From positions 36,872,607 through 36,936,606 of the forward strand of contig NC_057732.1 in assembly GCF_004010195.1 (NCBI RefSeq): a stretch of DNA of 64,000 nucleotides, read 5' to 3'. Both the position numbers and the translations under genes were made by a program. Under the pieces are notes generated by a model that was given only the letters and a program-made list of their open reading frames with translations, was not told where the DNA came from and made no database searches. The DNA is from Chiloscyllium plagiosum (lineage: Eukaryota). Shown here piece by piece: positions 1 through 64,000 of this stretch. Within the stretch, counting starts at the first letter, position 1, and each line of letters begins with the position of its first letter.

Positions 1-426
1 CACTGAAAGACCGAATTATTTTATAAAATATGGCAGCCCTTCTTGAATTACATAATACAGATATTTTGGCTATCCTAACAAGGGCTTTTATTTAATTGAG
101 ATTACAAAACTGGCTGGTCCGGGGCCCCGCTGGGGAGGAATGCCGCACGAATACGGGTTTTATTACATCTGATGTTAACACATTCCGAGCATGTAAGAGA
201 CTTAAATATACACTCTGGTTAGTTGTAGGTTAGATTAGTAGATAGTTGAGTTTTGTTTGGTTTTTTTTTCTTCTTTTTCGGTTTTCTTTTTGTTTTTTTG
301 TTAAATTTTGGCTATTGTATATTTGAGCTAATTGTATATTTATGTTTATATCTGAGAGTTTTGTTTATTTTTGTAAACTTGTAAAAATGTTAAATTTCTA
401 ATAAAAATATCTATATAAAAAAAAAC
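1..426 (+). mobile_element. 3' end of an L1/Tx1-clade LINE (ORF2 C-terminus, T-rich 3' UTR, polyA signal and A-tail)
   Basis: Degenerate frame ...FYKIWQPFLNYI resembles the C-terminal motif of fish/shark L1 ORF2; it is followed by a T/G-rich UTR, AATAAA at ~400 and an A run at ~417-425. Confidence 0.6.
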
Positions 427-2668
427 ATCGAGGCACGGCTGTTTGTTGCAGTAGCACATGTATGAGATTAACAAAACAATGTGCTGTACTGAAAGATGGC
501 CTCTCCATTGACTGAAGACTGCTGACCAGCAAAACAAGCATATGCTTTTGTGTATCCATTAAAAAGCAATTCAAGGCAGTAGTATTGTGAACCTTTAACC
601 TCTGCCAAGGTCTATGGGCTAAAAGGCAAGGAAAACAAGGCAAAGCAGTGATGCTGAGTATGCAGCGAGGCTATAAATGAGCAAGTGCTAAGTGAGTAGC
701 CCTAGGGTGCAACTTGGTCCATTCCATGGGCTAGGTGCCTGTCCCTGAGTACAAAGTGTCCTTGAAGCAGCACTTCAATGATAGTGCTCCAGATTTCAGC
801 ACTGAAGTGCAACAGTGTACTGTAGGTGGGTTGGAGGTATTCTAATGCTGCACAGAGAAGCTGGTGCATATCAAATCTGTGGATGTCAAATGCATGTAGC
901 CTTGGATCATACCCTGAAACATTGGTGCTGGCTGTCAAAGGTGACAGTCCAGTGGAGCAAATACCAAACAGGGGTCACATGTTACCTGCTCTGAGTTTCA
1001 TATCTGGATTTCTTGGCATCTTGTTTCTATCCATTCCATGGTACAATAGGAAATGGCATATCATTGAGTAAGCTTTGCAGTCAATGAGATGCTAACAAAG
1101 AATAATCCCTATCTCACCACTCCCAGAATTATGACTTCACATTCAGAACTTCGTCGGAAATTGCAACTAGTATCTCCTGACATCAAGAAAAGCCTTTCTG
1201 AACTTGTCACGCGATTGTCTCAAATTTTTCACCATCGCCCAAGTTGTTCTGGGCCTGACAAGTTTCTGCTCAAGCTGTCATTGACTGTATGCACAGTGTT
1301 TTGCAAACGCCACACGTCAGCATGAAATTGGAGTCGCGCCTTCATCAGAAGCAATCACAAATTGTAATCCCTCCATCTGTTTTCAGGGGCTATCAAATGT
1401 TGCCCCCACTCTGTTTCAATTACTTGAGATTATCCACGGCAGAAGGGTAGCAGCTTTGCTATTTTTATATTATTACAAAAGAGAAGTTTTATTGATTAAA
1501 CAAAATGATTGTAAAACAAGCTATTGTCATGTTATAAACAATCCATACCAGGCCATATCTTACTGAATGGTAATTTAGACTGTCACTGGAGAAACAGGAG
1601 AACTGTGTCTGACACATAAACGTCAATCCAGACAGTGAATGGGTGCAGCTTTGCTTATTCATGTCATGTGAGCAATCTATGATATAGGTACTTGCACAGT
1701 GCTGCTCAGACAAGAGTTTCAGGTATTTGACCCAGCGACAGTGAATAAAGATCCAAATTAGTTCCTCTTTAAGAGGAATTTACAGGTGGTGGTGGTTCTT
1801 ATGAAGTTCATGGTTTAAGAAGATGCAGTTGAATGAGGCATCACAAGTTACTTTAGTGCATCTTGCAGACTGCATAGTTTGGGAAGATATTCTTCTTACC
1901 CAGGGCTCAGGTTCTGCTGTTGTAGAATTAGATATTGGGAAAAAAAGATGTGACCTTCAGCCAACTTATGGAACTGACCAATTACACTGAACTGAAGAAA
2001 ACTTACTTAAGAGTTGAATCGTGAGCAACAGATAAGAGGGAAGGATTACTCACTGAACAACTGAAGAGAAACATTGTTTATTCAGGATAATGATTAATTG
2101 AACTGGCTTCAACTTTGAATGTGAAGCAATGACAGACTTACTTAATAAAATGCAACTCAGGCAAAATTCATGCAGCTAAGCTATGTCATTAAAGCATGCA
2201 GCAAATACACAGATATAATTACATTGTAATGTTCCTCCCTTTTTTTCTCACTATCCTTACCCTGCACCCCAAATTTCCTTCATGGTCTTACCATCTTTAG
2301 TCCCATTGCATTGTGCAGGTGATAGTAATCTAATGCATTCTACATCTCTCATGAGATGTACACCACTGAAATTGAGAATCTTCCTGGTTGTTAACCTAGA
2401 ATTCAGAACCAGTTAGAGCAATGAAATCATAATGAACAAAAATCCTTCTTTCTCTGAGCCTATCTTCAGCAACAATCAGAGGGGTACAGAGAAACAGTCC
2501 GACCCATATCCCAGGATGTTAACTGCCTCAGTTCAATAGTCATCTAACTCTAGCTACTTTCTACCCACTTTCTCTCACCTTCTGCCAAACACTTACTGAC
2601 AAATACCACCTTATATTTGACAGTAATTGGTGAAACTTATGGGGTTTAAAACAGAATTTTTTTAATTT

Positions 2669-2824
2669 TCATTTGCTCTTGCCTCCATGCAAGGATATCT
2701 TCACCACTGTTGTTGTTTTCACCACCCCCTTGTTGAAGAGGTAATGTGAGCGTTTTTCTCTGACGATCGTTTTCAGTTTCTGCGACAATGCAGTGAAATG
2801 CGATGACACATCCTCTGCACAGCT
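2669..2824 (-). CDS. PTPDC1: PTPDC1-like terminal coding exon (SCAEDVSSHFTALSQKLKTIVREKRSHY...GGKSK*)
   Basis: Acceptor ttattatttcag, phase 0, TGA at 2669-2671; LKTIVREKR resembles the PTPDC1 C-terminal FKHTLEEKR. Confidence 0.7.
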   Translation of the reverse strand, partial: SCAEDVSSHFTALSQKLKTIVREKRSHYLFNKGVVKTTTVVKISLHGGKSK

Positions 2825-3213
2825 CTGAAATAATAAGGTAAATCAATATCATCCACCACGGAGCTTTCAGATAAAAAGACAATAAAGACTTAGATTGAAG
2901 ATCAAAAGGTGAAGGATCAAGGATATTTTAAAAATTGTTCATGGGATGTGGGCTTCATTGGCTAATTGCCCAGATGGCAATTAACAGTTGACCACAGTGC
3001 TGTGGCTCTGAGTCACATGTAGGCCCGACCAGGTAAAGATAGCAGATTTCCTTCCTTGAAGGTTATTAGCCAACCAGATGTGTGTTTATGACAATCAACT
3101 GTGGACTAATTGTCAATATTAGACCAAATTTTTATTTCAAAATTTTACTGATTTCAAATTTCACCATCTGTCCTAATAAGATTCAAAACCTACATCACCA
3201 GAACTTTACACTA

Positions 3214-3900
3214 GGTGTAGTGGACAGCGAAGAGAGTTACTTCAGATTACAACAAGATCTGGACTAGATGGGCCAATGGGCTGAGAAGTGGCAGATGGAG
3301 TTTAATTCAGATTAATGCGAGGTGCTGCATTTTGGGAAAGCAAATCTTAGCAGGACTTATACACTTAATGGTAAGGTCCTAGGGAGTGTTGCTGAACAAA
3401 GAGACCTTGGAATGCAGGTTCATAGCTCCTTGAAAGTGGAGTCACAGGTAGATAGGATAGTGAAGAAGGCGTTTGATATGCTTTCCTTTATTGGTCAGAG
3501 TATTGAGTACAGGAGTTGGGAGGTCATNNNNNNNNNNNNNNNNNNNNNNNNNNNNNNCATGGATAGGATAAATAGACAAAGTATTTTCCCTGGGGTCGGG
3601 GAGTCCAGAACTAGCAGGCATAGGTTTAGGGTGAGAGGGGAAAGATATAAAAGAGACCTAAGGGGCATCTTTTTCACACAGAGGGTGGTACATGTATGGA
3701 ATGAGCTGCCAGAGGATGTGGTGGAGGCTGGTACAATTGCAACATTTAAGAGGCATTTGGATGGGTATATGAATAGGAAGGTTTGGAGGGATATGAGCCG
3801 GGTGATGGCAGGTGGGACTAGATTGGGTTGGGATATCTGGTCAGCATGGACGGATTGGACCGAAGGGTCTATTTCCATGCTGTACATCTCTATGACTCTA
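3214..3900 (+). mobile_element. 5'-truncated CR1/HER1 LINE (RT C-terminus and 3' UTR), containing assembly gap 3528-3557
   Basis: CR1 ORF2 motifs (ERDLG-like EQRDLG; FFTQRVV..WNELP) and CTCTATGACTCTA tail; near-identical to copies at 16168, 21840, 15419 and 36128. Confidence 0.9.
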
Positions 3901-4199
3901 GGTTACCAGGCCAATATTGGTACTGTTATGTCACAAGTTCCAGGATCATAGGAGTTGTAAACAACAGGTAAAAAATAAAGGGGCATTGGAAAAAAACAGA
4001 TGATAGATCGTGTTGAAGAAAGGTAATTGAAGAGTTAAGGGCCACAGTGAAGATAAAGGCTTATCAATACTATCATAATAGCATACTATCAATAAGCTTT
4101 CATCCCATTAGCAATCAAAACTCTATCAACCTATGCTTTAGAAGGGAATTCCAAAGACTCTCAACACTCTGAGAAGAAAAGATTTTCTCTCAACTGTCT

Positions 4200-4606
4200 G
4201 AGAAGCCAAGATTGGGATACTGACAGACTCTAACCTCACACCTTTAATAATGCATTGTCTGAGCTCAGATGTCACCTTTTTGTCATAAAACCTTAAGTTA
4301 CCTCAAGAAGGTGACTTGGAAGTTCTGAGATTTATCTATTAATGAATCAAAACCTGCAGCCCATTCTAAAAGATGAAAGACTTAACAGCAATCTAGGTTT
4401 GTTCAATATATCATTTGGATTACATGATACAGTAATCTTTTGCTATAAATTCTGTGTCTTATGGACCTGCTCCACAGCTACGTGATGAAGGAGCAGCACT
4501 CCGAAAGCTAGTGCTTCCAAATAAACCTGTTGGACTATAACCTGGTGTTGTGTGATTATTAACTTTGTCCATCCCAGTCCAACACTGGCTCCTCTATATC
4601 ATGGCT
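4200..4606 (+). mobile_element. Penelope-like element 3' end (second family) with a hammerhead-like motif, inserted in an old CR1 remnant
   Basis: TGATGA-A-GGAG-cagca-CTCC-GAAAGCTA-GTG at 4479-4513, followed by AATAAA; the host CR1 tail resumes after ~4606. Confidence 0.6.
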
Positions 4607-4859
4607 AACTAGGCAACTGTTTATTTGTAAATTATGATTCCTAGTTCTAGATTCTCCCACAAGAGGAAACATCCTTTTGATTCCACCTGGTCAAGTCCTC
4701 TCAGGATCGTACATGTTTCAGTTGAATAATTTCTGGCTGTGCAAACTCTAGAGGATACTGGCCTAGCCTGTCCAGCCTTTCCTCATTAGGCAACACAGTA
4801 CTCCAGGTGCGGTCTCACCTATGATCTGTGCAACTGAAACGTAATCTCCCAACTGTTGC

Positions 4860-5580
4860 ATTTGATGGATTTCATCCTAGTGTCTTAAAAGAAGTGCTAG
4901 TGAGATAGTTGCTTTGATTTTAATTTCCAAAACTCAGTAGATTTGGAGAAGGTTCTTTTATGCGGGAAAATAGCTAATGCAACTCTTTTATTCAAAAAGG
5001 TAGGGAGGCGGAAAGCAAGAAACTACAGGCCAGTTCACTTAACATCTATAATGTGGAAATTGTTAGAAGCTATTAATAAAAACATTAGTAAAGGGCACTT
5101 GGATAAGTTTAAAGTAATCAGGCAAAGCCAACAAGGTTTTATCAAAGAGAAATCATGTTTAACTAATTTATTGGAGTTCTTTGAAGAAGTAACTTAGTGT
5201 ATCACAGGGGTCAGTATTGGGGCCTCAACTCTTCACAATTTATATAAATGATTCAGATGAAGATTGAAGGTATGATCACTATATATGCTAACGACACAAA
5301 AATAGAGAAGAAAATGAGTGTGAGTAGGACATAAGGAGGCATGAAAGGGATATAGATAGATTTAGTAAATGAGCTAAGATCTGGCAAGAGGAGAATAATG
5401 TGGGAAAGTGCCAAATTATCCATTTTGGTAGAAAGAATAAAATTGAAGCATATTATCTAAATGGTGAGAATTGCACAGTTCTGAGATGCAGAGAGATTTG
5501 AGTGTCCTAGTGCATGAATCACAGAAGGTTAGTCTGCAGGTACAGCAAGTAATCAGGAAAGCAAATTGAATGTTATGTTT
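4860..5580 (+). mobile_element. Degenerate CR1 LINE ORF2 fragment
   Basis: NYRPVHLTS and KSCLTNLLEFFEEVT motifs, with many stops. Confidence 0.85.
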
Positions 5581-7389
5581 GATTCAATTTTTCTACTTTA
5601 TTTCCCTACAACAAATGTTAAGTTACAGTGTCCTGCTTTCTGTCTCCCTCATAGAAAAATACAGAAACACAGAAGATAGGACCAGGAGTAGGCCATTCAA
5701 CCCCTCGAGCTTGATCTGCCATTCAATATGATCATGGTTGATCATCAAGTTCAGTACCCTATTCTTGCCCTCCCCCCCATATCCCTTGATCCCTTTAGCC
5801 ACAAGGACTATATCTACCTCCTTCTTGAAAACACAATATCTTGACCTCAACCACATTCTGTGGTAACAAATTCCATAGGCCCACCACTCTCTAGTTGAAG
5901 GAAGCGCTCCTCATCTCAGTCCTAAAATACTTCCCCCTTACACTTGGACTATGACTCCTTGGTTCTGGACTCGCCCACCATTGGAAACCCACTTCCTCTG
6001 TCTAACTGATTTAGTTTGTTAGCATTTTACAGGTTTCTATGAGATTCCCCCTCATTCTTCTAAACTCCAATGAATATAATGCTAATTAACTCAATCTCTC
6101 CTCTCCTGCCATCCCAGGAATCAAACTGGTAAAGGTTCGCTGCACTTTCCTCCCTTTTTCAATAAAGGAGCTACATTAGCTATTTTACAATCTAAAGAAA
6201 CTTTCCCAAAACTGAATAAGTTTTAGTAAACTAAAACTAATGTTTGAGCTACTTCACTAGCTAGTTCTTCTGAGTTCCTCAGACCATTAAAATCCAATAG
6301 CATCTGGAGACCTGTCAACGCACAGTCCCAACAATTTGCTCAATATTACTTCCCTTGTCATTGTAATTTTCTTGAGTTCCTCCCTCCCTTTCAATTCCTG
6401 ATTTACATCTATTTCTGGGATGTTATTTGTTTCTTCTCTAGTGAAGACTAACACAAAATATCTGTTCAATTCATTTGCCATCTCTTTATCCACCATTACT
6501 AATTCCCTCTGTCATTTTCTTTAAGATCAACACTTACTTTGTTCAGTCTTTTTAAAAAATATTTGAAGAAACTTTTCCAATCTGTTTTTTATATTTTTAG
6601 ATAACTTACTCTAATTTTTATTCCTTATTAATCTTTTCATTGTCCTTTTTTTTTAATATTCTGTCCAATCTTCTGACCTGCCATCTATCTTTGTGTAATT
6701 ATCTGTCTTTCTTTGAATTTGATACGATCTTTGACGTTTTTAGTTAACTATGTATAGTATGTCTGTCCTTTAGAAATTTTCTTATTTGCTGGAATACATC
6801 TGATCTATGCTTTCTGGAATATCCACTTCAACATTTGCCGCTACAACTCTATTGACCTATTTCCTTAATCTAAATTTTCAGTTTATTTTCACTTGCTCTG
6901 CTTTCAGGCCCTCATAATTGCTCTTGTTTATGTTCAAATTAGTAGTCTTGGACCCACTCCGCTTCCGTAAACACTTTGTTAAATGCAATCATGATATGGT
7001 CACTGCTACCCTGTGGCTCTTTCACTGTGGGGTTAGTAATTCATCCTATCTCAATGATCAAAACTGTGACTAGTATAGCCTACTCTCTGGTAGGCACCAG
7101 TACATGCTGGTCTAAGAAACTAGCCTGAAAACATTTGATGAATTTTTCATTTAGACTACTTTGCTCCAAATTTGATTTTACCAGTCTAAATGTAGGCTTA
7201 AATCCACCATGATATTTGCTGTAACCTTTTGACAAGCTCCCGTTATTTATTCCTTGATACCCTGTCCTATCATATGGTTACTGTTAGGGGGCCTATAGCA
7301 ACTCACACAAGTGATCTCTTGCTTTTATCATTCCTCATCTCTACCCAGACTGCTTTTATATTTTGGTTTCCTGAATATAGGTTATTCCT

Positions 7390-7592
7390 GAAAAAACGCA
7401 GCAGGTCAGGCAGCATCCAAGGAACAGGAGAATCAACGTTTCGGGCATAAGCCCTTCTTAATCATTCCTGAAGAAGGGCTTATGCCCGAAACGTCGATTC
7501 TCCTGTTCCTTGGATGCTGCCTGACCTGCTGCACTTTTCCAGCAACACATTTTCAGCTCTGATCTCCAGCATCTGCAGACCTCACTTTCTCT
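7390..7592. mobile_element. Self-inverted Penelope-derived short element with minimal hammerhead and a 14-bp TSD
   Basis: TSD TATAGGTTATTCCT at 7376-7389 and 7593-7606; inverted arms ~7391-7459 and ~7471-7539. Confidence 0.8.
7466..7497 (+). ncRNA. Minimal hammerhead ribozyme motif (Penelope type)
   Basis: CTGAAGA-A-GGGC(TTAT)GCCC-GAAAC-GTC-GA: complete catalytic core, stem II, palindromic loopless stem III (ACGT) and GUC triplet. Confidence 0.65.
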
Positions 7593-8558
7593 TATAGGTT
7601 ATTCCTCCCTATTGTGATAATACAATCTTTAATTAACAGAGACACTCCTCCACCTTTTCCTGCTGCCTTCCTTCCTAAATGTCATAATATTCAGGTCCCT
7701 TCAATATTCAGGCCCCAATCTACAATAAGTAAGTATTATCTTACCTCAGAAATGGCAATTAGATCATACTTATTTATCTCAATTTGTCCTACAAGTCCTT
7801 TTGTTTTGAGTTCTGTATGCTTTTAAATACAGTGCTTTAAGTTTTGTCCTATTATTACTTTTGTAACTTCCAGTCTTAGCTCCTGATTTGCTTTTAGATC
7901 TGCTTTCTCTGATCCTTTTGGTCATCATCTGTTTACGGCTTTACACATTAATTCCTTCCTCTTTTGCCTTTTCTCTCCTCATCCATATAAACTTATGTTC
8001 CTTTTTCAAGTTTGTTTTCTTGCATGTCGGTCCTGATGAGTACAACATGAAAATCTTTGACATTCTGTCTCTTTTTATCAATGAATAAGTTCTGTATTAG
8101 CAGGCAGCTATTTAGAAAAATGTATTTTAAGGAAGGTCAAGACCAAGCCATCATAGTGCAAGCATCAGACAAATTAACGATTTGTCCTTCATTGTAGCCA
8201 GATGAATGAGGTTCCCTATTTATAAGGAATAACTTGCCTAATAGCCCCTTTCATTACCATCATTATTGTGGTATGGCAAAGAATGGCTAATTTGTCCACT
8301 AAAAGGACACACAAACAGGAAGGAGATAAAGTACCAGAATACCTATTTTAATCATGTTGGTTTCAGGGTAACTGTGAGCCAGGACTAGTGGGAATTCTCC
8401 TACTCTTTGAAATAGTGCCCTGGAGGCTTTACAGTCCAGCTGAGTGGCCAGGCAGGATTGCATCCAAAAGATGATAATACTGATAATGCAACATTCCTTT
8501 AGCTTGGCACTAAGGTGTGAGTCTAGTTTATGTGCTCAAGCTTATTGAATGACCCTAC

Positions 8559-8669
8559 CTGAGTCAGTGCTAGGATCAGTCGGTGAATTATGGAATCTTC
8601 CAATGTGGAGGACAGGCCGGTGAGTTTACTGATACAATCCAAGATGCAATTGATTGTTCCTTCCTGACA
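8559..8669 (-). CDS. PTPDC1: PTPDC1-like exon (CQEGTINCILDCISKLTGLSSTLEDSIIHRLILALTQ)
   Basis: Boundaries tcttccag / CAG|gtaggg, 111 nt, phase 0-0; aligns to PTPDC1 GQHQTILCVLHCI...AIKAFTK. Confidence 0.85.
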
Positions 8670-11600
8670 CTGGAAGATGAAGGAACAAAGAAAGAATGTT
8701 GAGGATCATCTTATAAATCAGGATTGGATTAGGTGCCCATTTTTACAGTGCAAGCAAAAAAACAGACAAGATCATAAAGAACCCTAACCACATGGAGAAT
8801 TCCTGCTGTTCTTCAACTGCATTCAAGAATTCCTACATGGCTTTAAATGCAACCTCTGTATCTCTCATATCTAGAAAGGCACAACAAACAGATTGTTGTG
8901 TTAAGGGTAAGGTCTGTCAATAATGGGGATCTCCAAGCCTCCATCTTTTGGCATGGCCAGTCAGTGCTACTCATGGGACCTATCCTCCAGGCTCAATGGT
9001 CAAGTGGCAATTTTCAAGATATGACGGGCGGAGGATGAATTCGCCCCCAGAAGATCTGGAAAAAATTCAGTCTTGGGGGTAACTAATAGGAGAAAATTTG
9101 CCCCTTAACAATGGACCGTCTGAATCTCTGAGGTGTTCTTCCAATCACAGGCTTTTTAGCTCCTGTACTTAATGCTGATAGGTTCAATAGTAAAACTATG
9201 TTTGTAGCTTTGCAAGAGAAATGGCATGTATGTGGAATAGTAGTGACACAGTATATGGTGACAAAGAGATACCAGGGGCCACATGAGTGCCAGGAGTGGA
9301 CAAGCGTGGATTGCTGAGCTGATGGGATCAGGAGTTGCTATTCCACTGTTGTGATGGGAGGGGCATGGTGGGCTGGGGATTTGGAAGATGCAAAGCTGAA
9401 GAGAGAAACAAAGGAACAAAAAGAAAGAGAGAGACAGACAAATAGTGGGATGCTGTAAGACAGTGAGATAGAAAGAGAGCATGGGAGACTGCAAGGAGGA
9501 GGGAGAGTTGCTGCAAGGGTCAGAGAAAGAGAGGGAGGTTACAAGGGTGGAGAGAAGGAAGTTGCAAAGGAGAAAGTTTCAAACCTGATGCCAAAGCAAT
9601 ACTCAGTTAATCAGGAGTCAGGTAAACTTTAATCACAAAGATGTTGAATGTATAATCTCTAGCTTAAGGCTTCATATGCTCAGGAGCTAAGATATAGGAG
9701 AATGATGTAATGGATGCTGTTGTAACATACAGAATGTCAGTTGTTAAAATTCAAACTGAAATCGAAATTTAAGATGCAGTAAAAAGGATGGCAACTACAT
9801 AGTTAAAATCTTCCAGTTTTCTTCACATACACCAGAAATGTATTAACTATGACCTTATCAGACTGTGGAAAGTGTGTTTGGATGTGTTTGGGGTGATGGC
9901 CTTTTGTCCGTGAAAGTTTGTGTTAGCAATTTTGAAAAAAATTTGTTCCCAGCTTATGACTGTTTTTGTGCCAATTTAAATATGGCGGAGTCTAAGAAAT
10001 TAATGCTTTATTTGCATGGCATGGCTTTAAGTTTAACAGAGGGCTCATAATTATCAAGGATATTGATGGGAATTTTTCTAATTCTGCTTTTGAGAATCCA
10101 AATATACCATACATCAACACAAATATGTAAGGTATTATTACATTGAGACTGCGTCACCTCATGGAGGAGTGAAAATGAAAAACAGTTTCTGAGCACAAAG
10201 ATATAGCCCTGAAAGTCAAGAAGTAACTCCCTAGAGTATCTCAAGGAAGGCCCTTTGAAAAGCAAAGGCACATTATCATACACATGGTTACAGATATAGT
10301 AACCCATGAACATGCATGACAAACACACACTACCACCCAAGCACCAGGCAATTATTATCTCCAACAAGAAACAATCTAATCAACACTGCTTGGCATTCAA
10401 TGGCATTACCATCACTGAATCCCCTACAATCAGCATTATAGGGGGGCCAGAAACTGAACTGAACTGGCCATATAAATACTATGGCTACAAGAGCAGGTCA
10501 GAGGCTAGGAATCCTGCAGCAAGTAACTTAACTTTGGTCTCCTCAAAGCCTTTGCAGCAACCCTACCACCTGCAAATTCCCCTCCAAGACATTCAACATC
10601 CTGGTTTGGAAATATATTGCTGTTCCTTCAGTGTCACTTGAGTCAAAATCCTGGATCTCCCTCCCTAACAGTGCTGTGTGTGTCCCTGCTCTCCAACGAC
10701 AGGAAAGTTTCCAACGACAAAAGATCGGGAACCAAGGATAGAGGTAAGTCTGGGAGAATCTAGTAGGGCAAGAGAGGAGGGCACCTTGCGGGTCCGGTTG
10801 CTACGGCCAGGGGAGGAGATGATACACACTGGGGAAGAGGGAGATCTTGCATTTACTTCCAGTTGGGAAAAAGGGCCTGTGATGGAGTCATTTCCCACCC
10901 TTTACAGCCTGAAGTCCATAACCTTTCAAGCATCAACACAATCCCCTGCACCCCTACCTAATCCTCATATCAATCCGCCTTCCATTGTCTTAAAAACTGT
11001 GACCAAGTAAGCTGCAGCCCCTAAGTCATCAATTAAGAGCCTTAACTGGGGCATGCTAAGATATAACATGGACAAGCAGTATGTAACAAGAATAACTCCG
11101 GCAGAATCTTGTATCTCTCTGCTGGGGGACTATAATATTCTGCCCAATGTAAGTATATACACACATATAATTTGAAATTGTGTTTTTGGTCATTTTCATC
11201 TATGTACCTTTGTATACATATATATATTTTTTATTGCTTACAACAAAGGGAATCTGTCACTGTTAGAAATGCAGGTTGCTTGATGGGGTCAAACAGAACA
11301 TTTTTTTTCCGTAATCAAATCACTCATGTTACTTTTTTTTCTTTTATCTTCCACAATTAAATCAGTGTGTTTCCACATAAATTACCAATTGACATACCAA
11401 GCCCTTGAGGGCAATGATACCAAAATGTGAAGGAAAGATAGGGGGAGAGGGGAAGGGAACTAAACCGAACTGGAGTAGCGTGCTGCCCACCTCTCTCTAA
11501 AGGCATCTTGCTCAAACAGAACAGCTCCAAGCTGATTGACAGAAGATGCCCTTTGGACTTTGTATTCTCCCCTGACAGACTGTGTTTTTAAAACCGCTCT

Positions 11601-11699
11601 TTTAAATAGTAACATGGTTGATTTAGTAGTGTTAAAAAAACACATTCATAGCATCTCTGGGCAGAAAGAAAGGGACATAAAACAGGTTCTGCTTTTCTG

Positions 11700-12105
11700 A
11701 CATTTTCCTGACAAGATGATTCCCACTAAAAAAGATGGAGAGAAGTTCTGCCATCAACATTGTGCTCATGAAGGAATATATAATAAACTTCCCCAAGCGT
11801 TCTCTTGGCATGTGTTTTAAGGAAATCTTTAAATTTGCAGTGAAGAAAATGGGTAGTCCTGATGTCTGCATTGATGCTCATTTGAACAAAGCTGTTTGGG
11901 CTAAAGGTGATAGGAATGTCTCATGTTGTATTCATTTCTGTTTATCCAGAAAGCACAATGATGATGGGAATCCTTCTAAAAAACTTGACATGTTGGTAAC
12001 CCATATTCCTGTCACATCTTACAAAGGTTTGCAAACAGTCAATGTTGATCAAAACTATACTGTGAATGATTTTTAAAAATAAACCGCAAAAAAGTGAAAA
12101 ATAAA
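11700..12105 (+). pseudogene. RPL31: Processed pseudogene of ribosomal protein L31, antisense within a PTPDC1-like intron
   Basis: Intronless: ATG at 11716 ([10 protein letters not shown]), then a frameshift, [30 protein letters not shown] and LQTVNVDQN; internal deletion, lost stop, AATAAA 12078-12083 and an A-rich tail. Confidence 0.92.
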
Positions 12106-12776
12106 GAGAGGGCTCTCGGCACAATGTACAACGTTAACCCAAGTCCGCAGTAAGAGTTAAAAAAATGTGAGGGGTTCGGGGACTCTTGTGGTGCAGTGGC
12201 AATGTTCCTGTCTTTGGACTAGGAGGTCCAAGTTCAAGTTCCATCTGTTCTGGAGGTGTATAATAACGCATCTAAAAATGTTAAATTTTTGAAAAACAAG
12301 GGGTGTTCAGGTGGGCAGTGCTTGTATTTGCTGCTTGCTTAGTGAGTTAATTGGGTGATTTGATGGTGGGTTTTTCAAAATTGAAAGAAAAGCTAAATTC
12401 TTTGGATGTTTAATTTCATTGGTCCTGAGTATTAAAAATATTTTTATAAAGCCATAAAATTAGTGGGGTTTGGCTTCTGGACAGGGAAAGGATCCAGAAG
12501 GGAAAGGTGGAAACTGGTGTTTGTGCTAAGCTGAAGATTTACAACAAAATCCTTTTAATCTCTGAAAGGCTTTTGCTGCTGAATTCAACATATGAATGTC
12601 AGTCTGTTATACAATTCACACTGATGTTCGCAATGACACAGGCATTATGGGACTATATGACCTCATTATATTTCATTGATAAACTTTCACTATCTTCAGA
12701 CTATTCTGCTTTGCTGATGTGAAGGTAAAGGTTGAAGTCATGCTGTACATGAATACTATTTGAAAAGAACACTTAC

Positions 12777-12857
12777 CTTTTCCAGATCCCCCAGAGTCCC
12801 TTTAACTGTGGGCTTAGACAGCAGTGTCACTACATCTTCTGTGCTCAGTACTGGTTC
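12777..12857 (-). CDS. PTPDC1: PTPDC1-like exon (EPVLSTEDVVTLLSKPTVKGTLGDLEK)
   Basis: Boundaries ttctctgcag / AAG|gtaagt, 81 nt; aligns to EPVITKEDVDML...LEK. Confidence 0.88.
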
Positions 12858-13804
12858 CTGCAGAGAAGAATAAGGCCCATGATCAGCTGATTCAGAGTCA
12901 TAATCAACCCTGTTTGATTTCACTCTCAGCAACCCAATCTCCAATTTTCACACAACTCTCCAGAAAATACAAACTGTTGTCAGGTCTACAGTCCTGAGAT
13001 CTGTTCGCGTTACAGAGAGACCAGTTTCTGCTTATGGACTTGATTCTGTTCACATTCTAAACAGGATTTCCCAGAGAGTGATGCTATGACATGGCAGATT
13101 ACTCCTCTGCAAAGCCACAGGCTCTGAGGTCAATCAGAACTTCCCATACCCCTTCAGTGTTCTCCAAATGAAGATACAAAATAATATTGATGTAATATAC
13201 CACAACAGGGAAGGTTCACATATAGAGACTGAGGCAGGTTAGGATGGTGTGCTGCTCATACTATTGCACTAGTAACCCAGAGGCCTGCACTTAAAAAGCC
13301 AAAAAACCTGAGCTTGAGTTCCATAATGCCAGTTGAGAATTCCAGTTCTGTTTCGAAAACCAGGAATATAAAGGCGGGATCAGTAAAAGTGACCTGGCCA
13401 ACAGGTTCACAAATGCACTTAGAGGAAAGAAACCTACCATACTTACTGGCACATATGTGATTCATGGTATTATGAGACTATTCCTATGGCAACATAATAT
13501 TGTTGACTGTTAAGTGACTTCTGAAGTGACCTAGCAAACCACTTGGTGCATCGGCTCACCAAATACATTTTAGGATAATTGGGGAAGTGTAATCAATGCC
13601 AGCCTTGCCAGCAGTGCCACATCAGAGAATGAATAAAAGTCATTGAAAGTTCCTTCTAGGCCATCAATCTTAAAATTGGGACAAATGCACAGAGCATTGG
13701 TTGTGGAAGCTTGTAACTTGGATCCAATGCAATGTAGCCCCATGGTTCATTGCGTCAGTCTTGCTGGTCTATGACCTATTTCCTGTTCAGATAGAATGAT
13801 CAAC

Positions 13805-13906
13805 CTTGAGGTGTTCCAGCCAGCTCCACATCAGCATGCTGAGAATCCTGGGATCATCTTCTGCAGTCAGGCGGCCCCAGGCCCCCTCGTTCTCATTTAG
13901 CACCAC
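13805..13906 (-). CDS. PTPDC1: PTPDC1-like exon (VVLNENEGAWGRLTAEDDPRILSMLMWSWLEHLK)
   Basis: Boundaries tttttctaaag / AAG|gttgat, 102 nt; aligns to KELNSRDGAWERICGERDPFILCSLMWSWVEQLK. Confidence 0.9.
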
Positions 13907-13959
13907 CTTTAGAAAAATGAGAAAGACAGAGCTCATTAAAGCTTCAATATAAATACATT

Positions 13960-14750
13960 AAGGGGCGATGCAGGAAGTTAAAATGAGATGAACAGATAGA
14001 TCAAGGGAAAGTTAAGGAGAATCACACAGGAACATCTGGAGAGCGACACAAGACAGTAAAGACGTAATAATGGAGAACCTGACATCCAGGGAGAAACAAA
14101 CACATAGAAAGTGAGAGAGAAATTCTAGAGTGAGTGAGAGAAATTGTGAGATTTCGGGAAAGAGAGAGATGGAGGACAATCTCAAAAGCAATAAGGGATG
14201 GACATCAAATGATAGACTAGACAGTGACATGTGCACCCATGAAGAATTTCTAAAAATTGAGAACAATAGAAATATTGAAACAGACAAAGATAGAGGAAGG
14301 AGACAAGAGAAAGAAAAAAAAAAGTGGTAAAGATAAAGATACAAAGAGGGTAGAATTGGAGGAAGTGTAAGACAAAGGAATAGAAAGGAATAGAAATAGA
14401 GTTAAAGAGCGACACAACAGAAAAAACATGTCAGGCATATAGATAGAAAGGCACTTACAGTGAGACTGATGGAGATAGAAGTAAATAGAGTGAGAGACAG
14501 AAAGACAGTTAAAGAGAAACTCATCAGGAGAGACACAGAGAGAACAGCAGATAGGATGAGAAAATAAATTAGAGTCAGAGACAGTGAGTCAGAAACAGGA
14601 AGAGATGGATAAAGAATTATAGCAATGGAGACAGTGAGATACTGATAGAGCAATAGAAACAGAAGGAATATAAAAGACAGCCAGAAAAAAGAGACAGTGT
14701 CAGCAACACAGAGAGGGTAAGAGTGTGTAAGACAGAAAGAAAAAGGCATC
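13960..14750. repeat. GA-rich low-complexity region / decayed microsatellite
   Basis: Strong purine bias with GAGA/GACA/GATA units; produces spurious Leu/Ser/Phe-rich ORFs on the minus strand. Confidence 0.75.
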
Positions 14751-15418
14751 ACACAAGTAGTTGATGCATACCACAATTGTTTAAAATCCATTCAAGAGAT
14801 TCCAGTTTGTAACTTAGGATGTTGTAAAATATTTTACAGCCAATTAAATACTTTTGAAATGTAGTATTGTGCTAATGTAGAATTGTATCAATGTATGCAA
14901 GTTCCAAAAATAACAATGAGATAGATAAACAGATAACTTGCTTTTAGATATTAATTAAGGAATACACATATGGCAAACAAACATGGACACTTCTTCAAAG
15001 TAGTAGCATGGGGCCTGTTCCACCCGCCTGAGAGGCCAAACAAGGTTTTGGTTTCATATCTTATCCAAAAAAAGAGTGCCTAAGTGTCTAAATGCCTATG
15101 ACAGTGACGTTTTTCCCCAATATAACACTGCAAGCGTATGGATAGATTTTGTGTTCAAGTCTGTTGTTGGAACCTGATCTACATACATTCCTGATGAAAG
15201 ACTTATGCCGAAAATTTTAACTCTCTTGCTCCTCGGATGCTGCCTGACCTGCTGTGCTTTTCCCAGTGCCGCACTTTTCAACTCCCACAAAATTCAGGGG
15301 CAAGAGTGCCAAATTCCAATAGTGACTGAATTCCAAAGTACTTGTTTGGCTATAAAGTCATTTGGAAAGTCCTGAGGTTGTGAGAGTGCTACATAAATGC
15401 AAGTCTTGCTGAAAGCTG

Positions 15419-15836
15419 AGAGTCATAGGGTCATAGAGATGTACAGCATGGAAACAGACACTTTGGTCCAACCCGTCCATGCTGACCAGATATCCCAACC
15501 CAATCTAGTCCCACCTGCCAGCACTCGGCCCACATCCCTCCAAACCCTTCCTATTCATATACCCACCCAAATGCCTCTTAAATGTTGCAATTGTACCAGC
15601 CTCCACCACATCCTCTGGCAGCTCATTCCATACATGTACCACCCTCTGCATGGAAAATTTGCCCCTTAGGTCTCTTTTGTATCTTTCCCCTCACCCTAAA
15701 CCTATGCCCTCTAGTTCTGGACTCCCCGACCCCAGGGAAAAGACTATTTATCCTATCCAAGCCCCTCATAATTTTGTAAACCTCTATAAGGTCACCCCTC
15801 AGCCTCCGACACTCCAGGGAAAACAGCCCCAGCCTG
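15419..15836 (-). mobile_element. CR1/HER1 LINE 3' end
   Basis: Reverse complement of the CR1 tail (gagtcatag..., LFSLE.RRLRGDLIEVYKI). Confidence 0.9.
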
Positions 15837-16167
15837 AGACAGCACAAAATATGCAAGAAGAAATATCTGATAAAGGAAAAGCAACAATCATGGGTGAACT
15901 TAATTTACTTATAAACAACAAAATAAGATAGATGATGGTAGTTTAGATGAGGAGTTCAAGAATGCATTTGAGACACTTTCTTAAAGCAACACATTTTGGA
16001 ACTGACCCAGAGAGCATGTTATGGATTTATGTTGTGTTCAGCAAAAGTGAGGATTGCAGATGCTGGAAACCAGAGTTTAGATCAGAGTGGTGCTGGAAAA
16101 GTACAGCAGGTCAGGCAGCATCTGAGCAGGAAAAGTTTTGGCAAAAGCCCTTCATCAGAAACATAAT

Positions 16168-16508
16168 ATGAATAGGCAAAATTTTTTCTCTGGGGTTGGG
16201 GAGTCCAGAACTCGAGGGCATAGGTTTAGAGTGAGAGGGGAAAGATATTAAAGAAACCTAAGAGGCAACTCTTTCACGCAGAGGGTGGTACGTGTATGGA
16301 ATGAGCTGTCAGAGGAAGTGGTGGAGGCTGGTACAATTGCAACATTTAAGAGGCATTTGGATGGGTATATGAATAGGAAGGGTTTGGAGGGATATGGGCC
16401 GGGTGCTGGCAGGTGGGACTAGATTGGGTTGGGATATCTGGTCGGCATGGACGGTTTGGACCGAAGGGTCTGTTTCCATGCTGTACATCTCTATGACTCT
16501 ATGACTCA
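16168..16508 (+). mobile_element. CR1/HER1 LINE 3' end
   Basis: Same family as 3558-3900; ends in CTCTATGACTCTATGACTC. Confidence 0.9.
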
Positions 16509-16509
16509 C

Positions 16510-18310
16510 TCTGATCCAAACCACTTATATTGTGTTAAACCAAGGATCAATTAATGACCTCAGAGTTAAGGTACCCCTAGGTTGCACAAAATGATTGCAT
16601 TTTACATCCACTTTTAACAGGGTAGATTTGGTGCAAGACTAGTGTTTTAAACCTAAATAAGGGCTGCCTTGTGGGTATAGGGGTTGAGCTAGCCAAATTG
16701 AAATAGTATATTAAAGCAGGAGGTAGATCAGTACGGACACGCTGGCATATATTTAAGGGAATATTTTAGAATACACAGAATGAATATATTCCCACTATAA
16801 AGAAAAAAAATTAAGGGAAGGATCCACCATCTGTGATTAACTATAAGTCAGAAAAAGTGTCAAACGTAAGGAACAGACATATAACTGCAGTGATCAGTGA
16901 CAGGTCATATGATGATTCAGAATACAACGTATGGTAGAAAATGTGTAAAAGGACTATCACGTGGAAGAAATTAGAATATGAGAAGTAGCCAGATAGGAAT
17001 ATAAAAACGGACAGCAAGAGTTTCTACAAGTAATTAAAAAGGAAAAGAGTAAATAAAGTGAGTATTGGTCCACCAGAGAGTGCGAATGGAGAGTTGACGG
17101 TAGATTATAAGGAAAAGGTGGATTAAGTGAACAAATATTTTGCTTCTCCTTTCACTATAGAGAAAACACAAAACATTTTAGCAATAGCTGTAAGCCAAGA
17201 GGTGGAAGGGAGAGAGAAACGTAGTGGAAGTATAATAATGAGTTAAATAGTACTCAGCAAATCAATGGAACTGTGAACCTCACCCAGGGCCTTAAAAGAG
17301 GTTGCTACTAAGGAGGTAAATGCATTGGGGTTAATTTTCCAAATTTCCATTGACACAGGAAAGATTCCAGCACAATGGAAATTAGCAAATATAACCTCTT
17401 TGCCCAAGAAGGGAATAAGGCAGAAAACAGGTAATTCTAGGGCAGCAAGCTTAACATCTGTAGTGATGAAGCTGTTAGGCTCAATCATTAAAGAGATTAT
17501 AGCTGTGCACTTGGAAAAACCCAAGATCGTCAGGAAGAGTCAAGCCAGTTTTGTCAAAGGTAGATCATGTTTAATAAATTTATTGGATTTCTCTGAAGGA
17601 GTAACCTGCACTGTGTGTAAAGGTATCATGCTTGGAATTCCATTAGTCACACAATAAGGTCTCACATCAAAAATTATTGCAGAAAATAAAAGCTCATGGC
17701 TTTGAGTGAAACATATTGGTGTGGATAGAAATTTGGTTCGCTGGCAGAGAACAGAGACTCTGATGATGAGAGCAAAGACATTCGCAGACAACACAAAAAA
17801 TTGGACGGAAATTACTCTGTGAATAAGACATAAGTAAATTGTAGGTGGATACAGATTGATTGAGATTGTAAAAATCTGGCTGATGAAGAAATATGCGAAA
17901 TTATTCACCTTTGCAGAAAGAAATATAAAGCAGAGTATTAGTTAAACGCAGAATGACCCCTGAGGTACAGAGGGATTTCAGTGTTTTGATGCATGGATCA
18001 CAAAAAGTTAATATGCAGGTACAGCACATAATGAAAAAGACTAATGGCATGTTATAGTTTATTCGGAGAGGAATTGAGCATAAAACTAAGGATGGTATAC
18101 TTCAATTATAGCATTACTGACACCACATCTCAAATACTATGTGTAGTTTTGGTCTCCTTATTTAAGGAAGGACGCAAATTTATTGAAGTAGCATACAGGA
18201 GTTCTACTGGAAATGAGTGTGTTGTTTCATGTGGATAGGTTGGATAGGCTTGTTTCGATTGGAGTTTAAAGGAGAGAGGAGTGAGTTGACTGAAATGTAT
18301 AAGAATCTGA
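16510..18310 (+). mobile_element. Old degenerate CR1 LINE ORF2
   Basis: WKLANIT.LPKKG and FVKGRSCLINLLDF motifs with many disablements; an earlier part of the same element is likely at ~15840-16040. Confidence 0.8.
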
Positions 18311-18870
18311 ATCAAAAGCAAATTGCTGAAGAAACCCAGCAGGTCTAGCAGCACCTGTGGAGACAAAACAGTGTTAGCATTTTGAGTCCAGTAATCCTTC
18401 ATCAGAAATGAAAGCACCTAGGAGAAAGTAGTATTTATGCTAACAACTGGGGGATGGGTCAGTGGGGAGTGGAGGAGAGTCAGCAGGCAGGTGGAGATGC
18501 AGCCCAGAGAGCATTAGGCAGGTAAAGGATTTGTTGTGAGTAAGCTAGGGAAGAAAAAAAGCTGCATAGGTGATAATGGGGGCTATGGGTGGGTGAACGT
18601 TGGCCATGTGCTGAAAGCTAGTCATGCCATACAGGACCTGGGGAGTGGGGCTGGGTAGCAGGCATGAAAGGATCATGATTGAACTTGATATTGAATCCTG
18701 AAGGCTACAAAGACTCCAAGCAGAAGATGAGATGCTGTTCCTCTCTATAACGCTGCTGCAAGCATAAGTTAAATGTCAGCATGGGAGCATAGTGGTGTGT
18801 TGAAGTGGCATGCAATTGGAAGTTTGGGGACATTTTTATGGACAGAATGTAGGTGTTCTCCAAAGTAGCA
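18310..18870 (-). mobile_element. Penelope-like element fragment
   Basis: Same terminal motif as the other hammerhead-bearing copies (ccttcatcag at ~18397), followed by a G-rich tract and decayed ORF sequence. Confidence 0.55.
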
Positions 18871-19479
18871 ACACGAGTGTTTAAGAAAGAAAAGCTTGAG
18901 TTTATTTAAAACATGTTGTAACTTCAATTTAAGATCTGACCAGTGTACTGTTAGAAATAAGTTATCTAATCATTTATCACATTGCCATTTGCAGAACCTT
19001 GCTGTTGACAAATTGGTTGCTGCATTTCCTACATAGCACCATGATATTTTACATCTATGTGACAGGGCAGAAGGGCTTAATGTGCTGTTTCATTTGATAA
19101 ATAGCGCTTCTGACTGTGTAGTTTTCTCTCAGTATTGTACTGGAAGTGTGTGGGTAGGTTTTGAGTTCAATCGTGTGGTGTGGGGCTTGACCCACAACCT
19201 TCTGACTTAAACACAAGTGCCAAAAACGTGATAGTCATCAATAAATCCAGTAGAGAAGTTAGAAGAAAATTATTTACCAGGAAGTGACTTGAATGTCAAA
19301 CTTGCTGCCAAATGGAGTAATTGGGGAAAATAACATAGATACATTTATGCTAGATAGGCCTGTAAGGAATTAAGGCATGTTGACTGGCTAAATGAAGCAG
19401 AATGGGAGGCCGCTCCAGAGGAGTGCTGCTATACTTGTTGGACCGAACAACCTGTTTCTGTGCTGTAAATAATAGAAGA

Positions 19480-19710
19480 CTATTCAGCCCATCAAGTCCA
19501 CACTGACCCTCTGAAAAGCAATCCACCCACCCTATAATTCTGTATTTACTACACTTCCCTGGACACTGTGGGCAATTTAGCATAGTCTTTGGACTATGGG
19601 AGGAGAGACATAGGGAGAGTGTACAAACTTAACACAGTGACCTGGTGCTGGAATCGAACCCAGATCCCAGGCACTGTGAGGCAACAGTGCTAACCACTGA
19701 GCCACCATGC
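19480..19710 (-). mobile_element. HE1-like tRNA-derived V-SINE (degenerate)
   Basis: Homologous to the copies at 36916, 56857 and 60296; tRNA A/B box-like head GGCTCAGTGGTTAG...GGTTCGATTCC. Confidence 0.75.
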
Positions 19711-20160
19711 AATACTTTGCAAATGGTTCAAAGAGGTTGGTTAAGGGAAGAATTTCTGTTCTGAATCCTATTTGTTTGATTATTTTCAAACAGATCTTAC
19801 CAAAACTGATTATATTCCCATGCTTCTAACAGGACTGGAATTAGTCCTGTCAGATGGAAATGGAAGCCTTTTAAGGAATTCTTCCATCACAGGTGTACCT
19901 ACTATGTAGCTCACAAAAAGGATGTGGGGCACAACTGGATGAAAAGATTAGGGTGGGTGGGTGAACAGGTATATGGAAATTATTAGGCATAAGAGAACCC
20001 TGGTCCATCTTCTTCCATCTTGATAACTGCATGCTACAATGCTAATGGTGTTGCTCATACCCTTGGTACCAAACAACCATTTCATTCAAGAATTCAATCT
20101 AACTTTGACTTTCAATGACTCAGCAGTCCCACAACAGTAAGCATGTATGTGACTCATTAC

Positions 20161-20304
20161 CTTCCAGAGACGGACTTTCATTAACAATTCGTTGTCCATT
20201 GGTGGGCACTCTGACATTGCCCTGGCAACCTCGTCCAGGAGAGGCCCATGTTTATCCATTTTTCTGCCTGATCCTTTTACTGATTGGCTCCAATGGATAT
20301 TGCT
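20161..20304 (-). CDS. PTPDC1: PTPDC1-like exon (SNIHWSQ...LLDEVARAMSECPPMDNELLMKVRLWK)
   Basis: Boundaries ctattctgcag / AAG|gtaatg, 144 nt, phase 0-0; the end resembles PTPDC1 ...ELKRKVEMWQ. Confidence 0.8.
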
Positions 20305-20362
20305 CTGCAGAATAGAACAAAATAAGAGTAAAGTGACAGACTCTTGATATTGTTCTTGGTTT

Positions 20363-22118
20363 GTGACCAGAGAGAGAATAGGACCCCTCAAAGATCAGCA
20401 AGGCGGCCTTTGCGTGGAACCGCAGAAAATGGGGGAGATACTAGACAAGTATTTTACATCAGTATTTACTGTGGAAAAGGACATGGAAGATATAGAATGC
20501 AGGGAAATAGATGGTGACATCTTGAAAAATGTCCATATTACAGTAGAGGAAGTGCTGGGTGTCTTGAAACGCATAAAGGTGGATAAATTCCCAGGACCTG
20601 ATCAGGTGTACCCTAGAGCTCTGTGGGAAGCTAGAGAAGTGATTGCTGGGTGTCTTGCTGAGATATTTATATCATTGGTAGTCACAGGTGAGGTGCTAGA
20701 AGACTGGAGGTTGGCTAACATGGTGCCACTGTTTAAGAAGGGTGGTAAGGACAAGCCAGGGAACTATAGACCAATGAGCCTGACGGCGGTGGTGGGCAAG
20801 TTGTTGGAGGGAATCCTGAGGGACAGGATGTACAAGAAAGGCAAGGACTGATTAGAGATAGTCAACATGGCCTTGTGCGTGGGATATCATTTCTCACAAA
20901 CTTGATTGAGTTTTTAAAAGAAATAACAAAGAAGATTGATGAGGGCAGAGCAATAGATGTGATCTATATGGACTTCAGTAAGGCATTCGACAAGGTTCCC
21001 CATGGGAGACTGGTTAGCAAGGTTAGATCTCATGGAATACAGGGAGAACTAACCATTTGGATACAGAACTAGCTCAAAGGTAGAAGATAGAGGGTGGTGG
21101 TGGAGGGTTGTTTTTCAGACTGGAGACCTATGACCAGTGGAATGCCACAAGGATTGGTGCTGGTCCTCTATATTTCGTCATTTACATAAATGATTTGGAT
21201 GCGAGCATAAGAGGTACAGTTAGTAAGTTTGCAGATGACACCAAAATTGGAGGTGAAGTGAACAGCGAAGAAGGTTACCTCAGATTACAACAGGATCTTG
21301 ATCAGATGGGCCAATGGGCTGAGGAGTGGCAGATGGAGTTTTGGAATTTATTTTGGAAAATAATTTTGGAAAAGCAAATCTTACCAGGACTTATACACTA
21401 ATGGTAAGGTCCTAGGGAGTGTTGCTGAACAAAGAGACCCTGGAATGCAGGTTCATAGCTCCTTGAAAGTGGAGTCGCTGGTAGATAGGATTGTGAAGAA
21501 GGCGTTTGGTATGCTTTCCTTTATCGGTCAGAGTATTGAGTACAGGAGATGGAAGGTATGTTGCGGTTGTACAGGACATTGGTTAGGCTACTATTGGAAT
21601 AATGCATGCAATTCTGGTCTCCTTCCTATTGGAAAGATGTTGTGAACTTGAAAGGGTTCAGAAAGGATTTACAAGGATGCTGCCAGGGTTGGAGGATTTG
21701 AGTTATAGGGAGAGGCTGGACAGGCTGTGGCTGTTTTCCCTGGAGCATTGGAGGCGGAGAGGTGACCTTACAGAGGTTTACAAAATTATAAGGGGCATGG
21801 ATAGGGTAAATAGTCCAGAACTAGCGGGCATAGATCTAGGGTGAGAGGGAAATGATATAAAAGAGACCTGAAAGGCAACCTTTTCACACAGAGGGTGGTA
21901 CGTGTATGGAATGAGCTGCCAGAGGAAGTGATGGAGGCTGGTACAACTGCAACATTCAAAAGGTATTTGGATGGGTTTATGAATAGGAAGGGTTTGGAGG
22001 GATATGGGCCATATGCTGGCAGGTGGGACTAGATCGGGTTGGGATGTCTAGTCGGCATGGACGGGTTGGACCAAAGGGTCTGTTTCCATGCTTTACATCT
22101 CTATGACTCTATGACTCT
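20363..22118 (+). mobile_element. 5'-truncated CR1/HER1 LINE (RT domain and 3' UTR)
   Basis: GNYRP.SLT, DFSKAFDKVPH and KFADDTKIGG motifs; frameshifted; tail CTCTATGACTCTATGACTCTA. Confidence 0.93.
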
Positions 22119-23567
22119 AAGCATCCAGATCCCTCACCGGTGTCGACGCTTTGGGATGGGTTGCCATCCATTTGCCCTTCTCTCAGCCAGGACACCTTCA
22201 TTGGAAGTAGCATCACTTTACACTTGGAGTGTTGCGGATATGGACCTTCTGCAAACTCTGACCCCCCCCACCGCCATTCTCAGTGTATCATTCCCAGGGG
22301 GCAGCTGTACATTTTCATTACGACAGTTGGGAAATCCAAATTCACACACAAAAGAAAAACAGGGGCTATTGGACAGTGATTTTCCTGCCAAGGTGTCCTT
22401 AACACCACTCCCAAAAGAAATCAGTGTCTGTCAGAGTCAGAATGTTGTTGGTTCCACTCCAGAGTCCTGAGCACATAATCCAGGCAGTGATCCAAGCAGT
22501 ACTGAGGGAACATTGCACTATTGGAAATGCTATCTTTTCGGCAAGGTGTGGTAGTAGGCTATTAATGCACTGAGCCAGTTCCACCATACAACAATATCAT
22601 GGCTGCTCTGATTGTAACATCAAATCTACATTCCTACCTACCCTTGATGATGTTCTAACCCTTTAGTTATTAAGAGTCCATCTACCTCTGCTTCAAATAT
22701 ATTCAAAGACTCTGCTTCCACTACCTTGCCAAGAAGAGAGTTCTGAATCCTCTGAGAAAAAAAAAGTTCACCTCATCTCTGTACTAAATGGGTGACCCCT
22801 CATTTTTCAACAGTGGCCTTTAGTTCTAGATTTCCCCTTAAAAGGAAACATCCACTCTCTTTACACCTACTGAGTCAAGAGCTCTTAGGATCTTAAATGT
22901 GTCTATCAAATCAAGTCATGTCTTACTCCTCTGAACTCCTTCAGTTCTGGTTTTGTATATCCAACCTTTTCTCATAAGAGGGGAAACTTACCAGCCATTC
23001 CAGATCATAGTCTGGTAAACTTTCTCTGAACTGCTTCCAATACATTTACGTTCTGTTGACAAATTGGTTGTTGCCTTTGCTACATGGCATCAGAAAATAC
23101 TTCACATCTATGTGGGAGGTCAGACAGGCTTAGCTTACTGTCTTATTTGATAAATAGTATTTCTGACTTCTCTCAGTACTGTACTGGAAGTGTGTGAGTA
23201 GATTTTGAGTTCAAGCGTGTGGTGTGGAACTTGAACCCACAACCGTCTGACATGGACACGAGTGCCAAAAATATCATAGTCATCAATAAATCCACTGCAG
23301 AACTTAGAAGAAATTTTTTCACAAGAAAGTGGTTAGAATTAGGACTTGTTGCCATATGCAGCAACTGTCAAGTCAAATAAGTGACCACTTCTCTTCGTAA
23401 TACTTCAAATGCAGTCTCACCCATACAACTGCAGCATAACTTCTCAACTTAAGCAGTCTACCTGATGTAAACAACCCTAAAGTGAAAATAGGATAGAGCA
23501 GGCAGAATTTGTGCCTGGTGTGGTATTGATGTGCATTGCTACACCTTAATTTGATACCAGTCCATAC

Positions 23568-23801
23568 CTTCCTTGAGGCTGTAGATAAAAGGCCGGTGTT
23601 GGTCAGTAAAGAGTTCCCTTGCCTTGTCAGCTTGAATCCTGCAGCGTGGTCAGTCTGCAATGGGTTCCTGTCTCTAACAAAGTTCTCCTTGCCCTCACAG
23701 CTGAAAGAACGTTTCACCAGATTAGCTGGCCTGCTGAAGACAAGTTCCAAAGCTGTGGCTCGACATTGACCCATTAACAAAGGTTGCTGTGTACTGGTGT
23801 C
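23568..23801 (-). CDS. PTPDC1: PTPDC1-like linker exon (DTSTQQPLL...LVKRSFSCEG...STASRK)
   Basis: Boundaries ttctcctttaag / AAG|gtatgg, 234 nt open, phase 0-0. This is a poorly conserved linker, so support is structural only. Confidence 0.6.
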
Positions 23802-24392
23802 CTTAAAGGAGAATTTAACCACAGATTTAGTCACTTAATACGTTTGGGTTGGTGGCACTGGAAGCATTAAATTATATGCAGCTTACATCTATTTCTCCTC
23901 CATGTCAATGTTAAAATGAACAAACAGAAAGTTACATAACCATCTAGTTCATAAAAGTGACCACTACTCCCCTTTACCAAAGTAAAGAATCAGAAAGTTT
24001 TTTTACTTTTTACTTAAACTACGCCATTTTGGAAATGTCAAGTGTTTGATAGACACAGAATGAGAAAAGACCAATTTGTCTTGCAACATTATCCTGTCTC
24101 AGCTCATGTACATTTTATTTGATCACAGTTTCTATCCACATAGTCAATGTTTCTCAAAAGCTTACCTACACTTCACCCAGTCATGTACTCTATCTTAATT
24201 TCCTTCATCAACTCATATAATGCATATGTACTTGAGCCATACTTTAAGCTCTATACTATAGCAGATTCTGTATATGACAAAATTGTCAGAGTAAAGGCCC
24301 CCCAAAAAAACCTCTGATGAAGTTCCATTCCCTGGAACCTCCTTGTTACTTTCTTTAGATCCTGGATTACAGTCAGCTCTTGATGGGGTTAC

Positions 24393-25006
24393 CTGTGTTT
24401 GATGTGTGCGAGTGATTCCAGGGAGGTTAGAGTCGCTGAGGGTCCGCAATAGTCTTGGCATCATTCTGAGTTGAGCCTTTGTGCCCCAAGCAGGCAGAGA
24501 AGCCTGATCAAATAAGCCGGCTGCAGAGGTAGGGGGCCGCAGTGCATTGTCAGGGTCTTCTGGCTCCTGGTTTGCCAGGAGAAATTCTGGTGAGTTAATG
24601 AAGGAAGTGATGGTTGCTCTGATGTGCATGGTCAGTGTGCGGTCAATCACTTCCTTTTGTACCTCCAACTGTACCATAGAAGAGTCGTCCTTGTCAAATG
24701 CGACCTGCAGAAGCCTCTTGCAAATGAAGTCCACTATTTTGGGCACATGTTTGAGATGCCGGGCCTCATATCCATGCAGCAGATGCCGCTGGCGGTGGAG
24801 GTACTGTTCCAAGGTGATAGGATGGGCGTACAAACTCACATCTGTGAACATCGTCCTGTGAGAGTCTACAAACTGGGCAAAGTCATAAACCAAATTAATT
24901 TGAGTGCGTGTCTGGATGGAGCAAGGACGTTTGATCCGAACAAAGTGAATGGCTTCACTGGGGCTGACCCGTGTGGCATAAACCAGGTAACAGGCGATCA
25001 GGACTC
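24393..25006 (-). CDS. PTPDC1: PTPDC1-like large exon (GVLIACYLVYATRVSPSEAIHFVRIKRPCSIQTR...LEQYLHRQRHLLHGYEARHLKHVPKIV...LRTLSDSNL...QTQ)
   Basis: Acceptor ctgatag; strong PTPDC1 motifs QYLxRQRHLLHGYEAR and RPxSIQTR. Donor CAG|gtaacc chosen; a weaker in-phase donor exists at 24312. Confidence 0.9.
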
Positions 25007-26814
25007 CTATCAGACAGCAAGGAAATAAATGGCAAATTGCTCTTACTTTGGGTTTATTTTCATGCTCAATGAAATGAAGGCAATTTTTTTTTAAAAATCA
25101 CATTGAAATAGCACCTTTAACTTAGTAAAATACCTCCATGTGCTTCACAGGAAAGATTATCAGACAAGGTAATTGTTATGAGACATTCAGATTACCGGAA
25201 ATCTGGTCAAAGAGATGGATTGGAAGGAGATTTTTGAAGGAGGAGAGGTAGAGGGTTAGGGAAGTTATTTCAGAATTTAAGACCAGGGCAGCTGAAAACA
25301 ACCAGCAATACTAAAGAAGTGAACAGTGGAGTTGAAGAATGAAATTATTTTCATGTCTTTGAACCCACTGAAAGCTTTCCTTTTCTGTCCACAAATGCTG
25401 AATGACCAAAGCACTGCCAGAAATATCCTTTTCTGAAGTCTGCCTGATGGCGACAGAAAAATAGTTGTCAAGTATTGGACTGAAACTGCTCCAAATTCAA
25501 ACACACAACATTCTTATTCACTTCTTTGAAAATCCTTCATTTGTTAAATAATAACTTGTTTTCAGCAAATGTTCAGTAATGGTATCCCAAATTGAAGATA
25601 AATGGTCAATCTATATAAAACTTCAGTATGACCACAATTGGAGTCTATTATGCTCTACACATTAGAGGGGAAATTGAAGCAATAAATGGAAGAGATCACA
25701 GATTCAAGGATATGCTGTCTGGTGTGAGGAAATGCAAATATGGATAATGCCTTCAAAGAACTGGGGCTCGTCCTTTTGAATCAAGTTGTGTATGGTGTGA
25801 TTGATGGATATGTTTAGTGTTATTAAGGAATGTGATACAGGTAGATAGAAACAGACTGTTTCCAGTGATTGAAGATATCTTGAATGAGGATACATAGATT
25901 TAAGATTAAATGTAGGAGATTTACCACAGTGAGCAGGTGGATTCTTTTTATACAGAACATTAGTTATTGAAGCAGAGACCATATCAATATTTAAGAACAG
26001 ATTAATTCTGCTGGTTGAAGAAGGATGAGATAAAATTATATGAGAACATAGGGTTTTCATGTGGAGGATATACACAAATGACGACTGGATCATGAATTCC
26101 AGGCTAAAACAAAGAATTGCGGATAGTGGAGATCTGAAGCCAAATAGAAATCGATGGCGAAACTCAGCAAGTCTGGCAGCACCTGTGGGGAAAAACCAGA
26201 GTTAATATTTTGAGTCTGGTAACTGTTATTCATCAAGTTCTAATGCTGTCAGACCTGCTGAGTTACGCCTGCAATTTCTGTTTTTATATCATGGATTCTA
26301 AGATTTTGTTCAGGACTAACATTCGAGCCATCTAGTTTACCCTCTCTTTTCTTGAAAAAATGTGACCAGAACTCTGACTTCTTTTCGCATTTACAACCAC
26401 CAGGTTCCATCAACTTAGCCACCAGAAATTCTTTACATTTCTTCAGAACTAATTCAAGCTACACATGTTAAGATAGAACAGATAGAAACTTGGCATTAAA
26501 TGTTTGCTCATGACCAGATTATAAACCCTAAAAGTTAATTAACTGTTACTTTCAGAACCCATAGAAATAAAACATAGTGTGAACCACATTGTCACACAGA
26601 TGGTAGTGGTTCAGAAAGGAGACTCACATTCTGAGAACAAATAGGAATGAGGAATAAATGCTGGTCTTGCCATATCTAAGAGGAAGGAAAGAATGGGGTG
26701 TTAAATAATATCAGTGAATCCGTTGCCGTCAGTTATAAGGAGAAAGTGAATCTGTTTCCATTTTTGATAACACACTATAAGTAACCAATCAATTTACTCA
26801 ATTAGATTCAAGTC

Positions 26815-27030
26815 AGGGGATGTGTTAGCACAGTTGGCTGGTTGGTTTGTGATGCAGAGGAATGTCAACAGCATGGGTTCAATTCCCTCACTAGCTGTGG
26901 TTACTATGAAGGACTCTCCTTTTCAACCCCTCCCTTTGCCTAAGGCTTGCTGACCCTCAGGTTAAACCACCACCAGTTGTCTCTCGCTAATGAGAGAGTA
27001 GCTCTATGCTCTGGCAAGACCATACCTTTT
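26815..27030 (+). mobile_element. Short tRNA-like SINE (other copies at ~38845-39060, ~39630-39735 and ~55940-56150, minus strand)
   Basis: TTAGCACAGTTGG...GGGTTCAATTCC head and a shared core (ctcaggttaaaccaccaccag...ctaatgagagag) repeated in the window. Confidence 0.65.
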
Positions 27031-27099
27031 ACTTTAGACTATATTATTAAAGAGAAAATAAGGTCTTTCATTTATTTACTTATTTCACAACTCAGGATC

Positions 27100-27480
27100 T
27101 TCTAAAGTATAGCCAATGAACTACTTTTATTTTTATTGCCATTGTAAGAAATGCAGCAACCAATTTTCTCACTGCCAGCTCCTACAAACATCATTAAGAT
27201 AATAACCAGATCACATTTTTAGAGTTATATTTGTTGGAGGACAAACAGTGGCCAGGATACCAAAGAGAACTCTCCTGTTTCTCTACAAACATCCACCTAA
27301 GACGTTTCAGTTTAATGTCCCATCTGAAAGGTGTCACCTCTGACAGTGCACCACTCTCCCTCAACACGGCACTGGAATATCAGCCCAGATATTGTGGTCA
27401 AATCTCTGGAGTGAGACTTGAACAGCTACCCAGCAACTTGGAAGCAAGTATAGTACCAACTGATCAATATCTGACATGAA
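27100..27480 (-). mobile_element. Old tRNA-derived SINE, DeuSINE/SacSINE1-like (related copies near 8400, 14830, 19050, 23100, 34570, 48680, 54540)
   Basis: Recurrent core 'catccacct...gtttaa...catctgaaag...gacagtgca...ctccctca...gcactggaa...tcagcc.agat...gagtg.gacttgaac'. The family name is an inference. Confidence 0.55.
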
Positions 27481-27799
27481 GAGTAGGGATTCATTTATAA
27501 ACTCGCAAATCTGTTCCACAAATCAGCTGCATGGTAGTTGACCTGCAGCTACCAGACTTTGCTTCATCTCCCTCAACGTCCTCACACAAAAATCTGTCCA
27601 TCTCAGCATGTGAACCAATTAAGCATTGTCACCAACCCTGCCACCACCACTACCCCATCTCCTCCATCTACAGCCATTTAGTTGTGCAATGGGATCAGTT
27701 TCTAACGCAAGATTCCACTCTATCTGCACATTTCAAAATCTAATTGACCTGCTGTCTGTCCTCAGCGACCTTTATAGAGGGATTGGTCTCCAGACAGAC

Positions 27800-27937
27800 C
27801 TGTTCTCCCGAGCCCTGCATGACAATGCACAGCCACTTTCCCTTCCTGTATGGCAAACGATGTCACCTTCACTGCGTCCAACACACGAACCAGCGATGAG
27901 ACTCCAAAATCCGTCATTCCAAAGTTAAAGAAGTATA
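27800..27937 (-). CDS. PTPDC1: PTPDC1-like catalytic exon (IYFFNFGMTDFGVSSLVRVLDAVKVTSFAIQEGKVAVHCHAGLGRTG)
   Basis: C(X)5R PTP signature HCHAGLGR; boundaries catttgcag / CAG|gtctgt; 138 nt. Confidence 0.95.
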
Positions 27938-29689
27938 CTGCAAATGAGAAAAGATGGATGGGAATTATGGAAGACTGCAAAACAAAATTTCCCTCTCCCT
28001 TCTCTGATATCAAGCTGTGAGAATACCTGCCTCAATATAATCGTTTGAGTATCCTTGTACCTGTCAGTTAACCATGGCCTGTGAGTCTGCAACACAGTAA
28101 TTAACCACAGCAAGACACACAAATCAGCTGCTATCTCTCATTCTCCATCAAAAACAGAATCATACTCTGCTGCTCACACTCATTCTGCATCAATTTAGCA
28201 TATACACAAATTTACTGACTCACAAACACATGTTTAGTCTCACACACATGCCTACGTGTCCTCAACAGACATCAGCAAAATTTGGATTATAAGAGTGCTT
28301 ACTTCATTGCTACTTGTGGGATCTTAATGTTTACCATCTTTAGAGACAAGGTCAAATTCATTAACACTCTGAAATGTCTCTGACAAATTTGATAAAATTC
28401 CACCTGTCTGTCTTTTCCTCATTTTTTTGTTACACTCTTTCTCATTTTCCCTTTTTTCCCTCTTTTTCACTCTATTTACTATTTAAAGGCTAAACTATGC
28501 AGTCCATAATTGGACAGGCTGTAGGGCCGATAGGGTCCAGGAGCACATCCGGAATCATTTAATCTGGGAGGATTTGAGTCTGTTAAACCACTGAATTAAT
28601 ACAATATTCTGCATGCTCATTAAAAAATTAATAAATATAATAATAATTTATAAGTCCTTCATTCTTGGTAATCAACCAACCCCAACCTGAGTCCCTGTCT
28701 CCCAGACACTGGGAATGTGATAGCTAGCTTTGTGTATTCAATTCCTCAGACACGGACACTAACTGCTGAGCCTGTAAATAGAAATGGTGATCTTTAATTA
28801 CAGGAAGAGAGATTACACACTGTCAGTTCATAAATGAAGCCCATGGAGTCTTTCCACTGTCCGATTGTGAGGAGAGAGAGGAGACATTCAGCCCAGATGA
28901 ATCATGCTTTTTTCTGACTTCATCAAAACAAATTACTACTGGAAAATAAACACTTCACATTTCCAGGTGTCCAGTGACCCATCAAACACTCCACGGACTG
29001 ATACAGGATGTGCTGATTCAGAACAAAATCCGCGTTTACACTGTTCGACTGAACGCACCCAGGGCATACTGTCTTGGAAATTCAATGATGTTGTGTCGTT
29101 TTACAAAGACACTAATCACAGGCAACATGCCTGCACTCTGCCAGTGCCATATTGTTATACTGGCAGTAAGCACTTGTCAATTCTGAACAAGACTGTTCAA
29201 AGCCGTTATTACCATATCCGGTTGTCCTCAATTAAAACAGTGGGCCTGCTAAGTTCAGAAAACATAGCTAACACACAACATAACAGGACAGGCTTTACTA
29301 GAAACCTCACCAAGTGCAGCATTGTTCAATTTCAAGTGGGCTTTTCCCTGTGCCCTTCTGCTCATTCTCATGCCTACACCATTGAATCTTGCTCTTACCC
29401 TTATCTACCAGTGGACTAGCAATAACGAGTTTCCATTAAACTTAAACACAGACTTAAGATTCTGTAAGTAAGATTCTCAGTTTAATTCTAATTGTGTTTA
29501 CACAATGCCTTTCACATCCTCAGGATGTCTGAAAATGACAATCAATGAATTACCATTAAGCAATAATCATTGTTGTAATATAGAGAAACACTGTAGCCAA
29601 TTTGTGTATAACAGTGAGATAGATGGCTAGTTAGATTGTTTCAGTGATATTGGCTGACAATGAATGTTGGCCAGGATGATGGGACTTAC

Positions 29690-29808
29690 TATTATGCTCC
29701 ATGAAGGTCTCTGGTAAATACGAAAATCCACTCTTTAATTCCAAGGGGTCCCCACAATGATCATGCTCACCAGGTATTTGTAGGTTTATCACAGACTTAA
29801 TGTTTAAC
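29690..29808 (-). CDS. PTPDC1: PTPDC1-like exon (LNIKSVINLQIPGEHDHCGDPLELKSGFSYLPETFMEHN)
   Basis: Boundaries ttcccacag / gtaagt, 119 nt; matches IINLQRPGEHASCG...GFTYLPEAFME. Confidence 0.93.
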
Positions 29809-30199
29809 CTGTGGGAAGAAGGGATGCATCTTCAGTTCTTATCATCATGACTGCGATGTATTCTTATCATCAATTAGGTCTTCATTTGTCTCTCTAATCC
29901 CCTTCTACTTTCTGATCCTTTGAGCAGCTCATCTTGTTCCACTCCATTCACCGTTTATTTAAAATCTTTGTTCTCTACCAACTACCTGCCAATTTTCTCA
30001 ATTGGAAACCTTTTCTTTTCCCCTCAGCCGCTGCACCGAGTTCTCATTGTCAGTGTGTCAACCATCATTTCAAATCGCCATGCTTTCTCTCTGCTCAGAG
30101 TTCCTGCAACACCTGCCAATGCTTCTTTAATGTTATTGGGCGCACTCCCAATGTTCCATCCTTTTTGATGTAGGTACAGCATCATCTGATTGGCTTCTC

Positions 30200-30340
30200 A
30201 CTCTGGAGCTCCCCAATGTGTATTCTCGGCCCATCCTATTTCTCAGCCTTATGCTGTACCTCATTGATGTCATCTAAAACCATAGCATGAGTTTCCACAT
30301 TCAGGCTGATGACACCCAGCTCTACCTCAGATTGAACTCT
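30200..30340 (+). mobile_element. L2-like LINE RT fragment
   Basis: Decayed GxPQxSILGPxLF ... FHxxADDTQLY motif. Confidence 0.6.
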
Positions 30341-31606
30341 CGATAGCCTATTGTTCCAAAATTGTCAGATTTCTTGTTCAATATCCAGTATTGGAGAAAC
30401 AGAAACTTCCTTCAACCAAATACAGGAAAGTCTGGGGGAAACATCCTCAAATCCCGCACAAAAACTGCTCCGTAACCAACGCCCCCATTCTTCTTCCGAA
30501 CAACTGTTTGTGACTGAACCAGACAATTCACAATACACTGGTGTCAAATTTGTCACAATGAGACAAACATACAGATTGTTGATCTTCGAATTCCATGATC
30601 TTATTTAACACTTCGGACATTTTAAAAAGGAACCAAAACACTGATTTTATATATCATGGACATTTAAAGGACTCTAAATTATTTGGTCTTTCACATGTTC
30701 CTTTGTACTGGAGAGAGACTCAGGCTGTCTGAAGGTGATATATATGCTTGACATAGGGACTTCATTATTTTGCTCAGCGCTAGAAGATAATAAATTTATT
30801 GCTTCTTTAATTTAAGAAAACCTTGTAATTGGCTCCTCATCAATTACAATAAAAACAGTATTACCTTTCAATGGAAGAAAACTCTAGTTGTGTCATAAAA
30901 AGAACTTAAATCTTTGTTGCGACGGACCAAGAAGGTTGGATAAAAAGCTGAGCTAGTCCACTCCTCTTATCTGGTCATAACAAATTTGACTCTGAAATAA
31001 ATGGTCAGCAACATATCCATGGATCATCACTAAGTTTGCCCATTCCATGTCCATACCATTGCTGGAATCTGCCCCATGCCTGCACATATACTGCTGAAGC
31101 CTTTATTCATACCTTTGTTATTCTTGAAATTTGATCATTCCCATCTATCCCTGAGCAGTCTCACACATTGAACCAACCAAACTTTAAGTCATTCAGAACT
31201 CTGCTGCACTTGCCCTTATTCACACTGTGTCCTGTTCCTCATCACATCTCTCCTCACTGGCTTCATTTGCTCCTGATTAAGCAGCAAATTATTTAAAATT
31301 CTTCATCCTTGATTTCAAATTCCTCATTTTCTCACTCCTCCCTATTTCAAACTGACTCCAGTCCTACAATCCTTTGTGATATCTGCTCTCATCAAACTCT
31401 GGTTCCTTTAGCTGAGGAGTTGAGGCAAACAACTGGTTCGCTACTGATACCAGAGAGTTACCAACAATTTACACAGTGCTTTCCATGAACAAATTTACTC
31501 TGATGCTTTCTCTAAAGACTGTATTTCTAATGAGGCCACTGTCAACAAGGAGCTGTATTAGGCAGGATCAGCCAGATACCATGATTGTTCCTACTTTATT
31601 TCCTAC

Positions 31607-31687
31607 CCTTTGAACTGTTCGATGATATTGAACTTCTTAATAAGTTGTGTGGATGGCCTTGCCATCGCCAAGATGTCATCAGTGACC
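31607..31687 (-). CDS. PTPDC1: PTPDC1-like exon (VTDDILAMARPSTQLIKKFNIIEQFK)
   Basis: Boundaries cttttccag / gtagga, 81 nt; matches VTDNILAMARPS. Confidence 0.93.
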
Positions 31688-32666
31688 CTGGAAAAGAAGA
31701 CAGTAGAGACAAGGAAAGACATGTCAATCCCATCTTTCTTTTATTATCATCCATTATTATTATTTACAAGTTTTCAAAGTCAAGGCTGGCATTTATCATT
31801 TGCCACTAGTTTTCCCTTGAGAAAGTGTTGGTTAACGAGTTCATACATTACAGTAATGAATGCACTACAAAATGCTTCAGTGGCTGTAATATGCTTTCAG
31901 ACATTTTGTTATTACAAAAGCACTGTGCAAATGTAAGTCTTTCCTTCTTTATCTTGAGCCTCTGTGGTTCATTTCGTGTTTGAACACCCAAAGTTCTGAT
32001 AGGTAGGGACGTCCAGGCTTTTGACTCAGCAGTGAGGGAAAAGGGTTATATTTCCCAGTCGGGGTGGTTTCAGTCATCCTGTGGAGAGGTTTCTACAGGG
32101 TGCAAGGGATGGCAAGGCAGCTGTGGCCAACAAGTCAGTTTAAAAGCATTATCTTGCAGCAGCATCACCTACCTCCACTATTAGGACTGCCATTGTCTGA
32201 AGGTTGCAAATCCTTCTATCTTTACCTAGATGATAGATCCAGTGGCAACCTTCTATTAGTGATCTCTGAGGTGGATGCCCTCACAGCATGTGTGGGATCA
32301 AGACCAGCAAATGGACTTGATGCATAGTTAATTTTAAAGTATGTAAAATTCTAACCTCAAAGAGGACAGGAATAGCTCTGTTCTGTGCTGTATCTTTCTA
32401 TGATTTTATGAATATATTGGTGTGGGATTGTAATTCTAACCCTTCCTTCTGTCTTTACTTTTGATGACTCCTTCCAGTGTCTATAATGTTTTTTTTTTGC
32501 TACATACAAAGTATTCTCCCTCAAACTAATTTGTGCAGTATTTCTCTGGGAAATGTAACCAAACATGGTTTCTTTTATCTGACTTTACTTTTTACTCCCA
32601 GCTACCATGATACTTGACTTGGGACCCCTGTAGATGTGTGCACATTCATGTGGATATGTGACCTAC

Positions 32667-32845
32667 CATGCTGAGAACACACCCCTGATTGCTTGTTGCT
32701 GCAGGCTCCATTCATCAGGTCCCTCATAGCGACATTCCTTTCCTCCACACACTAACGAGCAGATGAGATGTGGGGGTACTGCCTTGATGAGATGCTCTCG
32801 AGTCTGGGAATAGGAGGGCCGTGGGTTTGGGATTTGCAGGGTCAT
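32667..32845 (-). CDS. PTPDC1: PTPDC1-like first recognisable coding exon (MTLQIPNPRPSYSQTREHLIKAVPPHLICSLVCGGKECRYEGP...AIRGVFSAW)
   Basis: ATG in GGCATGA context at 32843-32845; donor TG|gtaggt. The acceptor at 32877 leaves the frame open upstream, so an N-terminal extension from an unseen exon is possible. Confidence 0.88.
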
Positions 32846-33505
32846 GCCAGGGTGAGGAAGCAAGGGCTGGAACAGTTCTGAAACAGAATGAGCAAGTTAA
32901 CGAGAAGACTTCAAACCAAAGACAGACACGTACACAGCAAAAGCAATATGCAGAGTCTTTAACATTGTTAGATACCAAAACACAAAACAACATATTTAGG
33001 ATATCCTCTTAGACAATGGAAAAGATGGGAAGAGGAGGGGAGAGAATTAAGGGATGAGGGATTGGGGAGAAGGTGACTGAGGGAGGGAGGGAGTAGGTGA
33101 GAGGGGAATAGAAGGAAAGCATAAAAAAGGAACAAAAGTTAAGGTTCACAAGAAGTGTTAACTTCACTATACAAGATGAAAATGCAAATTAAATTGGAAC
33201 AGAAACAAACTATTCAGCCTCTCAAGCCTCCTCCACCATTTAGTAGGGTCATGGCTGATCTGTTTGTGTTTTGAATTCCACATTCTTATCTACTCCCAAT
33301 AACGCTTGATTCCCCTAACAATATTCTATTCATCTCTGTCTTAAAAATATTCAATAATCCTGTCTCCATGATCTTCTGAGACACAGAATTCCAAAGTTGC
33401 ACAACCTCTGGGGCAAACAGTTTCTACTCATCTCTGTCCTGAAAGGGTGATCCCTAATTTTAAGATCGTGCTCCCTATTTCTGGACTCTGTCATAAGCAG
33501 AAACA

Positions 33506-33698
33506 GATGGAAGTGGGTACTGCAGATGCTGGAGATTAGAGTCAAGATTAGAGTGGCACTGGAAACGCACAGTAAGTCAGGTAGCAACCGAGGAGCAGGA
33601 AATTCCTGATGAAGGACTTTTACCCAAAACGTTGATTTATATGCTCCTTGGATGCTGCCCGACCTGCTGTGCTTTTCTAGCATTACTCTAATCTTGAC
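33506..33698. mobile_element. Self-inverted Penelope-derived short element with decayed hammerhead, inserted in a CR1 tail
   Basis: Imperfect 14-bp TSD CATAAGCAGAAACA (33492-33505) / CATAAATAGAAACA (33699-33712); CTGATGA core at 33606. Confidence 0.7.
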
Positions 33699-36127
33699 CA
33701 TAAATAGAAACATCTTTTCCATGTCCTTTTAGCTGAGACCATTCAAGAATCTTATAAACTTCAATCAAGTCACCTCACTTTCTTTTAAACTCCAGTGGCA
33801 ATAAGTCCAGCGAATCCAAAAGGTGTGGAACACCATACAAGTAGTGGAACACCATACAAGGTAGAAGCAGAAGTAGGCCATTCAGCCCATCAAGCCTGTT
33901 CTGCTAATAAATGAGATCATAGTTGATCTAATAATCTCTAATTCCACTTTCTTATCAAGTCCATATAACCCTTGATTCCCATACTGATTAAAAATCTTGA
34001 ATATACTTAACAAAGCAGCCTTGGCAGCCCTCTGCAGTAAAGAGTTTCGCAGCTTCACTACCCTCTGAGAGAAGAAATTTCTCCTTCATCTTAAAACACA
34101 TGGTTCTTTATTCTGAGACCATGTCCTCTGGTCCTAGACTGTCCCACAAGGGGAAACAACTTTCTGCATCTACTCCGTCAATTCCCCATAGGATCTTATT
34201 TCAGGAAAATTGCTTTTCATTCTTCTAAATTCCAATTACAAACAGGGCCAACTTACTCCTCATGAGAACATCTCTCCATGCCTGGTATTATCCTAGTAAA
34301 CCATCTCCAGACTACCTCCAAAACCTGTGTATCATTCCCTGGATAAGGGAACCATAACTGTTCACACTAGTCCCATTGTAGTCTGACTAATGCATTGTGT
34401 AGTTTCAGTAAACCCTTCTGATATTTAGACTCCATTCCCTTTGAAATAAAGGTCATTTGTCTACTCTATTACCTGTTGAACTTGGATGCTGGCATTTTGT
34501 GATTAACAAACAACAATTCACAAATCCTTCTGTTCCATAGTTTTCTGCAGTCTTTTTCCATTTAAATAATAATGTAGGCAACATAGCCAATTTAAGCAGA
34601 TAATCTGTTTTAGTGATATTTGTTGGATAAATATTGGCCAAAATACTAACAGAATTCCTCTACGCTTCAAAATAGTGCCATGAAATTTTATATGAGTTCA
34701 CCTGAGATGGCATTCTAGGAATACAGCTGTCCCTCAGCTGAACAGCTCATCCAAAAGATAGCATTTCTAACAATTATGTAACAAAAAAAAATCACTCTCA
34801 TAAATCTACTATTGGCTGTTGGACTAGTCCTGGAATAGCTTGGAACGTGAATAATTCTGGTACTGCATGGTGTGAGGAGCTCCAATAGATATGTACCTGC
34901 TTTTCAAACTAAAATAATGCAGACTGATCTGACTGTTTGGAGATCTAGCATTGAGAACCATGGAGCAAACATAGCCCAAATTTGATCAAAAAAAAAGCAC
35001 TGAAGGTGCTAGAAATCTGAAACAAAAACACAAAGGTGAAGAAACTGAGCAGGTCCGGCAGCATCTGTGGAGAGAGAAACAGAGTCAATGTTTTGGGTCG
35101 AGTGACCGTTCTTCAAAAAGGTTCTACACAATCCAATATCCAAGCAGCTCCTTTGGGAAGGTGCTCAGATGAGTCTTCATTCACCATCATCCATGGATGG
35201 ACACAAAGGTCATTGTCCTCCTGATACTATGGCTGTGAAACCCAAGTGATTTATTTCTAAGATATACCATCTTACTGGAAGATCCTACTCATTATATGGA
35301 TGGATGGCTGCACAAACATGAGCACCTTCCAGGAAGCAGATGCCCTGAGCACAAAGGTGACAATGCTCATATGGCAACCAGGCAGGACAGGGCATGACAT
35401 TAATTGCCGAATGCTCATCTACTGAAGAGGGCTCTCTACTCCCAATACATGTATTGTCAAAAATGACAGGGTGGCTAAGCGGAAACATTTTAAACATGGG
35501 GGTCAGTGCTCTACCCCCATAGTAACTTGAATGGTGGTAGAAATTTATTTCATAAGTAAACACATATGAAGCACTTTTTTTAAACATTGTATATTCCTAA
35601 TAATATTAGCACATGGGCCTAAACAATGTCATCACCCACTATCTCTGGAGATAGTCACTAAATTTCATTGGATAACACTGATTTATACAGTGAGAGACAA
35701 AGCTTTTCCATGGCTCTGGTGAGGCACAGCACCTTGGAGAGATTCCAATCACTGTTAATATCCATGATGCATTCTGTATCTCTAAACACAATGTGCTGTA
35801 TAATCATTTGACAACACCAGCTGTGTCTTAAATTATAGATAAAGTTTGATGTCTATACAAGAACAACAGAAAACAATTGCTACCATGTTAATTAATTTCT
35901 TTAGAAAAACGCAGAGTAAACATCTGGTCTGTGACAGGATTGAGAATAATAAACATCATCAAATGCTCCATGTTTTGGAACTGCAGGGGCTTTGGAGATA
36001 AAGAGTATTGTAAGGGAATAGGGCCCAAGGATGAGAAAGTAGCATGGAAGGACAGTGAGAGATACATCACTTCAGCCTGATTCACCTTGAATCTATTTTC
36101 AGAACACCCCTTCAGGAAAATTGTTCT

Positions 36128-36915
36128 TCGAGTCATAGAGTCATAAAGATGTACAGCATGGAAACAAACCCTTCGGTCCAACTCATCCATACCGACCAGA
36201 TATCCCAATCTAATCTAGTCCCATTTGCCAGCACTTGGCCCATATCCCTCCAAACCCTTCTTATTCATATACCCATCTGGATGGCTTTTAAATGTTGCAA
36301 TTGTACCAGCCTCCACCACTTCCTCTGGTAGCTCATTCCATACACGCACCACCCTCTATGTAAAAAAGTTGCCCCTTAGCTCCCTTTTAAATCTTGCCCC
36401 TCTCACCCTAAACCTATGCCCTCCAGTTCTGGACTCCTCCACCCCAGGGAAAAGACTTTATCTATTTATCCTATCCATGCCCTTCATGGTTTTATAAGCC
36501 TCTATGAGGTCATCCCTCAACCTCCAACGCTCCAGGGAAAACAGCCCCAGCCTATTCAGCCTCTCCCTATAGCTCAATTACTCCAAACCTGACAACATCC
36601 TTGTAAATCTTTTCTGAACCCTTTTAAGTTTCACAACATCCTTCCAATAGGATGGAGACTAGAACTGCAGGCAATATTCCAAAAGTCGTCTAACCAATGT
36701 CCTGCACAGCTGCAACATGACCTCCCAACTCCTGTACTCAATACTCTGACCAGTAAAGCATACCAAATGTCTTCTTTGCTATCCTACCTACTTGTGACTC
36801 TACCTTCAAGGCGCTATGAACCTGCACTCCAAGGTCTCTTTGTTCAGCACATTCCCTCAGTCCTTACCATTAAATGTATAAGTCCTGCTTTCTCAAAATG
36901 CAGCACCTCGCATTT
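36128..36915 (-). mobile_element. CR1/HER1 LINE 3' part
   Basis: Reverse complement of the 21400-22118 family sequence. Confidence 0.9.
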
Positions 36916-37220
36916 GATGATGATTAGATTGCCTACAGTGTGGAAACAGGCCCTTCGGCCCAACAAGTCCACACCGACCCTCCGAAGAGTAACCCACCCA
37001 GTCCCATTTCCCTCTGACTAATGCACCTAACACTACGGGCAATTGAGCATGGCCAATTCACCTGATCTGTACATCTTTGGACTGTGGGAGGAAACCGGAG
37101 TACCCAGAGGAAACCCATGTAGACACGGGGAGAAAGTGCAAACTCCACACATCCAGTCGCCCAAGGGCCAGAATCGAACCTGCAGCCCTGGTGCTGTGAG
37201 GCAGCAGTGCTAACCACTAA
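36916..37220 (-). mobile_element. HE1-like V-SINE
   Basis: tRNA-like head, central conserved domain (GTGTGGAGTTTGCAC..TCTCCCCGTGTCT), CR1-like 3' tail. Confidence 0.85.
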
Positions 37221-37239
37221 ATCACCGACATTTTTACTA

Positions 37240-38530
37240 TTGAGAATCCAGGGAAGGTTCACCAGACTGATTCCTGGGATGACAGGACTGACATTTGAGG
37301 AAAGACTGGATTGACTGAGCTTGTACTCACTTGAATTTAGAAGAAGTTGGAGGGAGGTGCGAACTCATAGAAACATATAAAATCCTGATGGGACTGGACA
37401 GGTTGAATGTGGGAAGAATGTTCCCGATGTCGGGGAAGTCCAGAACTAGTGGTCATAGTCTAAGGATAAGAGGTAAGCCATCCAGGACTGAGTTAAGGAA
37501 CAATTTCTTCATTCAGAGAACTGTGAACCTGTGGAATTCTTTCCCAGAGGAGCTGTTGGGGCCAGTTCATTAGATATATTCAAGAGGGAGCTGGACATGG
37601 CCCTTGCGGCTAAAGGCTTCAAGTGGTATGGGGAGAAAGTGGGAATGGGATACTGAGATTGCACAATCAGCCATGATCATATTGAATGGTCGTGCAGGCT
37701 CGTAGGGCCAAATGGCCTACTCCTGCACATATCTTCTATGTTTCTATACTAATTGTACTATAGAGAAGACTATGCTGCCAATGTAGTTGTAAATAAGGCA
37801 GTAGCACTGAATTCACATTGAACAAAAATAGATAAACGGGAGATAGCTAAATCATTGGCAAGACTGAAACTGGAAAAGTAATCTGGTCTGAGGTTGCTGA
37901 GGAAAGAAACTCCAGAGGCAGTACCTACAATATTTCAATCCTCTTTCGATTTGGAATGGGTGCCAAGGAAAGGGAGGATTGCAAATGCTGCATTTCTGTT
38001 TAAAAACGGTTTGGCAAATACAGCCAGCTACTACAGGCAGGTCAATCTAATATCGGGGAGTGGGGAAACTTGTATAGAGACAATAATCCAGTGAAAAGTT
38101 AATTCTCAATTGGGTGAATATAGGTTAATAAATTAAAATCGGCACAGATTTGCTGAAAGGAAAATGTGACTGAATCACTTAATTGAGCTATTTAATGAAA
38201 TAGCAAAGAGGGTTGATTATTGCCTTGATGCTTCATACACAGATATTTAAAAGCCTATGACAAATGTATCACAAGATAGACTTGTTAACACCATTAAAGT
38301 CCTTGAGATTAAACAGGCAGAGGCAGTGTGCATACAAAATTGGCTAATAGATGGAAAGCAGAGTAATTCTGCCTAATTTCTTTCAGAGGGAAATATATGG
38401 TTGTATTTCCAGAGGCCAGCATAAGAATTGCTGTACTTTTTAATATGTATTGATGACTTGGACTTTGATGGATAAGGCATAATTTCTAAATTTGCAGATG
38501 GTACATAATTTGGAAATATGAGAAACTGTA
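37240..38530 (+). mobile_element. CR1 3' end (37240-37750) followed by an older CR1 ORF2 fragment
   Basis: LIETYKIL.GLDR and FFIQRTVNLWNS motifs, then decayed YRQVNL and FAD-like motifs. Confidence 0.8.
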
Positions 38531-39949
38531 ATGTAAGTTTTCTATGACTTTATTTGTACTATATCTCATTCATTTATATTTTATGTGCTCACTGGCCTAC
38601 AGTGGCTCCTAATTAAACAATGTCTCAATTATAAAATGCTTGTCCTTATTTTTAAAAGACTTCAAATCCTTGCTTCTCCCTATCAATGTAATCTGCTACT
38701 CCTACAACCTTCCAAGATCTTCGCAATCCTGCAAGTCTGGCATCTTAAGCACTCTGTTCTAATGACACTACAGTCAATTGCAGTGTTTTCAGCTGCCAAA
38801 GCACTATGCTCTGGAACTTCCCGATTTCTCTTTCCTCCTCTAGTAAATGTAGTCACCGTAGTCCTACTCCACCAAACAGCTGCTCTCTCATTAGAGAGAC
38901 ATGACTGGTGGTGGTTTAATCTGAGAGTCACCACAACTCAGGTGAGGGAAGAGGTTGAGAAAGAGAATCCTTCATGGTAACCTCAGCTGGTGCAGGAATT
39001 GACCCGATGTTTTTGATGAGCAAACCAGCCATCCAGCCATGTGAGCTAACCGACCCCAAAACTTATAATCATTGAGGGGGCTCCTGGGTGCTCCTTAAAA
39101 CAATCTCTTTACCCGGGTTTTTGGTGATATGTTCTATATTTTATAAAACACCTATGAAATTCCTTGGGATCTTTTATTACATTAAAGCTGGGATGTGAAT
39201 ACAAGTTGTCATTGAAGTAAGGGGATTCAGCAGGACATAGGCTGATGAAATGGTCAGATACATGTCAGATTAAATTCAATGCTGAGCAGTGTGAAGTGAT
39301 GCATTTTGAAAGGAAAAATTGAGCAGAGGCAAAAATAAACAAAATGCACAAATTTAAAGGAGGTGCAGTAACAGCGAAACTTTGAGGGTGACAGACAAGT
39401 TGACAAGACTTTAAAAAAATTGGATCAGTCACTTTATAAATAAACGCTAGAGAGTTGATTGCAAGAGGATAATGACTTAAGGAAATAGGCAGAAGAGCTG
39501 AGACGGAGTTAAGGAAAAGCTTTTTACACAATAGGTTTGTATAATTGAATATGAAGGAATACCTCAACAAGAAAAAAGTGGAAAATGATTAATACCTTTC
39601 AAAATTGATTTTGAAAAGATGTAAGTAATAAGTAATGTCACAATAGTTCTAGAGGACTATTGGGCTACTCTCTCATCAGAGGGGATAACTGGTGGTCCTA
39701 TAACCTAAGGGTCACCATGTCTCAAGTGAGGGGTGGGGGGGTGAGTTTACCAGAAGAGATGTAGCACTATAAGGAAAGAATAGGGAGTGGCTCTAATTGA
39801 AAATGTCCTTCAACGATCCAGCACTGTCCTAGTGGGCTCACCGGCTTTTTTCTGTACTTTAAGATTCTGCTATTTCATATGAAGTACATTTACTGTGTTG
39901 TGTGTACTATGTTTCCTACTAAAATGAGTACAGCTCTAACAGAGTCTTT

Positions 39950-40345
39950 ATGGTTAGTTAATGGTTTCTGTCAAGCAATAGTGGATAATCTTAAGTAAAG
40001 CTAGTGCTACTAGTTATAGTAGATGGATGGGGAATCACTAATTAGAATTAGTACGCAGGCAGGGATCATGAGTTAAGAGTACCTGACACTGGTGTCACAA
40101 GTTAGGATGCATAGAACTAGAATCACTAGTTACAACTAGTGGGAATGAGAGTTACCATTGACAGTCTATGAAACTAGGAGTCAATAAAATCCCTTTTGCT
40201 GGGATTACTAGTTAAGGTTCTGGGATGGAGTACAATATTTAGATTCTGTGGGTCATTAGCCAGAGTCCATGAATCTTGGGTTACTAGTTAGAACCTGTCT
40301 AGTTAGAAAGATGAGTTTAGAGTTTGCTGATTACTGGTTGAGTAC
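39950..40345. repeat. Degenerate ~28-29-bp minisatellite
   Basis: T(C/T)ACTAGTTA-like core recurs at ~40007, 40035, 40066, 40095, 40123, 40205 and 40281. Confidence 0.55.
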
Positions 40346-41707
40346 TTACAGTTTGCATCAAAACTTAGTTTGCATACAACTGGGGGTCTTGGCAATTTTA
40401 GCTTGGCAGGCTTAGAGACAGCCAGTTTCATTTCCCTCTCAGTATATAATAGTTTACAGTTGCTTGCTAGTTTGAGTCAAAAGGATATACCGAAACAAAG
40501 ATTGATCTAGTCCAATAAATAAGCCCTACCTGCAGTGTCCAATTGCATAGAGAGACAATCACACTCACCCGCTCAGCTTGCAGGCTTCCTGGGTGCGCAA
40601 CTCCTTATTTCAAAATATTCACAAATGTACAATTGAATTCCTAGCCTGAAGCAGTGGTACAACACCAGCAATAAGCTTGTGCCTTCTTCAATCTCTACAA
40701 TTCATGTCTTCGGTAAGCACACTATCTATGCACCAATATCAGGTAACCCTGGTGCCTTAGGTTTATCAGTTATTTGCACCTGATTCCATCTGCAAACATA
40801 TTATCTCTGCAGGGTCCTAGTGTACACCATGTTCCAAGATTGTAGTCTGTTCCACTTAAAAGGCGTGATGCATAATGTTGATACTTGCTTCCAAGTCTCA
40901 TTGCCAACTGACAGGTGCAGGGAACTCTGAACAACCTTCCCTCATAGAGGCAGGGAACTCTGAACAACCTTCCCCATTTCCACATAATGCGATCTAATCC
41001 TCCAATAGATTATCAAATGCTCTCATTGGTTGAATAAAGGGAATGGATAAAGCAAGTGAGGAAAATTGGAACGGGGATAACAGAAGTAAGGATAAGGGGA
41101 GTGAGAATGAGCTGAGTGAAGATGCATGGTTTTTACATTGTAACTGTGACTTCAGTACTTTATTGGCTGTGAAGCATTTTGAAATATTCTGTGGATGTAA
41201 AAGGCTTTCATTAAATGGAAGTCTTTTTTATCATGAGACTGAGAATAATGGAACTGGGGACAAAGTGGAAAAATGCACAATTAAGATAACTTGATTGAAA
41301 ATATAGGAATTGTGTATAAAAAATTGGAAATTTAAGGAATGGTTAATGGAAAAAGGAGTGAAAATAATAAAAATTTCACTTTCATTGAATCATCAAATTA
41401 ACATGGAGGATGTTGGCACTGATAAATGGAGACATGGACTGTTGACCGTGACCTCTGGGGGTGTCGCTTCCAAAAAGTGTTCAAAAGGCAAGCAGAAACA
41501 AAAGGATCAACTGGCCAAGAAGACGGCCCAGAGAAAACGATTGTCAGTGAATTGTGAACGTCAGTAATCCAATATCTTCCTCTGTAGCAGGGACTGCCAT
41601 GCTGGAGTGTGGTTCCTCAGCCACACCAGGTGAGGATAACACAGACGTTACAACCAAGTGCGAGCCTTTGTCTCCCCATGCAACCATTGACTTAACAATC
41701 CTTTAAT

Positions 41708-42030
41708 GGGGAGGCAATGACTTAGTGGTAATTATTGCTGGACTGTTAATCCAGAGACCCAAGTAATGTTCTGGGGACCTGGGTTCAAACCCTGCTATGG
41801 CAGTTGGTAGAATTTTAATTCAATAAAAATCTGTAATTAAGAGACTAACAGTGCCCACAAAACAATTGTTCACTAATGACCTTCCTTTAGGGAAGAAAAT
41901 TGCCATCCTCACCTGGTCTGGCCCACATGTGACTCCAGACCCACAGCAATATGGTTTTCTCTTAGCTGTCCTCTGGGCAATAAATACCATTCAGCCAGGG
42001 ATCCCCACATCCAATGAATAAAAATAAAGC
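41708..42030 (+). mobile_element. tRNA-derived SINE (related copies ~2930-3210 -, ~13240-13640 +, ~57250-57597 -, ~62840-63120 -)
   Basis: TTAGTGGT...GGGTTCAAAC head; shared body cctggtctggcc.acatgtgactccagac; AATAAA-rich end. Confidence 0.7.
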
Positions 42031-42129
42031 AACCTGCAAAATTACTGCCCATTTGCCAAGAGATGGAAGAGGTCACTCACAGTGATATCTAGCAGCACTT
42101 GCAAACTTACTCACTGCTGCTCAGTACCA

Positions 42130-43100
42130 CCACCATCACTCAGCTCCTGACTCCATTATAATCTTGGTCCAAACATGGGCTAAAGAGCTGAACTCCAAAG
42201 GTGAAGTAGAAGTGACTGCCCTTGACATCAAGACAGTACTCAACAGAGTATGGCATAAAGTAGCAACAAAACTGAATCGGGGAAGTATTACTGTTTGGAG
42301 TCATACCTAAAGGAATAGTGTTGTGGTTGTTGGATGTCAATCATCTCAGCTCCAGGACATATCTGCATAGGTTCCTCAAAATAATGTTCTACTCCATTTT
42401 TGACACTTCATCAATGATCTCCCCAACAGTGACCATCACCAACAAGTAAGAATCTAATCTCATAGTGGTAATTGCCCAAGTATGTTGGGTAAATCCAATC
42501 AGCCCACTGCCACCCCATCAGTCTACTCACATTCATTAAATCCCTGACTAAGAACAGTCTGACCATGACCAGAAACTGAAGTGTAACAGCCATGTGTGTA
42601 TAATAGCAGGTCAAACTCTGCAGTGAGTAACTCAACTTTGTTTCCCTATGCCGGACAACTATCTATAAAGTACAAGTCTGAAGTATGATGAAACATTTCA
42701 CACTTGCCTGGATGAGTGCAGCTCCAACAAGACTCAAGAGGTTTGACACCATCCTGTAAAATGTTGCCATTTGTTTTATATATACACACTTGCAGCAGTG
42801 TGTACCATCTACAAGATGCGCTCCAGTAACTTACCAAGGCTCCTTTGACAGTGCCTTCTAAACCCACAACCTCTATGACATAGAAGGACAAGGGCAGTAG
42901 GAGCTTGGGAACACTATCACCTGCAACTTTCCCTCTAAGTTATGCAGTATTCTGACTTGGAACTATATTGCCATTGCAATATTGTCACAGGGTCAAAATA
43001 CTGGAGCTCCCTTCACAGCTACAGTCTAGGCATCCTTACACCATGAGGACTGCACTGGTTCAAAGAGTCAGCTCAGCTCAGGACAGTTAGGGATGGGGAA
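42130..43100 (+). mobile_element. Degenerate LINE RT fragment (CR1/L2 group)
   Basis: VTALDIK...RVWH-like motif and decayed downstream RT segments; a related fragment lies at ~10325-10680. Confidence 0.55.
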
Positions 43101-44109
43101 AATGACTACATTCCATGGTAAAAATAAAATAGGTAGACTCGGACACAGAAGACATGGAAATAGATACATATACGCAGAGGGTAGACTGATCCAGAAACAC
43201 ACAGAGAACAGAAACATAGATGGCATGCAGATAGATAATATACAAAGACATGCAAAACCTTAAAAAACACACAACACACAGACATATTGTCGCTTTGGAG
43301 ACAGCATTGAACATGCAGAGGACACACGGACAAACACAAAACTTTTCAGATAGTGAAATGATAAGTGAGTTAGCAAGAATTCATTTTCCATGTGAGACCT
43401 TCTCATTATTTGTCTGCCACCCTACAAAATAGAAAATAAATATGGAACCAAGTGCCAAGAATTGGGCCAATATTGCTCTGGCGTCAATTTTGTGAAATGA
43501 AGTGATCTTCTCCCCAAAATTTCCTTTCCTCCTGTTCTTTGTCCTTTGCCTCCTTACAATTAAGGGGTACAGGGTTAAAATGGAGAGGATCTGTGCCATT
43601 CCTTCATGACACACATTGGTCCTTGCACCATCTTTGGTCACATTCGTGGCAGCAAAGTCGGAGGTGAAACAGGAGTAGTCTGACTGGACAAAGTTTAACC
43701 ATCCTGAGCCCAAAGTAACAGGTGCTTCAGCTTAAATAATGTTCAAAGTCCTCATTCATACTGCAGCCATCATCAGTCATTCAAAGGAAGGCACTTAGGT
43801 AGAAATGAAGAGGTGGGGTCCTCCTGCAGATCACAATGCATTTCCACTTTAAGAAGCAGCGAACTGACCTAATTTTAAGATAATATGCCTAAGGATTAGC
43901 TTCAGCTAAAACACACTGAGTCAGCTGGGAGACCGATCAGATGTCCTTCTGACGTTGATATCAGTCAGATCATCGTCAAGAGATCTCCACGTGGACACAC
44001 AGATCCCTTCCTCAAACAGACATACACATCCACATGGACACAGAGATTCATGCAGATAGTAGTATATACAAATGCAATCTTTCAGTCACAGAACATACAC
44101 GTACAGAGT

Positions 44110-46487
44110 AGATGTTATGGGGCCTTTAACTTTCCAAATATTGACTGGAAATACTCTAGATCGCATACTTTAGATGGGTCAGTTTTTGTCCAATGTGTGG
44201 AGGAGGGTTTCCTGACACAGTACGTAGGCAAGCCAACAAGGGGCGAGGCCACATTGGATTTGGTACTGGGTAATGAACCTGGCCAGGTGTTAGATTTGGA
44301 GGTAAGTGAGCACTTTGGTGATAGTGACCACAATTCTGTTATATTTACTTTAGCAATGGAAAGGAATAGGTATATAATGCAGGGCAAGAGTTATTGCTGG
44401 GGGAAAGGCAATTATGTTGCGATTAGGCAAGACTTAGGATCGATAGGATGGGGAAGGAAACTGCAGGGGATGGGCACAATTGAAATGTCGAGCTTATTCA
44501 AGGAACAGCTACTGCATGTCCTTGATAAGTACGTATCTGTCAGGCAGGGAGGAAGCGGTCGAGCAAAGGAGCTATGGTTTACAAAAGAAGTTGAATCTCT
44601 TGTCAAGAAGAAGAAGGCAGCTTATGTTAGGATGAGGTGTGAAGGCTCAATTAGGGTATTTGAGAGTGACAAGTCAGCTAGGAAAGATCTAATAAGAGAG
44701 CTAAGAAGAGCCAGGAGGGGAAATGAGATGTCATTGGTAGATAGGATCAAGGAAAACCCTAAAGCTTTCTATAGGTATATTAGGAATAAAAAAATGACTA
44801 AAGAAAGATTAGGGTCAATCAAGGATATTAGTGGGAATTTGTGCATGGAGTCCAAGGAGATAGAGGAAGCACAAAATGAATATTTTTCATCAAAAAAAGA
44901 CAATGTTGATGAGAAGAATACTGAGATACAACGAGGAGGTGTGAGCAATTCTGGAAAGTCTGAAAATAGATAAGTCCCCTGGGCCGGATGGGATTTATCC
45001 TAGGATTCTCTGGGAAGCCAGGGAGGAGATTGCAGAGCCTTTGACTTTGATCTTTATGTCATCATTGTCTACAGGAATAGTGCCAGAAGACTGGAGGATG
45101 GCAAATATTGTCCCCTTGTTCAAGAAAGGAAGTAGAGACAACCCTGGTAATTATAGACCAGTGGGCCTTACTTCAGTTGTGAGTAAAGTATTGGAAAAGG
45201 TTATAAGAGACAGGATTTATAATTACCTAGAGAAGAATAAGTTGTTTAGGGATAGTCAATACCATTTTGTGAAGGGTAGGTCGTGACTCACAAACCTTAC
45301 TGAGTTCTTTGAGATGGTGACCAAAGATATGGATGAGGGTAAAACATTTGATGTGGTGTATGTGGATTTCAGTAAGTTGTTTGATAAGGTTCCCCATGGT
45401 AAGCTATTGCACAAAATACAGAGGCTTGGGATTGAGTGTGATTTAGTGGTTTGGATCAGAAATTGGCGAGCTGAAAGACGACAGAGGTGGTGATTAATGG
45501 GAAATGTTCATTCTGGAGTTCAGTTACTAGTGGTGTATCGCAAGGATCTCTTTTGGGGCCACTGCTGTTTGTCATTTTTATAAATGATCTAGATAAGGGC
45601 GTAGAATGATGGGTTGGTAAATTGCAGATGACATTAAGGTCGGTGGAGTTGTGGATAACGCTGAAGGATGTTGCAGGTTACAGAGGGACGCAGATAATTG
45701 CAGAGCTGGGCTGAGAGTTGGTCAATGAAGTTTAATGTGGAAAGGTGTGAGGCGAGGAGCAAAAGTAATAAAGAGTTCTGGGCTAATGGTAAGATTCTTG
45801 GTAGTGTAGATGAGCAGAGAGATTTCATTGTCCACATACATAGATCCCTGAAAGCTGCCATCCAGGTTGATAGGGTTGTTAAGAACGCATATAGTGTGTT
45901 AGCTTTTATTGATAGAAGGATTGAGTTTTGAAGCCACGAGATCATGCTGCAGCTGTACAAAATTCTTGTGTGGCCACACTTAGAATATTGTGTACAGTTC
46001 TGGTCACCGCATTATAGAAACGATGTGGAAGCTTTGGAAAGGGTTCACAGGAGATTTACTAAAATGTTGCCTAGTACGGAGGGAAGGTCTTATGAGAAAA
46101 AGCTGAGGTTCTTGAGGCTGTTTTCATTAGAGAAGAAAGTTGAGAGGAGACTTAATTGACACATATAGGATAATCAAAGGGTTAGATAGGGTGGACAGTG
46201 ACAGCCTTTATCCTTGGATGGTGATGGCCTGCAAGAAAGGACGGAGCTTTAAATTGAGGGGTGATAGATATAGGACAGATGTCAGAGGTAGTTTCTTTAC
46301 TAAGAGAATAGTAGGGGCATGGAACGCACTGTCGGCAACAGTAGTAGACTCGCCAACTTTAAGGGCATTTAACTGGTCATTGGATAAACATATGGATGAA
46401 AATGGAATAGTGTAGGATAGATTCCACAGGTCAGCGCAACATCGAGGGCCAAAGGGCCTGTAATGCGCTGTAATGTTCTATGTTCTG
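44110..46487 (+). mobile_element. CR1 LINE, long ORF2 remnant (endonuclease C-terminus, RT, 3' UTR)
   Basis: FNFPNIDW, PTRGEATLDLVL, SDHN, GNYRPVGLTS and PHLEYCVQFWSPHY motifs; multiple frameshifts. Confidence 0.93.
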
Positions 46488-48934
46488 TAGTCTCAGATAC
46501 AGAATGCCACACCTACACAAATACGTTCATACATCCTTTTTTTAAACACAGACATTGCCCTGATTTAGGGGGTCATTTTCATCAAGCATCTGGTAATCCG
46601 TTCCAATACTCCTCATGTCATTCAAGCCAAAAACAATTTAATAACAGGTTCTGTGAAACATAATGTGGCATTTTATCTTATTAAAAATGCTATATAAGTA
46701 CAAGTTAAAGCCGGTCACCCTCTTGGTAATTTTGGACTGAATATTCCCAAGATCTCTTGGAATGTTGACATTTTAACTCTGGCAAAGGGTCACTCAAAGC
46801 AAAATGTTAATTGTTTTTCACACCGCAGATGCTGCCAAACTTGCTAAGTTTTGTAAGTTGCATACAAATTTTCAGTGTGAGCATGTCTGAAATAATTTCT
46901 CCTTGGTTTTAAGCAGTAACTCATTCACTTTACATCATACTCCTTCCCTGCTAACACACAGCAGAGAGACAGCTTGAGTACAACACAAAGATTGGTTGGC
47001 ATTCTTGGTGGATTCTGAAACCCTCACTTGCACTATTCAATCTTGTATCATGTACCTGAGCTCCTCAATAATCTAGGCCCAACTAGATTATTTGAGATAT
47101 CGAATAACTTCAGTATAAGGTGGAACTTTTAGTGCAGTCATTTCCTTTTGAACATGTTCACTTAACAAATAATTAAACTTCTTAGAGAAACAAAGCTTAC
47201 TAAATTATTTGTTCTTTATGCCTTTAGACTTTGAAATCCCAAAGAGAGAAATACACTTCTTGAAAAATCAGTTCTGTTTGTGAAAGAGTTTAAGATGCTC
47301 ATGACTCCCTGTAGCATCATATTTTAAGAGTATTTTATTTTAGAGATGAGTGTGTGTTGCTGGAAAAGCACAGCAGGTCAGACAGCGTCCCAGGAGCAAT
47401 TAAAATATCAGAAGTTTGGAACTTGAAAAACAGTAATATTCGTCATGCAGTGAGGGAGACAATTTGAGACTGAACAGCACCAAGACTCTCTTGAATTAAG
47501 GAAAGCCTGTGTGATAACAATCCTCTGGGTAACTGAGCTGCATGTGTTAAAAAGCTGGAAGCACCAGGGCAGCAGATAAAATAAATCTATAGCCAGCAAA
47601 TGAAAAGCAGCTCTCTCTCTCTCCACATGAGAAAGAGAAAAAAAACACAAGTCTAAAAGAATGAATTCCTTCAAGAAAGACCTAAGTCTACCAAACCAAC
47701 TATCAAAATAAAAACAATCACTGCTTTATAGACAATAATGTGGCATCTATGCTAAAAAAAAAATCAAAAGGTAATTTAACATGCCATCGAAATATAGACT
47801 GCTGATCTTCAGGACTTTGCATATGCTATTTTCCTTGAACCCCTACAAGTTAAGCCATCTATTATAATCATGAATGAGCATGTAGGTTTTTGAGACATAG
47901 TTTAAGTTGCGTAGTAGTAAATTAGAAAACCTTTATTTTCTCTGGCCTTTTTTTGTGTTAATTATGAAACCTGGTACAAATTGCTTATGTCCTGAATGAC
48001 AGTTGATGACTGTTACTTCACTGGTTAAGCCCAGCTATAGTGTCAAATTTCAAGCAGCACAATTTAGGAAAGATTTCAAGACCGAGTACCAATAGTGCTT
48101 AGAAGAGTTAAGAGTCTGGGATTGTTCTCCTTACAAAAAAGGTGGTTAACAGATTCAATAATTATTTTCAAAAAGAAACTGAATTAATACTTGGAAGACA
48201 AAGATTTTGCAGAGTTAATAAGAAAGAATGAGGAAAATGGAAATAATTGGAAAGATCATCCAAAGCACAGGCACAGGGAATGTTCTAGAAATCCATTTAT
48301 CTTTATTTGCTTCAGTGTAAACTTGACTTCAAAATAACTAGGTCAGAGATTGTGTTCAAGCATTTCAAGACTTGAGCTGACTCAGTTATGAGAAGGAATT
48401 TTCAAACAGGGAAATCAATCGATTACCAAATTTTAAACACATCACTCAAAAATTTAGATTGCAACTTGTACTGATCCTCCTGTTACGTTTTCAGATGCCT
48501 CCATTTCAATCCAAGTGTTTGCAGTTGATGTGGAGAAGTTATTCATACAGGAGATCATCAGTGAAAATGTGCTAATCGATACTGAAAAGTTAGGAAAAGG
48601 CATCAGACTTTAATATTGCAAGGGAAAACTTTGCAGGCTCTACACAGGGATAACAATCAATTTACTGGCAAGCTCCCACAAACAATAACCAGATAACCTT
48701 TTCTTAATTATGACAAATATTGTTCAGGACACCCAGAAAACCCATACAATCTTCTTCAGAATAGTTCGTGAAATCTTCCACATCCACCTCAGAGGCCAGG
48801 TAAAACTTCAGTTTAACATTCCAAATAATGGAATCTCAAAATGCAACATTCCCTTAGCACTGCACTGGAAACAGCTGCTATCCCCCAGCCTCCGGAGTGC
48901 AATCTGAACCCTTAAACAGCCAACTTGTGTCAAA

Positions 48935-49410
48935 AACAGGAGTATAAATTCCCACGTGGTTGAAGATGCCCTCCAATGCATCTCATCCACATCCTGCACC
49001 TCTGCCCTCGAACTCCACCCCTCCAGCTGCACCAAGGATATATTTCCCTCCCCTCCCCTATCAGCTTTCCGTAGAGACCACTCCCTCCGCGACNNNNNNN
49101 NNNNNNNNNNNNNNNNNNNNNNNNNNNNNNNNNNNNNNNNNNNNNNNNNNNNNNNNNNNNNNNNNNNNNNNNNNNNNNNNNNNNNNNNNNNNNNNNNNNN
49201 NNNNNNNNNNNNNNNNNNNNNNNNNNNNNNNNNNNNNNNNNNNNNNNNNNNNTCTCACCACTCCCAAGGCTCCCAGCTTCATTCCTGATGAAGGGCTTTT
49301 TCCTGAAACATCGATTTTCCTGCTCCTCGGATGCTGCCTGACCTGCTGCTCTTTTCCAGGACCACTTTAATCTAGAATCTAATCTCCAGCATCTGCAGTA
49401 CCCACTTCTG
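48935..49410 (+). mobile_element. Penelope-like retroelement remnant (ORF fragment, assembly gap 49094-49252, 3' end with CpG-decayed hammerhead)
   Basis: FPSPPLSAFRRDHSLRD resembles the linker of vertebrate Penelope ORFs; CTGATGAAGGGC...GAAACATC at 49285-49312. Confidence 0.75.
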
Positions 49411-49928
49411 CCCTGCCGTATAACTTTTCCTGGCTACAATCAATTCTGAAGGGTCACTGCAACATCAACTCTGCTTTTTTGTCCACAGATACTGCTGGAC
49501 CTGCTGAGTTTTCCAGCAATTTCTGTTTTTGTTTGGATTTCCAGCATCTGCAGTTCTATTCTTAAGAAAAAAAAAAAGATCTGGACAGCTCTTTCATAGA
49601 AGCACAGAGATGAGCTGAATGACTTCCTTCTATCCTGTAGGATTCTACTGTAACAATAGAGCAAAGTAATCATACTAGCAGAATCAATGAGTGCTCAGTA
49701 CACCAGGACACTCCTAGCAATTACAGCCAGCCTAGCTCATTGCTGGAACATTATCAGGCGATCCCTTAGAAGAGCACAGGATTCTACTCAGCCACACCTA
49801 TTTGTCCGCAGCTAACCTTGCATACCAATTGCATGGTGGGATATAATAGTTCAACTTTATTACAATGCTCTGTGAAGGCTTGAGTTAGAAAAAGGATCTA
49901 AGCCTTACTCTTACCAACCTGAACATAG

Positions 49929-50148
49929 TCAAAGAAGTGTGGTGCTGGAAAAGCACAGCAGGTCAGGTAGTATCAGAGGAGCAAAAGACTGGGCATAAGT
50001 CATTCATCAGGAATGTGCACACTCCTGATGAAGGGCTTATGCCCGAAACGTCGACTTTCCTGCTCCTCTGATGCTGCCTGACCTGCCATGCTTTTCCAGC
50101 GCCACACTTTTCAATTCGGATCTTCAGCATCTGCAGTCCTCACTTTCT
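49929..50148. mobile_element. Self-inverted Penelope-derived short element with intact minimal hammerhead core
   Basis: Imperfect TSD CCAACCTGAACATAG (49914-49928) / CCAACCTAGACATAG (50149-50163); palindrome centre GTGCAC at 50015-50020. Confidence 0.8.
50023..50054 (+). ncRNA. Minimal hammerhead ribozyme motif (Penelope type)
   Basis: CTGATGA-A-GGGC(TTAT)GCCC-GAAAC-GTC-GA. Confidence 0.65.
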
Positions 50149-51473
50149 CCAACCTAGACATAGACCTCGATTGCATATCAATTACAATGGAAAGAGCAAC
50201 GTGAGCTTTACTCATTTGGTTTTAAACTGGTGCCAGTCTTTGCTCAACCAATGACATATAATACAAAATGAACATAAATGTCAAGTTATTTCTGAAGTGG
50301 CAATATATTTCTAGTTTTATTTTTTAATATTTCAAATTTGTTTTTCTTATCACCATAAACCAGAGTTCTCAACTGGCGTTTTAACTTGGGACTTCACTTC
50401 CTTCATCTGCCATTCTTGGGTCCTTGCTATACTCACTGACGACCTGGTACACCAACAGCTCAAATTTAAAATTATCATTCTTGAAATCAAATCCCTCTAT
50501 CACCTCAAATTTCTCTCTAAAATATGCCAGCTCTATAACTCCCCAATATATTGGTACTGCAACTCTGCCAATTTCACATCCCAGATTTTAATTGCTCCAT
50601 CTCCAGCTGTAAATGTCCAAGACCAAGAATCCTTCCTTAAACCTCTCCACCTTTTTCCTTCTCTAAGCTCAACATTAACATTTTGTGGACTCTCCTTATA
50701 ACTCATGTGGCTTGATATATCAAGTAGTGCTCCTATAAAACGCATTCAGATTTTACATTTACATAATTCCTTTGGCATCACAATATAGTAGCGAAGAGGA
50801 CATTTTGATTGACTAATGAAAAAAGAACAAATTAAAGGCATTAGTGGTGACAACAAAAGGTGACTGGAGTTCAGATTGGTCAATTCATCTCTGTACACAG
50901 CTTAGTCTCCAGTTCATAGGGTAACAGCCACAGAAAGTATAAGTGGCACAAGTAAATAAAAATCACATTTTTCATCCTGAGGTTTAATATTAGGAAATGC
51001 TCTCTCTGCACTGTTCCATCAATCCCCAGCAGACACAATAAAGCTCTCTCTACACTCTTCAGACACTACCAGGACAAGTATTGCACAGGTCAGATAAAGA
51101 ATAAACTCCCTCTGGGTGGTCCTTCTAGAGTGCCACTATCCCTTTTGCAATATTTTTCCCTGAACAAACTACCTATAGTTGCTGTGGGAATTTATGCAGG
51201 CTGAACCATACCATCAGCACATGGAAAGACAAAACAGGTAATTACGTTTCTGGTGTGTAACTCTTCATTGTCTCTGCAAACCTGGTTTTAGTTTCTGGTT
51301 TCCAGAGTTTGTTTCCTGTTTAGAGTTGTATTAGCAATTTTCTACCATGTATTCATTAATGGAACTCAGTACAACCCAAAGTGACTGTATAAAAATGATT
51401 CTCACAACTCTGGAACCAGTTGGATTTATTGAAGGGCTATGAGAAACAACAAAACTCCTTAAAATCAAACTGC

Positions 51474-51479
51474 TTTATT
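51474..51479 (-). terminator. IMPDH1: Probable IMPDH1 polyadenylation signal (3' UTR ~1.1 kb)
   Basis: AATAAA on the minus strand with a downstream GT/T-rich tract (gagttttgttgtttctc); a second AATAAA lies at 51425-51430. Confidence 0.5.
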
Positions 51480-52574
51480 AAATTTCATTCTTTACAGGCA
51501 TCATTGTCAGATTTCGCAACAAGTTTCACTCAACAGGAAGTGGCAGAAGCATTTCTAATCCACATTCAGTTCTGCTGAGTATACACTTGTGGTAACAAAC
51601 TTAAAAGGATCTCAACTTTCATCTGTAGACATGGAACTGGATTTGGATTGCTTAGTGGAGCAAGGGGTTGAAGTGGAAAACAGCTTTCATATGCTGAAAT
51701 TGGAAAAAGGTGAACTTTATTCAGAAGTTATTTTTATAGGAATTTCCCATACCTCAAACAGAACTGGGACATTACCCATGAGATATTGTTTAGAGCCATC
51801 CCAGGATAAGTTCACACTTCCTTTGGTGATGACAGCAGTTCCAAAGCAGTGCCCACAACTCTCCCTGATCCAGGGAAGTGCGACTTCAATAGGGTCAGCC
51901 TGCCCTGGGCATTTGAACAGTAAAGACTGCCTCCCAGCGTATTCAAGACCCTAACACAATACCCTCACTATCTCCCATGGGTCAGGGAGCTAGTTGAAAA
52001 AGGACAAAAAAAATTAAATCGCTTCCATCCATGCAGAACTGTATCAAATGTCATGTACGCAACATTGGGAATGTAATCATGTAAACTAGGATCCCACTGC
52101 TTCCATTTCTCAGTGACACCTTTTTTGGGGACGGAGAAAGAATCTTATTTCTTCGCAACCCCTCCATACACATTTTAAACAAAAATACGAATACTTCTGG
52201 TGATGAAAAAGGAAGTTGCAGTTCAAGTCTGTTCAGTGAAACTCAGTGAAATCTTGCTATAAATAGCTATATATCAGGCTCATTTCCTGGCCACGGGAAA
52301 AGACAGAGTAAACAACATTGAGAACTCGCGTATTTTCTCTGGGTGCAGTGGTGATATTGCTGCTTTTCCTCTTGCTACATTCTTCACGGCTCCAAGTAAC
52401 AAAAATCCAAAATCAAAGATAAAGGAATTGTGCATCACAAGCCAGGAGGCATGGAGCGGGGCTGTTGCCTCTGCGTGAGGGACATAGGAAGGTGGTCAGG
52501 GACGCCTGTGAGGTTTAACGGCCAATGGGGAGGGGACGTTGGGAGCCACAGCCTGGTGGGCAACACCTCCTTCT

Positions 52575-52596
52575 TCAGTAAAGCCGCTTCTCGTAA
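52575..52596 (-). CDS. IMPDH1: IMPDH1 terminal coding exon (SYEKRLY*)
   Basis: ttttcttttag|TTACGAGAAGCGGCTTTACTGA; the alternative frame stays open to TGA at 52496-52498. Confidence 0.93.
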
Positions 52597-53713
52597 CTAA
52601 AAGAAAACAAAATACATAATAGTGCTGCAGTCTTGAAAGTGAGGAAATGTCAATCATCCATCAAATTCCCCTCTTCCACAATCCATGCAACAGCTACCTC
52701 AGCCTTCCATCAACTGCTAAATAATTAGTCAAAGAAACTGGTCATATCTTTCATTGGTGATGGTGGGATTTTAAGTGCATGCAAATTGATTGTTGTGTCT
52801 GCCTGAATAACAGTAACAGCACTTTGAAAAATAATTCACTAACCATGAAGAACTTTGAAATGGTTTGGCAAAACTTGTTGTATGAATGTAAGCTCTTTCC
52901 TTCTACTTTTGTACTTGTGCCCAAAGCTGAGACAAAGCTGGAAAGATTGCTAACTTCCAAGCTCAGTGATGTACTTGTGCCTATTGTCACAATTTACTCA
53001 CCTTAAACATGCTCCTCCTGCTGTTTCATGAGTCATATAGCTCAGTAGTTCGTAAGGTAATAAAGAAGGGGACACTGGACATTTCGCCAAGTCAAGTGGA
53101 CATAAAGATTATACACTTACAGCATTGAATCCTCAAGTGCCTATGCTGAAAAGCTCACAATCCCAGTCAATAATCAGGATGCTAAAAGCTATCAGCATTT
53201 GACAGAACAAGGTAACCAAAGTAGTGAGAACTAAAACAGTGCTGAACACAGTAGTCTATCAGGCACAGAAGTTGACTGTTGAACTATTGCATTAACTAAC
53301 TCAGTATAGACAGAGGGCCAGGCCAGAGTCAACACTGAAGAGGAGTCATCTGAACTCAAAAATTTAACCTTGCTTTTTCGCTATGGAACCTACCTGATCC
53401 GCTGTGATTTCCAGCATCTGCAGTAATTTGCTCCTGCTAGAGTCTGACTGCTCAATGTAACTTAAAACTAAGGGTGTCATTGCTAGAATTCACATCCCAT
53501 CTAGAAAGCAGACCCCAAATTCCAGGTTTGTACTGCCAGAGTATCAAGCTTCAAGCCAGGGACTCAAATTGCTAAAGTCATCATGCATTGATTCACTGGA
53601 CAGAGGAGATTTTCAGTGACGCCTACTTGCAAACATATCGCAGGAGATGTATGAGGACATGTTTTAATTGGCAAACATGGCTAACTATTAAATCAATATT
53701 TGGGTTTACTTAC

Positions 53714-53730
53714 ATGGCACAAAAGTGTAC
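53714..53730 (-). CDS. IMPDH1: IMPDH1 17-nt alternative microexon (retinal exon 13b homologue; YTFVP)
   Basis: tgtcag|GTACACTTTTGTGCCAT|gtaagt; gives SYTFVPFTRSG versus human retinal SYTFLPFTKSG (recalled). Confidence 0.9.
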
Positions 53731-55445
53731 CTGACATGTGAATGCATGAGTGAAGGAAAGAAAGACAAAGTGTGGATAAAACAGCCATCAAGGCAAAACA
53801 CAGCACTAGCTAAACATGTACCTGAAAGCTACAGAATACCAAGCTGGTACAGCACATGCCCAACAGAACATCTTTCACATCATAATCAAGGCCACTGGTT
53901 TATAGGTTTCATGGACGAGTAAAGAATGGGGAGCCTGATGCATGAACATTAGTCAAGAAAAATAAATCAAAGAATCCCACATAACAGAAGAGTGCAATAA
54001 TTTTGACTCCCCATAAGCCAGTGCCCTTGCTTTGCCCACACATTAATGGCTGGATTCCAGGCACTGTACATGCACTATAGCAAGTCTCTAGAAGCACCAT
54101 ATTGAAAGACGCAGGGTAACTGAATAACTTTCAACACTGTTAGCCATTCAGCAACAGTGTGAGGGTTCTGCCACACACCAGGAAGGGTGAATCCAAGCAC
54201 CATTCAAAATGCTTCGCTTCATCTGAGCAATCCGTGGATGCAGAATAACACAAGTTAAAGGATCACTTCCGTTCCATGGAGTTAGAGGGAAATATTCAGA
54301 TTTGTCCCCATTCTCAGTAAGACTAGCCTTTTCCAAATTTGCTGACAAGCAGTAAATTCTTGCTTGAGTAAATGAGGTTCCATGAAGACAGCTTGGAAGC
54401 AATTGCACATCACGCATTTGTAGCAATTATCAGCAACTTAAAAAGGTAGTTTCTGTGAAGCTGAGAGAATACCAAAATTCCAGAAACTAAGGGAGTCGTG
54501 AAGCAATTGATATATAAAATTAGACAAGTTAATGCTTATTTAGATGTCAAGTATAGTGATAGAACACTTGTCTCTGCATCAGCAGGTCATGGGTTCAAAT
54601 TCCACTTCAGGAACAGGAACAGGAACAGAAACAAAAATATCAGAGTTGACACTTCAATGCCATTCTGAGGAGGACTGTTCACTTAGTTTTAATTTGGATG
54701 AAATAAACCCGACCTGCATTCTCAGATGGATACGATGTCACTAATTAAAAAGGGAAGAGCAGTTAGCACTGGTGTTCGAGTCAATATTTATCCTCTAAGC
54801 AATACTATCAAATACATATTGGTCATTACATTGCTGTCTGCAGGACCTGGTTGTGCTCACACTGACTGTCACATTTTCTACATTGCAACAGTGACTACAA
54901 ATCAATAGGCACTTATCCAGTAGATGACAGAGCCCAGTCAAATTGAAAAGGAGGATTTCAGCCAAATGTGCAACTAAGGCTGAACACAAAGGGGGCAAAC
55001 TTCCAACAGGATGATGAAGAGTAATCTCTTTCATGGATAAGAATCTGTGACATGACAGAAAGGGTGAAGGTTCAGATAAGCTGAGATGGCAGAGAGGGAG
55101 AGGGAGAGATAAAGAGCAAGCTGCTATTGCTGCTGATTTAGATCAGTGCCAAATAGGCTAAACAGCTACATGTGGAACAACAAGGATGAAGGAGTAGATT
55201 GTAGCTAGCTGAAGTAGTTTTAAAATTCCCTAAAAACTGTCTTCCTTGTCTCACCCAAACTGAATTCTGTGACCCACCATAGTCTCGCTGAACAATGTAG
55301 ACTTAGCATCTTACGGAGGGCAAGTGGGGAGGTATTGGACTTCAGACAGTGAACAATCAAGGGGATGGACTGCAGCTAATCCATCACTACAAGCAAAAAT
55401 GAAAATCTAAGCGGGAGAAATGGAAACACATGTTGGGAGACTTAC

Positions 55446-55529
55446 GAATGCAGACCATGCACACCTCCTTCTACCTGAGCGGAGATGGTTCTTTTTTCAA
55501 ACTTCAATTCACCCGAGTACATCATTGAC
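55446..55529 (-). CDS. IMPDH1: IMPDH1 exon ([28 protein letters not shown])
   Basis: 84 nt, boundaries tttcag / gtaagt. Confidence 0.95.
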
Positions 55530-56350
55530 CTGAAAAATAGTAGGGAGGAGGAGAAAGTCAGTAAGAAAGCAAGGGGCTGGAGAAGCCAGGAAAAGGTGCG
55601 CCAGAAAGCAAATCAAAAGAACAGGAAAGGAAGGTAACTTATTTACTGTATATTCTGCAAGCATTTTCACTGCCCAAATTAAAGAGCAATAAAACTGCAT
55701 AATCATCTAAATGTACAAGTTTTCTCTGGTTTCCCTCACAACAATCTTCTGTCTCACTTCCATGAATTATTTATTGTTTAGCACACAGAGTTCACAGACA
55801 GGAAAATGCCAGATGGTCCATAAGCTTGAGAAAGATGGCTAGTGTATTACCAAATGACCAAATATATTCCACAGTTACATCTTAGGGATCCTCGAGTATA
55901 TGGAAAATACTAGAAGAGCCCACAACAATAAAGATAGTAATAGTAAAGTCACCAAATTCCTACCAGACCAAAGGGCTGCTCTCACATTACAGAGAGATGA
56001 CTAGTTTAATTGAAGGGTCACCTCATCTCAGGTGAGGGGAGAAGTTAAGGACTGTCTTTCATGGCAACCTTAGCCAGTGCAGGAATTGGAACCACACTTA
56101 TGGCATCACTCTGCATCACAAACCAGCCAATTTAGCTGACCAAACCACCACGCAACCCCATGACAATAAGGGAAAGTACAGTTGAGAATTAGGTGGACTA
56201 TAACCACAGCACAAAAATAAACTGCTGTCACTGGTTCAGTGTGCCAATCTACAAAAACAATTACCCCTTATCAGTCTTCTATCTTACAGAGAAAACAACA
56301 ATGTTGAGACTAGATAACATATGAAAAGGAACCACAGCTACTAGCTCTCA

Positions 56351-56578
<228 letters not shown>

Positions 56579-56856
56579 CTATAACTGGACAGTGCTGAGA
56601 ACAGCTTACATTATATAGTCCAAATAATCACCCTTTATACAAATGTGCAGTGCTCAAGGAACAAATTTAATGAAGTTAGGCACAAGTTCTATTTGTATCA
56701 TATGATTATTTAGATATTACCAAGGCAGTTACAAGATAGTCTGCAAGATCTTCAGGATTGGGAATTAAACATAGCATGTTACAGAGGTCACCACAGGTTT
56801 AAAAAAAAAAGGATAAGGAGCAGCCTTTGTGATTAAAGATGAAAATGTGTCAATAA

Positions 56857-57177
56857 GGGACAGCAAGGGAGCTCAGTGGTTAGCACTGCTGCTTCACAGC
56901 ACCAGGGTCCCAGGTTGCATTCCAGCCTTGGGTGACTGTCTGTGTGGAGTTTGCACATTCTCCCAGTGTCTGCGTGGGTTTCCTCCAGGTGCTCCATTTC
57001 CTCCCACAATCCAAAGATGTGGGGGCCAGGTGAATTGGCCATGCTAAACTGCCCATAGTGTTAGGTGCATTAGTCAGAGGGAAGTGGGTCTATGTGGGTT
57101 ACTCTTCGGAGGGTCAGTGTGGACTGGTTGGGCCGAAGTGCCTGTTTCCACACTTTAGGGAATCTAATCTAATCTAA
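56857..57177 (+). mobile_element. HE1-like V-SINE
   Basis: GCTCAGTGGTTAGCACTGCTG head, central domain, (TCTAA)n tail. Confidence 0.85.
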
Positions 57178-58445
57178 CCAGTGGTAAACAGACAGACAGA
57201 CTTAACAGAAATGCATTCAACTTCATTAAAAACTTTTCTTTTTAGTATATTCAGTCATGGAATATAGGTTCATTGGCCAGGCCAACATCTATGACTGATC
57301 TCCAATTGCCCAGTGGACAGTTAGGTATAAACCACATTTCTGTGGATTCGGAGTCACGTATAGTCCAGGCCATATTAGGACAGCACTTTCCCTTTCTAAA
57401 AGACTTTATAGTTCACTAGGTGGGCTTTTCTGACTTTTACCAATTGCTTCATAGTCATCATTAGACTCCTAATTCCAGATATTTATTCAATTCAAATTCC
57501 ACCATCTGCCATGGCAGGATTCGAATCAGGGTCCCCAGAACACTTCCAGCATTTCTAGATTAACAGACTAGCAATACCACCACTAGGCCATCCCCTCCTC
57601 TAAATTGTGAGCAGGCCCCGGTAGCAGCTCAAATGAGCAGATTTTATAAATGCAGAGATTTGTAAACTTCACTTTTATTAAATCGAGATCAGAATTGAGT
57701 GAGTCTGGAAATGTTTCCTGCAACAGTTCATCCCAGAAATAACAACCAGCACATTATACAAAAGCAAAATAATGTGAAACATAAATCTGAACAAAAAAAT
57801 TGAAAAACACTGATAACAATCAGATCAGGATACATCTATGGATCAGAACAGTTAACAGGCAACAGTGCAATGTGCTGAATGCTGACCCAGCTCCCAGGTG
57901 AGTGCAGGCCTCACTCCTTGGCCTGTGATTTACATTCACCCAGCTGATTGTAGGAACAGAAAATAGTAGGAGTAGGCCACTCTGCCTTTTGAGCCTACGC
58001 GGTCATTCAATAGGATCATGGCTGATCGTACAATGTTCCTGTTTTCTCCCCATACCCTCCGATCTCTTTAGCCCCATGAACTATATTGAACTGCTCTTGA
58101 AAACATTTAATGTTTTGGCCTTGATTGCCTTCGGTGGCAGAAAATTCCACAGGCTCAGCACTGGGTTAACGCTCCCACACAGGGTCCAGTGCTGCCTCCA
58201 TTCCCAAGATGATACCTGGCACCGTTCATAGCTTTAATTTCATTTTTGGGTTTTAAGTTTGTCCTTTAATATATACAATACAGAAATACAAATCAAACTT
58301 AAAAAGTATGCTTCAATTTTCAAACAAGTTTCTAAACAACAGTAAGAATAACATACCGTGCATCCTCATCACAGTATGCAGAGGCTACCTGTTCTCAGCA
58401 CTCAAATGATAACACTGGTGACAGAACTAGCAGCTCAAGGTCTTA

Positions 58446-58673
<228 letters not shown>

Positions 58674-59388
58674 TTAGACAGAACAAGTGAAAAGGAAAAA
58701 AGGTGTTAATTTATTGAGGTTAATGGCAATTTGCTACTTTCCTGTTGAGTTGATTAAACTCAGTTTTCCACCCTAACTGCATATTATGCAGTGGGTAATC
58801 ATACAGCACAGGTTAAACACAGAAAATATTAAGTACAGAGTAAAGCTTCCTCCACAATCTAGGATAGAGCTGGAATATAAAGCAGACACCCAGTTTCATA
58901 GTTCATTGTGGTAAGAAGGGGAGAATTATTTTCTGACAGTCACAAATCTATGAAATTCTCTTCCCTAGAGAGTAGTGGAAGCAGGGAAACTGATTACGTT
59001 TAAAGGGAGAAGTAAATAGATTCTTGACTAAGAGAGCCAAAGGATATCATGGTTAGCAGGAAAATGAGTTAAAGCCATATGCAGAGCTATATCTTATCAA
59101 ATGGCACAGCAAACTTGATGGACCCAATATCCCACCCACTCCTAATTTGTTTGTTCATAAGTGGCTCACGAACCTTATCACAATGATTGAAATCATTCAA
59201 ATGGTTGTCCCTGCCACTTCCCTCTTAGCCCACCAAGCCAAACCTCAAACTTGCATCTTTCTTACAGCTTATCTTGTATTCTCTCCAAGATCACCTTGAC
59301 CACAAGATTACACAACCTTACCCCACCCCCACCCCCAAATCCCTGGTAACACCTAAACTGCTAACCAGCCAAACTTCTTTTCCTGATC

Positions 59389-59530
59389 AGGCGAAAGTGA
59401 GAACGGCAGATGCTGGAGATCAGAGTCAAGACAAGAGTGGTGCTGGAAAAGCACAGCAGGTCTGGCAGCATCCAAGGAGCAGGGAAAAAAAAATTAAAAA
59501 AAAAAAAACCGACGCTTCGAGCAGGAGCCC
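59389..59530 (-). mobile_element. Penelope-derived short element with a 13-bp TSD and an internal A-run expansion
   Basis: TCTTTTCCTGATC at 59376-59388 and 59531-59543; same family sequence as the 7390 and 49929 elements. Confidence 0.7.
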
Positions 59531-60103
59531 TCTTTTCCTGATCCCCATGTTAGTCCTGTTAACAGTTCCTTCTCCTCTGTTCCCAGCCTTTAAAATCCAT
59601 TATACCTTATCCCAAAAACATACCCTAGAGTCCTCTGTACTTGTATTGCTGACTTTGATCACCTTTCTCTCTCCCAAATCCCTGAACTTAGTTTTACTTC
59701 CCAAAATATGTGTCAATGTTTCTAGCAACTCAGTGTTTGAACGTCTCAAACTCGTCATAGGCCCGAACAGCCTTAAAATTTACAATGCATATGGACATTT
59801 TACATTCTCAACCTCGTTTAAATGACTCCATCACACTGCAATCAGATCCCCCCCAATAACAGTGCCCTGCCTCAGAATCCTGCATCCCTTTTTTTATTAT
59901 GCAATTGGTGTCTTTAGCTGCCAAGCACTTAGCTTTTAAAAATTTCCCCTAAGCCCTGCTACTCATCTTCAAAACCATTAAAACTACTCCTTTGACCAAA
60001 CTCTTGATTAGCCCTCCTATCTCTATTTTGACACCATCTAATGTGAAACTTTTGATAATGGTCATGTGCAAAAGGGTTACTCAAACATTCTTGCTGCTAT
60101 CTA

Positions 60104-60602
<499 letters not shown>

Positions 60603-60697
60603 CAGTTAATGAAGTAGCTCAGTTTCTCCACTTCTTGTGACAGTCTTCAGTTGTCACAGGAATGCTGATATTTGTCACAGGATTGAGCTCCAAAATA

Positions 60698-60869
60698 CAA
60701 AGGAACCTCAATTATTCAAATGACACGGGTGGGGATCATTTTGTTTTGTTAATCGAATTCCGGATAATCGAACTCTGGATAACAGTTTAGCCAAATATTG
60801 GGACATTGCGATCTTGGCGGATAATCCAATATTCGGATAATCAAATGCTGGATAATCCATGTTCCTCTG
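60698..60869. mobile_element. Tc1/mariner(pogo)-type MITE
   Basis: TA flanks at 60696-60697 and 60870-60871; imperfect TIRs CAAAGGAACCTCAATTATTC / GGATAATCCATGTTCCTCTG; repeated internal GGATAA motifs. Confidence 0.7.
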
Positions 60870-62589
60870 TACATAAAACTAGTGAATAACTGTCTTCCAT
60901 TTAAAAGGGTTGCGTGACAAGAGATTTCTCACCTTCCAAGTCCTCACCTAAGAGTCATGAGTCATGACTGCACAGAAATAATTATCCAATTTTGTTTTTT
61001 CAAAATCATTTCTGCTTCCACCACTCATCAAAAGCAAAAAGGTTCTGGATCATTATCACTTGCTGCTTAGAGGAGTGATGAATAGCTATTTCATTAGAGG
61101 AGGAGAGAAGAGGTGAACTCAAACTGTGCAAAGAATATTTTGGACAGCTGATTCAAGCCAAGCCTAAATGAAATATCATATGTTAAATGCACTAACTAAA
61201 TGCAACCTGCTGATGGAACAGCCTGAAGCTTAATACCATCAACACCACAACCAACTTGATCAGTGCCCAAGAGTGAGCTCAGCACCCAGTCCTCAAAAAG
61301 AGTTGCACTGTGTATGATTCACAGGATGGACTGGAGCAATACATCAGGGTTACTTCTACATTATCTCCTTCCCTATAACCATCACCGTCAAACAGAAAAA
61401 GAGCAAACGTTTCATGGGAACTCTACTACCTCCCAGTCACCCTCTCTTCTGAAAAAAACACAATGTTTGCCTACATTTTAAACAGTACTTCAAAAGCAAT
61501 AAATTTGCTGCGAAGGTTTTTGACACGGAGGTCATAAAAGGCATTGTAGAATTATCACTGCTTTGTCTTTTTTTCTATTGATAGTATCAGAGAATGCTCT
61601 GACATCAATAGATTCAAATTCTTGTAATACTAGATACTTAAGCCAAAGCAATGTGTTAACAAAATGATGGCTCAATGGTCACCAGAACATCAAGGCCAAT
61701 GATCGTTATCTGGCAATTGTTGCTGAGACACTCCTGGCTCAGGGCACTCAGAATTCTCAGTCACATGCAATGCTGCTCAAGACCATTCGAAGGATAGCAG
61801 CCGATTTCCTAATTACAGCAGTGGCCATAAAACAACAATCGTCTATTGGCCATAAAACAACGGCACGGTTTCCCAGTTTGCACGTCAGCTAATGCACACC
61901 AGATCAAGGGATCGGTCACATTTAAATCACAATCAATGAATCCCGTGCTGTCTGTTCATCTTAAACTTTTGCCAAGGACATCTACGCAAGTCAATAGGTT
62001 TTTTGCATTTTTAATTAATTCTCAGCTGCCTCAGTTCAGCAGTTTCTTTTTCTATTATTAGCTTGTTTGTGTCAATTTTAAAATGCTTGATCTCTGTTGA
62101 TTGGGCCCATTAGTGCAGCCAGAGCCTGCTGAGAAGTCAGCTAAGAGTGTGTTGGTGTCAGATCATGCATAGCCTTGGAGCTCACTCCGCTGAAAGGTTG
62201 ATGCTGTTGGAGATTAATTGGAGCATTCAAGATAGAGGTTGACAAGAGTTTTGTTGGGGTAGGAAAATATTGAGGAAAGGTGGGTAAATGAAGCAGAGAT
62301 ACAGTTCAGCTGTGATGGAAACTAGTGGCAAATACACTCAAGCAGTGAACTGGTAGCTTTCTGTTTGTATGAAGGAATCAGGATTTCTTCCCTCCCAAAA
62401 TCAACATCATTCAGTGTTGTGAGCTGGAGCCACCAGGGATCAGATCCATAAACCGCTATTACGTGTTGGAACCTTGCATCTAGTACTGGCACGTTCATAA
62501 TACCAAATCTAAATTTGTATTTGGATTCCAATCAGAGGTGAATGGCTTATCTATAATCTGCTCCATGCACTTTAATCTTCTGGCTATTA

Positions 62590-62829
<240 letters not shown>

Positions 62830-63431
62830 TCATTCATTAAATGTGGACATTTGCTGCCCATTCCCAGTTGCCCACAGAGCAATTAGGAGTCTCTCTCATT
62901 GCTGTAAGGTCTGGAGTTCACGTAGGCCACAAGTCACATGTAGGACAGATCAGGGGAGGATGGCAGATTTTCATCCCTAAAGAGGACACAAGTGACCAAA
63001 TGGGTTTTTTGTAACAACTGACAGTGGCTACATGTTTGCTATTAGGCTGGCATTTCATTCCAGAGTTTCACTGAAGTCAAACTTCATCTGCCATGGTGGA
63101 ATTCAAACCCAGAACCTCAGATGTTTCGCTGCTTCTCTACAGCAAGTGTCAGAAGTCAGAATGAGAATTTTCGCTAATTTTTCTCATTTGAACACAAAAA
63201 GAAGATTCAGCCTATCAACTCCATTTGGTCACTTTATATCAACCCAACCATTTAACCTCTGCCCACAGCCACAGTACAATCTGTGTAAGAAATGCAGTGA
63301 AGTAGCAGCCTGGACTGAGGCTCCAGTCTTCAAATGGGGTTCAAACTCATGACTGACAATCGGACAAAGATGAGGGGGAAAGAGACAGACTGGAAAGGAA
63401 TAAAACAGGGCCAGTGTGAATTATTACTTAC

Positions 63432-63522
63432 CATTTCCACCAACAACCTGCAACTCTGGGTACTTCTGTTTAATGTAACGGATCATATTTATCTGGAAGA
63501 CAGAGTTTCCTTGGGATGAATC
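63432..63522 (-). CDS. IMPDH1: IMPDH1 exon ([30 protein letters not shown])
   Basis: 91 nt, boundaries gttttcag / gtaagt. Confidence 0.96.
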
Positions 63523-63856
63523 CTGAAAACAAATGGAACAAAGGATGATTACAAAATCCATTTGAGTCAAATATTCCCCTTTCACCCTGCTTCACAAAGT
63601 TTAATTTCTGTCCATCTGAGAGAGAAGATACAGCCAGATTTCTAATCAACTGAACAACAGTATTTTAGATCTATCCTGCAGCAGAGAGTGAACCTGGAGT
63701 GGGATTTGAATTTATGAACTCCTGGTTCAAATACTAGAGTGCAAAACATTGAGCTGAAAGTTACTGTCAATGCAATTGAATGCAACTCAATCTTAAGATG
63801 TAGTCACAGCCAACCACTGAGGCACTGCTGCCAAAATCTCTCAATCCCAATTCCTA

Positions 63857-64000
<144 letters not shown>

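What the first reader, a model, noticed from the sequence alone, without database searches (positions are those of the whole stretch)
7376..7606. Family of ~200-bp TSD-flanked, self-inverted, hammerhead-carrying Penelope mini-elements
Seen: a 203-bp insert bounded by a perfect 14-bp TSD forms a ~68-bp-arm hairpin. Its right arm holds a complete minimal hammerhead core (CUGAAGA, extra A, GGGC/GCCC stem II, GAAAC-GUC); the left arm is an antisense copy truncated inside the core. The same architecture with its own TSD recurs at 26103-26287, 33506-33698 and 49929-50148, with single-arm copies near 15185, 16043, 34990, 53335 and 59389, and the motif also ends an ORF-bearing Penelope remnant at 48935-49410. 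Known: Penelope-like elements carry minimal hammerheads with palindromic stem III that cleave as dimers, and often insert with an inverted terminal repeat. Inference: these ORF-less units were inserted whole, so they may be a distinct non-autonomous ribozyme-SINE/retrozyme-like family rather than random debris.
Basis: partly seen in the sequence, partly recalled or inferred. Interest (0 to 1): 0.72.

Follow-up and report, generated by a model that had tools for sequence, protein, structure and literature searches.

The report
Head-to-head Penelope retroelement stub insertions
These small DNA hairpins are real insertions made of two ends of an ordinary Penelope-type jumping gene joined head to head, most likely stitched together anew at each landing; only a few small lineages appear to have been re-copied with their join intact, so this is a known pattern with useful clues to how such elements insert.

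Summary
The 203-bp hairpin, its 14-bp target duplication and the hammerhead core are real; a contig of another run holds the exact empty site. It is the shortest form of the known Penelope-like (PLE) insertion: inverted tailless pseudo-LTR plus tailed pseudo-LTR. ORF-bearing copies share that layout, and minis interleave with read-through arms on a tree. This copy's centre junction occurs twice in the genome, against roughly 4x10^5 related loci. The whole-unit RNA is predicted to bury the ribozyme (32 kcal/mol). Arm ends pile up at an initiator-like A just before the hammerhead (5,559 matches, 55% with an extra G), not at the cut site (489). They are probably run-off copies of a capped RNA, primed from both target strands. 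The scan reported this reading, cap clue included, many times on other DNA. Not found in those notes: two lineages (93 and 35 copies, about 1% of their subfamily) inherit a fixed junction, mostly with their own target duplications, and lack an intact hammerhead on the tailed arm. The separate-family idea therefore fails for the bulk and holds for a small minority.

The parts
7376..7389 (+). 5' copy of the 14-bp target-site duplication
   Evidence: empty site in run X15
7390..7459 (-). inverted, tailless pseudo-LTR arm (arm positions about 9-79; lacks the first core letters)
7460..7463 (.). centre junction; this exact junction occurs twice in the genome
7464..7464 (+). arm position 2: the A of an initiator-like motif where arm ends pile up; inferred RNA 5' end
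7468..7495 (+). minimal type I hammerhead core; predicted cut after 7495
   Evidence: PMC4209133
7464..7591 (+). sense pseudo-LTR arm, 95-98% identical to the 3' pseudo-LTRs of ORF-bearing copies
7558..7591 (+). about 34-nt tail, present on one arm only in 51 of 57 sampled pairs
   Evidence: PMC8557442, PMC11167929
7593..7606 (+). 3' copy of the target-site duplication
33492..33712 (-). older head-to-head unit, tail on the left, degenerate 14-bp duplication, core not intact
49914..50163 (+). head-to-head unit with degenerate 15-bp duplication and intact core at 50025-50049
59376..59543 (-). single tailed arm with perfect 13-bp duplication
48935..49410 (+). 5'-truncated PLE remnant (ORF piece, a run of N, pseudo-LTR with core at 49285)
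26103..26287 (-). head-to-head unit of a second, more distant repeat group; no intact core; duplication at chance level
15185..15284 (+). single tailless arm, no duplication found
16043..16161 (-). single tailed arm, no duplication found

Best explanation
The unit is a single insertion of two pseudo-LTR ends of a Penelope-like retrotransposon joined head to head, and it was likely built at the landing site rather than copied from a hairpin master. Inferred steps: (1) element RNA likely starts, capped, at the A just before the hammerhead; (2) the element's endonuclease would nick both target strands about 14 bp apart; (3) each nick would prime reverse transcription at one of two internal start sites, the tail end (about position 129) and about position 95; (4) because these sites lie only 95-130 nt from the RNA 5' end, most copies would run off at the cap, often gaining a G; (5) the two cDNA ends would be joined through microhomology or a few filler bases. 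Longer arms would come from read-through RNA that holds ORF sequence upstream. The hammerhead is a passenger here: uncut RNA is the likely template. Occasionally a transcript running through an old insertion appears to serve as template, so that its junction is inherited by a small lineage.
For: Shown: target duplication and empty site. Same layout in long copies, with inverted arms of 120-700 bp whose upstream sequence matches GIY-YIG (E 2e-4, below the curated cut-off) and whose family holds an RT fragment (E 7e-4). Tail on exactly one arm in 51 of 57 pairs, tailless outer ends mostly at 90-102, exact duplications of 8-19 bp in 38 of 57, and 57 of 57 distinct inner-end combinations. Tree interleaving. 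Whole-genome counts of arms starting with two non-template letters: position 1 = 2,083, 2 = 5,559, 3 = 4,401, 7 = 884, 34 = 489, 38 = 474. G precedes position 2 in 3,039 of 5,559, against 26 of the first 100 rows at position 7 (hand count). In 4 of 30 fetched G-loci the G sits alone between the duplication and position 2 and is absent after the 3' duplication copy; 5 more use the G in a 3-base match to the target. Either arm can reach further in (tailless 28, tailed 8, within 5 nt 15 of 51). In vitro precedent: both strands cut and extended, two start sites that bound the tail, hammerhead not needed (PMC11167929).
Against: No direct RNA evidence for the start site: the single-cell poly(A) run showed no pile-up of molecule ends, though it is ill suited to this. 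The G excess is weaker in some subsets: 38 of 100 rows in the second young subfamily, 5 of 15 in the older variant, 21 of 100 at position 3. Part of the G rows can be explained by the other arm's letters (31 of 63, hand count). Position 2 is also the 5' edge of helix I, so a structural stop is not excluded. Read-through arms are numerous (16,572). A small bump at positions 32-36 in the sample (10 of 210 arm ends, 2.0 per nt against 0.8 beside it) leaves room for some cut templates. A sample of 57 cannot exclude many tiny inherited lineages.
Confidence: 0.8

Rival explanations
1. A distinct non-autonomous ribozyme-SINE or retrozyme: the hairpin unit is transcribed, self-cleaves and is copied whole.
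For: Two lineages with a fixed junction: 93 of 98 matches lie in one subfamily, and 35 matches share a second junction, 34 of them with a private mutated stretch. Own duplications of 13 bp or more in 13 of 18 and 5 of 8 fetched copies, and a 14th of the 18 on the extended fetch.
Against: These are 128 copies against 13,051 exact arms of that subfamily. The window's junction occurs twice. No separate clade. The whole-unit RNA is predicted to bury the core (-131.4 against -99.3 kcal/mol). Ends do not map to the cut site. Both lineages lack an intact core on the tailed arm.
Confidence: 0.07
2. One priming only: the cDNA folds back and copies itself, and the centre is later trimmed by palindrome instability.
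For: Arms of one insertion are closer than arms of different insertions (0.061 against 0.140; 33 pairs) and share rare variants in several copies. Perfect palindromic centres are common. Self-priming was proposed in PMC3846280.
Against: The tailless arm reaches further in than the tailed arm in 28 of 51 pairs, once by about 380 nt, which fold-back alone cannot give. The tailless end sits at the second start site. In L291 a captured 620-bp stretch is closed by a separate long tailless arm inside one 16-bp duplication. Shared variants also fit two primings on RNA of one locus.
Confidence: 0.1
3. The pile-up at position 2-3 is a reverse-transcriptase stop at the edge of the folded hammerhead (helix I), and the G is plain terminal addition, not a cap.
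For: Position 2 is the 5' edge of the 2-4 bp helix I. The G excess varies between subfamilies.
Against: The G excess is absent at position 7 (Fisher p 2e-7 on the first 100 rows of each). The site matches an initiator consensus (recalled, YYANWYY). Helix I is very weak. A start site within the pseudo-LTR is reported for other PLEs (PMC8557442 passages).
Confidence: 0.15

Closest known systems
EN+ Penelope-like element insertion unit with inverted pseudo-LTR, one-sided 30-40 bp tail and target duplication (PMC8557442 passages; Pen2a_Av in PMC3846280 passages)
   Same: Head-to-head inverted copy, tail at one end, duplication, hammerhead in the pseudo-LTR, continuum of 5' truncation.
   Different: Here the ORF-less minimal form is very common (about a third of sampled loci are pairs), and inner ends cluster at one base with an extra G, which the searches listed did not find described for PLEs.
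Poseidon from Anolis in vitro (PMC11167929, parts 1-2 of 4 read)
   Same: Two internal start sites that bound the tail, both target strands extended, uncut RNA as the main template.
   Different: That paper gives no integration product for the inverted arm; the family here has a Cys-rich linker of the Neptune/Nematis type.
Minimal hammerheads of metazoan PLEs (PMC4209133, parts 1-2 of 4 read)
   Same: Extra base before helix II, palindromic helix III, short helix I; that paper already notes pairs 100-700 bp apart on opposite strands.
   Different: Helix II is only 4 bp; in the whole-unit RNA the antisense arm is predicted to sequester the core.
Non-LTR retrozymes (10.64898/2026.07.22.740005, parts 1-2 of 5 read)
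   Same: ORF-less, pseudo-LTR-derived, hammerhead-bearing.
   Different: Retrozymes are defined as head-to-tail tandems with a hammerhead in each unit; these units are head-to-head with at most one intact core.
LINE-1 twin priming and cap-derived untemplated G (PMC4859970 passages)
   Same: Inversion attributed to priming from both target strands; extra G at full-length 5' ends.
   Different: In LINE-1 the two cDNAs cover different parts of the RNA (recalled); here they overlap and make a hairpin.

Membership tests
EN+ Penelope-like element (source family) | GIY-YIG endonuclease at the ORF 3' end, upstream of the pseudo-LTR | tested here: met
   Pfam GIY-YIG E 2e-4 and 2e-3 in 2 of the 3 endonuclease-side ORF pieces scanned, just below the curated cut-off; E 0.046
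EN+ Penelope-like element (source family) | Reverse transcriptase in the same ORF | tested here: inconclusive
   RVT_1 E 7e-4 in an internally deleted copy downstream of a pseudo-LTR (L232); no full-length copy examined, no RT tree
EN+ Penelope-like element (source family) | Pseudo-LTR with hammerhead, continuing into the ORF 5' end; partial tandems | tested here: met
EN+ Penelope-like element (source family) | Inverted 5' copy with one-sided 30-40 bp tail | tested here: met
   51 of 57 pairs; long copies
Neptune clade | Cys-rich Zn-finger-like linker between RT and EN | tested here: met
   C-x4-C-x2-C; shared with Nematis per PMC8557442
Neptune clade | RT phylogeny | not tested
   no full RT fetched
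Non-LTR retrozyme | Head-to-tail tandem units, each with a complete hammerhead | tested here: not met
   head-to-head, one intact core
Non-LTR retrozyme | Self-cleavage and circular RNA | not testable with these tools
   folding predicts the core is buried in the whole unit
SINE-like non-autonomous family (unit copied whole) | Fixed internal structure shared by many independent insertions | tested here: not met
   this junction occurs twice; 57 of 57 distinct. Met only by two other lineages of 93 and 35 copies
SINE-like non-autonomous family (unit copied whole) | Own clade apart from the autonomous partner | tested here: not met
   18 changes, shuffled mean 18.7, 216 of 500 shuffles as low; 31 minis and 25 read-through arms, 130-nt alignment with weak support
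Minimal type I hammerhead | Core letters, extra base, helix II, palindromic helix III | tested here: met
   124 cores in the sample against 3 in shuffled DNA, with alternative helix II pairs in other groups; no Rfam match at gathering score
Minimal type I hammerhead | Cleavage activity | not testable with these tools
   no assay
MITE (DNA transposon derivative) | Symmetric terminal inverted repeats and short fixed-length duplication | tested here: not met
   one-sided tail; duplications of 8-19 bp

The most novel reading that the evidence does not exclude
Penelope integration is two-ended: both target strands prime on capped, uncut RNA, and most products are strong-stop-like run-offs of the first 130 nt. 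Some of the resulting hairpins then act as secondary masters: a transcript through them is primed at the tail and yields daughter hairpins with an inherited junction, fresh target duplications and sometimes captured flank, with no working ribozyme. That is a path from insertion debris to nascent SINE-like lineages.
Probability: 0.6. Interest if true: 0.55.

Novelty: new member of a known kind. Interest (0 to 1): 0.35.

Why it matters
The steps of PLE integration after the first priming are not worked out (PMC11167929 says so). A genome with some 10^5 short insertions gives fixed coordinates to test: an RNA start, two priming sites and the joint. The inherited-junction lineages suggest that the tail region alone suffices for mobilisation in trans and that the hammerhead is dispensable in vivo, in line with the in vitro result. 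For repeat annotation: these hairpins should be filed as PLE ends, not as MITEs or a new SINE. The element at 7376 itself is ordinary.

Tried and rejected
Rfam: no match at gathering score. Pile-up at the hammerhead cut: 489 at position 34 against 474 at 38. Both counts include read-through copies with substitutions, and the leading-letter filter drops one microhomology class at 34. In the 100 listed junctions (hand count; 2,544 in all; about 18 ambiguous rows set aside) starts at 34 (13) were no higher than at 36 (16) or 30 (9-13). LTR-like strand transfer that keeps the cap G: G in 11 of 80 substitutions at position 1 against 6 of 85 at a control C (p 0.20), no support. This also shows no sizeable read-through variant with G there. 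Splice acceptor at position 2: the template has no AG there and the upstream letters vary. RNA: no RNA holder listed; run X20 reads are mostly passenger copies (91% run on into unlike sequence) and X21 laid nothing; no reads on this locus's flanks, which is no test. Pfam on window ORF pieces near 48908-49094: nothing. NCBIfam: nothing. The first arm-mapping script was spoiled by N-to-N matches and redone. Literature searches for a cap G or inherited hairpin junctions in PLEs and for shark palindromic Penelope SINEs listed nothing on point; only search listings were seen, subscription papers and repeat databases were not searchable, and the supplements of the 2026 preprint are closed.

Full report
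Observation. The unit at 7376-7606 is as described: a perfect 14-bp duplication, a 203-bp insert, 75-nt arms at 93% and a minimal hammerhead core at 7468-7492. A 484-nt contig of run X15, which carries another organism label, joins 7375 to 7593 and so holds the empty site. The other named copies are mixed. 33506 and 49929 have slightly decayed duplications beyond chance, and 59389 a perfect 13-bp one. 26103, 34990 and 53335 belong to a second, more distant group, and 26103 has no intact core and only a chance-level duplication. I number the arm from window 7463 (position 1): core at 6, predicted cut after 33, tail at about 96-129.

Abundance and source. The genome has 3.56 Gb. I fetched 160 stretches of 10 kb at round coordinates on contigs C1-C36 (arbitrary, not formally random; 1,535,706 non-N bases). 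They held 185 clusters matching the right arm, about 4.3x10^5 by extrapolation; a few hits belong to the second group. Upstream of many arms lies shared sequence of up to about 850 nt that reads as a Cys-rich linker and GIY-YIG domain. Downstream of the tail the element continues into an ORF 5' region, and one deleted copy has an RT fragment. The source is an endonuclease-positive PLE, Neptune-like by its linker; the clade was not tested by tree. Among 25 long copies fetched, 9 show an inverted arm reaching into the pseudo-LTR on the far side, with arms of 120-700 bp (several others are cut by N runs). The minis are the short end of a continuum.

Is the hairpin a mobile unit? After merging, the sample had 180 insertions, 61 pairs and 57 pairs free of N and edges (at least one counted twice). 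Of the 57, 51 have the tail on one arm only, 38 have an exact duplication of 8-19 bp, and all 57 differ in inner ends and gap. The 29 closest relatives of the window's copy also differ at the centre, and its exact junction occurs twice genome-wide. On a tree of 31 mini arms and 25 read-through arms the label is not clustered (short alignment, weak support; arms without tail or starting after position 20 were left out). The whole-unit RNA folds at -131.4 kcal/mol with the core paired; a fold that leaves the core free costs 32 kcal/mol. On the other strand the core is incomplete.

Where the arms stop. In the sample, 51 of 210 inner ends lie at positions 2-5 (12.8 per nt) against 0.8 per nt at 21-31. 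Whole-genome patterns that demand two non-template letters gave 2,083, 5,559, 4,401 and 884 for starts at 1, 2, 3 and 7, and 489 and 474 for 34 and 38; these use different downstream words and are not normalised. Read-through arms number 16,572. Before position 2 the letter is G in 3,039 of 5,559, where about 26% is expected from base composition; at position 7 it is 26 of the first 100 rows. After dropping the 50 rows that the other arm can explain, G is 32 of 50 (hand count). In 4 of 30 fetched loci the G is plainly untemplated. Contigs of two further runs show joints landing on position 2 with G or AG between. Against: 38 of 100 in a second subfamily, 5 of 15 in an older variant, 21 of 100 at position 3. 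Position 2 is the A of an initiator-like motif (consensus recalled), and an untemplated G marks capped templates in LINE-1 and SVA (PMC4859970, passages). I infer a capped RNA start. A stop at the edge of helix I remains a rival.

Mechanism. PMC11167929 (parts 1-2 of 4) shows for an anole PLE that both target strands are cut and extended, that two internal start sites bound the tail, and that hammerhead cleavage is not needed. The tailed and tailless outer ends here match those two sites. Either arm may reach further in (28, 8 and 15 of 51), and centres carry overlaps of 1-7 nt or short fillers. Two primings joined at their 3' ends explain this best; fold-back with later trimming explains the arm similarity but not the longer tailless arms. 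These steps are inferred from end products.

Exception. Rows showed repeated junctions. One occurs 98 times, 93 in a single subfamily. Of 18 fetched copies of that subfamily 13 have their own duplications of 14-18 bp, 8 share a private letter on the tailed arm only, and two pairs share 300 and 620 bp at 100% that run into captured flank. A second junction occurs 35 times, 34 with the same mutated stretch; 5 of 8 fetched have duplications of 13-16 bp. These are inherited junctions, not segmental duplications. In the first lineage the tailed arm covers only positions 57-129, and in the second its core is broken, so no intact sense hammerhead lies on the likely template. In L291 the shared stretch is closed by a long tailless arm within one 16-bp duplication, likely a second template. 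The two lineages make about 1% of 13,051 exact arms of their subfamily; I did not search for others systematically. Mobilisation in trans by pseudo-LTRs alone has precedent (PMC3846280, passages).

Comparison and verdict. The inverted copy, tail and duplication are described in PMC8557442 and PMC3846280 (passages), and opposite-strand hammerhead pairs in PMC4209133 (parts 1-2 of 4). Retrozymes are tandem by definition (10.64898/2026.07.22.740005, parts 1-2 of 5) and do not fit. The scan's earlier notes reach the same reading on this and other genomes, the cap clue included; a look-up for inherited junctions returned nothing. Those notes are not counted as support. Verdict: real feature, known kind, modest interest as a record of PLE integration.

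Noticed in passing
L221/L222 (G000:C1:26522041 and 26522265); also G000:C2:96929338-96929783: Head-to-tail repeats of a 224-bp unit (pseudo-LTR, tail and about 80 nt of ORF start) with a hammerhead in each unit; three pattern hits about 205 bp apart on C2. These fit the retrozyme definition better than the hairpins do.
   Followed up: partly
L292 (G000:C2:6919800-6922900): The far end of this insertion is followed by the reverse complement of its left flank, an inverted duplication of target DNA instead of a direct one.
   Followed up: no
L291-L294: Pairs of insertions on different contigs share 620 and 300 bp at 100%, including captured non-PLE sequence: very recent 5' transductions.
   Followed up: partly
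   Followed up: no
window 43900-44973: 357-aa open frame with a weak endonuclease-reverse transcriptase Pfam match (E 1.5e-4), probably a LINE remnant.
   Followed up: no
window 59483-59510: A-rich expansion inside the single arm at 59389.
   Followed up: no
L206:1400-1960, run X20: RNA read depth is about 25-fold higher on the pseudo-LTR than upstream, on both strands, with loose ends at position 2; this mirrors genomic copy number in passenger transcripts.
   Followed up: partly

What the first reader, a model, noticed from the sequence alone, without database searches (positions are those of the whole stretch)
52496..53730. Retinal IMPDH1 frameshifting microexon and 37-aa C-terminal extension conserved in a shark
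Seen: a 17-nt exon with perfect splice sites shifts the last exon into a second frame open to TGA at 52496, giving SY-TFVPFTRSGFTEEGGVAHQAVAPNVPSPLAVKPHRRP (37 new residues replacing EKRLY). Known (recalled): mammalian retinal IMPDH1(546/595) use a 17-nt exon 13b giving a 37-residue tail starting TFLPFTKSGCTE, which lowers GTP feedback sensitivity. Inference: this dual-coding switch, including its length, predates the cartilaginous/bony fish split, and the conserved part is YTFxPFTxSGxTE plus a late PL.
Basis: partly seen in the sequence, partly recalled or inferred. Interest (0 to 1): 0.7.

Follow-up and report, generated by a model that had tools for sequence, protein, structure and literature searches.

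The report
Ancient retinal IMPDH1 tail-swap microexon
A 17-base mini-exon in a shark's IMPDH1 gene swaps the enzyme's last five amino acids for a 37-residue tail and was found spliced in only in rhodopsin-containing RNA; it is the counterpart of the known human retinal switch, which likely eases GTP feedback, and matching lamprey gene models suggest the switch is older than jaws.

Summary
Observation confirmed. The 17-nt exon (53730-53714, minus strand) shifts the last IMPDH1 exon and gives 37 residues in place of EKRLY. It is spliced in: one RNA run of a close relative carries all the junctions, and it is the only one of four runs laid that holds spliced rhodopsin; the other three show the skip joint. 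The switch is known in human, mouse and zebrafish (17 nt, SRRM3/4-responsive), and RefSeq already lists the tail for a catshark and three lampreys.

Corrections: tail length is not fixed (20-47 aa; 37 in 33 of 79 distinct tails). 'PL' is not conserved (21 of 79). Tail positions 6-11 are dictated by the overlapping EKRLY frame. Independently conserved are the exon-encoded [T/S]F[L/V]PF and a P-[N/S/D]-[V/I]-P motif at tail position 23-24 in most non-mammals. In sharks the tail beyond the canonical stop is under purifying selection (9 synonymous to 3 non-synonymous changes against catshark). Reduced GTP feedback in the shark enzyme is inferred, not tested. I found no paper on the shark or lamprey exon.

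The parts
53714..53730 (-). 17-nt frameshifting microexon of IMPDH1; completes Ser and encodes Y-T-F-V-P plus the first base of F
   Evidence: sequence; junction loose ends in run X3; 17 of 17 nt identical in catshark by two-frame arithmetic on annotated isoforms (inferred)
53731..53805 (-). acceptor region of the microexon: pyrimidine tract, no AG from -76 to -3, TGC at -16, four YCAY in the last 50 nt
   Evidence: compatible with SRRM3/4 and Nova motifs described in PMC9303857; single motifs are not above chance, and the YCAY count is reached by about 2% of background windows
53681..53713 (-). donor gtaagt and two TAG (Musashi-type) motifs at +27 and +31
   Evidence: motif role inferred from bioRxiv 10.1101/2021.08.04.454918; significance not tested
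55446..55529 (-). penultimate constitutive exon (SMMYSG...GLH), with two internal GT donors at 55474 and 55464 that explain minor RefSeq models
52575..52596 (-). dual-coding start of the last exon: canonical YEKRLY-stop, overlapped by tail residues 5-12
52496..52574 (-). rest of the alternative-frame tail (3' UTR in the canonical mRNA), ending at TGA 52498-52496; under purifying selection in sharks
52526..52543 (-). P-N-V-P-S-P motif, tail positions 23-28; P-[N/S/D/T/C]-[V/I] sits at 23 or 24 in 50 of 79 distinct tails
51464..52495 (-). 3' UTR; AATAAA/ATTAAA hit at 51479; the X1 contig runs 836 letters past 52300
56350..64000 (-). upstream IMPDH1 exons (about 56350-56497, 58449-58590, 60131-60270, 62611-62706, 63433-63522, 63869-64000); the gene continues beyond the window
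   Evidence: tblastn of P0001/P0002; joint 55527-56350

Best explanation
This is the shark counterpart of the vertebrate retinal IMPDH1 microexon: when the 17-nt exon is spliced in, as seen in a rhodopsin-containing RNA run, the last exon is read in a second frame and a 37-residue tail replaces EKRLY, which likely lowers GTP feedback inhibition in photoreceptors. Shown: the anatomy, both splice forms, inclusion in the one rhodopsin-positive run and the skip joint in three rhodopsin-negative runs, and selection on the tail in sharks. Inferred: (1) inclusion is driven by SRRM3/4 with Musashi, as for the human and zebrafish exon; (2) the stop stays in the last exon, so the mRNA should escape decay; (3) the frameshift removes Glu510 and Arg512 (human numbering; Thr and Val in the shark tail), the contacts proposed to hold the GTP-inhibited compressed octamer, so the enzyme keeps making guanine nucleotide at high GTP; (4) the switch predates the lamprey/jawed-vertebrate split and is absent from shark IMPDH2.
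For: Junctions in X3 and skip joints in X1, X4, X6. Spliced rhodopsin exons only in X3. Catshark XP_072327304.1 aligns through the tail start with human IMPDH1(546/595), TFVPFTRSG against TFLPFTKSG. Human, mouse and zebrafish exons are all 17 nt; human inclusion is 95% in retina and 5% elsewhere; zebrafish falls from 90 to 20 in srrm3 mutants (PMC9303857 supplements). MSI1 knock-down halves human inclusion. Glu510/Arg512 model: bioRxiv 10.1101/2021.08.03.454821. Tail position 1 is T/S in 77 of 79 and position 3 is V/L in 79 of 79 distinct tails; the lamprey canonical end HEERSY keeps E and R at these places while 3 other residues change. Beyond the canonical stop, window against catshark: 9 synonymous, 3 non-synonymous changes (p 0.0006-0.003 by transition weight); against another shark 11 to 9 (p 0.006-0.03). 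Lamprey canonical and long tails fit one DNA at only 1 of 12 offsets, the same offset as in sharks and apes. Shark IMPDH2 last intron: no AG-(3-39)-GTRAG candidate, best match to the exon 10 of 17.
Against: X3 differs from the window by 2-3% in introns, so it is a relative; the two runs that match the window (X1, X6) show only skipping. The loose-end table was cut (65 rows not shown), so low inclusion in X4 is not excluded, and X3 lacked cover on the upstream exon, so no inclusion rate can be given. No shark enzyme has been assayed. In zebrafish the tail-only form has a GTP IC50 of 460 uM against 4900 uM with both extensions, and I saw no tail-less control in the passages read. Lamprey evidence is gene models only, and the unrooted tree does not settle IMPDH1 orthology.
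Confidence: 0.85

Rival explanations
1. Loss, not gain: the switch works only by deleting the EKRLY contacts, and the tail sequence past about residue 5 is a tolerated by-product.
For: Positions 6-11 are dictated by the canonical frame. Mammalian tails share 3 of 25 later positions with shark. Snake models have 20-aa tails. Residues past 515 are unresolved in human structures.
Against: Synonymous excess beyond the stop in sharks. P-[N/S/D/T/C]-[V/I] holds position 23-24 in 46 of 52 non-Gly-rich tails from lamprey to lizard.
Confidence: 0.35
2. The shark exon is a general neural (SRRM3/4) microexon, or is shared with pineal and brain, and photoreceptor restriction came later.
For: Only four runs were compared and their tissues are not on record. 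Human neural inclusion is 13%. The acceptor has the TGC layout shared by neural microexons.
Against: The only including run is the only rhodopsin-positive run. The exon is retina-enriched in human and mouse.
Confidence: 0.12
3. Cryptic or vestigial exon without function in sharks.
For: RefSeq shark models include several other odd 3' forms from internal donors, so annotation alone proves little. No protein evidence.
Against: 17 of 17 nt shared with catshark and 14 of 17 with another shark (inferred); selection on the tail; junctions in RNA.
Confidence: 0.03

Closest known systems
Human retinal IMPDH1(546)/(595), microexon HsaEX0031609 (PDB 7RGI, 7RFH)
   Same: 17-nt exon before the last exon, frameshift, five residues replaced by 37, same start T-F-x-P-F-T-x-S-G (9 of 12 identical). 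The N-terminal extension exon is also present 28 kb beyond the window.
   Different: Positions 13-37 share 3 of 25 residues; the human linker is Gly-rich with PxxP at 25, the shark has PNVPSP at 23. GTP kinetics are measured in human and not in shark.
Zebrafish impdh1a retinal isoform tvX1, microexon DreEX0039328
   Same: 17 nt, srrm3-dependent, photoreceptor expression, C-terminal extension; teleost tails carry the P-N-V-P motif at position 23.
   Different: Teleost tails start with Ser and are 34-39 aa in most models (47 in one); teleosts have two impdh1 paralogues.
Retina-enriched microexon programme (RetMICs; PMC9303857)
   Same: 3-27 nt exon with TGC upstream and TAG downstream; IMPDH1 is a named member.
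   Different: That study used human, mouse, chicken and zebrafish; 'shark' and 'lamprey' occur 0 times in its main text. This member changes the frame.
RefSeq models XP_072327304.1 (Scyliorhinus torazame) and XP_078727468.1, XP_075926802.1, XP_061422862.1 (lampreys)
   Same: Same tail start; the catshark tail differs from the window's at 3 of 37 residues.
   Different: Automatic annotations with no tissue or function attached; lamprey tails are 42-43 aa.

Membership tests
Vertebrate retinal IMPDH1 C-terminal splice switch | Host gene is IMPDH1, not IMPDH2 | tested here: met
   the IMPDH2 paralogue lies on another contig
Vertebrate retinal IMPDH1 C-terminal splice switch | 17-nt exon between the last two constitutive exons that shifts the frame | tested here: met
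   17 nt in human, mouse, zebrafish
Vertebrate retinal IMPDH1 C-terminal splice switch | Tail homologous to the human 546/595 extension | tested here: met
   9 of 12 identical in positions 1-12, 3 of 25 afterwards
Vertebrate retinal IMPDH1 C-terminal splice switch | Both included and skipped mRNAs exist | tested here: met
   inclusion in X3 (a close relative), skip joint in X1, X4, X6
Vertebrate retinal IMPDH1 C-terminal splice switch | Lower sensitivity to GTP feedback | not testable with these tools
   E510 and R512 are replaced as in human; no assay
Retina-enriched microexons (RetMICs) | Length 3-27 nt | tested here: met
   17 nt; definition
Retina-enriched microexons (RetMICs) | Inclusion much higher in retina than in other tissues, neural ones included | tested here: inconclusive
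   1 of 1 rhodopsin-positive and 0 of 3 rhodopsin-negative runs show inclusion; contigs give no rate and tissues are not on record
Retina-enriched microexons (RetMICs) | Dependence on SRRM3/4 | not testable with these tools
   TGC at -16 present; dependence shown for the human and zebrafish exons only

The most novel reading that the evidence does not exclude
The photoreceptor IMPDH1 switch arose before lampreys and jawed vertebrates split, as part of the first vertebrate eye, and its tail has two modules. The first five residues abolish the Glu510/Arg512 clamp. A P-[N/S/D]-[V/I]-P-[S/T]-P site, held at position 23-24 from lamprey and shark to frog and lizard, is a docking or phosphorylation site written in what is otherwise 3' UTR; mammals rewrote it and some snakes lost it. 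These natural variants would separate the two published models (lost contacts or steric bulk) of how the tail resists GTP.
Probability: 0.35. Interest if true: 0.55.

Novelty: new member of a known kind. Interest (0 to 1): 0.33.

Why it matters
IMPDH1 mutations cause retinitis pigmentosa, and how the retinal C-terminal tail lowers GTP feedback is open: two models are in print. The shark and lamprey data push the switch back from bony vertebrates to, probably, the base of vertebrates. They also show which residues are freely conserved ([T/S]F[L/V]PF, and P-x-[V/I]-P at 23) and which are forced by the overlapping frame. Shark (37 aa), snake (20 aa), lamprey (42-43 aa) and mammal (Gly-rich) tails form a ready panel for testing the two models. 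The switch itself is known and the shark protein is already annotated, so surprise is modest.

Tried and rejected
PDB search with the last-exon part of the tail alone (32 aa): 0 hits at E up to 10; the later tail is too diverged from human. No listed holder was on record as RNA; spliced joints were then read from contigs. Search with the lamprey C-terminus: 106 hits among 697 candidates, no named hagfish or invertebrate and no IMPDH2 with this tail; weak evidence of absence. Tree of 12 sequences without outgroup: the lamprey branch is not resolved against IMPDH1/IMPDH2 (67% on a branch that joins it with the two IMPDH2 rows), while 13 of 18 diagnostic columns side with IMPDH1, 2 with IMPDH2, 3 with neither, and bit scores are 981 against 941. 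'Late PL' and fixed length rejected. An RxxPxxP (SH3 class I, recalled label) reading fits 40 of 79 tails but not the shark, so it is not adopted. The exon with the canonical start (MADYL) was not found in the 30 kb upstream; two N gaps lie there. Paper searches for shark or lamprey work on this exon: 0 papers; listings only, none on it by title or abstract start; subscription journals and VastDB's own cross-species tables were not searchable, and 6 of 18 supplement files of PMC9303857 were not searched. PMC9044917 was not held; its preprint was read in passages. No fold or complex was predicted: the tail is reported as disordered and no binding is claimed. No earlier findings.

Full report
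Observation. On the minus strand the window holds the 3' half of an IMPDH gene. The penultimate exon (55529-55446) is closer to human IMPDH1 than IMPDH2 (44.6 against 40 bits), and a second, 85%-identical copy on contig C18 is the IMPDH2 paralogue. Direct splicing to the last exon at 52596 gives SYEKRLY-stop. A 17-nt segment at 53730-53714 has cag| and |gtaagt ends; with it the last exon is read one frame on and gives 37 residues to TGA 52498-52496. Of 11 short AG/GT candidates in this intron it is the only one with a pyrimidine tract of 70% or more.

Is it used? Four of 24 listed runs were laid; all are contigs with library not on record. X1, X4 and X6 show the direct joint 52596-55446. X3 shows no such joint but three loose ends that match the predicted junctions letter for letter: the whole microexon next to the last exon, the last-exon start next to the microexon, and both together next to the upstream exon. 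X3 and X4 differ from the window by 2-4% in introns and so come from a close relative; X1 and X6 match the window. I then located rhodopsin in the genome and laid the same four runs on its last two exons. Only X3 covers them and holds the exon-exon joint; X1, X4 and X6 have zero depth over the exon bins 7324-7831 and 9102-9355. Inclusion is thus seen in 1 of 1 rhodopsin-positive and 0 of 3 rhodopsin-negative runs. Limits: contigs give no rate, 65 loose-end rows were not shown, X3 lacks cover on the exon at 56350-56497, and neural tissue was not separately tested.

Other sharks. The tail is already in RefSeq: Scyliorhinus torazame XP_072327304.1 has it, 37 aa with 3 differences, and unnamed shark-like proteins P0008, P0015 and P0018/P0150 have 37-aa versions. 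Minor models that use an internal donor read the microexon and last exon in other frames. Two frames fix the DNA, so the exon can be inferred: 17 of 17 nt identical in catshark and in P0008's species, 14 of 17 in P0018's. The same method on the last exon tests selection beyond the canonical stop, where the DNA is otherwise 3' UTR. Against catshark there are 9 synonymous and 3 non-synonymous changes in the tail frame (expected synonymous share 0.27-0.32; p 0.0006-0.003); against P0008, 9 and 4; against P0018, 11 and 9 (p 0.006-0.03). The pairs share the window as reference and are not independent, but the tail is clearly held as protein in sharks.

Across vertebrates. A search with the catshark C-terminus gave 767 hits among 806 candidates. 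The best 120 were listed, 119 could be parsed (P0125 dropped, upstream motif missing), and they give 79 distinct tails. The list is ranked by likeness to the shark and is biased that way. Lengths run 20-47 aa, with 37 in 33 of 79: sharks, sturgeon, herring, salmon, most mammals. Frog models are 34-36, Anolis 40-42, Crotalus 20. So 37 may be ancestral for jawed vertebrates, but it is not fixed, and the shark-human match hides a two-residue shift (PxxP at 23 against 25; 3 of 25 identical after position 12). 'PL' occurs in 21 of 79. Given canonical YEKRLY-stop, tail positions 6-11 can only be M/T, K/R, K/N/R/S, A/D/G/V, C/F/S/Y and I/T, and the observed variation largely fills these sets, so that block is no independent sign of function. 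Independent signs are positions 1-5 ([T/S]F[L/V]PF), Glu at 12 (75 of 79) and P-[N/S/D/T/C]-[V/I] at position 23 or 24 in 50 of 79 tails, or 46 of the 52 that are not Gly-rich (a crude split that mostly separates mammals).

Lampreys. XP_078727468.1 (Lampetra fluviatilis), XP_075926802.1 (Petromyzon marinus) and XP_061422862.1 (Lethenteron reissneri) end in a 42-43 aa tail that starts TFVPFT, like the shark's; the short form XP_078727471.1 ends HEERSY. One DNA can encode both forms at only 1 of 12 offsets tested, the same offset as in catshark and ape, which implies the same 17-nt insert. Two lamprey models also show a QAGYExES N-terminal piece like the retinal one. I saw no lamprey DNA or reads. 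The gene is IMPDH1-like (981 against 941 bits; 13 of 18 diagnostic columns), but the unrooted tree does not resolve it. Either way the shared switch would predate the cyclostome/gnathostome split. The shark IMPDH2 last intron (2451 nt) has no candidate exon. No hagfish or invertebrate tail was named among 106 hits.

What is known. PMC9303857 (passages; rows from 12 of 18 supplement files) lists the 17-nt exon in human (95% retina, 5% other tissues), mouse and zebrafish (90 to 20 in srrm3 mutants), responsive to SRRM3/4; it infers a jawed-vertebrate origin of the programme without shark or lamprey data. bioRxiv 10.1101/2021.08.04.454918 (passages) reports about 50% loss on MSI1 knock-down. PMC10849882 and PMC9022972 (passages) give the 5-to-37 residue swap and lower GTP sensitivity. 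PMC8688572 (passages) shows the zebrafish isoform in rods and cones. bioRxiv 10.1101/2021.08.03.454821 (passages) proposes either loss of Glu510/Arg512 contacts across the compressed octamer or steric hindrance by the disordered remainder. PMC11246115 (passages) adds simulation only. Searches showed no paper on the shark or lamprey exon; subscription journals are mostly not held.

Mechanism. Shown: anatomy, two splice forms, inclusion with rhodopsin RNA, selection on the tail. Inferred: in photoreceptors SRRM3/4 (TGC at -16) with Musashi (TAG at +27, +31) include the exon (motifs alone are weak); the new stop lies in the last exon, so decay is unlikely (general knowledge); E510 and R512 become T and V; the inhibited octamer is less stable and GTP synthesis continues. 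The lost-contact model fits the comparative data: no tail has a charged residue at positions 1 or 3, the lamprey canonical end keeps E and R while three neighbours change, and snake models manage with 20 residues. The fixed-register proline motif suggests a second role that mammals rewrote; it is untested. Against simple transfer of the human result: the zebrafish tail-only form has an IC50 of 460 uM against 4900 uM with both extensions. An exon for the N-terminal extension lies 28 kb beyond the window (G000:C23:36964489-36964692), so the shark can probably make a 595-like form; I did not test its splicing.

Verdict. Real, used and conserved: a new member of a known kind, already present as automatic annotation. 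What is added here is the link to rhodopsin-positive RNA in a shark, selection on the tail, the probable pre-jaw age, and a corrected map of conserved residues. Interest 0.33.

Noticed in passing
window 55474 and 55464 (minus strand, inside the penultimate exon): Two internal GT donors explain RefSeq shark models that reach the last exon in all three frames: one enters the retinal tail without the microexon (P0002, P0011), one restores EKRLY with the microexon (P0007, P0149), one reads a third frame (P0004, P0145). No such joint was listed in the four runs laid.
   Followed up: partly
window 52596-52438 (minus strand): The third frame of the last exon is open for 53 codons and ends in PGL-stop, as it does in catshark and two other shark-like models, although it changes faster than the tail frame (9 of 25 against 3 of 26 residues). 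Unexplained.
   Followed up: partly
window 53714-55472: Run X3 has the intron upstream of the microexon at depth 35 and the downstream intron at 13, plus a microexon-to-last-exon junction, which hints that the downstream intron is removed first (contig depths, weak).
   Followed up: no
G000:C23:36964489-36964692 (L008:8690-8893, minus): Exon for an N-terminal extension with HETAAQRY, matching the human 595 helix region. The exon with the canonical start was not found; N gaps at L006:8882-9611 and L007:2692-3191 may hide it.
   Followed up: partly
P0129, P0131-P0135: Crotalus tigris and four unnamed similar models have a tail cut to 20 aa that lacks the proline motif: a natural truncation test.
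   Followed up: no
window 24216-25097 (minus): 294-aa open frame of a neighbouring gene; it resembles a protein-tyrosine-phosphatase-domain protein (recalled label, PTPDC1-like), but Pfam gave 0 families at E up to 0.001.
   Followed up: partly
G000:C18:59925124 and C18:60532382: IMPDH2 and rhodopsin lie about 0.6 Mb apart on one contig.
   Followed up: no
window 3316-3948, 17277-17654, 20348-20848, 43900-45283: Broken open frames that look like LINE reverse-transcriptase pieces (recalled label).
   Followed up: no
window 54554: Three runs (X1, X3, X4) have 5 letters more than the window here, a polymorphism or assembly slip in the intron.
   Followed up: no
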